Shown piece after piece: positions 1-32,000 of a DNA stretch of 32,000 nucleotides. The notes beneath the pieces are model-generated. The model worked only from the letters and a program-made list of their open reading frames with translations, made no database searches and was not told the origin of the DNA. The DNA comes from Delftia acidovorans NBRC 14950. GTDB lineage: Bacteria; Pseudomonadota; Gammaproteobacteria; Burkholderiales; Burkholderiaceae_C. The position numbers and the translations under genes are program-made. How positions within the stretch are numbered: the first letter of the stretch is position 1; each line of letters begins with the position of its first letter. The DNA lies in NCBI RefSeq assembly GCF_001598795.1, contig NZ_BCZP01000013.1, positions 1 to 32,000 on the forward strand. The letters are read 5' to 3'.

Positions 1-1464
1 TGCGCCGCTCATGCCGTTGCAGGTGGTGCAGGCAAAGGCGACGATGCCAAAGCCCAGCTGCTCCAACTCGCTGAGCAGCCCGGCTTCCTTCAGATACAGC
101 TCAACGGCCTTGGAGCCCGGCGCCAGCGAGGATTTGACCCAGGGCTTGCGCGTGAGACCCAGGCGATTGGCATTGCGCGCCAGCAAGGCGGCGGCGATGA
201 CATTGCGCGGGTTGCTGGTGTTGGTGCAGCTGGTGATGGCGGCAATGATGACGGCCCCATCGGGCATCAGGCCCTGGCTCTCCTGGGCGCGGGCGGCCTG
301 CAGTTTTGCCGCATCGGCAATGCCGCGCTCGGCCAGGGCAGAGGTGGGCAGGCGCCGGTGCGGATTCGAGGGGCCGGCCATGTTGCGCACCACGGTGGAC
401 AGGTCGAACTGCAGCAGGCGCTCGTACTGGGCATCGGCCAGGCTGTCGCTCCAAAAGCCTGCGGTGCGCGCATAGGCCTCGACCAGGCGCACCTGGGCCT
501 CGTCGCGGCCGGTCAGGCGCAGGTAGGCCAGGGTCTGGTCATCAATGGAGAACATGGCCGCCGTGGCGCCGTACTCGGGGCACATGTTGGAGATGGTGGC
601 GCGGTCGCCGATGCTCAGGCTGTCGGCGCCCTCGCCAAAGAATTCCACATAGGCGCCGACGACTTTTTGCTGGCGCAGGAATTCGGTCAGGGCCAGCACG
701 ATGTCGGTGGCGGTGATGCCGCCCTGGCGCCGGCCCGTGAGGCGCACGCCCACGATCTCGGGCAGGCGCATCCAGCAGGCGCGGCCCAGCATGACGTTCT
801 CGGCCTCCAGGCCGCCCACGCCCACGGCGATCACGCCCAGGGCATCCACATGGGGCGTGTGACTGTCCGTGCCCACGCAGGTATCGGGGAAGGCAAGGCC
901 ATCCTGCACGGTCACCACGGGGGACATTTTTTCCAGATTGATCTGGTGCATGATCCCGTTCCCCGCGGGGATCACATCCACGTTGGCGAAGGCCTTCTTC
1001 GTCCACTCGATGAAGTGGAAGCGGTCCTCGTTGCGGCGGTCCTCGATGGCGCGGTTCTTCGCAAAGGCATCGGGATCGAAGCCGCCGCACTCCACGGCCA
1101 GAGAGTGGTCCACGATGAGCTGCACGGGAACGACGGGATTGACCTGGGCGGGGTCGCCGCCTTCGGCCGCGATGGCGTCGCGCAGACCGGCCAGGTCCAC
1201 CAGGGCGGTCTGGCCCAGGATGTCGTGGCAGACCACGCGCACGGGGTACCAGGGAAAGTCGATGTCGCGCAGGCGGTGGATCAGCTGCAGCAGGTAGCCG
1301 TCCAACTGCGCGGGATCGGCGCGGCGCACGAGGTTCTCGGCGTGGACGCGGGCGGTGTAGGGCAGGCGTGCCCAGGCGCCGGGCGAGAGGGCATCGACGG
1401 CGGCGCGGGCGTCGATGTAGTGCAGCGTGGTGCCGGGCAGGGGTTTCTTGTGGGTGTGGTTCAT
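1..1464 (-). CDS. acnD: Fe/S-dependent 2-methylcitrate dehydratase / aconitate hydratase AcnD, N-terminal 488 codons (3' end off the left edge)
   Basis: Absent from the ORF track because it has no stop in the window. The reverse complement from 1464 reads ATG AAC CAC ACC CAC AAG AAA CCC CTG CCC GGC ACC ACG CTG CAC TAC ATC GAC = MNHTHKKPLPGTTLHYID, an AcnD-type N-terminus. In the same frame, around 885-841, it reads DTCVGTDSHTPHVDA (aconitase signature). At the left edge it reads GFGIVAFACTTCNGMSG (Fe-S Cys motif region). No track ORF occupies this frame, which fits a frame open to position 1. It lies directly downstream of prpC. Confidence 0.9.
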   Translation of the reverse strand, partial: MNHTHKKPLPGTTLHYIDARAAVDALSPGAWARLPYTARVHAENLVRRADPAQLDGYLLQLIHRLRDIDFPWYPVRVVCHDILGQTALVDLAGLRDAIAAEGGDPAQVNPVVPVQLIVDHSLAVECGGFDPDAFAKNRAIEDRRNEDRFHFIEWTKKAFANVDVIPAGNGIMHQINLEKMSPVVTVQDGLAFPDTCVGTDSHTPHVDALGVIAVGVGGLEAENVMLGRACWMRLPEIVGVRLTGRRQGGITATDIVLALTEFLRQQKVVGAYVEFFGEGADSLSIGDRATISNMCPEYGATAAMFSIDDQTLAYLRLTGRDEAQVRLVEAYARTAGFWSDSLADAQYERLLQFDLSTVVRNMAGPSNPHRRLPTSALAERGIADAAKLQAARAQESQGLMPDGAVIIAAITSCTNTSNPRNVIAAALLARNANRLGLTRKPWVKSSLAPGSKAVELYLKEAGLLSELEQLGFGIVAFACTTCNGMSGA

Positions 1465-1478
1465 GGGGCGGATGCAAT

Positions 1479-1503
1479 GCGGGCGGGCCTGCAGCCCGCC
1501 CGC
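1479..1503 (-). other. Intercistronic GC-rich stem-loop between prpC and acnD
   Basis: GCGGGCGGGC (1479-1488) and GCCCGCCCGC (1494-1503) are perfect reverse complements (10 bp) around a 5-nt loop. No T-tract follows on the minus strand, so this is not a classic intrinsic terminator. Confidence 0.45.
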
Positions 1504-1525
1504 CTAGGTTCAGGACAGCGGCGGC

Positions 1526-2713
1526 TCAGGCGCGCGCATCGAGGGGCACGAACTTCTGGTCATCCGGCCCCGTGTAGTTGGCGCTGGGGCGGATGATCTT
1601 GTTGTCCTGGCGCTGCTCGATCACGTGCGCTGCCCAGCCGCTGGTGCGCGCGATCACGAACAGCGGCGTGAACATGGCCGTGGGCACGCCCATCATGTGG
1701 TAGCTGACGGCGCTGAACCAGTCCAGGTTGGGGAACATTTTCTTGACCTCCCACATCACCGATTCCAGCCGGTCGGCAATGTCGTACATGCGGGTGGTTC
1801 CGGCCTCGTCGGACAGGCGCTTGGCCACGCCCTTGATGACCACGTTGCGCGGGTCGCTGACGGTGTAGACCGGGTGGCCGAAGCCGATCACCACTTCCTT
1901 GGCATCGACGCGGCGGCGGATGTCGGCCTCGGCCTCGTCGGGCGTGTCGTAGCGCTTCTGGATCTCGAAGGCCACCTCGTTGGCGCCGCCATGCTTGGGG
2001 CCGCGCAGTGCGCCGATGGCGCCCGCGATGGACGAATACATATCGCTGCCCGTGCCCGCGATCACACGCGCCGTGAAGGTGGAGGCGTTGAACTCATGCT
2101 CTGCATAGAGGTTGAGCGAGGTGTGCATGGCGCGCACCCAGCCTTCGGACGGCCGGTGGCCGTGCAGCAGGTGCAGGAAGTGGCCGCCGATGGAGTCGTC
2201 ATCGGTCTCCACCTCGATGCGCCGGCCCGAATTGCTCCAGTGGTACCAGTACAGCAGCATGGAGCCCAGGCTGGCCATGAGCCGGTCGGCAATGTCGCGG
2301 GCACCCGCCAGGTTGTGGTCGTCCTTTTCGGGCAGCACGCAGCCCAGGGCCGAGACGCCGGTGCGCATCACGTCCATCGGATGGGCGCCGGCAGGCAGCT
2401 GCTCCAGCGCCTGCCTGACACTGGCCGGCAGGCCGCGCAGCGCCTGCAATTTGGTCTTGTAGGCCTGCAGTTCGGGGCGCGTGGGCAGCTTGCCGTGCAC
2501 CAGCAGATGGGCGATTTCCTCGAACTCGCAGACCTCGGCAATGTCCAGGATGTCGTAGCCGCGATAGTGCAGGTCGTTGCCCGAGCGGCCCACGGTGCAC
2601 AGCGCCGTGTTGCCGGCGGTCACGCCCGACAGCGCGACGGATTTCTTGGGCTTGAATGCGGACGCAGATGGTGCACTTGGCGCAGATGGCGCGTCGATGG
2701 TCGTGGTACTCAT
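1526..2713 (-). CDS. prpC: 2-methylcitrate synthase (citrate synthase family)
   Basis: 395 aa ORF. Citrate-synthase family motifs include [25 protein letters not shown] and [14 protein letters not shown]. It sits upstream of acnD. Its ATG (2713) overlaps the stop of the upstream thioesterase gene as ATGA. Confidence 0.93.
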
Positions 2714-3108
2714 GGAAGGGTCTCCTGGTTCAGATAGGAATGGGCAATGGCGGCGGGAAGGCCGTTGTGATCGACAGCCACCATCTCGAACAGGCCCTTG
2801 AGCACCTGCTCGCAGGCAATGCCCGGTGCCTGGGCCGACGCGGTGACGCAGACCGTCATGGAGCTGCGCCCCACGCGGCTGACCCAGCCGCGCAGGACGA
2901 TCTCGTGGCCCACGGGCACGGGCGCCAGGAAGTCGATGCCGGTGACGGCTGCCATCACCACCTCGCGCTGCGCCAGGCTGCGCGCTGCCAGAAAGGCGGC
3001 CTTGGCCATGAGCTGCAGGCCCTGGCCTGCGAACAGCGTGCCGTGGTGGTTGGCCAGCGCGGGCAATACCAGTTCGCGCAGCTCGGCGGTTCCAGCAGGT
3101 GTTGTCAT
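2710..3108 (-). CDS. Hotdog-fold acyl-CoA thioesterase
   Basis: The ORF reads ...[31 protein letters not shown]...[21 protein letters not shown]..., typical of YciA/acyl-CoA hydrolase hotdog proteins. The track start at 3126 is a TTG, so I prefer the ATG at 3108 (MTTPAGT). Its stop overlaps the prpC start. Confidence 0.72.
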
Positions 3109-3155
3109 GCTTCGCAATCTACGCAAAATAGCGGCTCAGCCATAGGGCTGAAAAG

Positions 3156-3201
3156 GCGAATTCTTGCGAAACGAAACCCGCGATATTGCGAATTCTGCGA
3201 A
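3156..3201. promoter_or_regulatory. Repeated GCGAA / TTGCGAA elements in the divergent prp control region (candidate operator for the adjacent regulator)
   Basis: GCGAATTCTTGCGAA (3156-3170) and GCGAATTCTGCGAA (3188-3201) are near-identical direct repeats. TTGCGAA occurs at 3164-3170 and 3186-3192. The inverted form TTCGCAA occurs at 3111-3117. Confidence 0.4.
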
Positions 3202-3225
3202 TAACAGCCACCCGAGGAAACAGGC

Positions 3226-4638
3226 ATGAAGAAGACATTCATGGGCGTCAAGCTGCGCAAACTGCGCGCGGAGCACGGCCTGTCCCAGATCGCCCTGGCC
3301 CACGCGCTGGGCCTGTCGCCCAGCTACCTGAACCAGCTGGAGCAGAACCAGCGGCCGCTGACGGTGTCGGTGCTGCTCAAGCTCAACCGCGCGCTGGGCG
3401 TCGATATCCAGCAGTTCTCGGAGGACGAGGAAGCGCGCCTGGTCGCCGGCCTGCGCGAGGCCCTTGCCGAGGCGCCCGAATCCATTGCCCTGCCCGAGCT
3501 GCAGGAAGTCGCCGCGCAGATGCCCGCCCTGGGGCGTGCGGTGATGGCGCTGCACCGCCGCCATCTGGAAGCCCTGGAGCGCATCGAGAGCATGTCGCTC
3601 AGGCTGGGCGATGACCGCTCGGACATGCCGGTGGCGCGCACCATGCCGTTCGAGGCCGTGCGCGATTTCTTCTTTGCGCACCAGAACTACTTCGATGAAG
3701 TGGACCGCGCGGCCCAGGCCCTGGCCGGCGAGGCGCGCGCGGACCCGGGCCATCTGGCGGACTGGCTGGTCCGGCGGCTGCAGCAGCGCCACGGCGTGCA
3801 GGTGCATCGCTCGGAAGACTCCCGGCAAAGCCAGCGCCGCTTCGACCCGGCCACGCGCTCGCTGTGGCTGTCCTCGGCGCTGGAGCCTGCGCAGCAGGCC
3901 TTCCAGCTGGGCACGCAGCTGGCCTTGCTGGAGATGGGCGACACGCTGGACCGGCTGATCGCCACCGCCGCCTTCCAGGGCGATCCGGCGTCATGCAAGC
4001 TGGCCCGCGTGGGCCTGGCCAACTATTTTGCGGGCGCGCTGCTGCTGCCCTACGACCTGTTCCTGGAGGCGGCCGAGCAGCTGCGATACGACATCGACCT
4101 GCTGGGCCAGCGCTTTGGCGTGGGCTTTGAAACCGTCTGCCACCGCCTGAGCACGCTGCAGCGGCCGGGCGCACCCGGCGTGCCCTTCTTCTTTGTTCGC
4201 GTGGACCGCGCGGGCAATATCTCCAAGCGCCAGTCGGCCACGCATTTCCACTTCAGCCGCACGGGCGGCACCTGCCCGCTGTGGACGGTGTACGAGGCCT
4301 TCGGCCAGCCCGACCAGGTGCTGCGCCAGCTGGCCAGCATGCCCGATGGACGGCGCTACCTGTGGATTGCACGCTCGGTCTCGCACGGGCAGCGCGGCTA
4401 TGGTTCGCCGCGCAAGACCTTCTCCATCGGCCTGGGCTGCGACATACGCCATGCCGCGCGCCTGGTCTATGCCAAGGGGCTGGACCTGGGCGATCCGGAA
4501 TCGGCCACGCCCATCGGCATGGGCTGCAAGGTCTGCGAACGCGACCAGTGCACGCAGCGCGCCTTTCCCTATGTGGGAAAGGCGCTGCATGTGGATGAGA
4601 ACGCCAGCCGCTTTGCGCCCTATGGCGTAGGCGGCTGA
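3226..4638 (+). CDS. XRE-family HTH regulator with ImmA/IrrE-like (DUF955) and C-terminal Cys-rich domains; short-chain fatty acyl-CoA regulator (ScfR / RamB / actinobacterial PrpR type)
   Basis: 470 aa. The N-terminal HTH reads LRKLRAEHGLSQIALAHALGLSPSYLNQLEQNQRPLT. A central LANYFAGALLLPY motif is typical of the family. C-terminal cysteines are present (GGTCPLW, GLGCD, GCKVCERDQC). A GAGGAAACAGGC ATG ribosome-binding context precedes the start. The gene is divergent from the prp genes. Confidence 0.85.
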   Translation: MKKTFMGVKLRKLRAEHGLSQIALAHALGLSPSYLNQLEQNQRPLTVSVLLKLNRALGVDIQQFSEDEEARLVAGLREALAEAPESIALPELQEVAAQMPALGRAVMALHRRHLEALERIESMSLRLGDDRSDMPVARTMPFEAVRDFFFAHQNYFDEVDRAAQALAGEARADPGHLADWLVRRLQQRHGVQVHRSEDSRQSQRRFDPATRSLWLSSALEPAQQAFQLGTQLALLEMGDTLDRLIATAAFQGDPASCKLARVGLANYFAGALLLPYDLFLEAAEQLRYDIDLLGQRFGVGFETVCHRLSTLQRPGAPGVPFFFVRVDRAGNISKRQSATHFHFSRTGGTCPLWTVYEAFGQPDQVLRQLASMPDGRRYLWIARSVSHGQRGYGSPRKTFSIGLGCDIRHAARLVYAKGLDLGDPESATPIGMGCKVCERDQCTQRAFPYVGKALHVDENASRFAPYGVGG

Positions 4639-4649
4639 CGATGCTGTGG

Positions 4650-4666
4650 CCCGCGCGGTGCGCGGG
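4650..4666. terminator. Short GC hairpin between convergent genes (possible bidirectional terminator)
   Basis: CCCGCGC (4650-4656), GGT loop, GCGCGGG (4660-4666). There is no T-tract, so this is weak. Confidence 0.3.
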
Positions 4667-4674
4667 ATGCGCGG

Positions 4675-5640
4675 TCAGGCTGCGCTGCGGTAACGGTCGC
4701 GCAGGTCGCGCACTTCATCGTGGTTGCGCTGGGCACCCTGTGCCTGGCGCTCCACCACCACGCGCACGGCCGGTGGCAGCGGTTGCTTGAGCGCCTTGCG
4801 GTACTGGGCGAGGGCGGAGTCCTCGCCGCGCTCGCATTCCTCCAGCACCGCCTTGTCGTCCTGCGAGGTCAGGGCCGTCTTCACGGACACCCAGCCCCGG
4901 TGCAGCGCGCCGGCCACCGTGCCGCCCGATGCCGGCTCTCCGCCGAGCCTGCGGATTTCCGCTTCCAGCTCCCGCGCGGCAGCGCCGCACTCGGTGGAAT
5001 GGCGCATGAACAGGGCCTTGAGGTCGGGCGAGTCGGCGTTCTCGGAGGAGGTGCGAAAGCCGTACTCGCCATCGCGGCAGGATTCAAGCAGGTCGTTGAG
5101 CACGTCCACCACATCGTCGTTGTCGATATCGCCCGTATAGGCGGGGGCGACGATGGTGCCCGTCTCGTCACGGACATCACGGGTGCCTGCGCGCGCCCAG
5201 GCGGCGCGGGCTGCGGGACGGGCCTGGTCCCAGTCCAGATGGCTGGCGCCACGGCGCGTGGTCCATTCGCGCTCCCATTCAGCGTCGAAGGCATCGAAGT
5301 CGGCATCGCGGCGTGCGGCGGCAGCATTCCAGCCCAGCTCGTAGGCGGGGCGATATTCCTCGTAGCTGCGGCCAGCCACGTAATAGGGCTCGCTCTGGTA
5401 GGCATCGCGCCAGTAGGCATCTTCAACCGTGGGGTTCACGGCCTCGGCCGCACCCTTGCCGGCCAGCCCGCCGACCACGGCACCGGCCACGCCGCCCACG
5501 GCAGCGCCGATGGGGCCACCCATTGCGCCGAATGCAGCGCCGGTGACGGCGCCGCCTGCTGCGCCTATGCCGGTGCCCACCGGGTGCGCGCCGGGTGCGT
5601 CGGACAGCGGGTCACGGTTTGCGGGGTTCGATTGCGTCAT
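4675..5640 (-). CDS. Three-module stress-like protein: N-terminal glycine-zipper, W/Y-rich middle region, C-terminal PA2169-family (DUF2383) four-helix bundle
   Basis: The track ORF (to 5841) has an implausible Arg/Cys-rich leader. The internal ATG at 5640 (MTQSNPANRD) is preceded on the minus strand by AAGGAG. The Gly-zipper reads GTGIGAAGGAVTGAAFGAMGGPIGAAVGGVAGAVVGGLAGKG. The C-terminus reads LNDLLESCRDGEYGFRTSSEN...LHRGWVSVKTALTSQDDKAVLEECERGEDSALAQYRKAL...VERQAQGAQRNHDEVRDLR, which matches the PA2169/DUF2383 pattern. Confidence 0.85.
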   Translation of the reverse strand: MTQSNPANRDPLSDAPGAHPVGTGIGAAGGAVTGAAFGAMGGPIGAAVGGVAGAVVGGLAGKGAAEAVNPTVEDAYWRDAYQSEPYYVAGRSYEEYRPAYELGWNAAAARRDADFDAFDAEWEREWTTRRGASHLDWDQARPAARAAWARAGTRDVRDETGTIVAPAYTGDIDNDDVVDVLNDLLESCRDGEYGFRTSSENADSPDLKALFMRHSTECGAAARELEAEIRRLGGEPASGGTVAGALHRGWVSVKTALTSQDDKAVLEECERGEDSALAQYRKALKQPLPPAVRVVVERQAQGAQRNHDEVRDLRDRYRSAA

Positions 5641-5804
5641 GGAATGTGCTCCTTGGCAGTTGAAAGTGATTCCTATGCTGATGGCCGCGGCGGCCGTCCG
5701 GCGTGCGCGCTTGCGGCCATGTGCCGTAGGAACGCAGCGCCCTGCCCTTGCGGACATCGCGCCAGTCCCCTGTGGCCATTTTTCGCACCCCGGCACAGGG
5801 CAAA

Positions 5805-5826
5805 CACAGGGCAATCGACGTGCCTG
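5805..5826 (-). promoter_or_regulatory. Candidate sigma54 (-24/-12) promoter for the PA2169-family gene
   Basis: The minus strand reads CAGGCACGTCGATTGCCCTGTG, i.e. aGGCACG-N4-TTGCc against the consensus TGGCACG-N4-TTGCW. The 22-mer is 21/22 identical to 6712-6733. It lies ~165 nt upstream of the 5640 start. Confidence 0.5.
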
Positions 5827-5972
5827 CCGGCCCTCCCGCATCGGACTGCATCCGAGCGCATCGGCACGCTCCTACCTCCAGGAAAGTGCTGTGCCCACCC
5901 CCGCTGCAAGCCCGCGCAGGCAGGCTTGGTCCATGACCCGGCCACGGTGGCCGGACCCCCTTGGAGATCACC

Positions 5973-6323
5973 ATGCGCACCCCGAACAACACGGCTGCCA
6001 CCGGCAGCGACACTCCCCAGATCGACCGCAGCGAAGACGCCAGCGCCGACCTGCCCGAAGGCAAGGACATCAACGATCACCTGAGCGCGGAAAAGGATGT
6101 GGCCGATTCCATCGCCGAGGCCTCGGCGCACCGTTTCGACGACATGCCGCAGGACGGCCCGCTGAACTTCGACGACGGCACGGACATGGGCCACCCGCGC
6201 GGCAACACGCAGCGCGAAGGCGGCACCTGGCAGGCCGAGGGCGCGGACAGCGGCAGCCTCAGGCCGCCCGCCGAAATCCTGTCCGACCCCAACGGCCCCA
6301 GCGACCGCAAGAACGGGCGGTGA
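5973..6323 (+). CDS. Hypothetical acidic, low-complexity (likely disordered) protein
   Basis: The track ORF starts at a TTG (5961). The ATG at 5973 follows GGAG (5964-5967). G/C strongly dominates the third codon position throughout. There are no hydrophobic segments and the protein is Asp/Glu/Gly/Pro rich. It ends just before the hairpin at 6347-6368. Confidence 0.6.
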   Translation: MRTPNNTAATGSDTPQIDRSEDASADLPEGKDINDHLSAEKDVADSIAEASAHRFDDMPQDGPLNFDDGTDMGHPRGNTQREGGTWQAEGADSGSLRPPAEILSDPNGPSDRKNGR

Positions 6324-6346
6324 TGCGCCCTCGCACGCCATGAAAA

Positions 6347-6368
6347 AAGGGCACCCGAGGGTGCCCTT
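6347..6368. terminator. Intrinsic terminator between convergent genes (T-tract on the minus-strand side)
   Basis: AAGGGCACCC (6347-6356) and GGGTGCCCTT (6359-6368) are perfect complements. The minus-strand transcript would read stem-loop followed by TTTTTT (from the A-run at 6343-6348). The plus-strand side has only TTGTT. Confidence 0.7.
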
Positions 6369-6387
6369 GTTGCGAGGAAACGGCAAT

Positions 6388-6594
6388 TCATCCAGCGCCG
6401 CGGTCACCGCCTGGGCCGCCGCCCTTGTTCTGGCGCGTCTGGGCCTGGTTGCCGCTGCCGACATGGGCCTCGCGGTCATGGCGGCTTTCGGGCGTTCGCT
6501 GGCCTTCGTTCCTTTGCGTGGGCGGCTTCGCGCCCTGGCGGTTGTGATCGTTCTCCACCTTGCCCTTGCCGGGCTCCTGTCTGTCGCTGCTCAT
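6388..6594 (-). CDS. Small (68 aa) highly hydrophilic Gly/Gln/Arg-rich protein, stress-protein-like
   Basis: This is the C-terminal part of track ORF 6388..7254. The ATG at 6594 (MSSDRQEPGKGKVENDH...QNKGGGPGGDRGAG) is preceded on the minus strand by AAGGAG. The intrinsic terminator lies immediately downstream. Composition is loosely reminiscent of KGG-repeat/YciG-type stress proteins, a weak call from memory. Confidence 0.62.
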   Translation of the reverse strand: MSSDRQEPGKGKVENDHNRQGAKPPTQRNEGQRTPESRHDREAHVGSGNQAQTRQNKGGGPGGDRGAG

Positions 6595-6711
6595 ATCGCG
6601 CTCCTTGTCTAGGGTGCCGGGCCCCATCGCTGCAGGGCCGGGTTTCCAGTCTAGGCAGCGCGCAAGGCCCAGGCAGCGGGCCATGGGCGCCCGCCGGCGT
6701 GGGGCGTCTCC

Positions 6712-6733
6712 CACAGGGCAAACGACGTGCCTG
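6712..6733 (-). promoter_or_regulatory. Candidate sigma54 (-24/-12) promoter for the 68-aa hydrophilic protein gene
   Basis: The minus strand reads CAGGCACGTCGTTTGCCCTGTG, i.e. aGGCACG-N4-TTGCc. It is 21/22 identical to 5805-5826. It lies ~118 nt upstream of the 6594 start. Confidence 0.5.
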
Positions 6734-6865
6734 AGAACGGCGTTCATGCGCGAGGCATCTTTTCGTTCCTGCGCTTTCGGCGTGGTCCCACGGCGGCTGC
6801 GCACGGGCGAAGAGACCATGGCCCAAGCGCCGCCTGCGCAGGCCCGCGAATAAAAGGAAGACGCC

Positions 6866-7189
6866 ATGAAAGACAAAACCCCATCCGCATCCAAGTCCTC
6901 TGCACCCACACAGGCGAAGCCGTCGGGCGATGGCCAGACCAAGCTGCCCGGCCAGGTGGGCAAGGCGCCCCATGCGCCCGGTGAATCCGATGCAGCCGAC
7001 GCATCCGAACAAGGCCTGCGCCTTCCGCACGAGCGCGACCAGAGCCTGGACGCCACCAGCGATGCGCCCGATCCGGTGATGCGCCAGGCCCATGACGACA
7101 TTGTTTCCGGCCAGGTGGATACCGACATGCGGCAGACGCCGGGACTGGATGCCGAGCGGCGCAAGAAGATGGTGCGCAAGCAGCCTTGA
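6866..7189 (+). CDS. Hypothetical hydrophilic/disordered protein (107 aa)
   Basis: The ATG at 6866 is preceded by AAAAGGAAG. The protein has no hydrophobic segment and is rich in Lys/Pro/Asp/Ser. It contains ...GLRLPHERDQSLD.... It ends at TGA 7187-7189. Confidence 0.6.
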   Translation: MKDKTPSASKSSAPTQAKPSGDGQTKLPGQVGKAPHAPGESDAADASEQGLRLPHERDQSLDATSDAPDPVMRQAHDDIVSGQVDTDMRQTPGLDAERRKKMVRKQP

Positions 7190-7390
7190 TTGCACCTGAA
7201 GCTCAACGAACTGCTGGCAGCCAACAAGATTGCCAGCAACCGCATGATCGGCATCGAGGGGCTGGACGAGGAGCAGCTGCAGCAAGTGGCAGCCTTCTAC
7301 GTCAACCTGGCCGCCCGCGCGCGCGAAAGCGGAGCCTGCAAGGAATGCCACTCCATCGACGAGGACGACCCGGCACGGCCCGGCAACTGA
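7190..7390 (+). CDS. Small ORF resembling the C-terminal cytoplasmic segment of low-affinity iron permease family (PF04120-like) proteins; possible gene fragment
   Basis: HLKLNELLAANKIASNRMIGIEGLDEEQLQQVAAFYVNLAARARE follows the pattern I recall for that family (..KLDELIR....N.FIGIE.L.DEEL...). No TM segments lie upstream. It starts at TTG directly after the TGA of the previous ORF, in the same frame. Third positions are G/C rich. Confidence 0.42.
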   Translation: MHLKLNELLAANKIASNRMIGIEGLDEEQLQQVAAFYVNLAARARESGACKECHSIDEDDPARPGN

Positions 7391-7425
7391 GGCGGCCTGC
7401 CTGCCCTCCATCCAGGTAGAACCCC

Positions 7426-7668
7426 ATGCCCGACATTCCCGACATTCCCGATTGGCTCCAGTGGCCTGCCTTTGCGGCCTCCCTCATCGGCGCATGGTGG
7501 GTGGGCTCGCGTTCCGCCGGGCGGCGCAATGTGGGCTTCTGGATCCTGATGCTCAGCAATGTGCTGTGGGCACTGTGGGGATGGTCCTCCGGCGCCTGGG
7601 CGCTGGTGACGCTGCAGGCCTGCCTGGCAATCACCAACATCCGCGGCTCCATCAAGGCCGAGCGTTGA
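7426..7668 (+). CDS. 80-aa three-TM membrane protein, PnuC/SemiSWEET-like single triple-helix bundle
   Basis: There are three hydrophobic segments: WLQWPAFAASLIGAWWVG, NVGFWILMLSNVLWALWGW and GAWALVTLQACLAITNIRG. The W/N-rich pattern is reminiscent of PnuC-type repeats. Function is uncertain. Confidence 0.58.
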   Translation: MPDIPDIPDWLQWPAFAASLIGAWWVGSRSAGRRNVGFWILMLSNVLWALWGWSSGAWALVTLQACLAITNIRGSIKAER

Positions 7669-7783
7669 ACGCGCCATGCAGGCCGCCTCCCTCCCTATGG
7701 CCCGGTGCTGGCGCATGGCCGATCCGCGCACAAGCCGTCGGCTGACGGTCGGTGAACCTGGCACTCGGTACCGTGGTCTTTCC

Positions 7784-8539
7784 ATGGAAACACCCCCACT
7801 CCCCGCCCGCAGATTCGCCCTGTTCCTCGACTTCGACGGCACGCTTGTGCCGCTGGCCGAGACCCCGGACGCCATTGCGCCAGACCCCGCACTGATCCCC
7901 ATGCTGGCCAGGCTGCAAGGCCTGCTGGGGGGCGCGCTGGCCATCGTCACGGGGCGGCAGGTCGAGGTGCTGGACCACTTTCTGGCGCCGCTGCATCTGC
8001 CCGCCGCCTGCGAGCATGGCCTGCAGCGGCGGGATGCCGCAGGCCGCCTGCACCCGCAGCCATTGGCTCTGCCAGAGACTGTGCTGCAGTTGTGCAATGC
8101 CCTGGCGGCCGATCATCCCCGCCTGCTGGTGGAGCGCAAGCGCTCCTCGGTCGCACTGCACTACCGGCGTGCGCCAGAGCTGGCGGCGCTGTGCCTGGAT
8201 ACGTTGAGCCGCGTACTGCGGCACCTGCCCGGTCTGGAGCTGCTGCAAGGCAAATGCGTGCTGGAGGTCAGGCCCGCGGGCGTGGACAAGGGCCACGCCA
8301 TTGCGGCCTTTCTGCGCGAAGAGCCGTTCGCCGGACGCACCCCCGTTTTTGCCGGTGACGATGTCACAGACGAGAGCGGCTTTGCCGTGGTGCAGGCGCA
8401 CGGCGGCATGGCGATCAAGGTGGGCGAAGGCGCAAGCAGGGCACGCCACCGGCTGGACAGCCCGCAGGCCGTCCACGCCTGGCTGCAGTGCGCATGCATG
8501 CACCTGGCGGCGCAGACCTGCGCGGAGGCCCTGCCATGA
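7784..8539 (+). CDS. otsB: Trehalose-6-phosphate phosphatase (HAD family)
   Basis: HAD motifs are FLDFDGTL, VTGR and FAGDDVTDESGF. The track start at 7676 adds 36 codons with visibly poorer third-position G/C. The ATG at 7784 puts the DxDGT motif ~15 aa from the N-terminus, as in known OtsB. The stop overlaps the otsA ATG as ATGA (8536-8539). Confidence 0.87.
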   Translation: METPPLPARRFALFLDFDGTLVPLAETPDAIAPDPALIPMLARLQGLLGGALAIVTGRQVEVLDHFLAPLHLPAACEHGLQRRDAAGRLHPQPLALPETVLQLCNALAADHPRLLVERKRSSVALHYRRAPELAALCLDTLSRVLRHLPGLELLQGKCVLEVRPAGVDKGHAIAAFLREEPFAGRTPVFAGDDVTDESGFAVVQAHGGMAIKVGEGASRARHRLDSPQAVHAWLQCACMHLAAQTCAEALP

Positions 8540-10059
8540 GCCGGCTGGTGGTGATCTCCAACCGCGTGGCCGACCCGGGCAAGGCAGCCGCAGGCGGCCT
8601 GGCCGTTGCCATGGGCGATGCGTTGCGGCAGACCGGCGGCCTGTGGTTCGGCTGGAGCGGCACGGTCACCGATGGCCACGCCGCCGCCCCTGCCGGACAT
8701 GTGCACCGGACCCAGGCAGGCAAGGTCACGCTGGCCACCGTGGACCTGGACCGTGCGGACCACGACAGCTACTACGCGGGCTACAGCAACGGCGTGCTGT
8801 GGCCCGTCTTCCATGGCCGGCTGGACCTGGCGAACTTCGACACGGGCCTTGCGGCCGGCTACCGCCGCGTGAACCAGCTGCTTGCGCGCCGGCTGCTGCC
8901 CCTGCTGGCGGAGGACGACATCCTCTGGGTGCATGACTACCACCTGATCCCGCTGGCGGCCGAGCTGCGCGCCCTGGGCTGCCGCCAGCGCATCGGCTTT
9001 TTCCTGCACATCCCATTGCCCCCGCCGACCCTGCTGGCGGCCATTCCCGAGCATGCATGGCTGATGCGCTGCCTGTTCGCCTATGACCTCGTGGGCCTGC
9101 AGACCCGCCAGGACGTGCAGCACTTCGAGCGCTATGTCTGCGAGGAGGCGGGCGGCCAGGCCCTGGGCGAAGGCGCATTCCGCGCCCATGGCCAGCGCCT
9201 GGTCTGCCGCGACTTCCCCATAGGCATCGATGTGGAAGGTTTCATGGCGCTTGCACAGGGCGGCGCCTCGCGCGACATGCACGAGCGCATGAAGCACGAA
9301 TACGCCCAGCGCCGCCTGCTGCTGGGCATAGACCGGCTGGACTACTCCAAGGGCCTGCCGCAGCGCCTGCGCGCCTTCCGGGAGCTGCTGGCCCGTCATC
9401 CCGAGCAGCGCCGCCGCGCCACGCTGATCCAGATCGGCTCGCCCACGCGCGAGGGCCTGGACGCGTATGCCGACATACGGCGTGAACTCGAATCGCTGTG
9501 TGGCGCCATCAACGGCGACTACGGCGAACTGGACTGGATGCCCGTGCGCTACATCCACCAGACCCTGCCGCGCGAGGGCATTCCGGGCCTGTGCCGCGCG
9601 GCGGCCGTGGGCCTGGTCACCCCGCTGCGCGACGGCATGAACCTCGTGGCCAAGGAGTACGTGGCGGCCCAGGACCCGGCCGACCCGGGCGTGCTGGTGC
9701 TGTCGCGGTTTGCGGGCGCTGCCGAGCAGCTGCAGGAGGCGCTGCTGGTCAATCCCTACGACGTGCACGGCACGGCCGCCGTGGTGCAGCAGGCCCTGCA
9801 GATGCCGCTGCAGGAAAGGCGCCAGCGGCATCAGCGGCTGCTGCAGCGCATTGCCGAGCAGGACGTGCACTGGTGGCGCAAGGCCTTTCTGTCTGCCTTG
9901 AAAGAGGCCAGGCCGATGGAGCACAGGGAAAGGGAAGGCTTCGGCATTCCCGTTCCCTCGATCAGGCAGGAGCAGGCACCGCTGCGCCTGGAACTGGCTG
10001 CCTGCCCTGCCGACGGCGTGGAACGGGGCACCTGCCGGTCGGTGGTCTCCGACAGGTAA
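8536..10059 (+). CDS. otsA: Alpha,alpha-trehalose-phosphate synthase (GT20)
   Basis: The N-terminus reads [13 protein letters not shown]20 motifs are [34 protein letters not shown] and [17 protein letters not shown] use the start at 8536 (ATGA coupling to otsB) rather than the track GTG at 8488. Confidence 0.92.
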
Positions 10060-10170
10060 TGCCTTCCTGCTCCTGCGGCGCCGCGTTCATCCTCCCGGCA
10101 CCATGGCATCGCCTGGCGTTTCCCCCATTTTCCAGGCTGCGCAAGGCACGAAAAAGGAAGGTGAGCGGTG

Positions 10171-11259
10171 ATGGCCCAGCACAACGACGAGCACGCCAAT
10201 GCGTGGACATGCAGCGACACGCTGGCCCAAGCCTTGCGCGGCCATGCGGACATGTCGCCGGCGGACCAATTGGCCCTGCTGGTAGCGCAGGGCGCCGACC
10301 GCCTGCCGCTGCCGGGCCATGGTCACACGCTGCAGCGCTGGCGAGCACTGGCCGAAGTGGCTGCCCACAGCCTGGGCCTGGCCAAGCTCTATGAAGGCCA
10401 TACCGACGCCCTGGCCATCCTGTCCGAACTGCAGGCCGACCTGGCCACCGAAGGACTGCGCTGGGCCGTCTGGTGCGCCGAGCCGCCGGGCGAGCGCGTG
10501 CAGGCCACGGCGGCATCTCCCGACGCCACGCAACGCACGACGCTGCAGGCAGGCTCGGCGGTTCGCCTGTCCGGCCACAAGCCCTGGTGCTCCGGCGCCC
10601 GTGCCGTGGACCGTGCCCTGGTCAGCGGCTGGCTGGCAGACGGCCAGCGCTGCCTGATCGCCGTCACCATGGACCAGCCCGGCATCCGCAGGGACGACAG
10701 CCACTGGCAGGCCGTGGGCATGGCCGCCAGCGCCAGCGCCGATGTGCACTTCGACGGCGCCACCGGCGTGCTGGTCGGGGCCCCGGGCCAGTACCTGAGC
10801 CGCCCCGGCTTTCACCATGGCGGCGCAGGCGTTGCGGCCTGCTGGCATGGCGCGGCAGCGCGCATCGCCAGCCATCTGCAGCAGGCCGTCAGTCAAGGCG
10901 AGGACCCGCACCGCCAGGCCCACCTGGGCGCGCTGGACGTGGCCCTGGCCAGCGCGGCCGGCCTGCTGCGCGACGCTGCGGCCTGCATCGATGCCACGCC
11001 ATCGGACCCCTGCCTGCTGGCCGTGAGCCGCGCCCGCCTGGCCGTGGAAGCCGCCGCCGAAGAGGTGCTGCGGCGCGTGCCGCGCGCCATCGGACCGGGC
11101 CCGCTGTGCAAGAACAGGGGTCTGGCGCAGCTGATGGCCGACCTGCCCGTCTTCATCCGCCAAAGCCATGCCGAGCGCGACCAGGCCGCGCTGGGCCGCC
11201 TGCTGGCCGAGAAGGCACAGGCCTCGCAGGCACCGGGAGGCGCGGCATGGATGCTGTGA
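10171..11259 (+). CDS. Acyl-CoA dehydrogenase-fold flavoprotein, substrate unknown
   Basis: 362 aa. AAGGAAGG lies 8 nt upstream of the ATG at 10171. The ACAD-like pattern includes GHGHTLQRWRALAEVAAHSLGLAKLYEGHTDA, KPWCSGA and HHGGAGVAACWHGAA. It is the first gene of a translationally coupled four-gene set. Confidence 0.78.
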   Translation: MAQHNDEHANAWTCSDTLAQALRGHADMSPADQLALLVAQGADRLPLPGHGHTLQRWRALAEVAAHSLGLAKLYEGHTDALAILSELQADLATEGLRWAVWCAEPPGERVQATAASPDATQRTTLQAGSAVRLSGHKPWCSGARAVDRALVSGWLADGQRCLIAVTMDQPGIRRDDSHWQAVGMAASASADVHFDGATGVLVGAPGQYLSRPGFHHGGAGVAACWHGAAARIASHLQQAVSQGEDPHRQAHLGALDVALASAAGLLRDAAACIDATPSDPCLLAVSRARLAVEAAAEEVLRRVPRAIGPGPLCKNRGLAQLMADLPVFIRQSHAERDQAALGRLLAEKAQASQAPGGAAWML

Positions 11260-12005
11260 AGCCGCGCCTCATCGAGGGCCGGGGCACGCCCGAATCGCGC
11301 TGGCAGGCCTGGTTTGCGCAACGCCGGCCAGCGCAGGTATCCATGGACGACCTGCTGGACGGCCGGCGCCGCGCCGTCATCGTCGCGCCGCACCCCGATG
11401 ACGAGATCCTGGGCTGCGCCGGCCTGCTGCACCGCTGTGCCGAGCGGGGCATGCCCTGCCTCATCGTCTCCGTGACCGATGGCGGAGCCAGCCACCCCGA
11501 CTCGACGCTGTGGCCGCCGCAGCGTCTGGTGCGCGAGCGCGTGCAGGAAAGCACTCAGGCCCTGGCCCTGCTTGCGCCGCAGGCGCTGGTGCTGCGGCTG
11601 GGCCTGCCCGACGGCCATATCGCCGAGCATGCCGCGCAGTTGCTGCAGCGGCTGGAGCAGTTGCTGCAGCCCTCGGACGCGCTGCTGTGCACCTGGCGCG
11701 AAGACGGTCACCCGGACCACGAGGCCACGGGACAGGCCTGCGCCACGGCGGCCCGGCACACGGGCTGCCGGCTCTTCGAGCTGCCGATCTGGGCCTGGCA
11801 CTGGGCCGAGCCCGGCGACACGCGCGTGCCCTGGCACCGCGCCGCCGCCATTGCGCTGGCACCGCAGGAGCTGGCGCTCAAGCGCAAGGCCCTGTCGTGC
11901 TTTCGCAGCCAGCTGCTGCCAGACCCGTCCACGGGCCGCGACGCCGTCCTGCCGTCCTGGGCCACGCAGCGCCTGCTGCGTCCGTTTGAAGTGGTGTTTC
12001 TATGA
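11247..12005 (+). CDS. PIG-L / LmbE family de-N-acetylase
   Basis: The ATG at 11247 is preceded by GGGAGG (11235-11240) and overlaps the ACAD stop by 13 nt. Motifs are VIVAPHPDDEILGCAG and GHPDHEATG (zinc-binding PIG-L signature). The long upstream part of track ORF 10473..12005 is an Arg/Pro/Gly-rich off-frame artefact. Confidence 0.85.
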   Translation: MDAVKPRLIEGRGTPESRWQAWFAQRRPAQVSMDDLLDGRRRAVIVAPHPDDEILGCAGLLHRCAERGMPCLIVSVTDGGASHPDSTLWPPQRLVRERVQESTQALALLAPQALVLRLGLPDGHIAEHAAQLLQRLEQLLQPSDALLCTWREDGHPDHEATGQACATAARHTGCRLFELPIWAWHWAEPGDTRVPWHRAAAIALAPQELALKRKALSCFRSQLLPDPSTGRDAVLPSWATQRLLRPFEVVFL

Positions 12006-12610
12006 ACGGCGCCAGGCAACACTTCGAGCAGATGTACCAGGCCGACCCCGACCCCTGGCAGGTCGCATCGCGCTGGTACGAGCGGCGCAAGCGCGATCTG
12101 CTGCTGGCCGCCCTGCCGCGCGAGCGCTATGCCCACGGCTTCGAGCCCGGCTGCGGCAATGGCGAGGCCACGCAGCGCCTGCTGCAGCGCTGCGACCGGC
12201 TGTGCGCCGTCGATTTCTCGGACATGGCCGTGCAGCTGTGCCGCCAGCGGATTGCGCCGCAGGACCGCGCCCGCCTGGACCTGCAGGCCCTGCCCCTGCC
12301 CTGGCAATGGCCCCAGGTGCCACAGATGCCGCAGCAAGGCTTCGATCTCATCGTGGTCTCGGAGCTCGCCTACTACTTCGACGACGCGGCACTGGCGCAT
12401 TTCAACCGCCAGTGCCTGGCCTCGCTGCAGGGCGGCGGGCACTGGCTCATGTGCCACTGGCGGCATGGGGCGCACGATCACCTGCAGACCACTCGCACCC
12501 TGCATGACAGCGTGTCGGCCCATGCGCAGCTGCACTTGCTGCTGAGCCACAGAGAGCCGGATTTCCAGCTGGACATCTGGCAGAAAACCCCTGAAAGGAC
12601 GTACAGATGA
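12002..12610 (+). CDS. Class I SAM-dependent methyltransferase (NodS-like)
   Basis: The N-terminus FEQMYQADPDPWQVASRWYERRKRDLLLAAL is NodS-type. SAM motif I reads GFEPGCGNGEAT. ATGA overlaps occur at both ends (12002-12005 and 12607-12610). Confidence 0.85.
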   Translation: MNGARQHFEQMYQADPDPWQVASRWYERRKRDLLLAALPRERYAHGFEPGCGNGEATQRLLQRCDRLCAVDFSDMAVQLCRQRIAPQDRARLDLQALPLPWQWPQVPQMPQQGFDLIVVSELAYYFDDAALAHFNRQCLASLQGGGHWLMCHWRHGAHDHLQTTRTLHDSVSAHAQLHLLLSHREPDFQLDIWQKTPERTYR

Positions 12611-13365
12611 TCGGCGTGTGCATCCCAGCCCATGACGAGGAAGACCTCATAGGCCGCTGCCTGGACAGCGTGTTTGGCGCGGCCGCCCATGCCGACCTGC
12701 AAGGCGAGACCGTGGCCGTCGTCGTGGTGCTGGACAGCTGCCAGGACGCCACCGAATCGGCCGTGCGCCGCTGGCCCGCCATCCCGTTGCCGATTGCCGC
12801 GCGCAACGTGGGCAAGGCCCGCGCGCTGGGGTCGGAGTACCTGCTGCTGCTGGGCGCCCGCTGGCTGGCCTTCACGGATGCCGACACCACGGTCTCCCAG
12901 AGTTGGCTGGCAGACCAGCTGGCGCTTCAGTCCGACGTGGTCTGCGGCACGGTGCAAGTGGCCGACTGGTCGGCCCACGGCGTCCAGGCGGACACGGCGC
13001 GGCGGCACTTCGAGACCACCTACACGGACCGCGACGGCCACCGCCACGTGCACGGCGCCAACCTGGGCATCTCAGCCTGGCACTACCGCCAGGCCGGCGG
13101 GTTCGACGCACGCACCTGCGGCGAGGACCAGGACCTGGTGGACCGCCTGGCGGCCGGCGGCGCCCGCATCGCCTGGTCGGCCCGGCCCCGGGTGATGACC
13201 AGCGGCCGCGCCTACTCGCGTGTGGCCGACGGTTTTGCCGGTGCGCTGCGCCAGGGATGGGCCCTGCCCGGCAACACGCCGCCTGAGCTGCCCGTGCTCC
13301 AGGGCGCCCTGGCGCAGCAGGCCCTGGCCCTGCCTCAACCGCAGGCCGGCTCGTCCACGCGGTAG
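12607..13365 (+). CDS. Family 2 glycosyltransferase
   Basis: The GT2-type pattern includes CIPAHDEEDLIGRCLDS, a DxD motif in FTDADT, GANLGI and GEDQDLVDRL. It is the last gene of the coupled four-gene set. Confidence 0.85.
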   Translation: MIGVCIPAHDEEDLIGRCLDSVFGAAAHADLQGETVAVVVVLDSCQDATESAVRRWPAIPLPIAARNVGKARALGSEYLLLLGARWLAFTDADTTVSQSWLADQLALQSDVVCGTVQVADWSAHGVQADTARRHFETTYTDRDGHRHVHGANLGISAWHYRQAGGFDARTCGEDQDLVDRLAAGGARIAWSARPRVMTSGRAYSRVADGFAGALRQGWALPGNTPPELPVLQGALAQQALALPQPQAGSSTR

Positions 13366-13895
13366 CAGTCCCTGAGGAACACCGGCAGGTCGTTGGCCGG
13401 CGGCACGAAGGGCACCTGGTACATCATGTCGCTGACAAAACCACGGTGGTAGCTGCCGTGGTTCACCACGTGCAGCACGATCTGCTCGCGCGTCATGGCG
13501 CCCTGCCCGCCGCCCACGAACTCGAAGTGCACGACCTTCGCCAGGTCTTCGTCCGGGCATGCGTCGACGAACTCCACATACCAGCGGTCCATTGCCTGCA
13601 CGGATTCCCACAGCGCCTGCAGCGTGGGCGTGTGGTCGGTGTTGCGCATCGTGTAGCCATGTTTGCGGCCCTGCAGGTGGTGCCTGAAGATGTCCTCCAC
13701 CACAAGGACGTGGTTCAGCGTGCGCACCATGTTGCCGAAGCTCGTGGGGCGCTGCTTCAGGGCCTCGCCTTCGGGCAGCTCCATCACGCTCTTGAAGGTC
13801 AGGCCGTTGGCCCAGGCCTTGTAGCGCACCAGCATTTTCAGGTTGGCCCTGGCCGATGAGACGGGAGCGCGCGGGCTCTCTTGGATCGCTGTCAT
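13335..13895 (-). CDS. DinB-family (DinB_2) metal-dependent protein
   Basis: 186 aa. The DinB-like four-helix pattern includes YKAWANGLTF, TLNHVLVVEDIFRHHL and HVVNHGSYHRG. Its 3' end overlaps the GT2 3' end by 31 nt (convergent). Confidence 0.83.
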   Translation of the reverse strand: MTAIQESPRAPVSSARANLKMLVRYKAWANGLTFKSVMELPEGEALKQRPTSFGNMVRTLNHVLVVEDIFRHHLQGRKHGYTMRNTDHTPTLQALWESVQAMDRWYVEFVDACPDEDLAKVVHFEFVGGGQGAMTREQIVLHVVNHGSYHRGFVSDMMYQVPFVPPANDLPVFLRDCYRVDEPACG

Positions 13896-13917
13896 TCGTG
13901 GTTTCTTTCGGTGTGGA

Positions 13918-14766
13918 TCAAAGGCCGCTCAGTGCGCCTTCGACATGGGTGCGCGCAGTGCCGCCCACCCAGACCTGGCCCGTGCCGTCACGGGTCAGGA
14001 AGATGCGGCCGTCACGGCCCAGACAGCGGCCCTGGGCGGCAACATAGTCGCTGTCCATCACCCCCGTCGCAAACAGCCACTGCGCCAGCGAGGCGTTGAG
14101 GCTGCCGGTGACGGGGTCTTCGACGATGGCGCCCTGGTGATCGGAGAAGAAGGCGCGCACCTCGCAGGCGGCAGGGCTGGCACCGCTGGCATAGGGTCCC
14201 ACCACGCCCACGTCCATGCGCGTGGGCCACTGCCGGGCCGGGTTCAGCGCCAGCACCTTCTCGGCCGAGGCCAGGCGGATGCCCAGCCAGCCGGGGCCGT
14301 TGTCTATCCACGAGGCGCCCTGCACCTCTTCGGCAGTGATGCCCAGCATGCGCAGCGCGGCATCCAGCTCATCGGCGGTGGGCGCGCCAAAGCGCAGCAT
14401 GGGCGGCGCGGCGAATGCCAGCCGCCCATGCTCCTGCCGTATCTGCACCAGTCCCGCCCCGCACTCCTGGACGATGTGGCCTGCGTTCTTGGGCGCACCG
14501 CGCTGGGACAGCCAGGCATGGCAGCTGCCCAGCGTGGGATGGCCGGCAAAAGGCATCTCCCGGTCCAGCGTGAAAATCCTCACGCGGTAGTCGGCCTGCG
14601 CCTGCGTGGGCGGCAGCAGGAACGCGGTTTCGGAGAGGTTGAACCAGCGCGTCAGCTGCTGCATCTGTGCAGTGGTCAGCGCCTGCCCACCGGTGATCAC
14701 GGCCAGCGGATTGCCAGACAGCGGGCCGCTGGCGAAAACGTCGACCATATGAACGGCAATGCTCAT
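13918..14766 (-). CDS. PhzF-family isomerase
   Basis: 282 aa. VDVFASGPLSGNPLAVI...FNLSETAFLL and FAGHPTLGS are typical of the PhzF family. Confidence 0.9.
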   Translation of the reverse strand: MSIAVHMVDVFASGPLSGNPLAVITGGQALTTAQMQQLTRWFNLSETAFLLPPTQAQADYRVRIFTLDREMPFAGHPTLGSCHAWLSQRGAPKNAGHIVQECGAGLVQIRQEHGRLAFAAPPMLRFGAPTADELDAALRMLGITAEEVQGASWIDNGPGWLGIRLASAEKVLALNPARQWPTRMDVGVVGPYASGASPAACEVRAFFSDHQGAIVEDPVTGSLNASLAQWLFATGVMDSDYVAAQGRCLGRDGRIFLTRDGTGQVWVGGTARTHVEGALSGL

Positions 14767-14829
14767 GAAGACGGTCCTTGTTGCATGGAAAGGAAAAGAA
14801 AGGGAAACGGGCGGCGGGCCCGTGCAGCG

Positions 14830-15234
14830 CTACGGCCGCACATCGGCGCGATGCAACACATGGACCTTGTTGCCGTCGGGATCGCGCAGGTAGGCGCCGT
14901 AGTAGCCATCGCCGTAATGCGGGCGCGGGCCGGGCGGGCCTTCGTCGCTGCCGCCCCGGGCCAGGCCGGCGGCATGGGCCGCGTCCACCGCGTCGGGCGA
15001 CGGGGCCACAAAGGCCACCATGGCGCCATTGCCCGCCGTGGCCGGCTCGCCGTTGAAGGGGCTGTAGACATAAAAGCGCGGCAAGGCCGCCGGCGGCGCC
15101 ACCCAGCACAGCGCGGCCGGCCCGCCATCGGGCTGGACGGCGCGGCGCTGCAGTCCCAGCGGGAAAAGCACCGCGTCATAGAAGCGGCCGGCCCGCTCGA
15201 GATCACGGGCGCCGACGGTGATGTGGCTGAACAT
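14830..15234 (-). CDS. VOC / glyoxalase-family protein
   Basis: 134 aa. It reads MFSHITVGARDLERAGRFYDAVL...GYYGAYLRDPDGNKVH, the VOC-fold pattern. Confidence 0.85.
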   Translation of the reverse strand: MFSHITVGARDLERAGRFYDAVLFPLGLQRRAVQPDGGPAALCWVAPPAALPRFYVYSPFNGEPATAGNGAMVAFVAPSPDAVDAAHAAGLARGGSDEGPPGPRPHYGDGYYGAYLRDPDGNKVHVLHRADVRP

Positions 15235-15246
15235 GGAGTGAACGTT

Positions 15247-15271
15247 ACACTATCGACAAATGAAATAGTGT
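15247..15271. promoter_or_regulatory. Inverted repeat in the AT-rich divergent region between the VOC and MocR genes (candidate operator)
   Basis: ACACTAT (15247-15253) and ATAGTGT (15265-15271) are perfect reverse complements separated by 11 nt. They sit in the only AT-rich stretch of this region. Confidence 0.35.
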
Positions 15272-15303
15272 CACGGCACACTCATTTTTTCCTTGCCCCG
15301 ACC

Positions 15304-16671
15304 ATGCTCCTGCCCTCCCCCTGGACGCCCCGTCTTGCGCGCATTGAAGCCAGTGCCGCCGAGCGGCTGGCGCGCGCCCTGGCCGACGACATCGTCGAAG
15401 GCCAGCTGGCCGGCGGCGACCGCCTCCCCGCCCACAGAGACCTGGCCGACAGGCTGCAGATCGGCCTGGGCTCGGTGACCAGGGCCTATGCGCTGCTGGA
15501 GCGCCGGGGGCTGACACGCAGCGTCAAGGGCCGGGGCACCTTCGTGGCGTCACAGCAGGCGCAGGCTGGCGAGGACATCGACCTGTCTTCCAACGCGCCG
15601 CCGGCCGCCATCAGCGAACGCATGCTGGCGCGCACGCTGACCGCCATTGCGCGCCGCATCGATGCCGATCACTTCAATTCCTACGCGCCGCCGGGCGGAC
15701 ATCCGGAGCATCGCCGCGTGCTCGCGCGCTGGCTGCAGACGCTGGGCCTGAACGTGGAACCCGACCACATGGTGCTGACCAGCAGCGCGCGCCAGGCGCT
15801 GTCGCTGGCCCTTGACCTGGTCTGCCAGCCCCGGGGCCGGCTGCTGACCGAGCGCATCACCTACCCCGGCGCCATTGCCCTGGCCCGGCGCAAGGGCTGG
15901 GCCCTGCAGGGCCTGGCCATCGACACTCAGGGCCTGCTGCCGCAGGCGCTGGCCGATGCGCTGGAGGGCATTCCCGCCGCCGAAGGCAAGGTGGTCTACC
16001 TCACCCCCACGCTGCACAACCCGACCACGGCCACCATGGGCGCGGAGCGCAGGCAGGCGATCGTGGACATCTGCCGCAGCGCAGGCGCCTGGATCATCGA
16101 AGACGGCGTGTATGCCGCCTGCTTGCCCGATCACGCACCCTTGGCCCATCTGGCCACGCTGGCGCCCGAAATCACGCTGCATGTGAACGGGCTGTCCAAG
16201 TCCCTGGGACCGGGGCTGCAGGTGGGCATGCTGGTGCTGCCCGCTTCGCTGTGCGGCGCGGCTGTGGAGCTTGTGCAGGAGATGTCCATGGCGCCTTCGG
16301 CCCTCTCCTGCGCCGTGATCGATGAATGGCTGTCGCACGGCGTGGTCGCTTCCCTGCAGGCCGACCTGCGCCATGAGGCACAGCGGCGCTGCCGGCTGGC
16401 CGCATCACACCTCGCCTCACACCTGAGTGGCTCCGGCCTGGTGCTGCACCCCGAGGCCTACAACGCCTGGCTGCCCATGGAGCGCGAAGCCGCCGACCGC
16501 CTGGTATCGGCCGCAGCGGCGCTGGGTTTGAAGCTGACCGATCCGGGCTCGCTCATGGTGGACCCGCAGGAGCAGGCCAGCGGGCTGCGCATCTGCCTGG
16601 GTGCGCCGCGTTTCGACGCGCTGGACGGCGCCCTGGCGCAGTTGGCCCGGCTGCTTACTGCGGCGCCCTGA
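15304..16671 (+). CDS. MocR-subfamily GntR regulator (winged HTH fused to a PLP-dependent aminotransferase-fold domain)
   Basis: The ATG at 15304 (MLLPSPWTPRL) lies inside a 942-aa track ORF whose upstream part is antisense to the PhzF and VOC genes. The HTH reads LPAHRDLADRLQIGLGSVTRAYALLERRGL. The AAT-fold region contains YLTPTLHNPTT and the PLP-lysine context NGLSKSLGPGL. Confidence 0.88.
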   Translation: MLLPSPWTPRLARIEASAAERLARALADDIVEGQLAGGDRLPAHRDLADRLQIGLGSVTRAYALLERRGLTRSVKGRGTFVASQQAQAGEDIDLSSNAPPAAISERMLARTLTAIARRIDADHFNSYAPPGGHPEHRRVLARWLQTLGLNVEPDHMVLTSSARQALSLALDLVCQPRGRLLTERITYPGAIALARRKGWALQGLAIDTQGLLPQALADALEGIPAAEGKVVYLTPTLHNPTTATMGAERRQAIVDICRSAGAWIIEDGVYAACLPDHAPLAHLATLAPEITLHVNGLSKSLGPGLQVGMLVLPASLCGAAVELVQEMSMAPSALSCAVIDEWLSHGVVASLQADLRHEAQRRCRLAASHLASHLSGSGLVLHPEAYNAWLPMEREAADRLVSAAAALGLKLTDPGSLMVDPQEQASGLRICLGAPRFDALDGALAQLARLLTAAP

Positions 16672-17104
16672 GCTTGTGCTGCAGCGCCCTGGCCACGGCG
16701 CCCAGCACGGGGACCTTGGCGAAGATTTCCTCCACCGGGTCCCAGAAATCCCGGTGCGTCGCCACCAGCCCGTCGCCATCGAACTGCAGGTAGCTGGTGC
16801 CGCAGATGTGCATGGGCTGGCCGGATGCCCGCACAAAGCCCAGCTCCCACAGCAGAAAACCGCTGTCGCCCTGCACCGCGCCGTGGCTGACGGCGAAGCG
16901 GGGCCGGTCGAGCTGCTCGAACATGTGGGAAAACACGCGCTCGATCGCGGCGTGGCCGCGCACCTCGTTGAACGGGTCCTTGAACAGGGCCTGCTCGGCA
17001 TACAGGGACAGCAGCGCCGGCAGGTTGTCGCGGCGCAGGGCCTCGTAGGCCTGGGCCAAGCGGGCCAGTCGCGGATCGGATATGCCGCTGCTCATGGGTT
17101 TCAT
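16655..17104 (-). CDS. NTF2-like / SnoaL-fold protein
   Basis: 149 aa. LSLYAEQALFKDPFNEVRGHAAIERVF is typical of the SnoaL_2/NTF2 fold. Its ATG overlaps the SDR stop as ATGA (17101-17104). It is the last gene of the eight-gene operon. Confidence 0.78.
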   Translation of the reverse strand: MKPMSSGISDPRLARLAQAYEALRRDNLPALLSLYAEQALFKDPFNEVRGHAAIERVFSHMFEQLDRPRFAVSHGAVQGDSGFLLWELGFVRASGQPMHICGTSYLQFDGDGLVATHRDFWDPVEEIFAKVPVLGAVARALQHKLRAPQ

Positions 17105-17901
17105 GCTCCGGTGAAGCGGCGGACCGCAGAGAAATACCAGGCGTCGGGCAGGCAGCGCAGCAGGCGCACCCAGCGCGTGAAGCGGCGCGGGAAATTCATC
17201 TCAAAACGCCCCTGCGCCCAGCCCTGCAGCATATGCCGGGCCGCCTCGTCGGCGCCGATCAGGGCCGGCATGCTGAAGCTGTTTTGCGCCGTCAGCGGCG
17301 TATCGACAAAGCCGGGATTGATGATGGACACGCCCAGGCCCAGGCCATGCAGGTCCAGATAGAGGTTTTCCGCCAGGTTGTTGAGCGCCGCCTTGGTGGG
17401 GCCGTAGGCCAGGGACATGGGCAGCCCACGGTAGCCGGCCACCGAGCCGACCAGGGCCAGATGGCCCCGGCCAGCCTTGAGCAGCATGGGCAGCGCGGCA
17501 TCGAGCAGGTGCAGCACGCCGCCATAGTTCACGGCCAGGTGGTGCTGCATCTCGGCCAGGTCGAACTCGGTGGCGCGCAGGGGCCGGTAGTGGCCTGCGC
17601 AGTAGAGGATCAGGTCGGGTGCCCCGCCCGCGTGGGCCAGCACGGCCTGGGCGGCCGCATCCACGGCGGCGGCATCGGTCACGTCCAGCGGCAGGGCCAG
17701 GCAGCCCTCGCGGCCGCGCACGAAGTCCTGCAGCGCGCCGCCATGCCGTGCGGAGACGATCACCCGGGCGCCCTGCCGGTGCAGCGCCTCGGCCGTGGCA
17801 CGCCCTATGCCCGAGGAGGCGCCCACCACCCATGCCGAGCGTCCCTTCCAGTCAGCCAGCAGCGGGTTCAGCCCGCGCGAGAACAGCGGCATGGCCATCA
17901 C
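17101..17901 (-). CDS. Short-chain dehydrogenase/reductase (SDR)
   Basis: The cofactor motif is VVGASSGIGRA. The catalytic motif is YGPTKAA (YxxxK). The start is ambiguous (GTG 17901, ATG 17898 or ATG 17892), and all candidates abut or overlap the upstream stop. Confidence 0.88.
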   Translation of the reverse strand: MMAMPLFSRGLNPLLADWKGRSAWVVGASSGIGRATAEALHRQGARVIVSARHGGALQDFVRGREGCLALPLDVTDAAAVDAAAQAVLAHAGGAPDLILYCAGHYRPLRATEFDLAEMQHHLAVNYGGVLHLLDAALPMLLKAGRGHLALVGSVAGYRGLPMSLAYGPTKAALNNLAENLYLDLHGLGLGVSIINPGFVDTPLTAQNSFSMPALIGADEAARHMLQGWAQGRFEMNFPRRFTRWVRLLRCLPDAWYFSAVRRFTGA

Positions 17902-18458
17902 TCCTTGACAAAGGACAGCGTCACATCGCCCAGGTGCACGCCGAGCTTGCTCATGGCCGTGCGGTTGAGCAGGGTGCGCCCGTCCATGAGGTACATCCAG
18001 TCATCCATGTGGACGTTCCAGACCCGCCCATTCACGGGCAGGGCCAGCACATAGCTCCAGCGGATGGCATTGCCCGCGCTCTGGCCCTGGGCCTCGCCCA
18101 CCACGTCGTCGGCCCGGCCGCTGTAGCGGCCCTCGCCCAGGTGGCGGATATGCCAGACCCGCTCCTGCGTGCTGCCGTCGCTGTAGACGAAGTGCTCCTC
18201 CAGGGAGCCCTCGTCGCCATTCCAGCGGCCCGTCATGCGCACGGTGAATCGCTTGACCACCTTGCCCGATCGGTCCGTGAACATGCCGTGCGCCGTCAGC
18301 GGCCCGTTGAAATACTGGCGCAGGTCCAGCTGCGGCTGCTCCTTGGCGTAGTCCTGGACCGAAGGCCCGGCACAGCCCGCAAGGGACAGTGCCAAGGCCG
18401 CCCCCAGGCAGACGCGCCGCAGCGGCGAAAACGAAGTGGAGTGGGTGATGTGGCTCAT
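17898..18458 (-). CDS. DUF3833-family lipoprotein
   Basis: The ATG at 18458 overlaps the MFS stop as ATGA. The lipobox is LSLAGC. FNGPLTAHGMFTDRSGKVVKRFTVRMTGRWNGD matches the DUF3833 pattern. Confidence 0.8.
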   Translation of the reverse strand: MSHITHSTSFSPLRRVCLGAALALSLAGCAGPSVQDYAKEQPQLDLRQYFNGPLTAHGMFTDRSGKVVKRFTVRMTGRWNGDEGSLEEHFVYSDGSTQERVWHIRHLGEGRYSGRADDVVGEAQGQSAGNAIRWSYVLALPVNGRVWNVHMDDWMYLMDGRTLLNRTAMSKLGVHLGDVTLSFVKE

Positions 18459-19783
18459 GTGTGACTCCAGGAAGAATGCAATCGCTCGGCGCGCCAAAGC
18501 AGCAGCGCCGCCGCCAGCTTGAGCAGGCAGGGCAGCCCGCCATAGGCCCAGGCCAGCGCCTGCAGCCCGGCCGGGTCGGTGCCGCCGCTGCGGTAGCCCG
18601 CGGCGGACAGCAGGGGCAGGGCCAGGCCCGCAGCCAGGGCCAGGTTGAGCTTGGTGGCGCAGGTCCACCAGCCCAGGTAGCGGCCCTCGCCCCGGCCGCC
18701 CTGGCCGGACTCGTGGATCACGCCCGTGAGCAGTGCGCCCGGTAAGGCCAGGTCCGCGCCCAGGGCCAGCCCGCTGGCCAGGCAGATCACGGCAAAGGCC
18801 ATGGCATCGCCCGCGCCCAGCCAGGGCGTGAAGCCGAAGGCCAGCACGCTGGCCAGCATGCCCGCGCGCCAGCTGGGCGCCAGGCCCCAGCGCGAGACGG
18901 CCTTCACCCACAGCGGCAGGCCCAGGGCCGCCGCGCCAAAGAAGCACAGCAGCAGCAGGGGCTGCAGTGCAGGCGCCTGCAGCCTGTCGGCCACAAAGAA
19001 GGGCAGCAAGGTGGCGGGAACGGCCGCGGCCACGCCATTGAGCATGAAGATGGCCAGCAGCCGGCGAAACCCGGCATCCGCCCATGGAGAAGTGGAAGAG
19101 GCCAGGGCGGCCGAGGCCGGGGACTCCGCTTGCGGCATGCGCGGCGCAGAGGACACATGGGGCACAGGAGCCACGGGCGCCCGGAGCCGGTACAGCCCCA
19201 TCAGCCCCAGCGCCAGGCCCAGCGCAAGCACGGCGCTGGTGGCGTCAAGGCCCATCAAGGCCGGCAGCACGCTGGCCAGCAGCACGCCCGCCAGCGTGGC
19301 GCCCTCGCGCCAGGCCGTCACACGGGCACGCCAGGCGGGCTGCCCGCCCCAGCGGGTGCCCCAGGCCTGGTGGAGGATGGTGACGAAGCTGTAGGCCAGC
19401 GTGCACACCAGCAGGCTGCCGGCCAGCCAGCCCAGCATGGCGGCCTCGGAGCCGCGCGGCGGATGCCACAGCGCCCCGAAACCCAGCACCATCAGCAGGC
19501 TGCCCAGCGCAGCCGCACGCCAGGCCGGCCGCACACCGCCGCGCAGCAGCCTGTCGGCCTGGCGGCCAATTGCCGGATCGACCACGGCATCGAGCGCCCG
19601 CGTGGCCAGCAGCACGGCGCCCAGCCCGGCCAGCGGCGCGCCGGCCACGCTGGCGTAGTGGTAGGGCAGGTTCACATACAGGGGCAGGGACACAAAGGCC
19701 AGCGGCGCGGCCAGCCCGCCATAGGCCAGCCCTGTGCGCCAGGGCAGCACGGGGGCAGGAGCGGGGGCCGGGACGGAGGTCAT
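18455..19783 (-). CDS. MFS-type transporter
   Basis: 442 aa, with about 12 hydrophobic segments and a Gly/Ala/Leu-rich composition. It begins 18 nt after the upstream gene. Confidence 0.83.
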   Translation of the reverse strand: MTSVPAPAPAPVLPWRTGLAYGGLAAPLAFVSLPLYVNLPYHYASVAGAPLAGLGAVLLATRALDAVVDPAIGRQADRLLRGGVRPAWRAAALGSLLMVLGFGALWHPPRGSEAAMLGWLAGSLLVCTLAYSFVTILHQAWGTRWGGQPAWRARVTAWREGATLAGVLLASVLPALMGLDATSAVLALGLALGLMGLYRLRAPVAPVPHVSSAPRMPQAESPASAALASSTSPWADAGFRRLLAIFMLNGVAAAVPATLLPFFVADRLQAPALQPLLLLCFFGAAALGLPLWVKAVSRWGLAPSWRAGMLASVLAFGFTPWLGAGDAMAFAVICLASGLALGADLALPGALLTGVIHESGQGGRGEGRYLGWWTCATKLNLALAAGLALPLLSAAGYRSGGTDPAGLQALAWAYGGLPCLLKLAAALLLWRAERLHSSWSHT

Positions 19784-19801
19784 GGCATGGTCCGCTGGCG
19801 T

Positions 19802-20419
19802 TCAGCCCTGGCCCAGCAGCGAGGTGCGCATGGCAGGCGCCGAGGTCTGCGGCGACAGCCAGATGCCGAAGAACAGGCGCGCATAGTCGGCATCGCGCAG
19901 CTGCGCCGTCTGCCGGCCGTTGTGGAAAAAGCGCACATCGCCCTGGCCATCGTTCAGGCCCAGCAGCCGGTCCTTGGCCACCACATCGGGAAAGGCCTGC
20001 TTCATCAGGTCCAGCCATTGGCGCGCCTGCTCTTCGGTGAAGCTGCCGACCCTGCGCATTTCGGCGATGGAGCGCTCGGCGATGGCCGCGCCTTCGAGCT
20101 TGCGGTCGTAGACCAGCTCCAGCGCAAACGGGTGGCGGGCGTAGTCCTCGGGCAGCAGTCCGGGCGCGGCCCACAGCCGCGCCTCATAGACGCGCAGGCC
20201 GAAAAAGCGCAGCACGGCCGTGCCCATCAGGCGCGCAGACGGCAGGGCGCTGCGCAGTTCGGCCGGAAGTTCGGCGGTCGGGGTCATGGCGTGCAGGGCG
20301 TTGGACATGGTGATCAATGAAGGGGCAAGGACGCAGGCGGCGCACCAGCCCAGGGCCTTGCGGCGGGGTGCATGGGGTGCACGCGGCGCGCGGCGCGCGT
20401 GAGGTTGCGGGGCTGTCAT
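19802..20419 (-). CDS. Chalcone-isomerase-like family protein (secreted/periplasmic)
   Basis: The ATG at 20419 overlaps the upstream stop as ATGA. A signal-like segment reads RKALGWCAACVLAPSLITMSNALHA. LRFFGLRVYEARLW and LFFGIWL are typical of bacterial CHI-like proteins. Confidence 0.78.
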   Translation of the reverse strand: MTAPQPHARRAPRAPHAPRRKALGWCAACVLAPSLITMSNALHAMTPTAELPAELRSALPSARLMGTAVLRFFGLRVYEARLWAAPGLLPEDYARHPFALELVYDRKLEGAAIAERSIAEMRRVGSFTEEQARQWLDLMKQAFPDVVAKDRLLGLNDGQGDVRFFHNGRQTAQLRDADYARLFFGIWLSPQTSAPAMRTSLLGQG

Positions 20420-21684
20420 GGCAGGGGCTTGCGCAGCGTGAACTGGACGACATCGGTGTTGCCGGTATCGAAGGCCGCCTCGCAATACGCCAGGTAGAAG
20501 GTCCAGATGCGCACGAAGCGTTCGTCAAAGCCCTGGGCACGCACGGTCTCCAGGCGCTCCTCGAAGGACTGGCGCCAGCGCCTGAGCGTCTCCGCATAGT
20601 CGCGGCCAAAGGCCATGCGGCCTTCCACCACCAGGCCGGCGCGCCGTGCCTCCTGCTCGAAGGCGGGGATGCTGGGCAGCAGGCCGCCCGGGAAGATGTA
20701 CTGCTGGATGAAGTCGGTGGAGCGCAGATAGCGCGCGAACAGGTCCTCGCGCAGCGTGATGGTCTGTATGCAGGCCAGGCCCCCGGGCTTGAGGCAGTCG
20801 CGCAGCGTCTGGAAGTAGCCGCGCCAGTATTCGCGGCCCACGGCCTCGAACATCTCGATGGAGACGATGGCGTCGAAGGGCTCGCCCGCATGGCGCGCGG
20901 GCAGGTCGCGGTAGTCCTGGTAGCGCAGCTCCACCGCGTCGGCCAGGCCGGACTGCTGCATGCGCTGCTGCCCCCAGACCAGTTGCTCGCGCGACAGGGT
21001 CACGCCCGTGACCCGGGCGCCGAACTCCTGCGCCGCCGCCTCGGCCAGGCCGCCCCAGCCGCAGCCGATTTCCAGCAGGCGCTGGCCGGGCTGCAGCCGC
21101 ACCTCGTCCAGCGTGCGCCTGAGCTTGGCCTGCTGGGCCTCCTGGAGGTCCGCGTTGCGCAGCGCTTGGCCCGTGCGGCCCTGGAACCAGGCCGCGCTGT
21201 AGCTCATGCCCGGGTCCAGCCACAGGCGGTAGAAATCATTGCCCAGGTCGTAATGTGCATGGATGTTCCTGGCGCTGCCGGCCCGCGTATTGCGCTGCAG
21301 CAGATGGCGCAGGCGGTAGCCCAGCCGGCCCCACCAGCTGCCATAGACCAGGCTTTGCACATGGTCGCGGTTGACCATGCACAGCCGCAGCAGGGCGGCC
21401 AGGTCGGGGCTGTCCCACTCACCGGCGATATAGCCTTCGGCCAGCCCGATGTCGCCCGATTTGAGTGTGCGCTCCAGCGCCTGCCAGTCGTGCAGCACGC
21501 AATGCGCATCGGCAGCCCCCGACGGCGGGCGGGGCAGGTGCAGCAGGCGGCCATCGGGCTGCTCCAGGTCCAGTTGCCCGTGGGGCAGGCGTTCGAGCAG
21601 GTTCAGCACCCGGCGCGCCCGTGCAGGCGTGCGGCGCGGCGCTGCCGCGGAGGGGCTCAGCAGGGGGGCGGCGGTAGTGTTCAT
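20416..21684 (-). CDS. Cyclopropane-fatty-acyl-phospholipid synthase family SAM-dependent methylase
   Basis: The ATG at 21684 (MNTTAAPLL) overlaps the DUF1365 stop as ATGA. Motifs are NIHAHYDLGNDFYRLWLDPGMSYS, LLEIGCGWGGLA and IFPGGLLPS. Confidence 0.92.
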   Translation of the reverse strand: MNTTAAPLLSPSAAAPRRTPARARRVLNLLERLPHGQLDLEQPDGRLLHLPRPPSGAADAHCVLHDWQALERTLKSGDIGLAEGYIAGEWDSPDLAALLRLCMVNRDHVQSLVYGSWWGRLGYRLRHLLQRNTRAGSARNIHAHYDLGNDFYRLWLDPGMSYSAAWFQGRTGQALRNADLQEAQQAKLRRTLDEVRLQPGQRLLEIGCGWGGLAEAAAQEFGARVTGVTLSREQLVWGQQRMQQSGLADAVELRYQDYRDLPARHAGEPFDAIVSIEMFEAVGREYWRGYFQTLRDCLKPGGLACIQTITLREDLFARYLRSTDFIQQYIFPGGLLPSIPAFEQEARRAGLVVEGRMAFGRDYAETLRRWRQSFEERLETVRAQGFDERFVRIWTFYLAYCEAAFDTGNTDVVQFTLRKPLP

Positions 21685-22433
21685 CGTGTGACGAAGCGCT
21701 TGGGCTCGGAGGGTTTGCCATGGAAAGGCACGCGCTTGGCCCAAAGGCGCAGCGCATGCCAGTGGATGCGGGCGACCACGCCCAGCGTCATCAGGGGCGT
21801 GCCGAAGAAGGCGCGGCGCACGGTGGCGCCGTCGAGCGGGTGCAGCACGCCGCCCACGCTGGTCTGCAGCAGCGGGCCGTCCTCGTCGTGCAGGTCCACG
21901 CGCGCCAGGGTGCGGCCTTCGCCGCGCTCGAAGCGGAAGCGGTACTCGCCGCGCACCTCGCAAAACGGCGAGACATGGAATTGCTTGCGCGCCACCTGCT
22001 CGCGGCCCCAGTCCAGGTCCGGCCCCGCCAGCAGATAGGCATGGCGCTCGCCAAAGGTGTTGTTGACCTCGGCCAGCACGGCGGCCAGCGAGCCGTCGGC
22101 GCGGTGCGCATACCAAAAGCTCACGGGCTTGAACACGTAGCCCAGCACGCGGGGGAAGGTGTGCAGCCAGACCTCGCCATCGGCGTCGGCTATGCCTTCG
22201 CTGTGCAGCAGCTGCTCGAACCAGGCCAGTGCGTCGCAGCCGCCCTCGCCGTGGTCGCTGTCATGAAAGCTCAGCCAGCCCAGCCGGTTGCGCCGCAGCG
22301 CGGCGTCCGGCTGCGTGCGCAGGCTGCGCAGCGGCAGCATCAGAAAGTAGCCGGGATAGCGGAAGGCATGCTCGACAGGCCGCAGGCGGCGGTGCCAGAC
22401 ATGGCCGAAGCCGATGAGGGGGCGGGCCGTCAT
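21681..22433 (-). CDS. DUF1365-family protein
   Basis: The ATG at 22433 (MTARPLIGFGHVWHRRLRPVEHAFRYPGYFLMLPL) overlaps the upstream stop as ATGA. The G.V.H.R..P..H.F.Y pattern is characteristic of DUF1365. Confidence 0.85.
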   Translation of the reverse strand: MTARPLIGFGHVWHRRLRPVEHAFRYPGYFLMLPLRSLRTQPDAALRRNRLGWLSFHDSDHGEGGCDALAWFEQLLHSEGIADADGEVWLHTFPRVLGYVFKPVSFWYAHRADGSLAAVLAEVNNTFGERHAYLLAGPDLDWGREQVARKQFHVSPFCEVRGEYRFRFERGEGRTLARVDLHDEDGPLLQTSVGGVLHPLDGATVRRAFFGTPLMTLGVVARIHWHALRLWAKRVPFHGKPSEPKRFVTR

Positions 22434-23776
22434 GCAACCCCCTCGAAGGCCGCGCTGGCGGGCAGAACGGGCAAGGCCGGCAGGGAACGCAGCAGGCCAT
22501 CGGCCGCGTCCAGGCCCGAGCGCAGGCCGTCTTCGTGAAAGCCGTAGCCGCACCATGCGCCGCAGAACCAGGTCCGGCGCTGGCCCTGCACGTCGGCCAC
22601 GCGGCCCTGGGCCTCGATGGCCGCCAGGTCGAACACCGGGTGGCTGTACTCGATGCGCGCATGGACCTGGCCTTCATCGATCGGGCGCACCGGGTTCAGC
22701 GAAACCATCACGGGCTGCTGCCACGGCAGGGGCTGCAGGCGATTGAGCAGGTAGTGCAGGCAGACGCCGGCCTGGTCCCGCCCCGGGTCGGCCGCGCGTT
22801 CGTAGTTCCAGGCGGCCCAGGCCGCCTGCCTGCGCGGCAGCACGCTGGCATCGGTGTGCAGAACGGCCTGGTTGGGCTGGTAGCGGATGGCGCCCAGCAC
22901 GCTGCGCTCCTGTGGCGTGGCATCGCTGCCGAGCAGGCGCAGGGCCTGGTCGCTGTGGCAGGCCAGCACCACGGCGTCGAACGGCTCCGTGCCGTTCGCC
23001 GTCTGCAGCAGCGCGCCGTGCGCGGCGCGGCGCAGGCCCAGCACGGGCGCATTCAGGCGCGCCTCGTGGCGGCCGTCCTTCAGCAGCGCGGCCACCATGC
23101 GCCGCACGTACTGGCGCGAGCCGCCGCGCACCGTGTGCCACTGCGGCCGGTCCGTGACCTGGATCAGTCCATGGTTGTGGCAAAAGCGGATCAGCGTGGC
23201 CACGGGAAAGCGCAGCATCTGGTCGGTGGGGCAGGACCAGATGCAGCCCATCATGGGCAGCAGGTAGTCCTGACGGAAGGCGGCGCCAAAGCCGTGGTCG
23301 TCCAGAAAATCGCCGATGGCGCTGCGCAGCCGCACTTCATCGCCTTCCTGGGCGATGCGCGTGGCCAGGCGGTTGAAGCGCAGGATCTCGGCCAGCATCT
23401 TCAGAAAGCGCGGGCGCAGCAGATTGCCCCGCTGCGCGAACACGCCGCCCAGCGAACTGCCGCTCCATTCAAGGCCCGCGCGGCCATCGGCCTGGGGCAC
23501 CTGCACGGAAAACGACATCTCGGCGGCAGCCGTGGGCACCTGCAGCTGCTCGAACAAACGTGTCAGCAGTGGATAGGTGCGGTGGTTGAAGACCAGAAAG
23601 CCGGTGTCCACGCCCTGGCTCACGCCGCCCAGCGTCAGGTCCACCGTGTTGGCGTGCCCCCCGAAATGGCCGCCAGCCTCCAGCAAGGTCACGGCAGGCC
23701 CGCCCGGCGCCGCGGCCAGGCGGCTCGCTGCGGCCAGCCCCGCAATCCCCGAACCGATGACAGCAATGCGATGCAT
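22430..23776 (-). CDS. FAD/NAD(P)-dependent oxidoreductase (amine-oxidase / phytoene-desaturase-like)
   Basis: 448 aa. The N-terminal dinucleotide fold reads MHRIAVIGSGIAGLAAA. It is the first gene of the eight-gene operon and is divergent from the TetR gene. Confidence 0.9.
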   Translation of the reverse strand: MHRIAVIGSGIAGLAAASRLAAAPGGPAVTLLEAGGHFGGHANTVDLTLGGVSQGVDTGFLVFNHRTYPLLTRLFEQLQVPTAAAEMSFSVQVPQADGRAGLEWSGSSLGGVFAQRGNLLRPRFLKMLAEILRFNRLATRIAQEGDEVRLRSAIGDFLDDHGFGAAFRQDYLLPMMGCIWSCPTDQMLRFPVATLIRFCHNHGLIQVTDRPQWHTVRGGSRQYVRRMVAALLKDGRHEARLNAPVLGLRRAAHGALLQTANGTEPFDAVVLACHSDQALRLLGSDATPQERSVLGAIRYQPNQAVLHTDASVLPRRQAAWAAWNYERAADPGRDQAGVCLHYLLNRLQPLPWQQPVMVSLNPVRPIDEGQVHARIEYSHPVFDLAAIEAQGRVADVQGQRRTWFCGAWCGYGFHEDGLRSGLDAADGLLRSLPALPVLPASAAFEGVA

Positions 23777-23828
23777 GGAGGCGCCCTTCTTGGTTGAACA
23801 GACCGACTAGACCACAAAGACCAAATCG

Positions 23829-23844
23829 TGAACTGATGAGTTCA
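23829..23844. promoter_or_regulatory. Palindrome in the AT-rich TetR/operon divergent region (candidate TetR operator)
   Basis: TGAACT-GATG-AGTTCA (23829-23844) has perfect 6-bp arms. A second inverted pair is ACCAAA (23853-23858) and TTTGGT (23877-23882). Confidence 0.35.
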
Positions 23845-23916
23845 AACTATAAACCAAACATACCCGCTTTGCACTATTTGGTATCAGATATGACCTGCGA
23901 GGTCTAAAATATCGCT

Positions 23917-24555
23917 ATGACTAGCCGCTCCTCCATCAAAGAACAGATACAGCGCGTGCGCGAGCAGGCCATCGTGGCGGCCGTCAACCGGCTGCTGGCC
24001 ACCAAGGGCTACGACGCCATGACGGTGGACGAGGTCGCGGCCGAGGCCGGCATGGCCAAGGCCAGCCTGTACAAGCTGTTCACCTCCAAGGAAGAACTGG
24101 CGGGCGCCGCCATGGTGGGCGTGCTGGACCGCGCCCTGGCCTTTGTGGACGGCCTGCGCGACACGGCGGCCCAGGCCGCCGAGGCCGGCACGCCGGTGCG
24201 CCCGCTGGACCAGCTCAAGGCCGTGACGTGCTGGGCCATGCAGACCCAGCTGGAAGGCGAAATGCCCTCCCTGCCGGCGCAGAACTCCAACCTCAGCGCC
24301 TCCCTGCAATCCAACGATGCCTACATGGACCGGCTGATCGCCCTGAGCAACCGCCTGAGCATCTGGATCACCGAGGCCCAGACCAGCGGCCAGCTGCAGC
24401 CCGCGCTGCCGGCCGAGCTGGTGCTCTACACGCTGTTCGCGCGGGCCTGCGATCCGGTGGTGGCCCTGCTCAAGGAATCGGGCCAGTACACGCACGCGCA
24501 AATCATCGACTGGGTCACGAGCACCACGTTCGACGGGCTGGCGGCGGCGGATTGA
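23917..24555 (+). CDS. TetR/AcrR-family transcriptional regulator
   Basis: 212 aa. The N-terminal HTH reads AAVNRLLATKGYDAMTVDEVAAEAGMAKASLYKLFTSKEEL. Confidence 0.9.
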   Translation: MTSRSSIKEQIQRVREQAIVAAVNRLLATKGYDAMTVDEVAAEAGMAKASLYKLFTSKEELAGAAMVGVLDRALAFVDGLRDTAAQAAEAGTPVRPLDQLKAVTCWAMQTQLEGEMPSLPAQNSNLSASLQSNDAYMDRLIALSNRLSIWITEAQTSGQLQPALPAELVLYTLFARACDPVVALLKESGQYTHAQIIDWVTSTTFDGLAAAD

Positions 24556-24776
24556 CCTAGGCCGCGCAGCGACAGCTGCGATGCGTCGACCCGTCTCCAG
24601 CATGACCGGCAGCCGGTCCCCGCGGGCTCCCTGTTGCGCATCGTGCCGCCTTCGCGACTCCTACGAAACACAGCCGGGGGCGCCTGTATAGTTGCGGCTT
24701 GGCGACCACGGCAACACCCCGCGCCGTGCGGGATTGTCCTGCCAGGTCCTGTCTTTTACTGCGCTGATACCTCGCA

Positions 24777-25838
24777 ATGCAGCCCCCAGCCACAGCCCTG
24801 CCCAGCACGACGTTCGCCACCGACCAATTGGCGCAGGCAGACCGCTTCGAGGCGTGGCGCAGCAGCATCTCCGTGCTTTTCGACGTGGCGCCGCTGGAGC
24901 GCGGCGCGTCGCCAGGGCGCTTCCATGCCTCGGTGCATGCGGTCCACCTGGGCCAATTGCTGCTGGGCGACCTGCGCTTCGGCGCGCAGCGCTTCTCGCG
25001 CGGCCAGGCACGCGCCGCCCACGACGGCCTGGACCACTACCTGGTGCAGTGGTACCGCGCAGGGGGTTTCGTGGGCCAGCATGGCGACGGCAGCGAACTG
25101 CGAGTCCGCCCCGGTGACGTGGTCGTCTTCGACATGGCCCGCACCCAGCACACCGTGGCCCAGGATTCCCATGTGCTCTCACTGATCGTTCCCCGCAGGC
25201 TGGGCGAGGCTGCCTGCGGGTCCCCGGGCCCGGGCACCCACGGCACCGTGCTGGCCGCCGACAGCCTGTTCGGCGGCCTGCTGGCAGACCACCTGGGCGC
25301 ACTGCACCGGCGCCTGCCCTCCATCGGCCCGGCGCAGGCCGATGACGTGGTGCACGCCACCCTGCAAATGCTGGCCGCCTGCCTGCGCCCCAGCCAGCGC
25401 ACCCTGGCCGAAGCCCGCGCCGAGGTGCATGCCGCCACGCTGGAGCGCATCCAGCGCCATATCGCGCGGAACCTGGGCACGCCGCTCTCGCCCGAGGCAC
25501 TGTGCCGCTGCTTCGGCATTTCGCGCCACCGGCTCTACCACCTCTTCGAGCCCCTGGGCGGCGTGATGCGCTATGTGCAGCAGCGCCGTCTGCAGCGGGC
25601 CTTCCACACGCTGTCCAATCCCGCCTACCGGCGCCTGCGCATTGCCGAGGTGGCCGCACGCCTGGGCTTTGCCAGCGAGGCGCATTTCAGCCGCGCCTTC
25701 CGTGCCGCCTTCGGCCACACGCCCAGCGATGTGCGCGCCATGGCCGAGGCGGCTGATGCCGTGCGCATCAATCCCCCACCCGGCACCACGACCACATCGG
25801 CGGAATATGCCGACTGGCTGCTCGGGCTCATGGCCTGA
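24777..25838 (+). CDS. AraC-family transcriptional regulator
   Basis: 353 aa. The C-terminal double HTH reads LSPEALCRCFGISRHRLYHLFEP...IAEVAARLGFASEAHFSRAFRAAFGHTPSDVR. Confidence 0.88.
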   Translation: MQPPATALPSTTFATDQLAQADRFEAWRSSISVLFDVAPLERGASPGRFHASVHAVHLGQLLLGDLRFGAQRFSRGQARAAHDGLDHYLVQWYRAGGFVGQHGDGSELRVRPGDVVVFDMARTQHTVAQDSHVLSLIVPRRLGEAACGSPGPGTHGTVLAADSLFGGLLADHLGALHRRLPSIGPAQADDVVHATLQMLAACLRPSQRTLAEARAEVHAATLERIQRHIARNLGTPLSPEALCRCFGISRHRLYHLFEPLGGVMRYVQQRRLQRAFHTLSNPAYRRLRIAEVAARLGFASEAHFSRAFRAAFGHTPSDVRAMAEAADAVRINPPPGTTTTSAEYADWLLGLMA

Positions 25839-25881
25839 GCGAGGGATGGCCGGGCACGAGAGCGTGCAGGTCCAGCGGGTC

Positions 25882-25912
25882 CATGGGCGCGGCACATGGG
25901 CGCGGCACATGG
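25882..25912. repeat. 13-bp tandem repeat, about 2.4 copies
   Basis: CATGGGCGCGGCA occurs at 25882-25894 and 25895-25907, followed by a partial CATGG at 25908-25912. Confidence 0.8.
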
Positions 25913-26022
25913 TCCCGGCATTTATCAGGCCATCGAGCTGCGACAGCAGAAATGCCATCCGCGCCCTGGCCGGCAGCCGCTGCAGCATGGTCATGAATCG
26001 CAGCACGGACCCTGCAGCCAAT

Positions 26023-26041
26023 GCAAATGAGAATTCATATC
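26023..26041. promoter_or_regulatory. Candidate Fur box upstream of ECF sigma gene 1
   Basis: GCAAATGAGAATTCATATC matches 13 of 19 positions of GATAATGATAATCATTATC. It lies in a local AT-rich patch ~55 nt upstream of the sigma start. It shares AAATGAGAA with the region upstream of the second sigma gene. Confidence 0.45.
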
Positions 26042-26094
26042 AATTGGATAAAATACCGGGAGTTCTTTGACGCACAAGAGGAAAGGCCCGGCAC

Positions 26095-26619
26095 GTGCAT
26101 CCATCCACCGACAGTGGCGCCAGCCAGGCTCTGGGCAGCATGTACGCGCAGCACAACCATTGGCTGGTCGCGTGGCTGCAGCGCAGGCTGGGCAACCGCT
26201 GCGATGCGGCCGACCTGGCCCAGGACACGTTCACGCGCATCTGGGTCAGCGCCAGGACACAGGCCATCGAGGACATCCAGGAGCCCCGCGCCTACCTGAC
26301 GACGGTGGCCCGGCGGCTGCTGGTCAACCACCTGGAGCGCCGCTCGCTGGAGCAGGCCTACCTGGCCTCCCTGCACCTTCTGCCCCAGGCCACCGTGCTG
26401 TCCGTGGAGGCGCGGGCCATCCTGCTGGAGACGCTGCAGGAGCTCGATGCGCTGCTGGACGCCCTGCCCGCCAAGGTGCGCACGGCCTTTCTCATGTCCC
26501 AGCTCGAAGGCCTGTCCTACGAGGACATTGCCGCCCACATGCAACTGAGCGTGCGCACCGTGACCCGCTACATGGCCCAGGGCTTTCGGCAATGCCTGCT
26601 GGTGATGCTGGAGCGCTGA
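26095..26619 (+). CDS. FecI-type (iron-starvation) ECF sigma factor
   Basis: 174 aa with a GTG start. LGSMYAQHNHWLVAWLQRRLGNRCDAADLAQDTFTRIW, PRAYLTTVARRLLVNHLERR and FLMSQLEGLSYEDIAAHMQLSVRTVTRYM align with the E. coli FecI pattern. Confidence 0.9.
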   Translation: MHPSTDSGASQALGSMYAQHNHWLVAWLQRRLGNRCDAADLAQDTFTRIWVSARTQAIEDIQEPRAYLTTVARRLLVNHLERRSLEQAYLASLHLLPQATVLSVEARAILLETLQELDALLDALPAKVRTAFLMSQLEGLSYEDIAAHMQLSVRTVTRYMAQGFRQCLLVMLER

Positions 26620-26621
26620 GC

Positions 26622-27575
26622 ATGCAGGCCGCAGACGCACGCATCCTGGACGAGGCTGCCCGCTGGCTGGCACGCAGGCACGCCTCGGACTTCAGCGCCG
26701 CCGAGCAGGCCGAGCTGGCACGCTGGCGCAGCCAGAGCAGCCGGCATGAACACATCTGGCAGTGCGCCGAGCAGCTCAAGGGCCGCTTCAACGCCGTTCC
26801 CGGCGCCGTCGGCATGGCCACGCTCAACCGCGCGCGCCCCTCGGCGGCACGGCGCCAGTTGCTGCGCTCGGCCGTGCTGGCCCTGGCCACGCCTGCGCTG
26901 GGCTGGCTGGCCTGGCGCCATCTGCCCTGGCAGGACTGGACGGCCGACTACCGCACGGCCAGGGGCGAGCGCCGCGCGGTCACGCTGGCCGATGGCAGCC
27001 GCGTGCAGCTGAACACGGCCTCGGCCATCAGCGTGCGCATGGATGGCACGGCGCGGCGCATCCGCCAGCATGCCGGGGAAATCCTGGTCGAGACCGCGCA
27101 TGCCCCGCCCTACGCCTCCCAGCCTTTCATGGTGCAGACAGACGACGGCCAGATGCAGGCCCTGGGCACGCGCTTCATCGTGCGCAAGCTGGAGCGGGGC
27201 ACGGCGCTGGCCGTGCTGGAGGGCGCGGTGCGCGTCACGCCGGCAGCATCGGCCACGGCCGTGGTGGTGCATGCGGGCGAGCAACTGCAATTCGATGGAC
27301 AAGGCGCCAGCGCCACCCGCCCGGTGGCGCCGCGGGACTCGGCCTGGACGCTGGGCGTGCTCTATGCCGAGAACCTGCGGCTGCAGGACTTCCTGGCCGA
27401 GCTGTCGCGCTACCGCGAAGGCCTTGTGCGGTGCGACGACGATGTCGCCGACCTGCGCGTCTCCGGCACCTACCAGCTGCATGACACCGACCGCATCCTG
27501 GCCCTGCTGGCCCAGACCCTGCCGGTGCGCGTGCACGAGCGCAGCCGGTACTGGGTGACGGTGGCGCGGCGCTGA
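26622..27575 (+). CDS. FecR-type transmembrane anti-sigma/sensor
   Basis: The ATG at 26622 lies 2 nt after the sigma stop. The N-terminal region reads EAARWLARRH...AELARWR. There is a single TM segment (LLRSAVLALATPALGWLAW). The FecR core reads YRTARGERRAVTLADGSRVQLNTAS...GEILVET...ALGTRFIV. Confidence 0.9.
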   Translation: MQAADARILDEAARWLARRHASDFSAAEQAELARWRSQSSRHEHIWQCAEQLKGRFNAVPGAVGMATLNRARPSAARRQLLRSAVLALATPALGWLAWRHLPWQDWTADYRTARGERRAVTLADGSRVQLNTASAISVRMDGTARRIRQHAGEILVETAHAPPYASQPFMVQTDDGQMQALGTRFIVRKLERGTALAVLEGAVRVTPAASATAVVVHAGEQLQFDGQGASATRPVAPRDSAWTLGVLYAENLRLQDFLAELSRYREGLVRCDDDVADLRVSGTYQLHDTDRILALLAQTLPVRVHERSRYWVTVARR

Positions 27576-27671
27576 TCCGATTTTTTTCTGCCGTGGCTGT
27601 CCGGTTTTTCGCTCTCGCCTGTCAAGGCTTGCGAAGACCACTTTCATCGACAGCCCAGAGGACAGAACACC

Positions 27672-30191
27672 ATGCACTCCCCTTCTTCCACCGCCGGACC
27701 ACGCGCCAGCCTGCGCGCCACCGCCTTGGCGGCCCTGGCCGTCAGCACCTCGCTGCTGCTGCACGCGCTGCCAGTCCAGGCGGCCGAGCCGGCCGCCAGC
27801 GCCGCTGCCAGGAGCTACCAGATCCAGCCGGGTCCGCTGGGCCCGGCGCTGATGGCCTTTGCCGCGCAGGCAGGCGTGAACCTGGGCATGGACCTGCAGC
27901 AGCTCGGCGGCATGGAGACACGCGGCCTGTCCGGCACGTTCTCCGTGGAGGACGGCTTTGCGCAGCTGCTGAACACGTCAGGCTGGACAGCGCGCCGCGT
28001 GGGGGCGGGCAACTACGCGCTGGAGAAGCTGCCTGCGGCGGCACGCCAGGCGCCGTCTGCCGCAGCGGCCGTGCCCTCACCCTCAGCCCCAGCCGCGGCA
28101 CAGGCCACGGAACTTGCCGCCATCACGGTGACCGCGCGCACGCAGAACAACCTGGTCGCGCCCTCGCGGCAAGTCACGATTCTGGAAGGCCAGGAGGTGG
28201 AGCAGCTGCGCCAGGGCTCGGACAGCCTGGCCACCATGCTCAGCAAGGTGGTCCCCGGCATGGCGGACTCCAGCCACACCATCACCGACTACGGCCAGAC
28301 GCTGCGCGGCCGCAACATGCTGGTGCTGGTGGACGGCGTTCCGCTGAACACCAACCGCGACTCGTCCAGGAACCTGGCCAACATCAACCCGGCCGACATC
28401 GAGCAGATCGAGGTGCTGCGCGGCAGCAGCGCCATCTACGGCAGCGGTGCGGCGGGCGGCATTGTCTCCATCCGCACCAAGCGGCCCTCGGGCGAGACGC
28501 GGGCCGAGACCATCGTCACCGGCTCGGCCCCGCTGTCCCGCCTGCGCGGCGCAGGACTGGGCGGCGAGGTGCAGCACTACCTGTCCGGCGGTGGCGAGGT
28601 GGTCGACTATTCGGTGAGCCTGGGCGCCAGGCACATGGGCGGCGCCTTCGACGCCAGGGGCAACCGCATTGCACCCGAGCCCAGCCAGGGCGACCTGTTC
28701 GACTCCAACATCTACAACGCCTCGGCCAAGATCGGCTTCAAGCTCGATGCCGACCAGCGCCTGCAATTGACCGCCAGCCACTACAACGCGGCCCAGGACA
28801 CGGACTACGCCTCCGACCCGTCGGTGGCGCGGCTGCCGGCCGGAACGGCGGCGGCCCGCCCCATCAAGGGCCTGGTGCTGGCCGACCAGAACCAGATCAA
28901 GAACACCATGCTGGGCCTGGACTACGAGAACCGGGACATCGCAGGCAGCACGCTGGCCGCCCAGCTCTACTACCGGGACTTCTTCACGCGGTTTGCGCCC
29001 TTCGACGCACGCGCCGTGCCGGTGCGGGGCGCCAATGTCGACCAGTCCATGCAGAACTCCGAGGTCTTTGGCGGGCGCCTGACACTGAAGACGCCGCTGG
29101 GCGCCAGCAAGAAAAGCCTGCTGATCTGGGGTGCGGACTTCCACCAGGAGCGCACCGACATGCCCATCGACATCTTCGACCCCAGGGCCTATGACGCCAG
29201 CGGCGGCCTGGTCTTCAACAAGACCGGCCGCCTGGTCTACATGCCCCCGGTCACCACGCGCAGCATCGGCGCCTTCGCCCAGCTGCAGCACCAGTTCAGC
29301 GACCAATGGTCGGCCGAAGGCGGCCTGCGCTACGACCGCGCCCAGGCCAGCTTCAACGACTTCACGCCGCTGTCGCAATCGCGGGTGCCCAACCCCCAGC
29401 CCGTGAATGGCGGCACCGTCCAGTACAACGCCTGGACCTACAACCTGGGCACGGTCTTCACGCCGGTGAAGGGCCAGGAGTTCTATGCCTCGTACAGCCA
29501 GGGCTTCGAGCTGCCGGACATCGGCGTGGTGGTGCGCAATGCCACGCCGGCCTTCAACCTGGGCAACTCCAACCTGCAGGCGGTCAAGACCAACACCTAT
29601 GAAATGGGCTGGCGCGGCAAGTTCTCCAACGTGATGGCCAATCTCAGCGTCTTCCAGTCGCGCTCCAACCTGGGCGCCGTGCAAAGCTTCAACAACGGCC
29701 TATCCCTGCTGCGCACCCGCGAGAAGATCCACGGCATCGAAGGCGGCCTGGACTACTTCAGCGATGACGACCACTGGAGCGCGGGCGGCAGCTTCACCTG
29801 GATGAAGGGCCGCGAGCTGCCGCAGGCCGCCAGCGGCTACCAGGACATGACGGGCTTTCGCATCCCACCGCTCAAGCTGACGGCCTATGTGGAGTACCGG
29901 CCCGATGCCCGCTGGAGCCACCGCCTGCAGGCAACCTCGTATGCCGCCAAGGACTACCGCCTGGACGGCAAGACCGGCTTTGGCCGCTATGACACACGGG
30001 GCTACACCACGGTGGACCTGATCAGCCAGTGGAAGATCGACCCCAAGAACCGCGTGTCCCTGGGCGTGGAAAACCTGTTCAACCGCCAGTACTTCCCGCT
30101 CTACAGCCAGCTGCTGCGCAGCAACAACAACACCAGCCGCCTGCCAGCGGCCGGCACGGTGCTGAAGATCAGCTACGCGCACACCTGGTGA
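27672..30191 (+). CDS. TonB-dependent siderophore receptor with N-terminal STN signalling domain (FecA/FpvA-type transducer)
   Basis: 839 aa. It has a signal peptide ending VQA-AE. The STN domain reads YQIQPGPLGPALMAFAAQAGVNLGMD...GTFSVEDGFAQLL. The plug region reads VLVDGVPLN...IEVLRGSSAIYGSGAAGG. The C-terminus is the beta-barrel end ...KISYAHTW. Confidence 0.93.
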   Translation: MHSPSSTAGPRASLRATALAALAVSTSLLLHALPVQAAEPAASAAARSYQIQPGPLGPALMAFAAQAGVNLGMDLQQLGGMETRGLSGTFSVEDGFAQLLNTSGWTARRVGAGNYALEKLPAAARQAPSAAAAVPSPSAPAAAQATELAAITVTARTQNNLVAPSRQVTILEGQEVEQLRQGSDSLATMLSKVVPGMADSSHTITDYGQTLRGRNMLVLVDGVPLNTNRDSSRNLANINPADIEQIEVLRGSSAIYGSGAAGGIVSIRTKRPSGETRAETIVTGSAPLSRLRGAGLGGEVQHYLSGGGEVVDYSVSLGARHMGGAFDARGNRIAPEPSQGDLFDSNIYNASAKIGFKLDADQRLQLTASHYNAAQDTDYASDPSVARLPAGTAAARPIKGLVLADQNQIKNTMLGLDYENRDIAGSTLAAQLYYRDFFTRFAPFDARAVPVRGANVDQSMQNSEVFGGRLTLKTPLGASKKSLLIWGADFHQERTDMPIDIFDPRAYDASGGLVFNKTGRLVYMPPVTTRSIGAFAQLQHQFSDQWSAEGGLRYDRAQASFNDFTPLSQSRVPNPQPVNGGTVQYNAWTYNLGTVFTPVKGQEFYASYSQGFELPDIGVVVRNATPAFNLGNSNLQAVKTNTYEMGWRGKFSNVMANLSVFQSRSNLGAVQSFNNGLSLLRTREKIHGIEGGLDYFSDDDHWSAGGSFTWMKGRELPQAASGYQDMTGFRIPPLKLTAYVEYRPDARWSHRLQATSYAAKDYRLDGKTGFGRYDTRGYTTVDLISQWKIDPKNRVSLGVENLFNRQYFPLYSQLLRSNNNTSRLPAAGTVLKISYAHTW

Positions 30192-30259
30192 CCCGCGGGC
30201 AGGCACCGATCGCCGGGGCCTGCCAATACCCACCCGTGCAGCCCGGACGACCCCCTGGT

Positions 30260-30297
30260 TAAAATGAGAACCAATCGCATTAAGTCATTGATATCAG
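30260..30297. promoter_or_regulatory. AT-rich region with Fur-box-like half sites upstream of ECF sigma gene 2
   Basis: TAAAATGAGAACCAATCGC matches about 11 of 19 positions of the Fur consensus. It is followed by GTCATTGATATCA. It shares AAATGAGAA with 26025-26033. Confidence 0.33.
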
Positions 30298-30328
30298 GGG
30301 ATTCATCTTTGCGGTTGTGGGGGTCAGC

Positions 30329-30844
30329 ATGTCATCCGGCGAATTCGCGCTGCACAACGAGATCCAGTCGCTCTATCGTGACCATCACCGATGGCTGCGC
30401 GATTGGCTGCGCAGAAAACTGGGCTGTTCCCACCATGCCGCCGACCTGGCCCACGACACCTTCGTGCGCCTGCTCGGCCGCAAGGAGCGGGCGGACCCGG
30501 TGGACCCCCGCGCCTACCTGACCACCATCGCCCACGGCCTGGTGGTGGATTTCCACCGGCGCCGGGCGCTGGAGCGGGCCTATCTGGAATCGCTGGCCGC
30601 CCTGCCCGAGCCGCAGGCGCCTTCGCCCGAGGCACGGGCCATCGTACTGGAGGCCCTGGTGGCCATCGACGCCATGCTCGACGGCATGAAGCCCGCCGTG
30701 CGCCAGGCCTTCATCCTCTCGCAGCTCGAAGGCCTGACCTATGCGCAGATCGCCGCCCGGCTGCAGGTGACCGTGCGCACCGTCAACAACTACATGCTCA
30801 AGGCGCTGGAGCACTGCTACCTCATCGTGGCAGACGGCGCATGA
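30329..30844 (+). CDS. FecI-type ECF sigma factor (paralog of 26095..26619)
   Basis: I prefer the ATG at 30329 (G-run 5 nt upstream) over the track GTG at 30317. IQSLYRDHHRWLRDWLRRKLGCSHHAADLAHDTFVRLL, PRAYLTTIAHGLVVDFHRRR and FILSQLEGLTYAQIAARLQVTVRTVNNYM match the FecI pattern. Confidence 0.9.
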   Translation: MSSGEFALHNEIQSLYRDHHRWLRDWLRRKLGCSHHAADLAHDTFVRLLGRKERADPVDPRAYLTTIAHGLVVDFHRRRALERAYLESLAALPEPQAPSPEARAIVLEALVAIDAMLDGMKPAVRQAFILSQLEGLTYAQIAARLQVTVRTVNNYMLKALEHCYLIVADGA

Positions 30845-31902
30845 CGGCCTTGCCCTCGAACAGCGACAGCGCCCTGGACGCGGCTGCACATTCGCCCACC
30901 CCCACCACCACCCCAGCCCAGGCACAGGCCCGCATCCGCCAGGAAGCGATTGCCTGGTACGCGCGCCTGTGCTCCGGCGATGCCACCGACGCCGACCGTG
31001 CCGCCTGGCAGCGCTGGCATGAGTCCCACCCCGAGCACCAGCGCGCATGGCGGCATTTCGACGCCCTGCAGTCCATGCTGCAGCGCGTGCCGGGGCACCT
31101 GGCCGCCTCCACGCTGCAGGCCAGCCGGCGCAGCCGCCGCCGGGTGCTGCGCGGTATCGGCGCACTGGTGGGCAGCGGGGCCGTGGCGGGCCTGTCATGG
31201 CAGCTGGCCGGCGGGCAGGGCGGCGTGCGCTCCTGGCTGGCCGACTACCGCACCGGCACGGGCGAGCGCCGCACCGTCACGCTGGCCGACGGGTCCGAAC
31301 TGACGCTGAACACCCGGACCTCGGTGGACGTGTCCATGGACCCCACGCGCCGGCTGCTGGTGCTGCGCGAGGGCGAGATCCTGGTGCAGACCGCCCATTC
31401 CCTCGCCGGGCCCGGCGCGGGCGCCAAGGATGGCCGCCCGTTCATGGTGCACACGCCGCAGGGCCGCATCCTGGCGCTGGGCACGCGCTTCACCGTGCGC
31501 AGCGAGGGTGGCGAGGGCGGTGACACCTTGGTGAGCGTGCTGCAGGACGCCGTGGAAATCCAGCCCCTGCAGGACGCCAGCCGCAGCCTGCGGCTGCAGG
31601 CCGGCCAGCAGGCCAGCTTCAGCCGCAACGGCATGCTGCCCGCCCAGGCCGCCGACCCGGCCCTGGTCAGCTGGGTGGGCGGCAGCCTCATCGTGGACGG
31701 CTGGCGGCTGGACGACGTGGTGCGCGAACTCGCACGCTACCGGCCCGGCCGCCTGGCCTGTGACCCGGCCGTGGCCGGCCTGCGCGTGTCCGGCGTGTTT
31801 CCGCTGGCCGACACGGACAAGGCGCTGGCCGTCATCACCCGCGCCTTCCCGGTGCGCGCGGCTGGCCTGTCGCGCTACTGGCTGACCCTGGTGCCCGTCT
31901 AG
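30841..31902 (+). CDS. FecR-type anti-sigma/sensor (paralog of 26622..27575)
   Basis: The ATG at 30841 overlaps the sigma stop as ATGA. Motifs are EAIAWYARL...AAWQRW and YRTGTGERRTVTLADGSELTLNTRTS...GEILVQT...ALGTRFTV. The cognate receptor presumably lies beyond the right edge. Confidence 0.9.
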   Translation: MTALPSNSDSALDAAAHSPTPTTTPAQAQARIRQEAIAWYARLCSGDATDADRAAWQRWHESHPEHQRAWRHFDALQSMLQRVPGHLAASTLQASRRSRRRVLRGIGALVGSGAVAGLSWQLAGGQGGVRSWLADYRTGTGERRTVTLADGSELTLNTRTSVDVSMDPTRRLLVLREGEILVQTAHSLAGPGAGAKDGRPFMVHTPQGRILALGTRFTVRSEGGEGGDTLVSVLQDAVEIQPLQDASRSLRLQAGQQASFSRNGMLPAQAADPALVSWVGGSLIVDGWRLDDVVRELARYRPGRLACDPAVAGLRVSGVFPLADTDKALAVITRAFPVRAAGLSRYWLTLVPV

Positions 31903-32000
31903 GGCCAGCCCAGGGCGAGCCAGAGCCAGCCAGGGTCAGCCATTTCCCCATGCCGCGCAAAAAACTTCGCGGCCCATTTTCATCTTTTGCGATCTCGTTC

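Follow-up and report, generated by a model that had tools for sequence, protein, structure and literature searches.

Glycosyltransferases are paired with zinc-dependent de-N-acetylases of the LmbE/PIG-L family in the bacillithiol (BshA/BshB), mycothiol (MshA/MshB) and GPI (PIG-A/PIG-L) systems, where the pair exposes the amine of glucosamine. In the tailoring of Nod factors, the GT2 enzyme NodC, the deacetylase NodB and the N-methyltransferase NodS act in this order, and NodS N-methylates de-acetylated glucosamine. The four-gene cassette examined here lies in a window of 32,000 nucleotides (the whole stretch of DNA analyzed) from Delftia acidovorans NBRC 14950. It contains the glycosyltransferase-deacetylase pairing and adds, relative to the bacillithiol, mycothiol and GPI systems, a NodS-like methyltransferase and a flavin-monooxygenase-like partner. 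The cassette genes (g1 to g4) and their neighbors are:

7426-7668, + strand: small predicted membrane protein with three transmembrane segments (3-TM protein), 80 aa, 7 nt upstream of otsB
7676-8539, + strand: otsB, trehalose-6-phosphate phosphatase (PF02358, 1.1e-35)
8536-10059, + strand: otsA, trehalose-6-phosphate synthase (PF00982, 1.3e-114)
10171-11259, + strand: g1, ACAD-fold flavoprotein-like enzyme, 362 aa; ATG start with AGGAAGG 9 nt 5' of it
11247-12005, + strand: g2, PIG-L/LmbE-family N-acetylglucosaminide de-N-acetylase, 252 aa; GGGAGG 6 nt 5' of the ATG
12002-12610, + strand: g3, NodS-like class I SAM-dependent methyltransferase, 202 aa
12607-13365, + strand: g4, small soluble family-2 (GT-A) glycosyltransferase, 252 aa
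13335-13895, convergent, downstream of the cassette: DinB-family gene

Re-reading of the window confirmed the four + strand genes at 10171-13365 described in the initial annotation, with a 13-nt overlap between g1 and g2 (11247-11259) and ATGA overlaps between g2 and g3 (12002-12005) and between g3 and g4 (12607-12610). An alternative GTG start of g1 is present at 10168. The motifs quoted earlier all occur in the translations, i.e., PHPDDE and HPDH in g2, EPGCGNG in g3, and DAD and GEDQDL in g4, and the catalytic motifs of the cassette proteins are at least 95% conserved among 58-85 homologues. The domain assignments hold as well, with PIG-L, NodS and Glycos_transf_2 recovered in profile searches and the ACAD fold recovered by structure modeling. 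Neither a hydrophobic segment nor a signal peptide was detected in any of the four proteins. The statement that no characterized pathway contains this quartet agrees with our searches, which found no NCBIfam equivalog for any of g1 to g4 and no characterization of the quartet or its member genes in the literature; a 2023 paper mentions the Acinetobacter baumannii genes only as uncharacterized neighbors of blsA.

The g2 protein matches PF02585 (PIG-L) with 83.5 bits (2.4e-23), above the cut-off of 28.2 bits. Its zinc and catalytic motifs, P48-H-P-D-D-E53 and G154-H-P-D-H-E159, are conserved in at least 95% of 58 homologues, and its relatives in the PDB include TT1542 and diacetylchitobiose deacetylases. 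To our knowledge, all characterized members of the PIG-L family hydrolyze N-acyl-glucosamine amides. The best NCBIfam matches of g2 are BshB1 and BshB2, both weak, which raises the question whether the product is a thiol of low molecular weight or a redox cofactor akin to bacillithiol or mycothiol. A glycosyltransferase plus an LmbE-type deacetylase starts both pathways, the relatives DszC, SfnB and MsuC of g1 oxidize sulfur compounds, and the gene convergent to the cassette belongs to the DinB family, which includes thiol S-transferases. However, the BshB1 score of 44.5 bits falls far short of the 182.5-bit cut-off, the cassette glycosyltransferase is a small GT2 enzyme rather than a GT4 enzyme as in MshA/BshA and the GPI system, no cysteine ligase (MshC/BshC) is conserved with the set in 90 loci, and the DinB neighbor is kept only in Delftia. 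We consequently rejected membership of the bacillithiol pathway on the score, the glycosyltransferase family and the missing ligase, and consider a thiol product in general very improbable.

For g3, the Pfam match is PF05401 (NodS; 38.4 bits against a cut-off of 24, 1.5e-9). In a profile search of the PDB, g3 appeared as an ortholog of entry 4ISC (E 2.2e-38, residues 24-194), so an experimental structure exists for the g3 family. This is a structural-genomics entry that its depositors named just 'Methyltransferase', with no function or ligand attached in the search output. The next match is NodS (3OFJ, 3.9e-10), followed weakly by gentamicin N-methyltransferases, and by sequence NodS is the closest characterized relative of g3. 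Since g3 reaches only 52.3 bits against the cut-off of 300 of the NodS equivalog NF041650, it is not NodS itself, and nodA, nodB and nodC are absent from every locus examined. The order of chemistry that we propose for the cassette is the same as in Nod-factor tailoring, whereas the proteins differ: the cassette deacetylase belongs to the PIG-L family and NodB to CE4, and the cassette GT2 is small and soluble while NodC is a processive membrane chitin-oligomer synthase. Neither a NodA acyltransferase nor a symbiosis context accompanies the cassette.

The g4 protein matches PF00535 (Glycos_transf_2) with 42.6 bits against a cut-off of 23.3 (7.9e-11), and conserves D91-A-D93 (DxD), E173-D174 (ED) and H145-x-H147-x-H149-G-A-N. 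Its model is a generic GT-A fold, nearest to WrtF, AvpGT and PcManGT in Foldseek. Homologues are mostly 220-235 aa long, and the C-terminal stretch of about 30 aa is a Delftia-specific tail. The best NCBIfam matches, MftF and TIGR04283, are weak; these closest named GT2 families are not GlcNAc transferases.

The assignment of g1 is less direct. Its sole Pfam match, to Acyl-CoA_dh_M, is below threshold (20.7 bits against a cut-off of 33.3), and no N- or C-terminal acyl-CoA dehydrogenase domain was matched when PF02771, PF02770 and PF00441 were tested; g1 was rejected as a member of the acyl-CoA dehydrogenase sequence family. The AlphaFold model (pLDDT 84, pTM 0.85) nevertheless has the three-domain alpha/beta/alpha architecture of ACADs, with helices at 15-86, strands at 98-201 and helices at 207-351, and Foldseek gives a probability of 1.00 to both ACADs and group D monooxygenases; the latter, which comprise DszC/TdsC, SfnB, MsuC and the amino-sugar nitrososynthases DnmZ, KijD3 and ORF36, have the same fold. 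The best structural matches are 5GJ7, TdsC/DszC, the nitrososynthases DnmZ/KijD3 and SCAD (TM 0.6-0.7, around 18% identity), a comparison that does not discriminate a dehydrogenase from a monooxygenase. The profile search of the PDB ranks TdsC (1.2e-10), MsuC (5.2e-8) and DszC (3e-7) ahead of true ACADs. The motif GxKxWCSGA is invariant in the family; K137-x-W-C-S141-G-A aligns with GTKHFCSGA of DszC, so that g1 keeps the DszC-type CSG serine motif and shares a GxKxFCSG-type motif with the two-component enzymes that supply its best profile matches. By these profiles, g1 represents a distinct family, nearest to the DszC/TdsC/MsuC-type (group D) flavin monooxygenases. It is sharply set off from mainstream ACADs, with 555 clusters at E<=1e-30, and a search of 1.84 billion proteins with the family profile retrieves only 2335 at E<=1e-3. 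Of the earlier description as an ACAD-fold flavoprotein, the fold stands, but g1 is not a mainstream acyl-CoA dehydrogenase.

There are also clear differences from the group D enzymes. The curated NCBIfam models are matched far below their cut-offs (SfnB 33 bits against 431, DszC 21 against 850), and g1 was rejected as an equivalog of either. Residues H92 and Y96 of DszC align with K72 and G76 in g1, and the N-terminal domain of g1 is shorter (the protein has 362 aa versus about 400-417). The cassette encodes no flavin reductase, and no TDP-sugar genes occur in the surveyed cassette loci, both of which set it apart from group D systems. The initial annotation had pointed to amino-sugar N-oxygenases of the nitrososynthase type among ACAD-fold flavoenzymes. 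The profile results fit an oxygenase, but nitrososynthases lie no nearer to g1 than enzymes of the DszC type do: they are absent among the profile matches to the PDB, and in Foldseek they do no better than DszC or SCAD.

The four-gene unit is present in hundreds of bacterial species. It occurs in Beta- and Gammaproteobacteria and in Actinobacteria, including A. baumannii, the Pseudomonas putida group and Streptomyces, mostly with the same gene order. Beside the ACAD-like gene, the methyltransferase is found in 86 of 90 loci, the GT2 gene in 79 and the PIG-L gene in 62; the ACAD-like gene and the methyltransferase form the constant core. An orthologous PIG-L gene is missing within 8 kb in 25 of the 90 loci (Achromobacter, Paraburkholderia, Pollutimonas, Cupriavidus) and the GT2 gene in eight. 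Short gene overlaps are ordinary in operons. Here they recur, with 13, 8 and 4 nt in Acinetobacter, 4, 4 and 4 nt in Streptomyces rimosus, and similarly short ones in Pandoraea and Comamonas endophytica. In some Variovorax and Xenophilus loci, the GT2 gene lies upstream of the ACAD-like gene with linkage kept. Natural fusions also exist: an 851-aa protein joining the ACAD-like, PIG-L and NodS-methyltransferase parts (five independent entries, Candidatus Nesterenkonia), where the GT2 gene ends 2 nt upstream, a second triple fusion of 876 aa, and a GT2 plus ACAD-like fusion of 534 aa. Because the set and its short overlaps are kept across two phyla and fused versions exist, the arrangement is beyond chance, and the fusions imply that the four genes act in one pathway. 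The earlier claim of one functional unit is thereby upheld by conservation, by permuted gene orders that keep the set together, and by fusion. Neither a lack of conservation as a unit nor a match to a described pathway was found.

We propose, with a probability of roughly 55%, that the quartet encodes one soluble cytoplasmic pathway to a small, protective, N-deacetylated, N-methylated and flavin-oxidized hexosamine glycoside that belongs to a general-stress program. The sugar donor and the acceptor, the sequence of reactions, the methylated position, the kind of oxidation and the role in the cell are all inferred. We take the four genes to be expressed as a single unit, which in Delftia probably includes otsBA. 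The GT2 enzyme would attach an N-acetylhexosamine to a small acceptor, with GlcNAc supplied by UDP-GlcNAc as the likeliest sugar, after which the PIG-L enzyme would remove the N-acetyl group to give a free amine. The NodS-like enzyme would then methylate this amine, and the DszC-like reduced-flavin monooxygenase g1 would oxidize the intermediate or the acceptor, N-oxygenation being one possibility. An N-methyl or oxidized glucosaminide is thus a candidate product deduced from the enzyme families. This simple four-step scheme does not account for the loci without PIG-L or GT2; in these, either the genes are located elsewhere or the steps differ.

Instead of building a metabolite, the same families could serve a catabolic or detoxifying route in which an amino-sugar compound from outside the cell, for instance a piece of chitin or an antibiotic resembling an aminoglycoside, is modified or inactivated. 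Diacetylchitobiose deacetylases among the relatives of g2, catabolic monooxygenases among those of g1, and the weak matches of g3 to aminoglycoside N-methyltransferases are consistent with this. We consider it quite unlikely, given that a glycosyltransferase is a constant partner that in one lineage is fused to the ACAD-like enzyme, that hydrolases, kinases and uptake systems are not among the genes conserved alongside it, and that the surrounding genes serve trehalose synthesis, NHEJ, catalase production and general stress, with none for sugar catabolism.

The initial annotation had left open whether the product is a small N-modified glycoside or a decorated lipid or cell-envelope component. 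A glycosyltransferase followed by PIG-L opens GPI-anchor synthesis, and a GPI-like route from a GlcNAc-lipid via a GlcN-lipid to an N-methylated lipid, with the ACAD-like enzyme acting on the acyl chain, can be envisaged. An MprF-like lysyl-PG synthase gene lies within 8 kb in 17 loci and a PLD/cardiolipin-synthase-like gene in nine, but these are several kb away, restricted to Paraburkholderia and Pseudomonas, and part of larger stress islands. The envelope alternative is not favored, since a membrane segment is absent from each of the four proteins. The set is not accompanied by any conserved flippase, polyprenyl-phosphate transferase or acyltransferase, and g1 resembles DszC-type monooxygenases more closely than it does dehydrogenases of acyl chains. 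Decoration of a lipid is therefore unlikely, and the small soluble glycoside remains our preferred product.

The proposed link to stress or compatible solutes is strengthened by the surroundings of the cassette. In Delftia, otsB and otsA share an ATGA overlap (8536-8539); the likely start of otsA is ATG 8536, within an ORF that opens at GTG 8488. The quartet follows otsBA at the distance of 108 nt given earlier when counted to GTG 10168, or 111 nt to ATG 10171. In this 111-nt gap, no terminator-like site was found on the + strand, and neither a promoter nor a conserved motif was detected. Adjacency to otsBA arose in three arrangements. The otsB-otsA-quartet order is kept in Delftia, Giesbergeria and Comamonas; C. 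endophytica has the quartet flanked by otsA and otsB, and on Acinetobacter plasmids and in strain Tol 5 otsBA is convergent to the quartet, together with an MFS gene. In other lineages, Ku/LigD, catalase and general-stress genes adjoin: 19 loci have LigD and 11 have Ku within 8 kb, HPII catalase is near the cassette in ten, and further neighbors encode small general-stress proteins (PA2169-family, DUF2171, DUF421, CsbD, YqjD).

Ku/LigD adjoin the cassette in Pseudomonas, Achromobacter (a tight Ku-LigD-ACAD-MT-GT2 array), Comamonas and one Variovorax, and in one locus (L092) the adjoining gene encodes an Fpg glycosylase. This might point to a macromolecular target tied to DNA end-joining; dormant cells could, for instance, glycosylate or methylate their DNA or a protein of repair. 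Such a role is extremely improbable, as Pfam and NCBIfam searches found no DNA-binding or nucleic-acid-modifying domain in g1 to g4 and the trehalose association is equally strong. Because Ku and LigD are themselves stationary-phase and desiccation genes, their adjacency is explained by co-regulation.

Since the unit is widespread and repeatedly located beside genes for survival of drought and starvation, the cassette probably makes a protective sugar-based molecule that was not previously identified. The glycoside would be part of a stationary-phase and general-stress (desiccation, osmotic, oxidative) program. More tentatively, with the odds against it, the product could be an undescribed but widespread N-methylated, N-oxygenated glucosaminide, possibly built on trehalose or trehalose-6-phosphate in view of the position of the quartet inside the otsA...otsB operon of C. 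endophytica, that acts as a new type of compatible solute or as a desiccation or oxidative protectant. If true, this would add a new class of protectants in Proteobacteria and Actinobacteria, including A. baumannii.

Expression data are available for Acinetobacter. Under blue light, the four genes of A. baumannii 17978 were upregulated 1.7-2.1-fold, along with otsA (2.1-fold), otsB (2.8-fold) and katE (1.65-fold), a modest co-induction in one dataset with low quartet expression (FPKM 8-31). Induction by desiccation in Acinetobacter Tol 5 was inconsistent, with only the PIG-L gene upregulated, in one condition (log2FC 1.15, padj 0.03).

The 3-TM protein upstream of otsB belongs to no Pfam family, with PnuC/YgjV matches below threshold. 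Judged by its gene contexts, it may be an accessory or transport component of the module, tentatively so because the family is also found in unrelated contexts. Of 94 loci, 15 have a homologue: in Pseudomonas the gene is flanked by LigD and the ACAD-like gene, with stop and start codons that overlap, and in Xenophilus and Variovorax it lies between the GT2 and ACAD-like genes.

We rate the four-gene cassette at 10171-13365, which encodes an ACAD-like protein (g1), a PIG-L deacetylase (g2), a NodS-type methyltransferase (g3) and a GT2 enzyme (g4), as a new pathway built from known enzyme families. The genes lie close behind the trehalose genes otsB and otsA, and when the sequence was re-read, the junctions proposed in the initial annotation were found as described, i.e., a 13-nt overlap at 11247-11259 and ATGA overlaps at 12002-12005 and 12607-12610. 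A Shine-Dalgarno sequence, GGGAGG, is present 6 nt 5' of the g2 ATG.

Features of the cassette and its surroundings (G+C content of the window about 70%)
4675-5841, minus strand: DUF2383/PA2169-type gene, 388 aa, with a C-terminal DUF2383 (PA2169-family four-helix bundle) domain
5961-6323, plus strand: hydrophilic low-complexity ORF, 120 aa, no Pfam match
6866-7189, plus strand: hydrophilic low-complexity ORF, 107 aa, no Pfam match
7426-7668, plus strand: small membrane-protein ORF, 7-nt gap to otsB
7676-8539, plus strand: otsB, ATGA overlap with otsA at 8536-8539
8536-10059, plus strand: otsA; the ORF opens at GTG 8488 and the overlap with otsB assumes ATG 8536
10171-11259, plus strand: g1, ACAD-like, 362 aa
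11247-12005, plus strand: g2, PIG-L, 252 aa
12002-12610, plus strand: g3, NodS-type methyltransferase, 202 aa
12607-13365, plus strand: g4, GT2, 252 aa
13335-13895, minus strand: DinB-family gene, convergent with g4 and overlapping its 3' end by 31 nt

With ATG 8536 as the otsA start, the overlap with otsB implies that the trehalose genes are packed in a manner similar to the quartet. The gap between otsA and g1 is 111 nt, and since no terminator-like site was found in it on the plus strand, the small membrane ORF, otsBA and the quartet (seven genes, 7426-13365) could form a single transcript. A sigma-70 and terminator scan of 7200-14000 returned nothing useful, and an alignment of the otsA-g1 gap across Comamonadaceae revealed no conserved motif.

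To examine conservation of the cassette, GTDB species were scanned with one genome for each, and at least 564 loci encoding a relative of g1 were obtained. The 80 best of these were used, together with additional loci on plasmids and chromids and in metagenomes. The neighbourhoods of 90 loci established that the quartet is conserved as a unit across related genomes: the ACAD-like gene is adjoined by the methyltransferase in 86, by GT2 in 79 and by PIG-L in 62 of them. The order ACAD-PIGL-MT-GT2 (MT, methyltransferase) is kept in distant genera, including Betaproteobacteria (Delftia, Giesbergeria, Comamonas, Bordetella, Pusillimonas, Variovorax, Duganella, Massilia and Pandoraea), Gammaproteobacteria (Halotalea, about 12 Pseudomonas species, and Acinetobacter, both on plasmids and on the A. 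baumannii chromosome) and Actinobacteria (Streptomyces, Kitasatospora and Embleya). Genes overlap in distant taxa as well, by 13, 8 and 4 nt in Acinetobacter and by 4, 4 and 4 nt in Streptomyces rimosus. GT2 has shifted to just 5' of the ACAD-like gene in some loci of Variovorax and Xenophilus, so that it is relocated yet adjacent and the linkage outlasts rearrangement.

Natural fusions are the best argument for placing the four activities in a single pathway. An 851-aa protein found in five independent entries, one of them named Candidatus Nesterenkonia stercoripullorum, combines ACAD-like, PIG-L and NodS-type domains, and a 224-aa GT2 gene ends 2 nt 5' of it. JGI metagenomes contain a second triple fusion of 876 aa. 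Furthermore, GT2 and the ACAD-like enzyme are joined in a 534-aa fusion that is followed by a NodS-type gene.

Not all loci carry the full set. An orthologous PIG-L is absent within 8 kb in 25 loci, found in Achromobacter, Paraburkholderia, Burkholderia sp., Pollutimonas and Cupriavidus, and a relaxed tblastn search (E<10) uncovered no hidden copy within the same 8 kb. GT2 is absent within 8 kb in eight loci, and the constant core is the ACAD-like gene with the methyltransferase. On the Cupriavidus basilensis plasmid pRK1-2 (L088), a PIG-L gene at 3075-3797 (minus strand) adjoins an HPII catalase gene. It lies some 3 kb 5' of an ACAD-MT-GT2 trio, in divergent orientation, and this trio has no PIG-L of its own. 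The plasmid PIG-L is not orthologous to g2 and may be a non-orthologous replacement.

A Delftia acidovorans protein is 99% identical to g1, which matches the ACAD middle domain of Pfam only below threshold. Its AlphaFold model has the ACAD fold (pLDDT 84), and Foldseek placed true ACADs in one group of hits with DszC/TdsC and the nitrososynthases, at about 18% identity. When a profile of the g1 family was compared with solved structures, TdsC (1.2e-10), MsuC (5.2e-8) and DszC (3e-7) came before any acyl-CoA dehydrogenase, and the invariant motif GxKxWCSGA aligned to GTKHFCSGA of DszC. The family is sharply bounded: among 1.84 billion representatives, E<=1e-30 gave 555 clusters (50% identity) and E<=1e-3 only 2335. 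Based on the profile ranking, the CSGA motif and the bounded family, we infer that g1 is a flavin-monooxygenase-like enzyme with an ACAD fold. DszC-type enzymes use reduced flavin and O2. A match on a Methylobacterium plasmid (H31) turned out to be a different ACAD with no partner genes.

The other three proteins could be placed by family. Protein g2 is a PIG-L/LmbE deacetylase (PF02585, 2.4e-23) whose HPDDE and HPDH motifs are at least 95% conserved among 58 homologues; PIG-L enzymes hydrolyze N-acyl-glucosamine amides. Protein g3 falls within the NodS Pfam family, the enzyme NodS itself N-methylating de-acetylated GlcN, and with 52 bits against an equivalog cut-off of 300 bits g3 is not NodS itself. 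The structural-genomics entry 4ISC is a g3 ortholog (2.2e-38), after which the solved relatives are NodS (3.9e-10) and, weakly, gentamicin N-methyltransferases. Protein g4 is a small GT2 enzyme, i.e., an inverting NDP-sugar transferase, with conserved DAD and ED motifs and a distinctive HxHxHGAN motif; Foldseek searches with its model gave generic GT-A matches that revealed neither donor nor acceptor. No membrane segment or signal peptide was found in g1-g4, in the Delftia and A. baumannii versions alike.

The logic of the cassette resembles bacillithiol and mycothiol synthesis, the opening chemistry of GPI anchors and NodC/NodB/NodS tailoring. Each system was tested and the cassette belongs to none of them. 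Compared to bacillithiol and mycothiol synthesis, its GT is from another family and the cysteine ligase is absent, and its deacetylase is a PIG-L protein, whereas NodB is a CE4 enzyme. All equivalog scores of the cassette proteins are far below cut-off and NCBI annotates the quartet with generic names only. The earlier statement that no characterised pathway has this gene set agrees with our literature search, which was mostly outside subscription journals, gave no functional study and may have missed a report. The P. aeruginosa genes PA2167-PA2170 are perhaps the quartet, an assumption we consider doubtful because 'PA2169 family' names the DUF2383/four-helix-bundle protein, here only a neighbour. 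The SigF-dependent GT2 gene MSMEG_1097 of M. smegmatis was dropped, as no link to the g4 family could be made.

The most economical reading is that the cassette makes a small soluble glycoside by a four-step route, for which donor, acceptor, step order and type of oxidation are all putative: the GT2 enzyme would transfer a HexNAc, PIG-L would remove the N-acetyl group, the NodS-like methyltransferase would N-methylate and the ACAD-like enzyme would perform a flavin-dependent oxidation. Since the quartet is embedded among ots genes, trehalose or trehalose-6-phosphate is a candidate acceptor, while this embedding could also be due to co-regulation alone.

The association with ots genes takes several forms. 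The otsB-otsA pair lies immediately 5' of the quartet in Delftia, Giesbergeria and Comamonas, and Comamonas endophytica has the arrangement otsA-ACAD-PIGL-MT-GT2-otsB, in which neighbouring genes overlap or stand apart by a few nt. An MFS gene and then convergent otsA-otsB come after the quartet on Acinetobacter plasmids and in strain Tol 5, and GlgE is encoded near the set on a Cupriavidus plasmid. Within 8 kb, LigD occurs in 19 loci and Ku in 11, and in Achromobacter Ku-LigD-ACAD-MT-GT2 form a tight array. HPII catalase is encoded near the set in 10 loci, and PA2169-family, DUF2171, DUF421, CsbD, YqjD and Transgly_assoc proteins are recurrent neighbours. The set resides in stress islands, and the link to stress or compatible solutes suggested by the initial annotation is borne out in several genera by ots genes, Ku/LigD, HPII catalase and stress proteins as neighbours.

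In A. baumannii ATCC 17978 the quartet (AUO97_RS00035-50) is divergent from a DUF2171 gene and directly adjoins the ygiW-like bipA and the BLUF photoreceptor gene blsA (L083, 12178-13174, plus strand). From dark to blue light, FPKM values rose from 7.7 to 14.4 for GT, 8.1 to 17.1 for MT, 15.6 to 30.9 for PIG-L and 12.4 to 20.7 for the ACAD-like gene (PMC9948694 supplement). The whole neighbourhood went up together in this RNA-seq table, with otsA 2.1-fold, otsB 2.8-fold, katE 1.65-fold and the divergent DUF2171 gene 4.3-fold up (PMC9948694 supplement). In Acinetobacter Tol 5 (TOL5_13360-13390) desiccation induction was not consistent, and a specific desiccation response of the quartet was not seen in these data (PMC13130816 supplement). 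The results support joint expression of the four genes and a modest induction alongside otsBA and katE.

The cassette is of real interest, as it is widely distributed, forms a self-contained set and is associated with dormancy and stress genes in bacteria that are tractable and clinically relevant. If the proposed reading is true, hundreds of soil, plant-associated and clinical species, including Acinetobacter baumannii, the Pseudomonas putida group, Achromobacter, Paraburkholderia and Streptomyces, would produce an unrecognised amino-sugar metabolite, made along with trehalose and end-joining DNA repair on dormancy or drying. This would add a new player in bacterial desiccation and stationary-phase survival, relevant to Acinetobacter persistence in hospitals and to inoculant shelf life, and would give a function to the orphan structure 4ISC as well as to four large protein families with generic names. 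The question can be tested directly, as the cassette is small and self-contained and genetically tractable organisms carry it.

Using the SigB/SigF-type consensus GNNT-N14-16-GGGTA, matches with an N15 spacer were found 5' of two of four actinobacterial loci. In Streptomyces rimosus (L082, 6832-6856, plus strand) GTAT-N15-GGGTAT precedes the ACAD-like gene by about 90 nt, and genes for a SpoIIE-family phosphatase and a HAMP-domain protein are located a few kb 5' of the quartet. Embleya (L086) has a similar strict match; Kitasatospora and Streptomyces sp. NBC_01435 have none. The motif is too weak to claim SigB/SigF control of these loci.

Among the flanking genes, the DUF2383/PA2169-type gene has counterparts immediately 5' of the ACAD-like gene in Cupriavidus basilensis (L088) and Variovorax (L035). 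The DinB gene adjoins the quartet only in Delftia (L001); the DinB family includes thiol S-transferases, and a hint of a thiol pathway was considered and judged coincidental. A 470-aa regulator with HTH_3, Peptidase_M78 (IrrE-like) and ScfRs (short-chain fatty acyl-CoA regulator) domains, encoded at 3226-4638 (plus strand), has no relation to the cassette as far as seen. Downstream, PhzF-like, glyoxalase-family and GntR-aminotransferase (MocR-type) genes at 13918-16671 are followed by a run of SnoaL-like, SDR, DUF3833 and MFS_2 genes at 16655-19783 (minus strand), and none of these accompanies the quartet in other genera. Long ORFs (239-573 aa) without Pfam matches at the thresholds used occur at 358-1596, 1625-2737, 20317-22038, 22535-23797 and 23884-24603; given the 70% G+C, some may be shadow ORFs.

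The 80-aa protein encoded at 7426-7668 has three predicted hydrophobic helices, and 15 of 94 related loci contain homologues. Its gene separates LigD from the ACAD-like gene in Pseudomonas, with stop/start codon overlaps, and stands between GT2 and the ACAD-like gene in Xenophilus and Variovorax. With at least 7989 clusters at 90% identity the family is very large, nearly all named members are called 'hypothetical protein', and elsewhere its genomic contexts are heterogeneous and in part unrelated. A profile search against the PDB gave nothing, and Pfam gave no match above threshold, with PnuC (NMN_transporter) and YgjV the only sub-threshold ones. The protein may be a half-size transporter.

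Follow-up and report, generated by a model that had tools for sequence, protein, structure and literature searches.

The window analysed here is a 32,000-nucleotide stretch of DNA from Delftia acidovorans NBRC 14950. Eight tightly packed open reading frames run along its minus strand from position 23776 to 16655, and they raise the question of what product they form and what the five genes that follow the first three contribute to it. The operon is probably the Delftia version of a cluster making methylated furan fatty acids on phospholipids, equipped with accessory modules and repressed by a TetR-family regulator. An earlier note, made from the sequence alone, had listed the order, families and junctions of the genes. 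All of the reading frames are present at the coordinates that it gave, the families were recovered by Pfam searches, with one match just below the cut-off, and the junctions were read in the sequence. Five of the junctions are ATGA overlaps (22430–22433, 21681–21684, 20416–20419, 18455–18458, and 17101–17104). At 17898–17901, the sequence is GTGA and an ATG comes next (TGATG); therefore, the downstream gene, that for the SDR, starts either with the GTG at 17901 or with an ATG that overlaps the stop codon by one base. The only intergenic gap in the operon is 18 nt long (19784–19801). Four-base overlaps of start and stop codons are frequent in high-GC operons, and are a sign of tight packing rather than an unusual feature in themselves.

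The first three genes encode a UfaD-like FAD enzyme of the amine-oxidase family, a putative fatty-acyl desaturase (22430–23776; Pfam Amino_oxidase/FAD, E 2e-21, and NAD_binding_8), a UfaO-like DUF1365 protein (21681–22433; 264.9 bits, with the full Pfam model covered), and a UfaM-like, SAM-dependent fatty-acyl methylase of the CFA-synthase family that belongs to the two-domain phospholipid type (20416–21684; Pfam CMAS, 294 bits). The families and the order ufaD-ufaO-ufaM are identical to those of the genes RPA2571-2570-2569 of Rhodopseudomonas palustris, which are necessary and sufficient for the formation of the furan fatty acid 9M5-FuFA (PMC7380195). The core proteins from the window are 39–46% identical to sigmaE-ChrR-linked alphaproteobacterial homologues from Paracoccus and Mesorhizobium, and the FAD enzyme is 43–44% identical to those encoded next to sigmaE/anti-sigma genes in these two genera. 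By comparison, the P. syringae homologues listed as orthologues of the Rhodobacter sphaeroides proteins, according to Butcher et al., share only 35–39% identity with them (PMC5507510). From the families, the gene order, and the sigmaE-ChrR-linked homologues, we infer that the three genes encode the UfaD-UfaO-UfaM pathway, as the earlier note had proposed. The assignment is based on homology and synteny with the characterised pathway. The earlier note had placed UfaM of R. sphaeroides in the same trio as the other two enzymes, whereas UfaM of this species is RSP2144, encoded outside the operon, and the in-operon methylase-like RSP1089 is dispensable (PMC7380195). Therefore, the position of a methylase gene within the operon does not guarantee UfaM activity. 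In the proposed mechanism, the CFA-synthase-family enzyme would methylate cis-vaccenoyl chains of phospholipids to produce a methyl-branched trans-olefin, the FAD enzyme would introduce a second double bond, and the DUF1365 protein would close the furan ring with O2. Synthesis of the ring is not expected to need the products of the remaining five genes.

In every Burkholderiales locus for which this region could be recovered, among them all 58 evaluable ones, the gene for the FAD enzyme lies directly 5' of that for the DUF1365 protein; elsewhere, the two genes are adjacent at most inspected loci, though not at every one. The DUF1365 protein is a candidate O2-dependent furan-forming enzyme. It is 250 residues long, the same length as RSP1090/UfaO from R. 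sphaeroides, and shares 99% identity with proteins of Delftia acidovorans. No sequence-related solved structure was found for it. The chemistry of DUF1365 proteins has been established for only two members of the family (PMC7380195), and a literature search found no paper that reports furan fatty acids from Delftia or from related bacteria. The core enzymes might stop before the furan or yield another modified chain, such as a methyl-branched, conjugated-diene or other oxygenated lipid, with the last two genes of the operon being biosynthetic. These two genes encode a classical SDR (17101–17901; Pfam adh_short, 123 bits), which contains a GASSGIG cofactor motif and a Y-x-x-x-K motif identified by inspection, and a small SnoaL/NTF2-like protein (16655–17104; Pfam SnoaL_2, 62 bits). 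They are conserved with the core as well as the core genes are with one another, SnoaL-type proteins are frequently cyclases or isomerases, and the NTF2-like protein has weak PDB matches to ketosteroid isomerases. However, both species tested need no more than the three core genes to make the furan product, and deletion of RSP1087, the counterpart of the SDR, RSP1088 or RSP1089 left the fatty-acid profile of R. sphaeroides unchanged (PMC7380195). The silent deletions are evidence against a role of these genes in making the furan ring. Furthermore, the DUF1365 protein from the window retains every residue that is invariant in the family across four phyla and classes (H14, R16, N125, T126, Y133, K150, and S155-P156-F157). 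A different lipid product is therefore unlikely. If the operon makes furan fatty acids, the SDR and NTF2-like protein may form a cytoplasmic pair for the tailoring or repair of oxidised chains.

The methylase could instead be a ring-making enzyme like Cfa of E. coli, in an ordinary cyclopropane-fatty-acid operon surrounded by unrelated stress genes. Among named families as well as solved structures, it scores best against cyclopropane fatty acid synthases, it aligns along its length with the bacterial enzymes 7qos and 6bqc, and its homologues are named [quoted passage not shown] in RefSeq. Nevertheless, the methylase scores below every NCBIfam equivalog cut-off for CFA synthases (for example, 267.6 versus 400), and two of the five residues forming the bicarbonate site of E. 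coli Cfa are changed, C139 to alanine and H266 to glutamine. Glutamine at the position corresponding to Cfa 266 is present in all 73 operon-linked methylases from Burkholderiales loci and in 10 of 10 other operon-linked homologues examined. The operon-linked methylases form a group, comprising all 73 of these together with members from Alphaproteobacteria, Gammaproteobacteria, and Actinobacteria, that also has serine or alanine at position 139. By contrast, a second type of methylase, which is paired with DUF1295, retains the histidine and cysteine. The methylase gene occurs in a fixed order with those for the FAD enzyme and DUF1365 protein in 57 of 58 species, and the in-operon homologue from R. 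palustris is UfaM (PMC7380195). Judged from its sequence, the methylase differs from typical cyclopropane synthases, and an ordinary cyclopropane operon is quite improbable.

Among the 58 evaluable Burkholderiales species, 48 keep all eight genes in exactly this order, as does an Azoarcus plasmid; this conservation is clearly beyond chance and bears out the expected co-conservation of the accessory genes with the core. The NTF2-like gene is at the end of the operon in 49 of the 58 evaluable loci; in Comamonas, it has been relocated upstream of the TetR gene. Subsets of the accessory genes recur beside the core in Alpha- and Gammaproteobacteria: NTF2, SDR, CHI, and DUF3833 in Pseudoalteromonas and Aeromonas, and MFS and SDR in Paracoccus. 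The SDR and NTF2-like genes are also neighbours in Pseudoalteromonas, Aeromonas, and Azospirillum, and the MFS_2 gene adjoins the core in Paracoccus, Qingshengfaniella, and Azospirillum. By its gene content and order, the operon represents in Delftia a gene cluster that is widespread among bacteria, and none of its five accessory genes is restricted to the Delftia genome. Nor are they all new companions of the core, as had been supposed, since the SDR and the DUF3833 lipoprotein correspond to the SDR RSP1087 and the 186-residue lipoprotein RSP1088, which belong to the RSP1091-1087 operon of R. sphaeroides and to the conserved core of the sigmaE regulon (PMC5507510, Table 2). Neighbours of related loci elsewhere include genes for photolyase, sigmaE-ChrR, B12-binding MerR, and glutathione peroxidase, and they link the gene set to photo-oxidative stress. 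It is highly improbable that the locus is a tailoring and efflux cluster for a small molecule (a secondary metabolite or xenobiotic) instead of a membrane-lipid system: TetR, an MFS pump, SDR, SnoaL, and FAD amine oxidase are a common combination in such clusters, TetR with an MFS transporter is the classic efflux pair, SnoaL-like domains take their name from polyketide cyclases, and the closest solved relative of the FAD enzyme, LkcE (E 4e-36, alignment spanning nearly the whole protein), functions in lankacidin biosynthesis; however, in four phyla and classes the genes are accompanied by photolyase, by sigmaE-ChrR and B12-MerR regulators, and by a two-domain CFA-synthase homologue of the phospholipid type, just 10 of 80 related loci have the TetR, and the window contains no PKS/NRPS or other scaffold-forming genes.

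Within the furan fatty acid pathway favoured here, the three remaining accessory proteins may form an envelope module. The product of 19802–20419 just misses the Pfam cut-off for Chalcone_3 (26.8 bits versus 27). Its AlphaFold2 model has a pLDDT of 85, exceeding 90 for residues 50–205, and the best 50 of its 53 Foldseek matches in the PDB (E ≤ 0.001) all have the CHI fold, including the Arabidopsis proteins FAP1 (4doo, E 6e-8) and FAP3 (4dol). The CHI fold, previously suggested from the sequence, is thus confirmed by the predicted structure. On inspection, the N-terminus of the protein (RRK, ALGWCAACVLAPSLI, ALHA) resembles a Sec signal peptide; the model shows it as disordered. The protein is a candidate periplasmic binder of a fatty acid or lipid. 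The next gene encodes an MFS_2 (GPH-type) inner-membrane transporter (18455–19783; 164 bits) with 11 hydrophobic 19-mers. In the PDB, its sequence matches only MFSD2A lysophosphatidylcholine symporters, and these matches are weak and limited to part of the protein (7mjs, E 6e-5, residues 277–408). The DUF3833 lipoprotein (17898–18458; 232 bits) is 186 residues long, as is RSP1088, the P. syringae homologue of which is also annotated as a lipoprotein (PMC5507510). It has an L-A-G-C lipobox, in which L26 and C29 are invariant among 35 homologues. Its AlphaFold2 model (pLDDT 89.5) contains ten antiparallel strands and has Foldseek matches to BFA1, nitrobindin, FABP-like Ycf58, lipocalins, and ApoD (E 6e-5 to 5e-3, TM ≤ 0.61); the protein is predicted to be a lipocalin/nitrobindin-like (calycin) beta-barrel. 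The transporter, the secreted CHI-fold lipid binder, and the lipocalin-like outer-leaflet lipoprotein could together handle a modified or oxidised (lyso)lipid beyond the cytoplasm. The predicted folds and locations are compatible with a possible role of the accessory genes in export, trafficking or tailoring, as proposed in the earlier note.

A TetR-family regulator (23917–24555, plus strand; TetR_N, 1.4e-14) is encoded divergently from the operon and is a candidate repressor of it. Of 80 related loci, 10 (from Delftia, Comamonas, Pelomonas/Roseateles, Mitsuaria, and MAGs) have an orthologue with 76–99% identity that is likewise divergent from the operon, and a Cupriavidus plasmid has a 37% identical relative at the equivalent position. 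The majority of the other related loci carry a MerR regulator of the B12 type or a structured RNA that is conserved but absent from Rfam, or have both. The perfect palindrome TGAACT-N4-AGTTCA (23829–23844), a candidate operator 52 nt 5' of the first start codon, occurs once in the window and in none of 100 shuffles. It is exact in nine of the ten TetR-bearing loci and has one mismatch in the tenth, 48–140 nt 5' of the first gene. Because it is also found, exact or with one mismatch, in five loci lacking a TetR gene within 10 kb, the pairing of the regulator with the palindrome is putative. Promoter-like elements on the minus strand at 23846–23874 comprise GTGCAA (23874–23869), a 17-nt spacer, and TATAGT (23851–23846), which stops 1 nt short of the palindrome. 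Across an alignment of the ten intergenic regions, GTGCAA does not vary, and the pattern TAT-N-N-T is conserved. A scan with the sigma-70 consensus called no promoter at 23846–23874, and this assignment is therefore also tentative. Transcription of the operon would begin at this sigma-70-like promoter, and binding of TetR to the palindrome would repress it. In the Delftia lineage, TetR appears to take the place of the sigmaE-ChrR (singlet-oxygen) or B12-MerR (light) regulators that are usual elsewhere. The prior observation that TetR, and not an ECF sigma/anti-sigma pair, flanks the locus was borne out. Each of the window's two ECF sigma genes precedes a FecR-type gene, one of these confirmed by Pfam and the other identified by inspection. 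At the opposite end, the operon stops at 16655, and its final 17 nt are overlapped by a convergent gene for a MocR-type (GntR/aminotransferase) regulator (plus strand, about 15304–16671).

Judged from its sequence, the operon in the window is a gene-extended instance, widespread in Burkholderiales, of the ufaD-ufaO-ufaM cluster of furan fatty acid synthesis and photo-oxidative stress. Eight open reading frames run along the minus strand from position 23776 to 16655, all present as the earlier note stated, and reading of that strand bears out their junctions: five ATGA start/stop overlaps, one GTGA/TGATG overlap, and one gap of 18 nucleotides. The families named previously are each backed by Pfam: the FAD enzyme by Amino_oxidase (E = 2e-21), the DUF1365 protein by DUF1365 (264.9 bits), the methylase by CMAS (294 bits), the CHI-like protein by Chalcone_3 (26.8 bits, with the cut-off at 27), the transporter by MFS_2 (164 bits), the lipoprotein by DUF3833 (232 bits), the SDR by adh_short (123 bits), and the NTF2-like protein by SnoaL_2 (62 bits). 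The operon ends at the eighth gene, because the final 17 nucleotides of that gene are overlapped by the convergent gene of a MocR-type regulator (GntR plus aminotransferase; plus strand, about 15304–16671). The window has a high GC content of about 69%, and its DUF1365 protein matches D. acidovorans proteins with 99% identity. The GC content is uniform along the operon, and there is no sign that the operon was transferred recently.

The first three genes correspond to the enzymes of a pathway that has been characterized in two species. In Rhodopseudomonas palustris, ufaD, ufaO, and ufaM (RPA2571, RPA2570, and RPA2569) lie side by side (Lemke et al. 2020; PMC7380195), and the window contains the identical three families in the identical order at the head of the operon. 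The CFA-synthase-family gene within the R. palustris operon is the UfaM methylase (PMC7380195). The earlier note had identified the core genes as a UfaD/UfaO/UfaM trio, which is probably right, given that both the families and their order equal those of R. palustris. The two clusters differ in that RPA2568 is the sole further gene of the R. palustris cluster named in PMC7380195, whereas five further genes and a divergent TetR gene are present at the window locus.

Furan fatty acid synthesis in Rhodobacter sphaeroides requires UfaM (RSP2144), the FAD enzyme UfaD (RSP1091), and the 250-residue DUF1365 protein UfaO (RSP1090) (PMC7380195). A five-gene operon begins with RSP1091 and RSP1090 and continues with RSP1089 (CFA-synthase-like, 402 residues), RSP1088 (186 residues), and RSP1087 (245 residues), and each of the last three genes can be deleted with the fatty-acid profile unaltered (PMC7380195). 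The operon of R. sphaeroides resembles that of the window in that UfaD is encoded first, followed by the 250-residue UfaO and a CFA-synthase-like gene; moreover, its 186-residue lipoprotein and its SDR match the DUF3833 protein (186 residues) and the SDR of the window in length or family. By contrast, the proven methylase of R. sphaeroides is encoded elsewhere, adjoining a photolyase gene, and the paralogue within the operon is dispensable. The R. sphaeroides operon also lacks genes for CHI-fold, MFS, and NTF2 proteins, all three of which are part of the window operon, and is controlled by a divergent sigmaE-ChrR pair, whereas the window has a TetR gene and no ChrR anywhere.

Homologues from alphaproteobacterial plasmids of Paracoccus and Mesorhizobium were used as comparators standing in for the characterized proteins. 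The FAD enzyme of the window is 43–44% identical to them, the DUF1365 protein 39%, and the methylase 45–46%; the same genes of R. sphaeroides and Pseudomonas syringae share 35–39% identity (PMC5507510 Table 2). The comparators adjoin a sigma-factor/anti-sigma pair, which is annotated as ChrR in Mesorhizobium. The match of the DUF1365 protein to its family is full-length (model positions 3–234 of 235), and the family-invariant residues are retained. Related loci were fetched around homologues of the DUF1365 protein; the best 80, one per GTDB species, are mostly from Burkholderiales, and 58 of them include enough flanking sequence to be evaluable. The FAD enzyme gene, which in the window lies directly upstream of the DUF1365 gene with an ATGA overlap, is paired with it in all 58. 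In protein searches, the 120 closest matches listed are all at least 63% identical and, where the source is named, come almost entirely from Burkholderiales. The core of the locus is not new, because the furan fatty acid core pathway has already been characterized. A literature search on Delftia, Comamonas, Acidovorax, and Burkholderia found no paper with the term "furan fatty acid".

The methylase belongs to the CFA-synthase family, and a cyclopropane synthase equivalent to E. coli Cfa was considered as an alternative to UfaM. The protein aligns lengthwise with solved two-domain bacterial CFA synthases and shares with E. coli Cfa (PDB 6bqc) the two-domain architecture, the SAM-methyltransferase fold, and about 32% sequence identity. 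However, it scores below every NCBIfam cut-off for CFA-synthase equivalogs: 267.6 bits for NF008686 (cut-off 400), 256.8 bits for NF053839 (cut-off 600), and 253.4 bits for NF040703 (cut-off 650). The sequence of Cfa from E. coli K-12 served as the alignment reference for residue positions. Residues C139, E239, H266, I268, and Y317 of Cfa, which we take to form its bicarbonate site, are only partly kept: E239, I268, and Y317 are retained in the window methylase, and C139 is replaced by alanine and H266 by glutamine. C139 and H266 presumably help to hold the catalytic bicarbonate. The sub-cut-off scores together with the two replacements make a Cfa equivalog improbable.

All 73 operon-linked homologues from Burkholderiales loci (among the fetched loci L001–L092) have the glutamine at the position of Cfa residue 266, as do all ten other operon-linked homologues examined, which come from Azoarcus, Cupriavidus, Burkholderia, Pseudoalteromonas, Legionella, Streptomyces, Paracoccus, and Mesorhizobium. 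The position of C139 is occupied by serine or alanine in all operon-linked methylases, namely the 73 from Burkholderiales and those from Alphaproteobacteria, Gammaproteobacteria, and Actinobacteria. A second type of methylase, always encoded with a DUF1295 partner gene, retains both the cysteine and the histidine and is about 23–26% identical to the window methylase; FufM and UfaM of R. palustris are reportedly 26% identical (PMC7380195). In loci of Cupriavidus, Burkholderia, Ensifer, and Mesorhizobium, a DUF1295 gene paired with a second-methylase gene is found close to the core (L002:11635–13505, L006:5614–7457, L009:5033–6963, and L092:3423–5278). We infer that the glutamine-266 enzymes are of the UfaM type, which forms methyl olefins, and that the DUF1295-paired group is FufM-like, and the product of the window methylase is accordingly expected to be a methyl-branched olefin, not a cyclopropane. 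The DUF1295-paired methylase may catalyze the dimethyl-furan (FufM-type) step. The window encodes no second methylase of the FufM type with a partner of the DUF1295 family; therefore, a monomethyl product would be expected. The exchange of histidine for glutamine at the bicarbonate site may mark enzymes that form methyl olefins as opposed to those that form cyclopropanes.

The five accessory genes are co-conserved with the core. Homologues of all window proteins were sought by tblastn in the 80 loci, and phylogenetic profiling of the accessory genes, proposed in the earlier note, gave an affirmative result: the full order of FAD enzyme, DUF1365, methylase, CHI, MFS, DUF3833, SDR, and NTF2 is exact in 48 of the 58 evaluable loci. 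The MFS, DUF3833, and SDR genes are each present in 56 of these loci, the CHI gene in 53, and the NTF2 gene in 49. The conserved order is not simply due to recent common descent, because the median protein identities are 43–64%. All eight genes are also present on an Azoarcus plasmid. In Pseudoalteromonas the order is NTF2-SDR-FAD-DUF1365-methylase-DUF2878-CHI-DUF3833, and Aeromonas has the same arrangement with one additional small gene. The order in Paracoccus is FAD-DUF1365-methylase-MFS-SDR; in Azospirillum, the MFS and DUF3833 genes are accompanied by an oppositely oriented NTF2-SDR pair. Two sub-modules thus recur across Alpha-, Beta-, and Gammaproteobacteria: one consists of the CHI-fold protein, DUF3833, and optionally the MFS transporter, the other of the SDR and the NTF2-like protein. 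A Blc-type lipocalin stands in for DUF3833 on Cupriavidus and Burkholderia plasmids. In R. sphaeroides, RSP1087 is an SDR, and the homologue of RSP1088 in P. syringae is annotated as "lipoprotein" (PMC5507510 Table 2).

Solved structures related by sequence to the DUF1365, CHI-like, or DUF3833 proteins were not found, and the folds of the latter two were examined in predicted models. The AlphaFold2 model of the CHI-like protein has a pLDDT of 85, and the best 50 of its 53 Foldseek matches in the PDB with E ≤ 0.001 all have the CHI fold. They include the Arabidopsis proteins FAP1 (4doo) and FAP3 (4dol), with a Foldseek probability of 1.0 and E-values of 6e-8 to 4e-7. A link to fatty-acid metabolism is common to the plant proteins and the window protein; however, their sequence identity is only about 10–13%, and the bacterial protein is secreted. 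The CHI fold alone cannot identify the ligand, because true chalcone isomerases match equally well. CHI-fold fatty-acid-binding proteins have a conserved Arg/Tyr clamp for the carboxylate of the fatty acid; in the alignment of the window protein's family, several arginines and tyrosines are invariant. The N-terminus of the window protein has, by inspection, a Sec-type signal. The DUF3833 protein has a hydrophobic N-terminal segment (residues 16–34) with a lipobox L-A-G-C identified by inspection, of which L26 and C29 are invariant in 35 sequences. Its model is a ten-stranded barrel (pLDDT 89.5) that resembles nitrobindin, the FABP-like Ycf58, BFA1, and lipocalins, with modest E-values of 6e-5 and weaker.

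The MFS protein has 11 clear hydrophobic segments and belongs to the same MFS_2/GPH branch as the lysophosphatidylcholine symporter MFSD2A. Structures of MFSD2A (PDB 7mjs, 7oix, and 8d2s) are the sole solved ones that match the transporter by sequence. With an E-value of 6e-5 and a span limited to residues 277–408, this weak match permits no secure assignment of a substrate. The SDR has, by inspection, the classical cofactor motif and Y-x-x-x-K, and the NTF2-like protein is weakly similar to ketosteroid isomerases. These features are compatible with a proposed trio of extracytoplasmic lipid-handling proteins and a putative cytoplasmic pair for tailoring or repair. The SDR and the lipoprotein, at least, are needless for formation of the furan ring, because their deletion in R. 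sphaeroides leaves the profile unaltered (PMC7380195).

It is conceivable, albeit unlikely, that the five accessory proteins constitute an undescribed envelope pathway for furan or oxidized phospholipids, with the TetR regulator sensing a lipid-derived ligand. In such a pathway, the MFS_2 protein would act as an inner-membrane flippase for a modified lysolipid or fatty acid, which the secreted CHI-fold protein would ferry through the periplasm, and the lipocalin-like DUF3833 lipoprotein would be the acceptor at the outer membrane. The SDR/NTF2 pair might regenerate or detoxify furan chains after their reaction with singlet oxygen, and the TetR regulator would respond to a lipid-derived ligand and not to light. 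If true, the pathway would explain what RSP1087, RSP1088, and their numerous homologues do.

Regulation sets the Delftia copy of the cluster apart: it has a TetR regulator and a palindrome where its relatives have the MerR-B12 regulator and the structured RNA. The TetR gene (23917–24555; TetR_N, 1.4e-14) is divergent to the operon. A TetR gene is divergent to the operon in 10 of the best 80 loci, from Delftia, Comamonas, Pelomonas/Roseateles, Mitsuaria, and metagenome-assembled genomes, and its products are 76–99% identical. The candidate operator is the perfect palindrome TGAACT-N4-AGTTCA in the intergenic region (23829–23844), which occurs once in the window and in none of 100 shuffles. Nine of the ten TetR loci have the palindrome in exact form, and the tenth has it with a single mismatch. 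The palindrome starts one base past a conserved TATAGT-like hexamer, and an invariant GTGCAA is located 17 nucleotides upstream of the hexamer. This layout is the one expected for a TetR operator that overlaps a sigma-70-type promoter. A scan of positions 23650–24050 for consensus sigma-70 promoters and terminators found nothing; the candidate promoter is proposed from conservation alone. Five loci in which no TetR homologue is encoded within 10 kb (L024, L044, L053, L054, and L056) also have the palindrome, either perfect or with a single mismatch; in them it precedes the RNA element and lies about 290–390 nucleotides upstream of the FAD enzyme gene. Several other loci without TetR have related GACT-N4-AGTC palindromes in their promoter regions.

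In 37 of the best 80 loci, the operon is adjoined by a homologue of an Azoarcus MerR regulator. The Azoarcus protein, the sole one checked with Pfam, is a 300-residue MerR protein with two B12-binding domains, of the CarH/LitR light-sensor type. The operon likewise adjoins a MerR-family regulator gene on the Azoarcus and Aeromonas plasmids, and a TetR relative with 37% identity occupies the equivalent position on a Cupriavidus plasmid. Plasmid loci of other classes have sigmaE-ChrR, a sigma/anti-sigma pair not annotated as ChrR, or MerR. The MerR/ChrR response of Vibrio cholerae to blue light includes the induction of a CFA-synthase homologue (PMC5241685). The window differs from CarH/LitR-type systems in that a MerR/B12 regulator is absent from it and TetR occupies the divergent position.

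The earlier note had ascribed control of the operon to the TetR regulator and not to an ECF sigma/anti-sigma pair. TetR control is a reasonable assumption in view of the TetR_N gene and the occurrence of the palindrome in all ten TetR loci, but it is a minority variant, present in those 10 of the best 80. The exclusion of an ECF pair held up: the divergent gene is TetR, and the sole sigma/anti-sigma pairs in the window are two FecI/FecR-type modules on the plus strand, which are not ChrR-type and were judged unrelated. One comprises an ECF sigma gene (26095–26619) and a Pfam-confirmed FecR gene (26619–27575), followed by a gene for a TonB-dependent receptor (27576–30191). The other (30284–31902) comprises an ECF sigma gene (30284–30844) and a FecR-like open reading frame recognized by inspection. 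Membership of the locus in the sigmaE-ChrR core regulon is not supported, as there is no adjacent or divergent rpoE-chrR pair at the window locus.

Relatives without TetR have a conserved element that follows the promoter region and precedes the first gene of the operon. The element is about 131 nucleotides long and includes the 23-mer TCCTCCTCCTCCCTCCCTCCCTC, which is exact in 20 species. Alignment of 42 instances gives a three-helix structure, in which an 11-base-pair outer helix encloses a hairpin and a 9-base-pair helix; the loop of the latter, roughly 30 nucleotides, is an invariant CU-rich tract (CUCCUCCUCCCUCCCUCCCUC). Of the alignment cells, 88% are paired, and sliding the partners by one to three columns lowers this share to 38–46%; both sides vary in 25 of the 27 base pairs, and none of 500 shuffles attains any of the observed structure measures. 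A covariance model detects the element in 53 of the best 80 Burkholderiales loci, always just upstream of the FAD enzyme gene (for example, on the plus strand, L016:8077–8207, L024:8506–8636, L044:3939–4069, and L056:8445–8575). The window, the ten TetR loci, and the loci of other classes gave no match to the model, and no family of Rfam 15 matches the element. This covariation-supported RNA from relatives that lack the TetR gene is the most novel item of the analysis, and it lies outside the window.

A scan of metagenomes for exact matches identified at least 120 further instances of the RNA. Downstream sequence was sufficient for 106 of them: the operon follows the RNA in 81 and is missing there in 25, and all 25 are strong matches to the covariance model. 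Genes downstream of the 25 were called from frame-checked open reading frames with Pfam; in several that were examined, a convergent corA or glutathione S-transferase gene follows the RNA, and in at least one a glutathione peroxidase gene precedes it. A riboswitch with a classic downstream terminator was considered and rejected, as a separate terminator-like hairpin is present in only 10 of 51 instances and 25 of 106 have no operon downstream. In view of the scarcity of such hairpins and of the instances without the operon, the element may be a leader and, in addition, a free-standing small RNA. The closest parallel, which does not imply homology, is to the CcsR or "cuckoo" small RNAs with CCUCCUCCC loops, which belong to the photo-oxidative response of Rhodobacter (PMC8034643, PMC4615179).

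The gene context in other genomes supports a role of the cluster in photo-oxidative stress. Genes near the cluster elsewhere encode a photolyase/cryptochrome, glutathione S-transferases, a di-iron desaturase/AurF-like protein, MsrPQ, and fasciclin, and a secreted glutathione peroxidase is encoded just upstream. Many Comamonadaceae-type loci have, ahead of the operon, a glutathione peroxidase gene in the same direction (L044:3176–3757, L057:7787–8428, and L072:7819–8274), a divergent di-iron FA_desaturase_2/AurF-like gene (L024:6875–7744 and L031:7024–8019), and a glutathione S-transferase gene (L024:6193–6861). None of the photolyase, glutathione peroxidase, glutathione S-transferase, AurF-like, MsrPQ, and fasciclin genes is present in the window. 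There, the operon is flanked by AraC-type and MocR-type regulators, the FecI/FecR-type modules with the TonB-dependent receptor, and minus-strand genes for a glyoxalase (14830–15234), a PhzF-like protein (13918–14766), and DinB (13335–13928). The MocR-type, glyoxalase, PhzF-like, and DinB genes have no visible link to the operon in other genomes. Further away, the plus strand encodes a regulator of the HTH/Peptidase_M78/ScfRs type (3205–4638), a family of short-chain fatty-acyl-CoA regulators, and a family-20 glycosyltransferase of the trehalose-6-phosphate-synthase type (8359–10059).

Delftia could be a convenient organism for testing the function of the cluster, as it is non-phototrophic and has an apparent single TetR switch with a simple operator. 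Derepressing the whole set of genes for a lipid phenotype could be easier in it than in an organism with sigmaE-ChrR control.

Homologues of the DUF3833 protein with 47% identity were found in 148 plasmid records, 95 of them from Klebsiella and others from Raoultella, Enterobacter, and E. coli; 95 of the 148 records are typed as conjugative. In the one locus inspected (L093, K. pneumoniae plasmid pBY221-2, NZ_CP090220.1), the DUF3833 gene is accompanied by a DUF523/DUF1722 gene, lacks the DUF1365 core, and adjoins an IS5 element and a lac operon. This locus looks like an IS-truncated fragment of a photo-oxidative-stress cluster.
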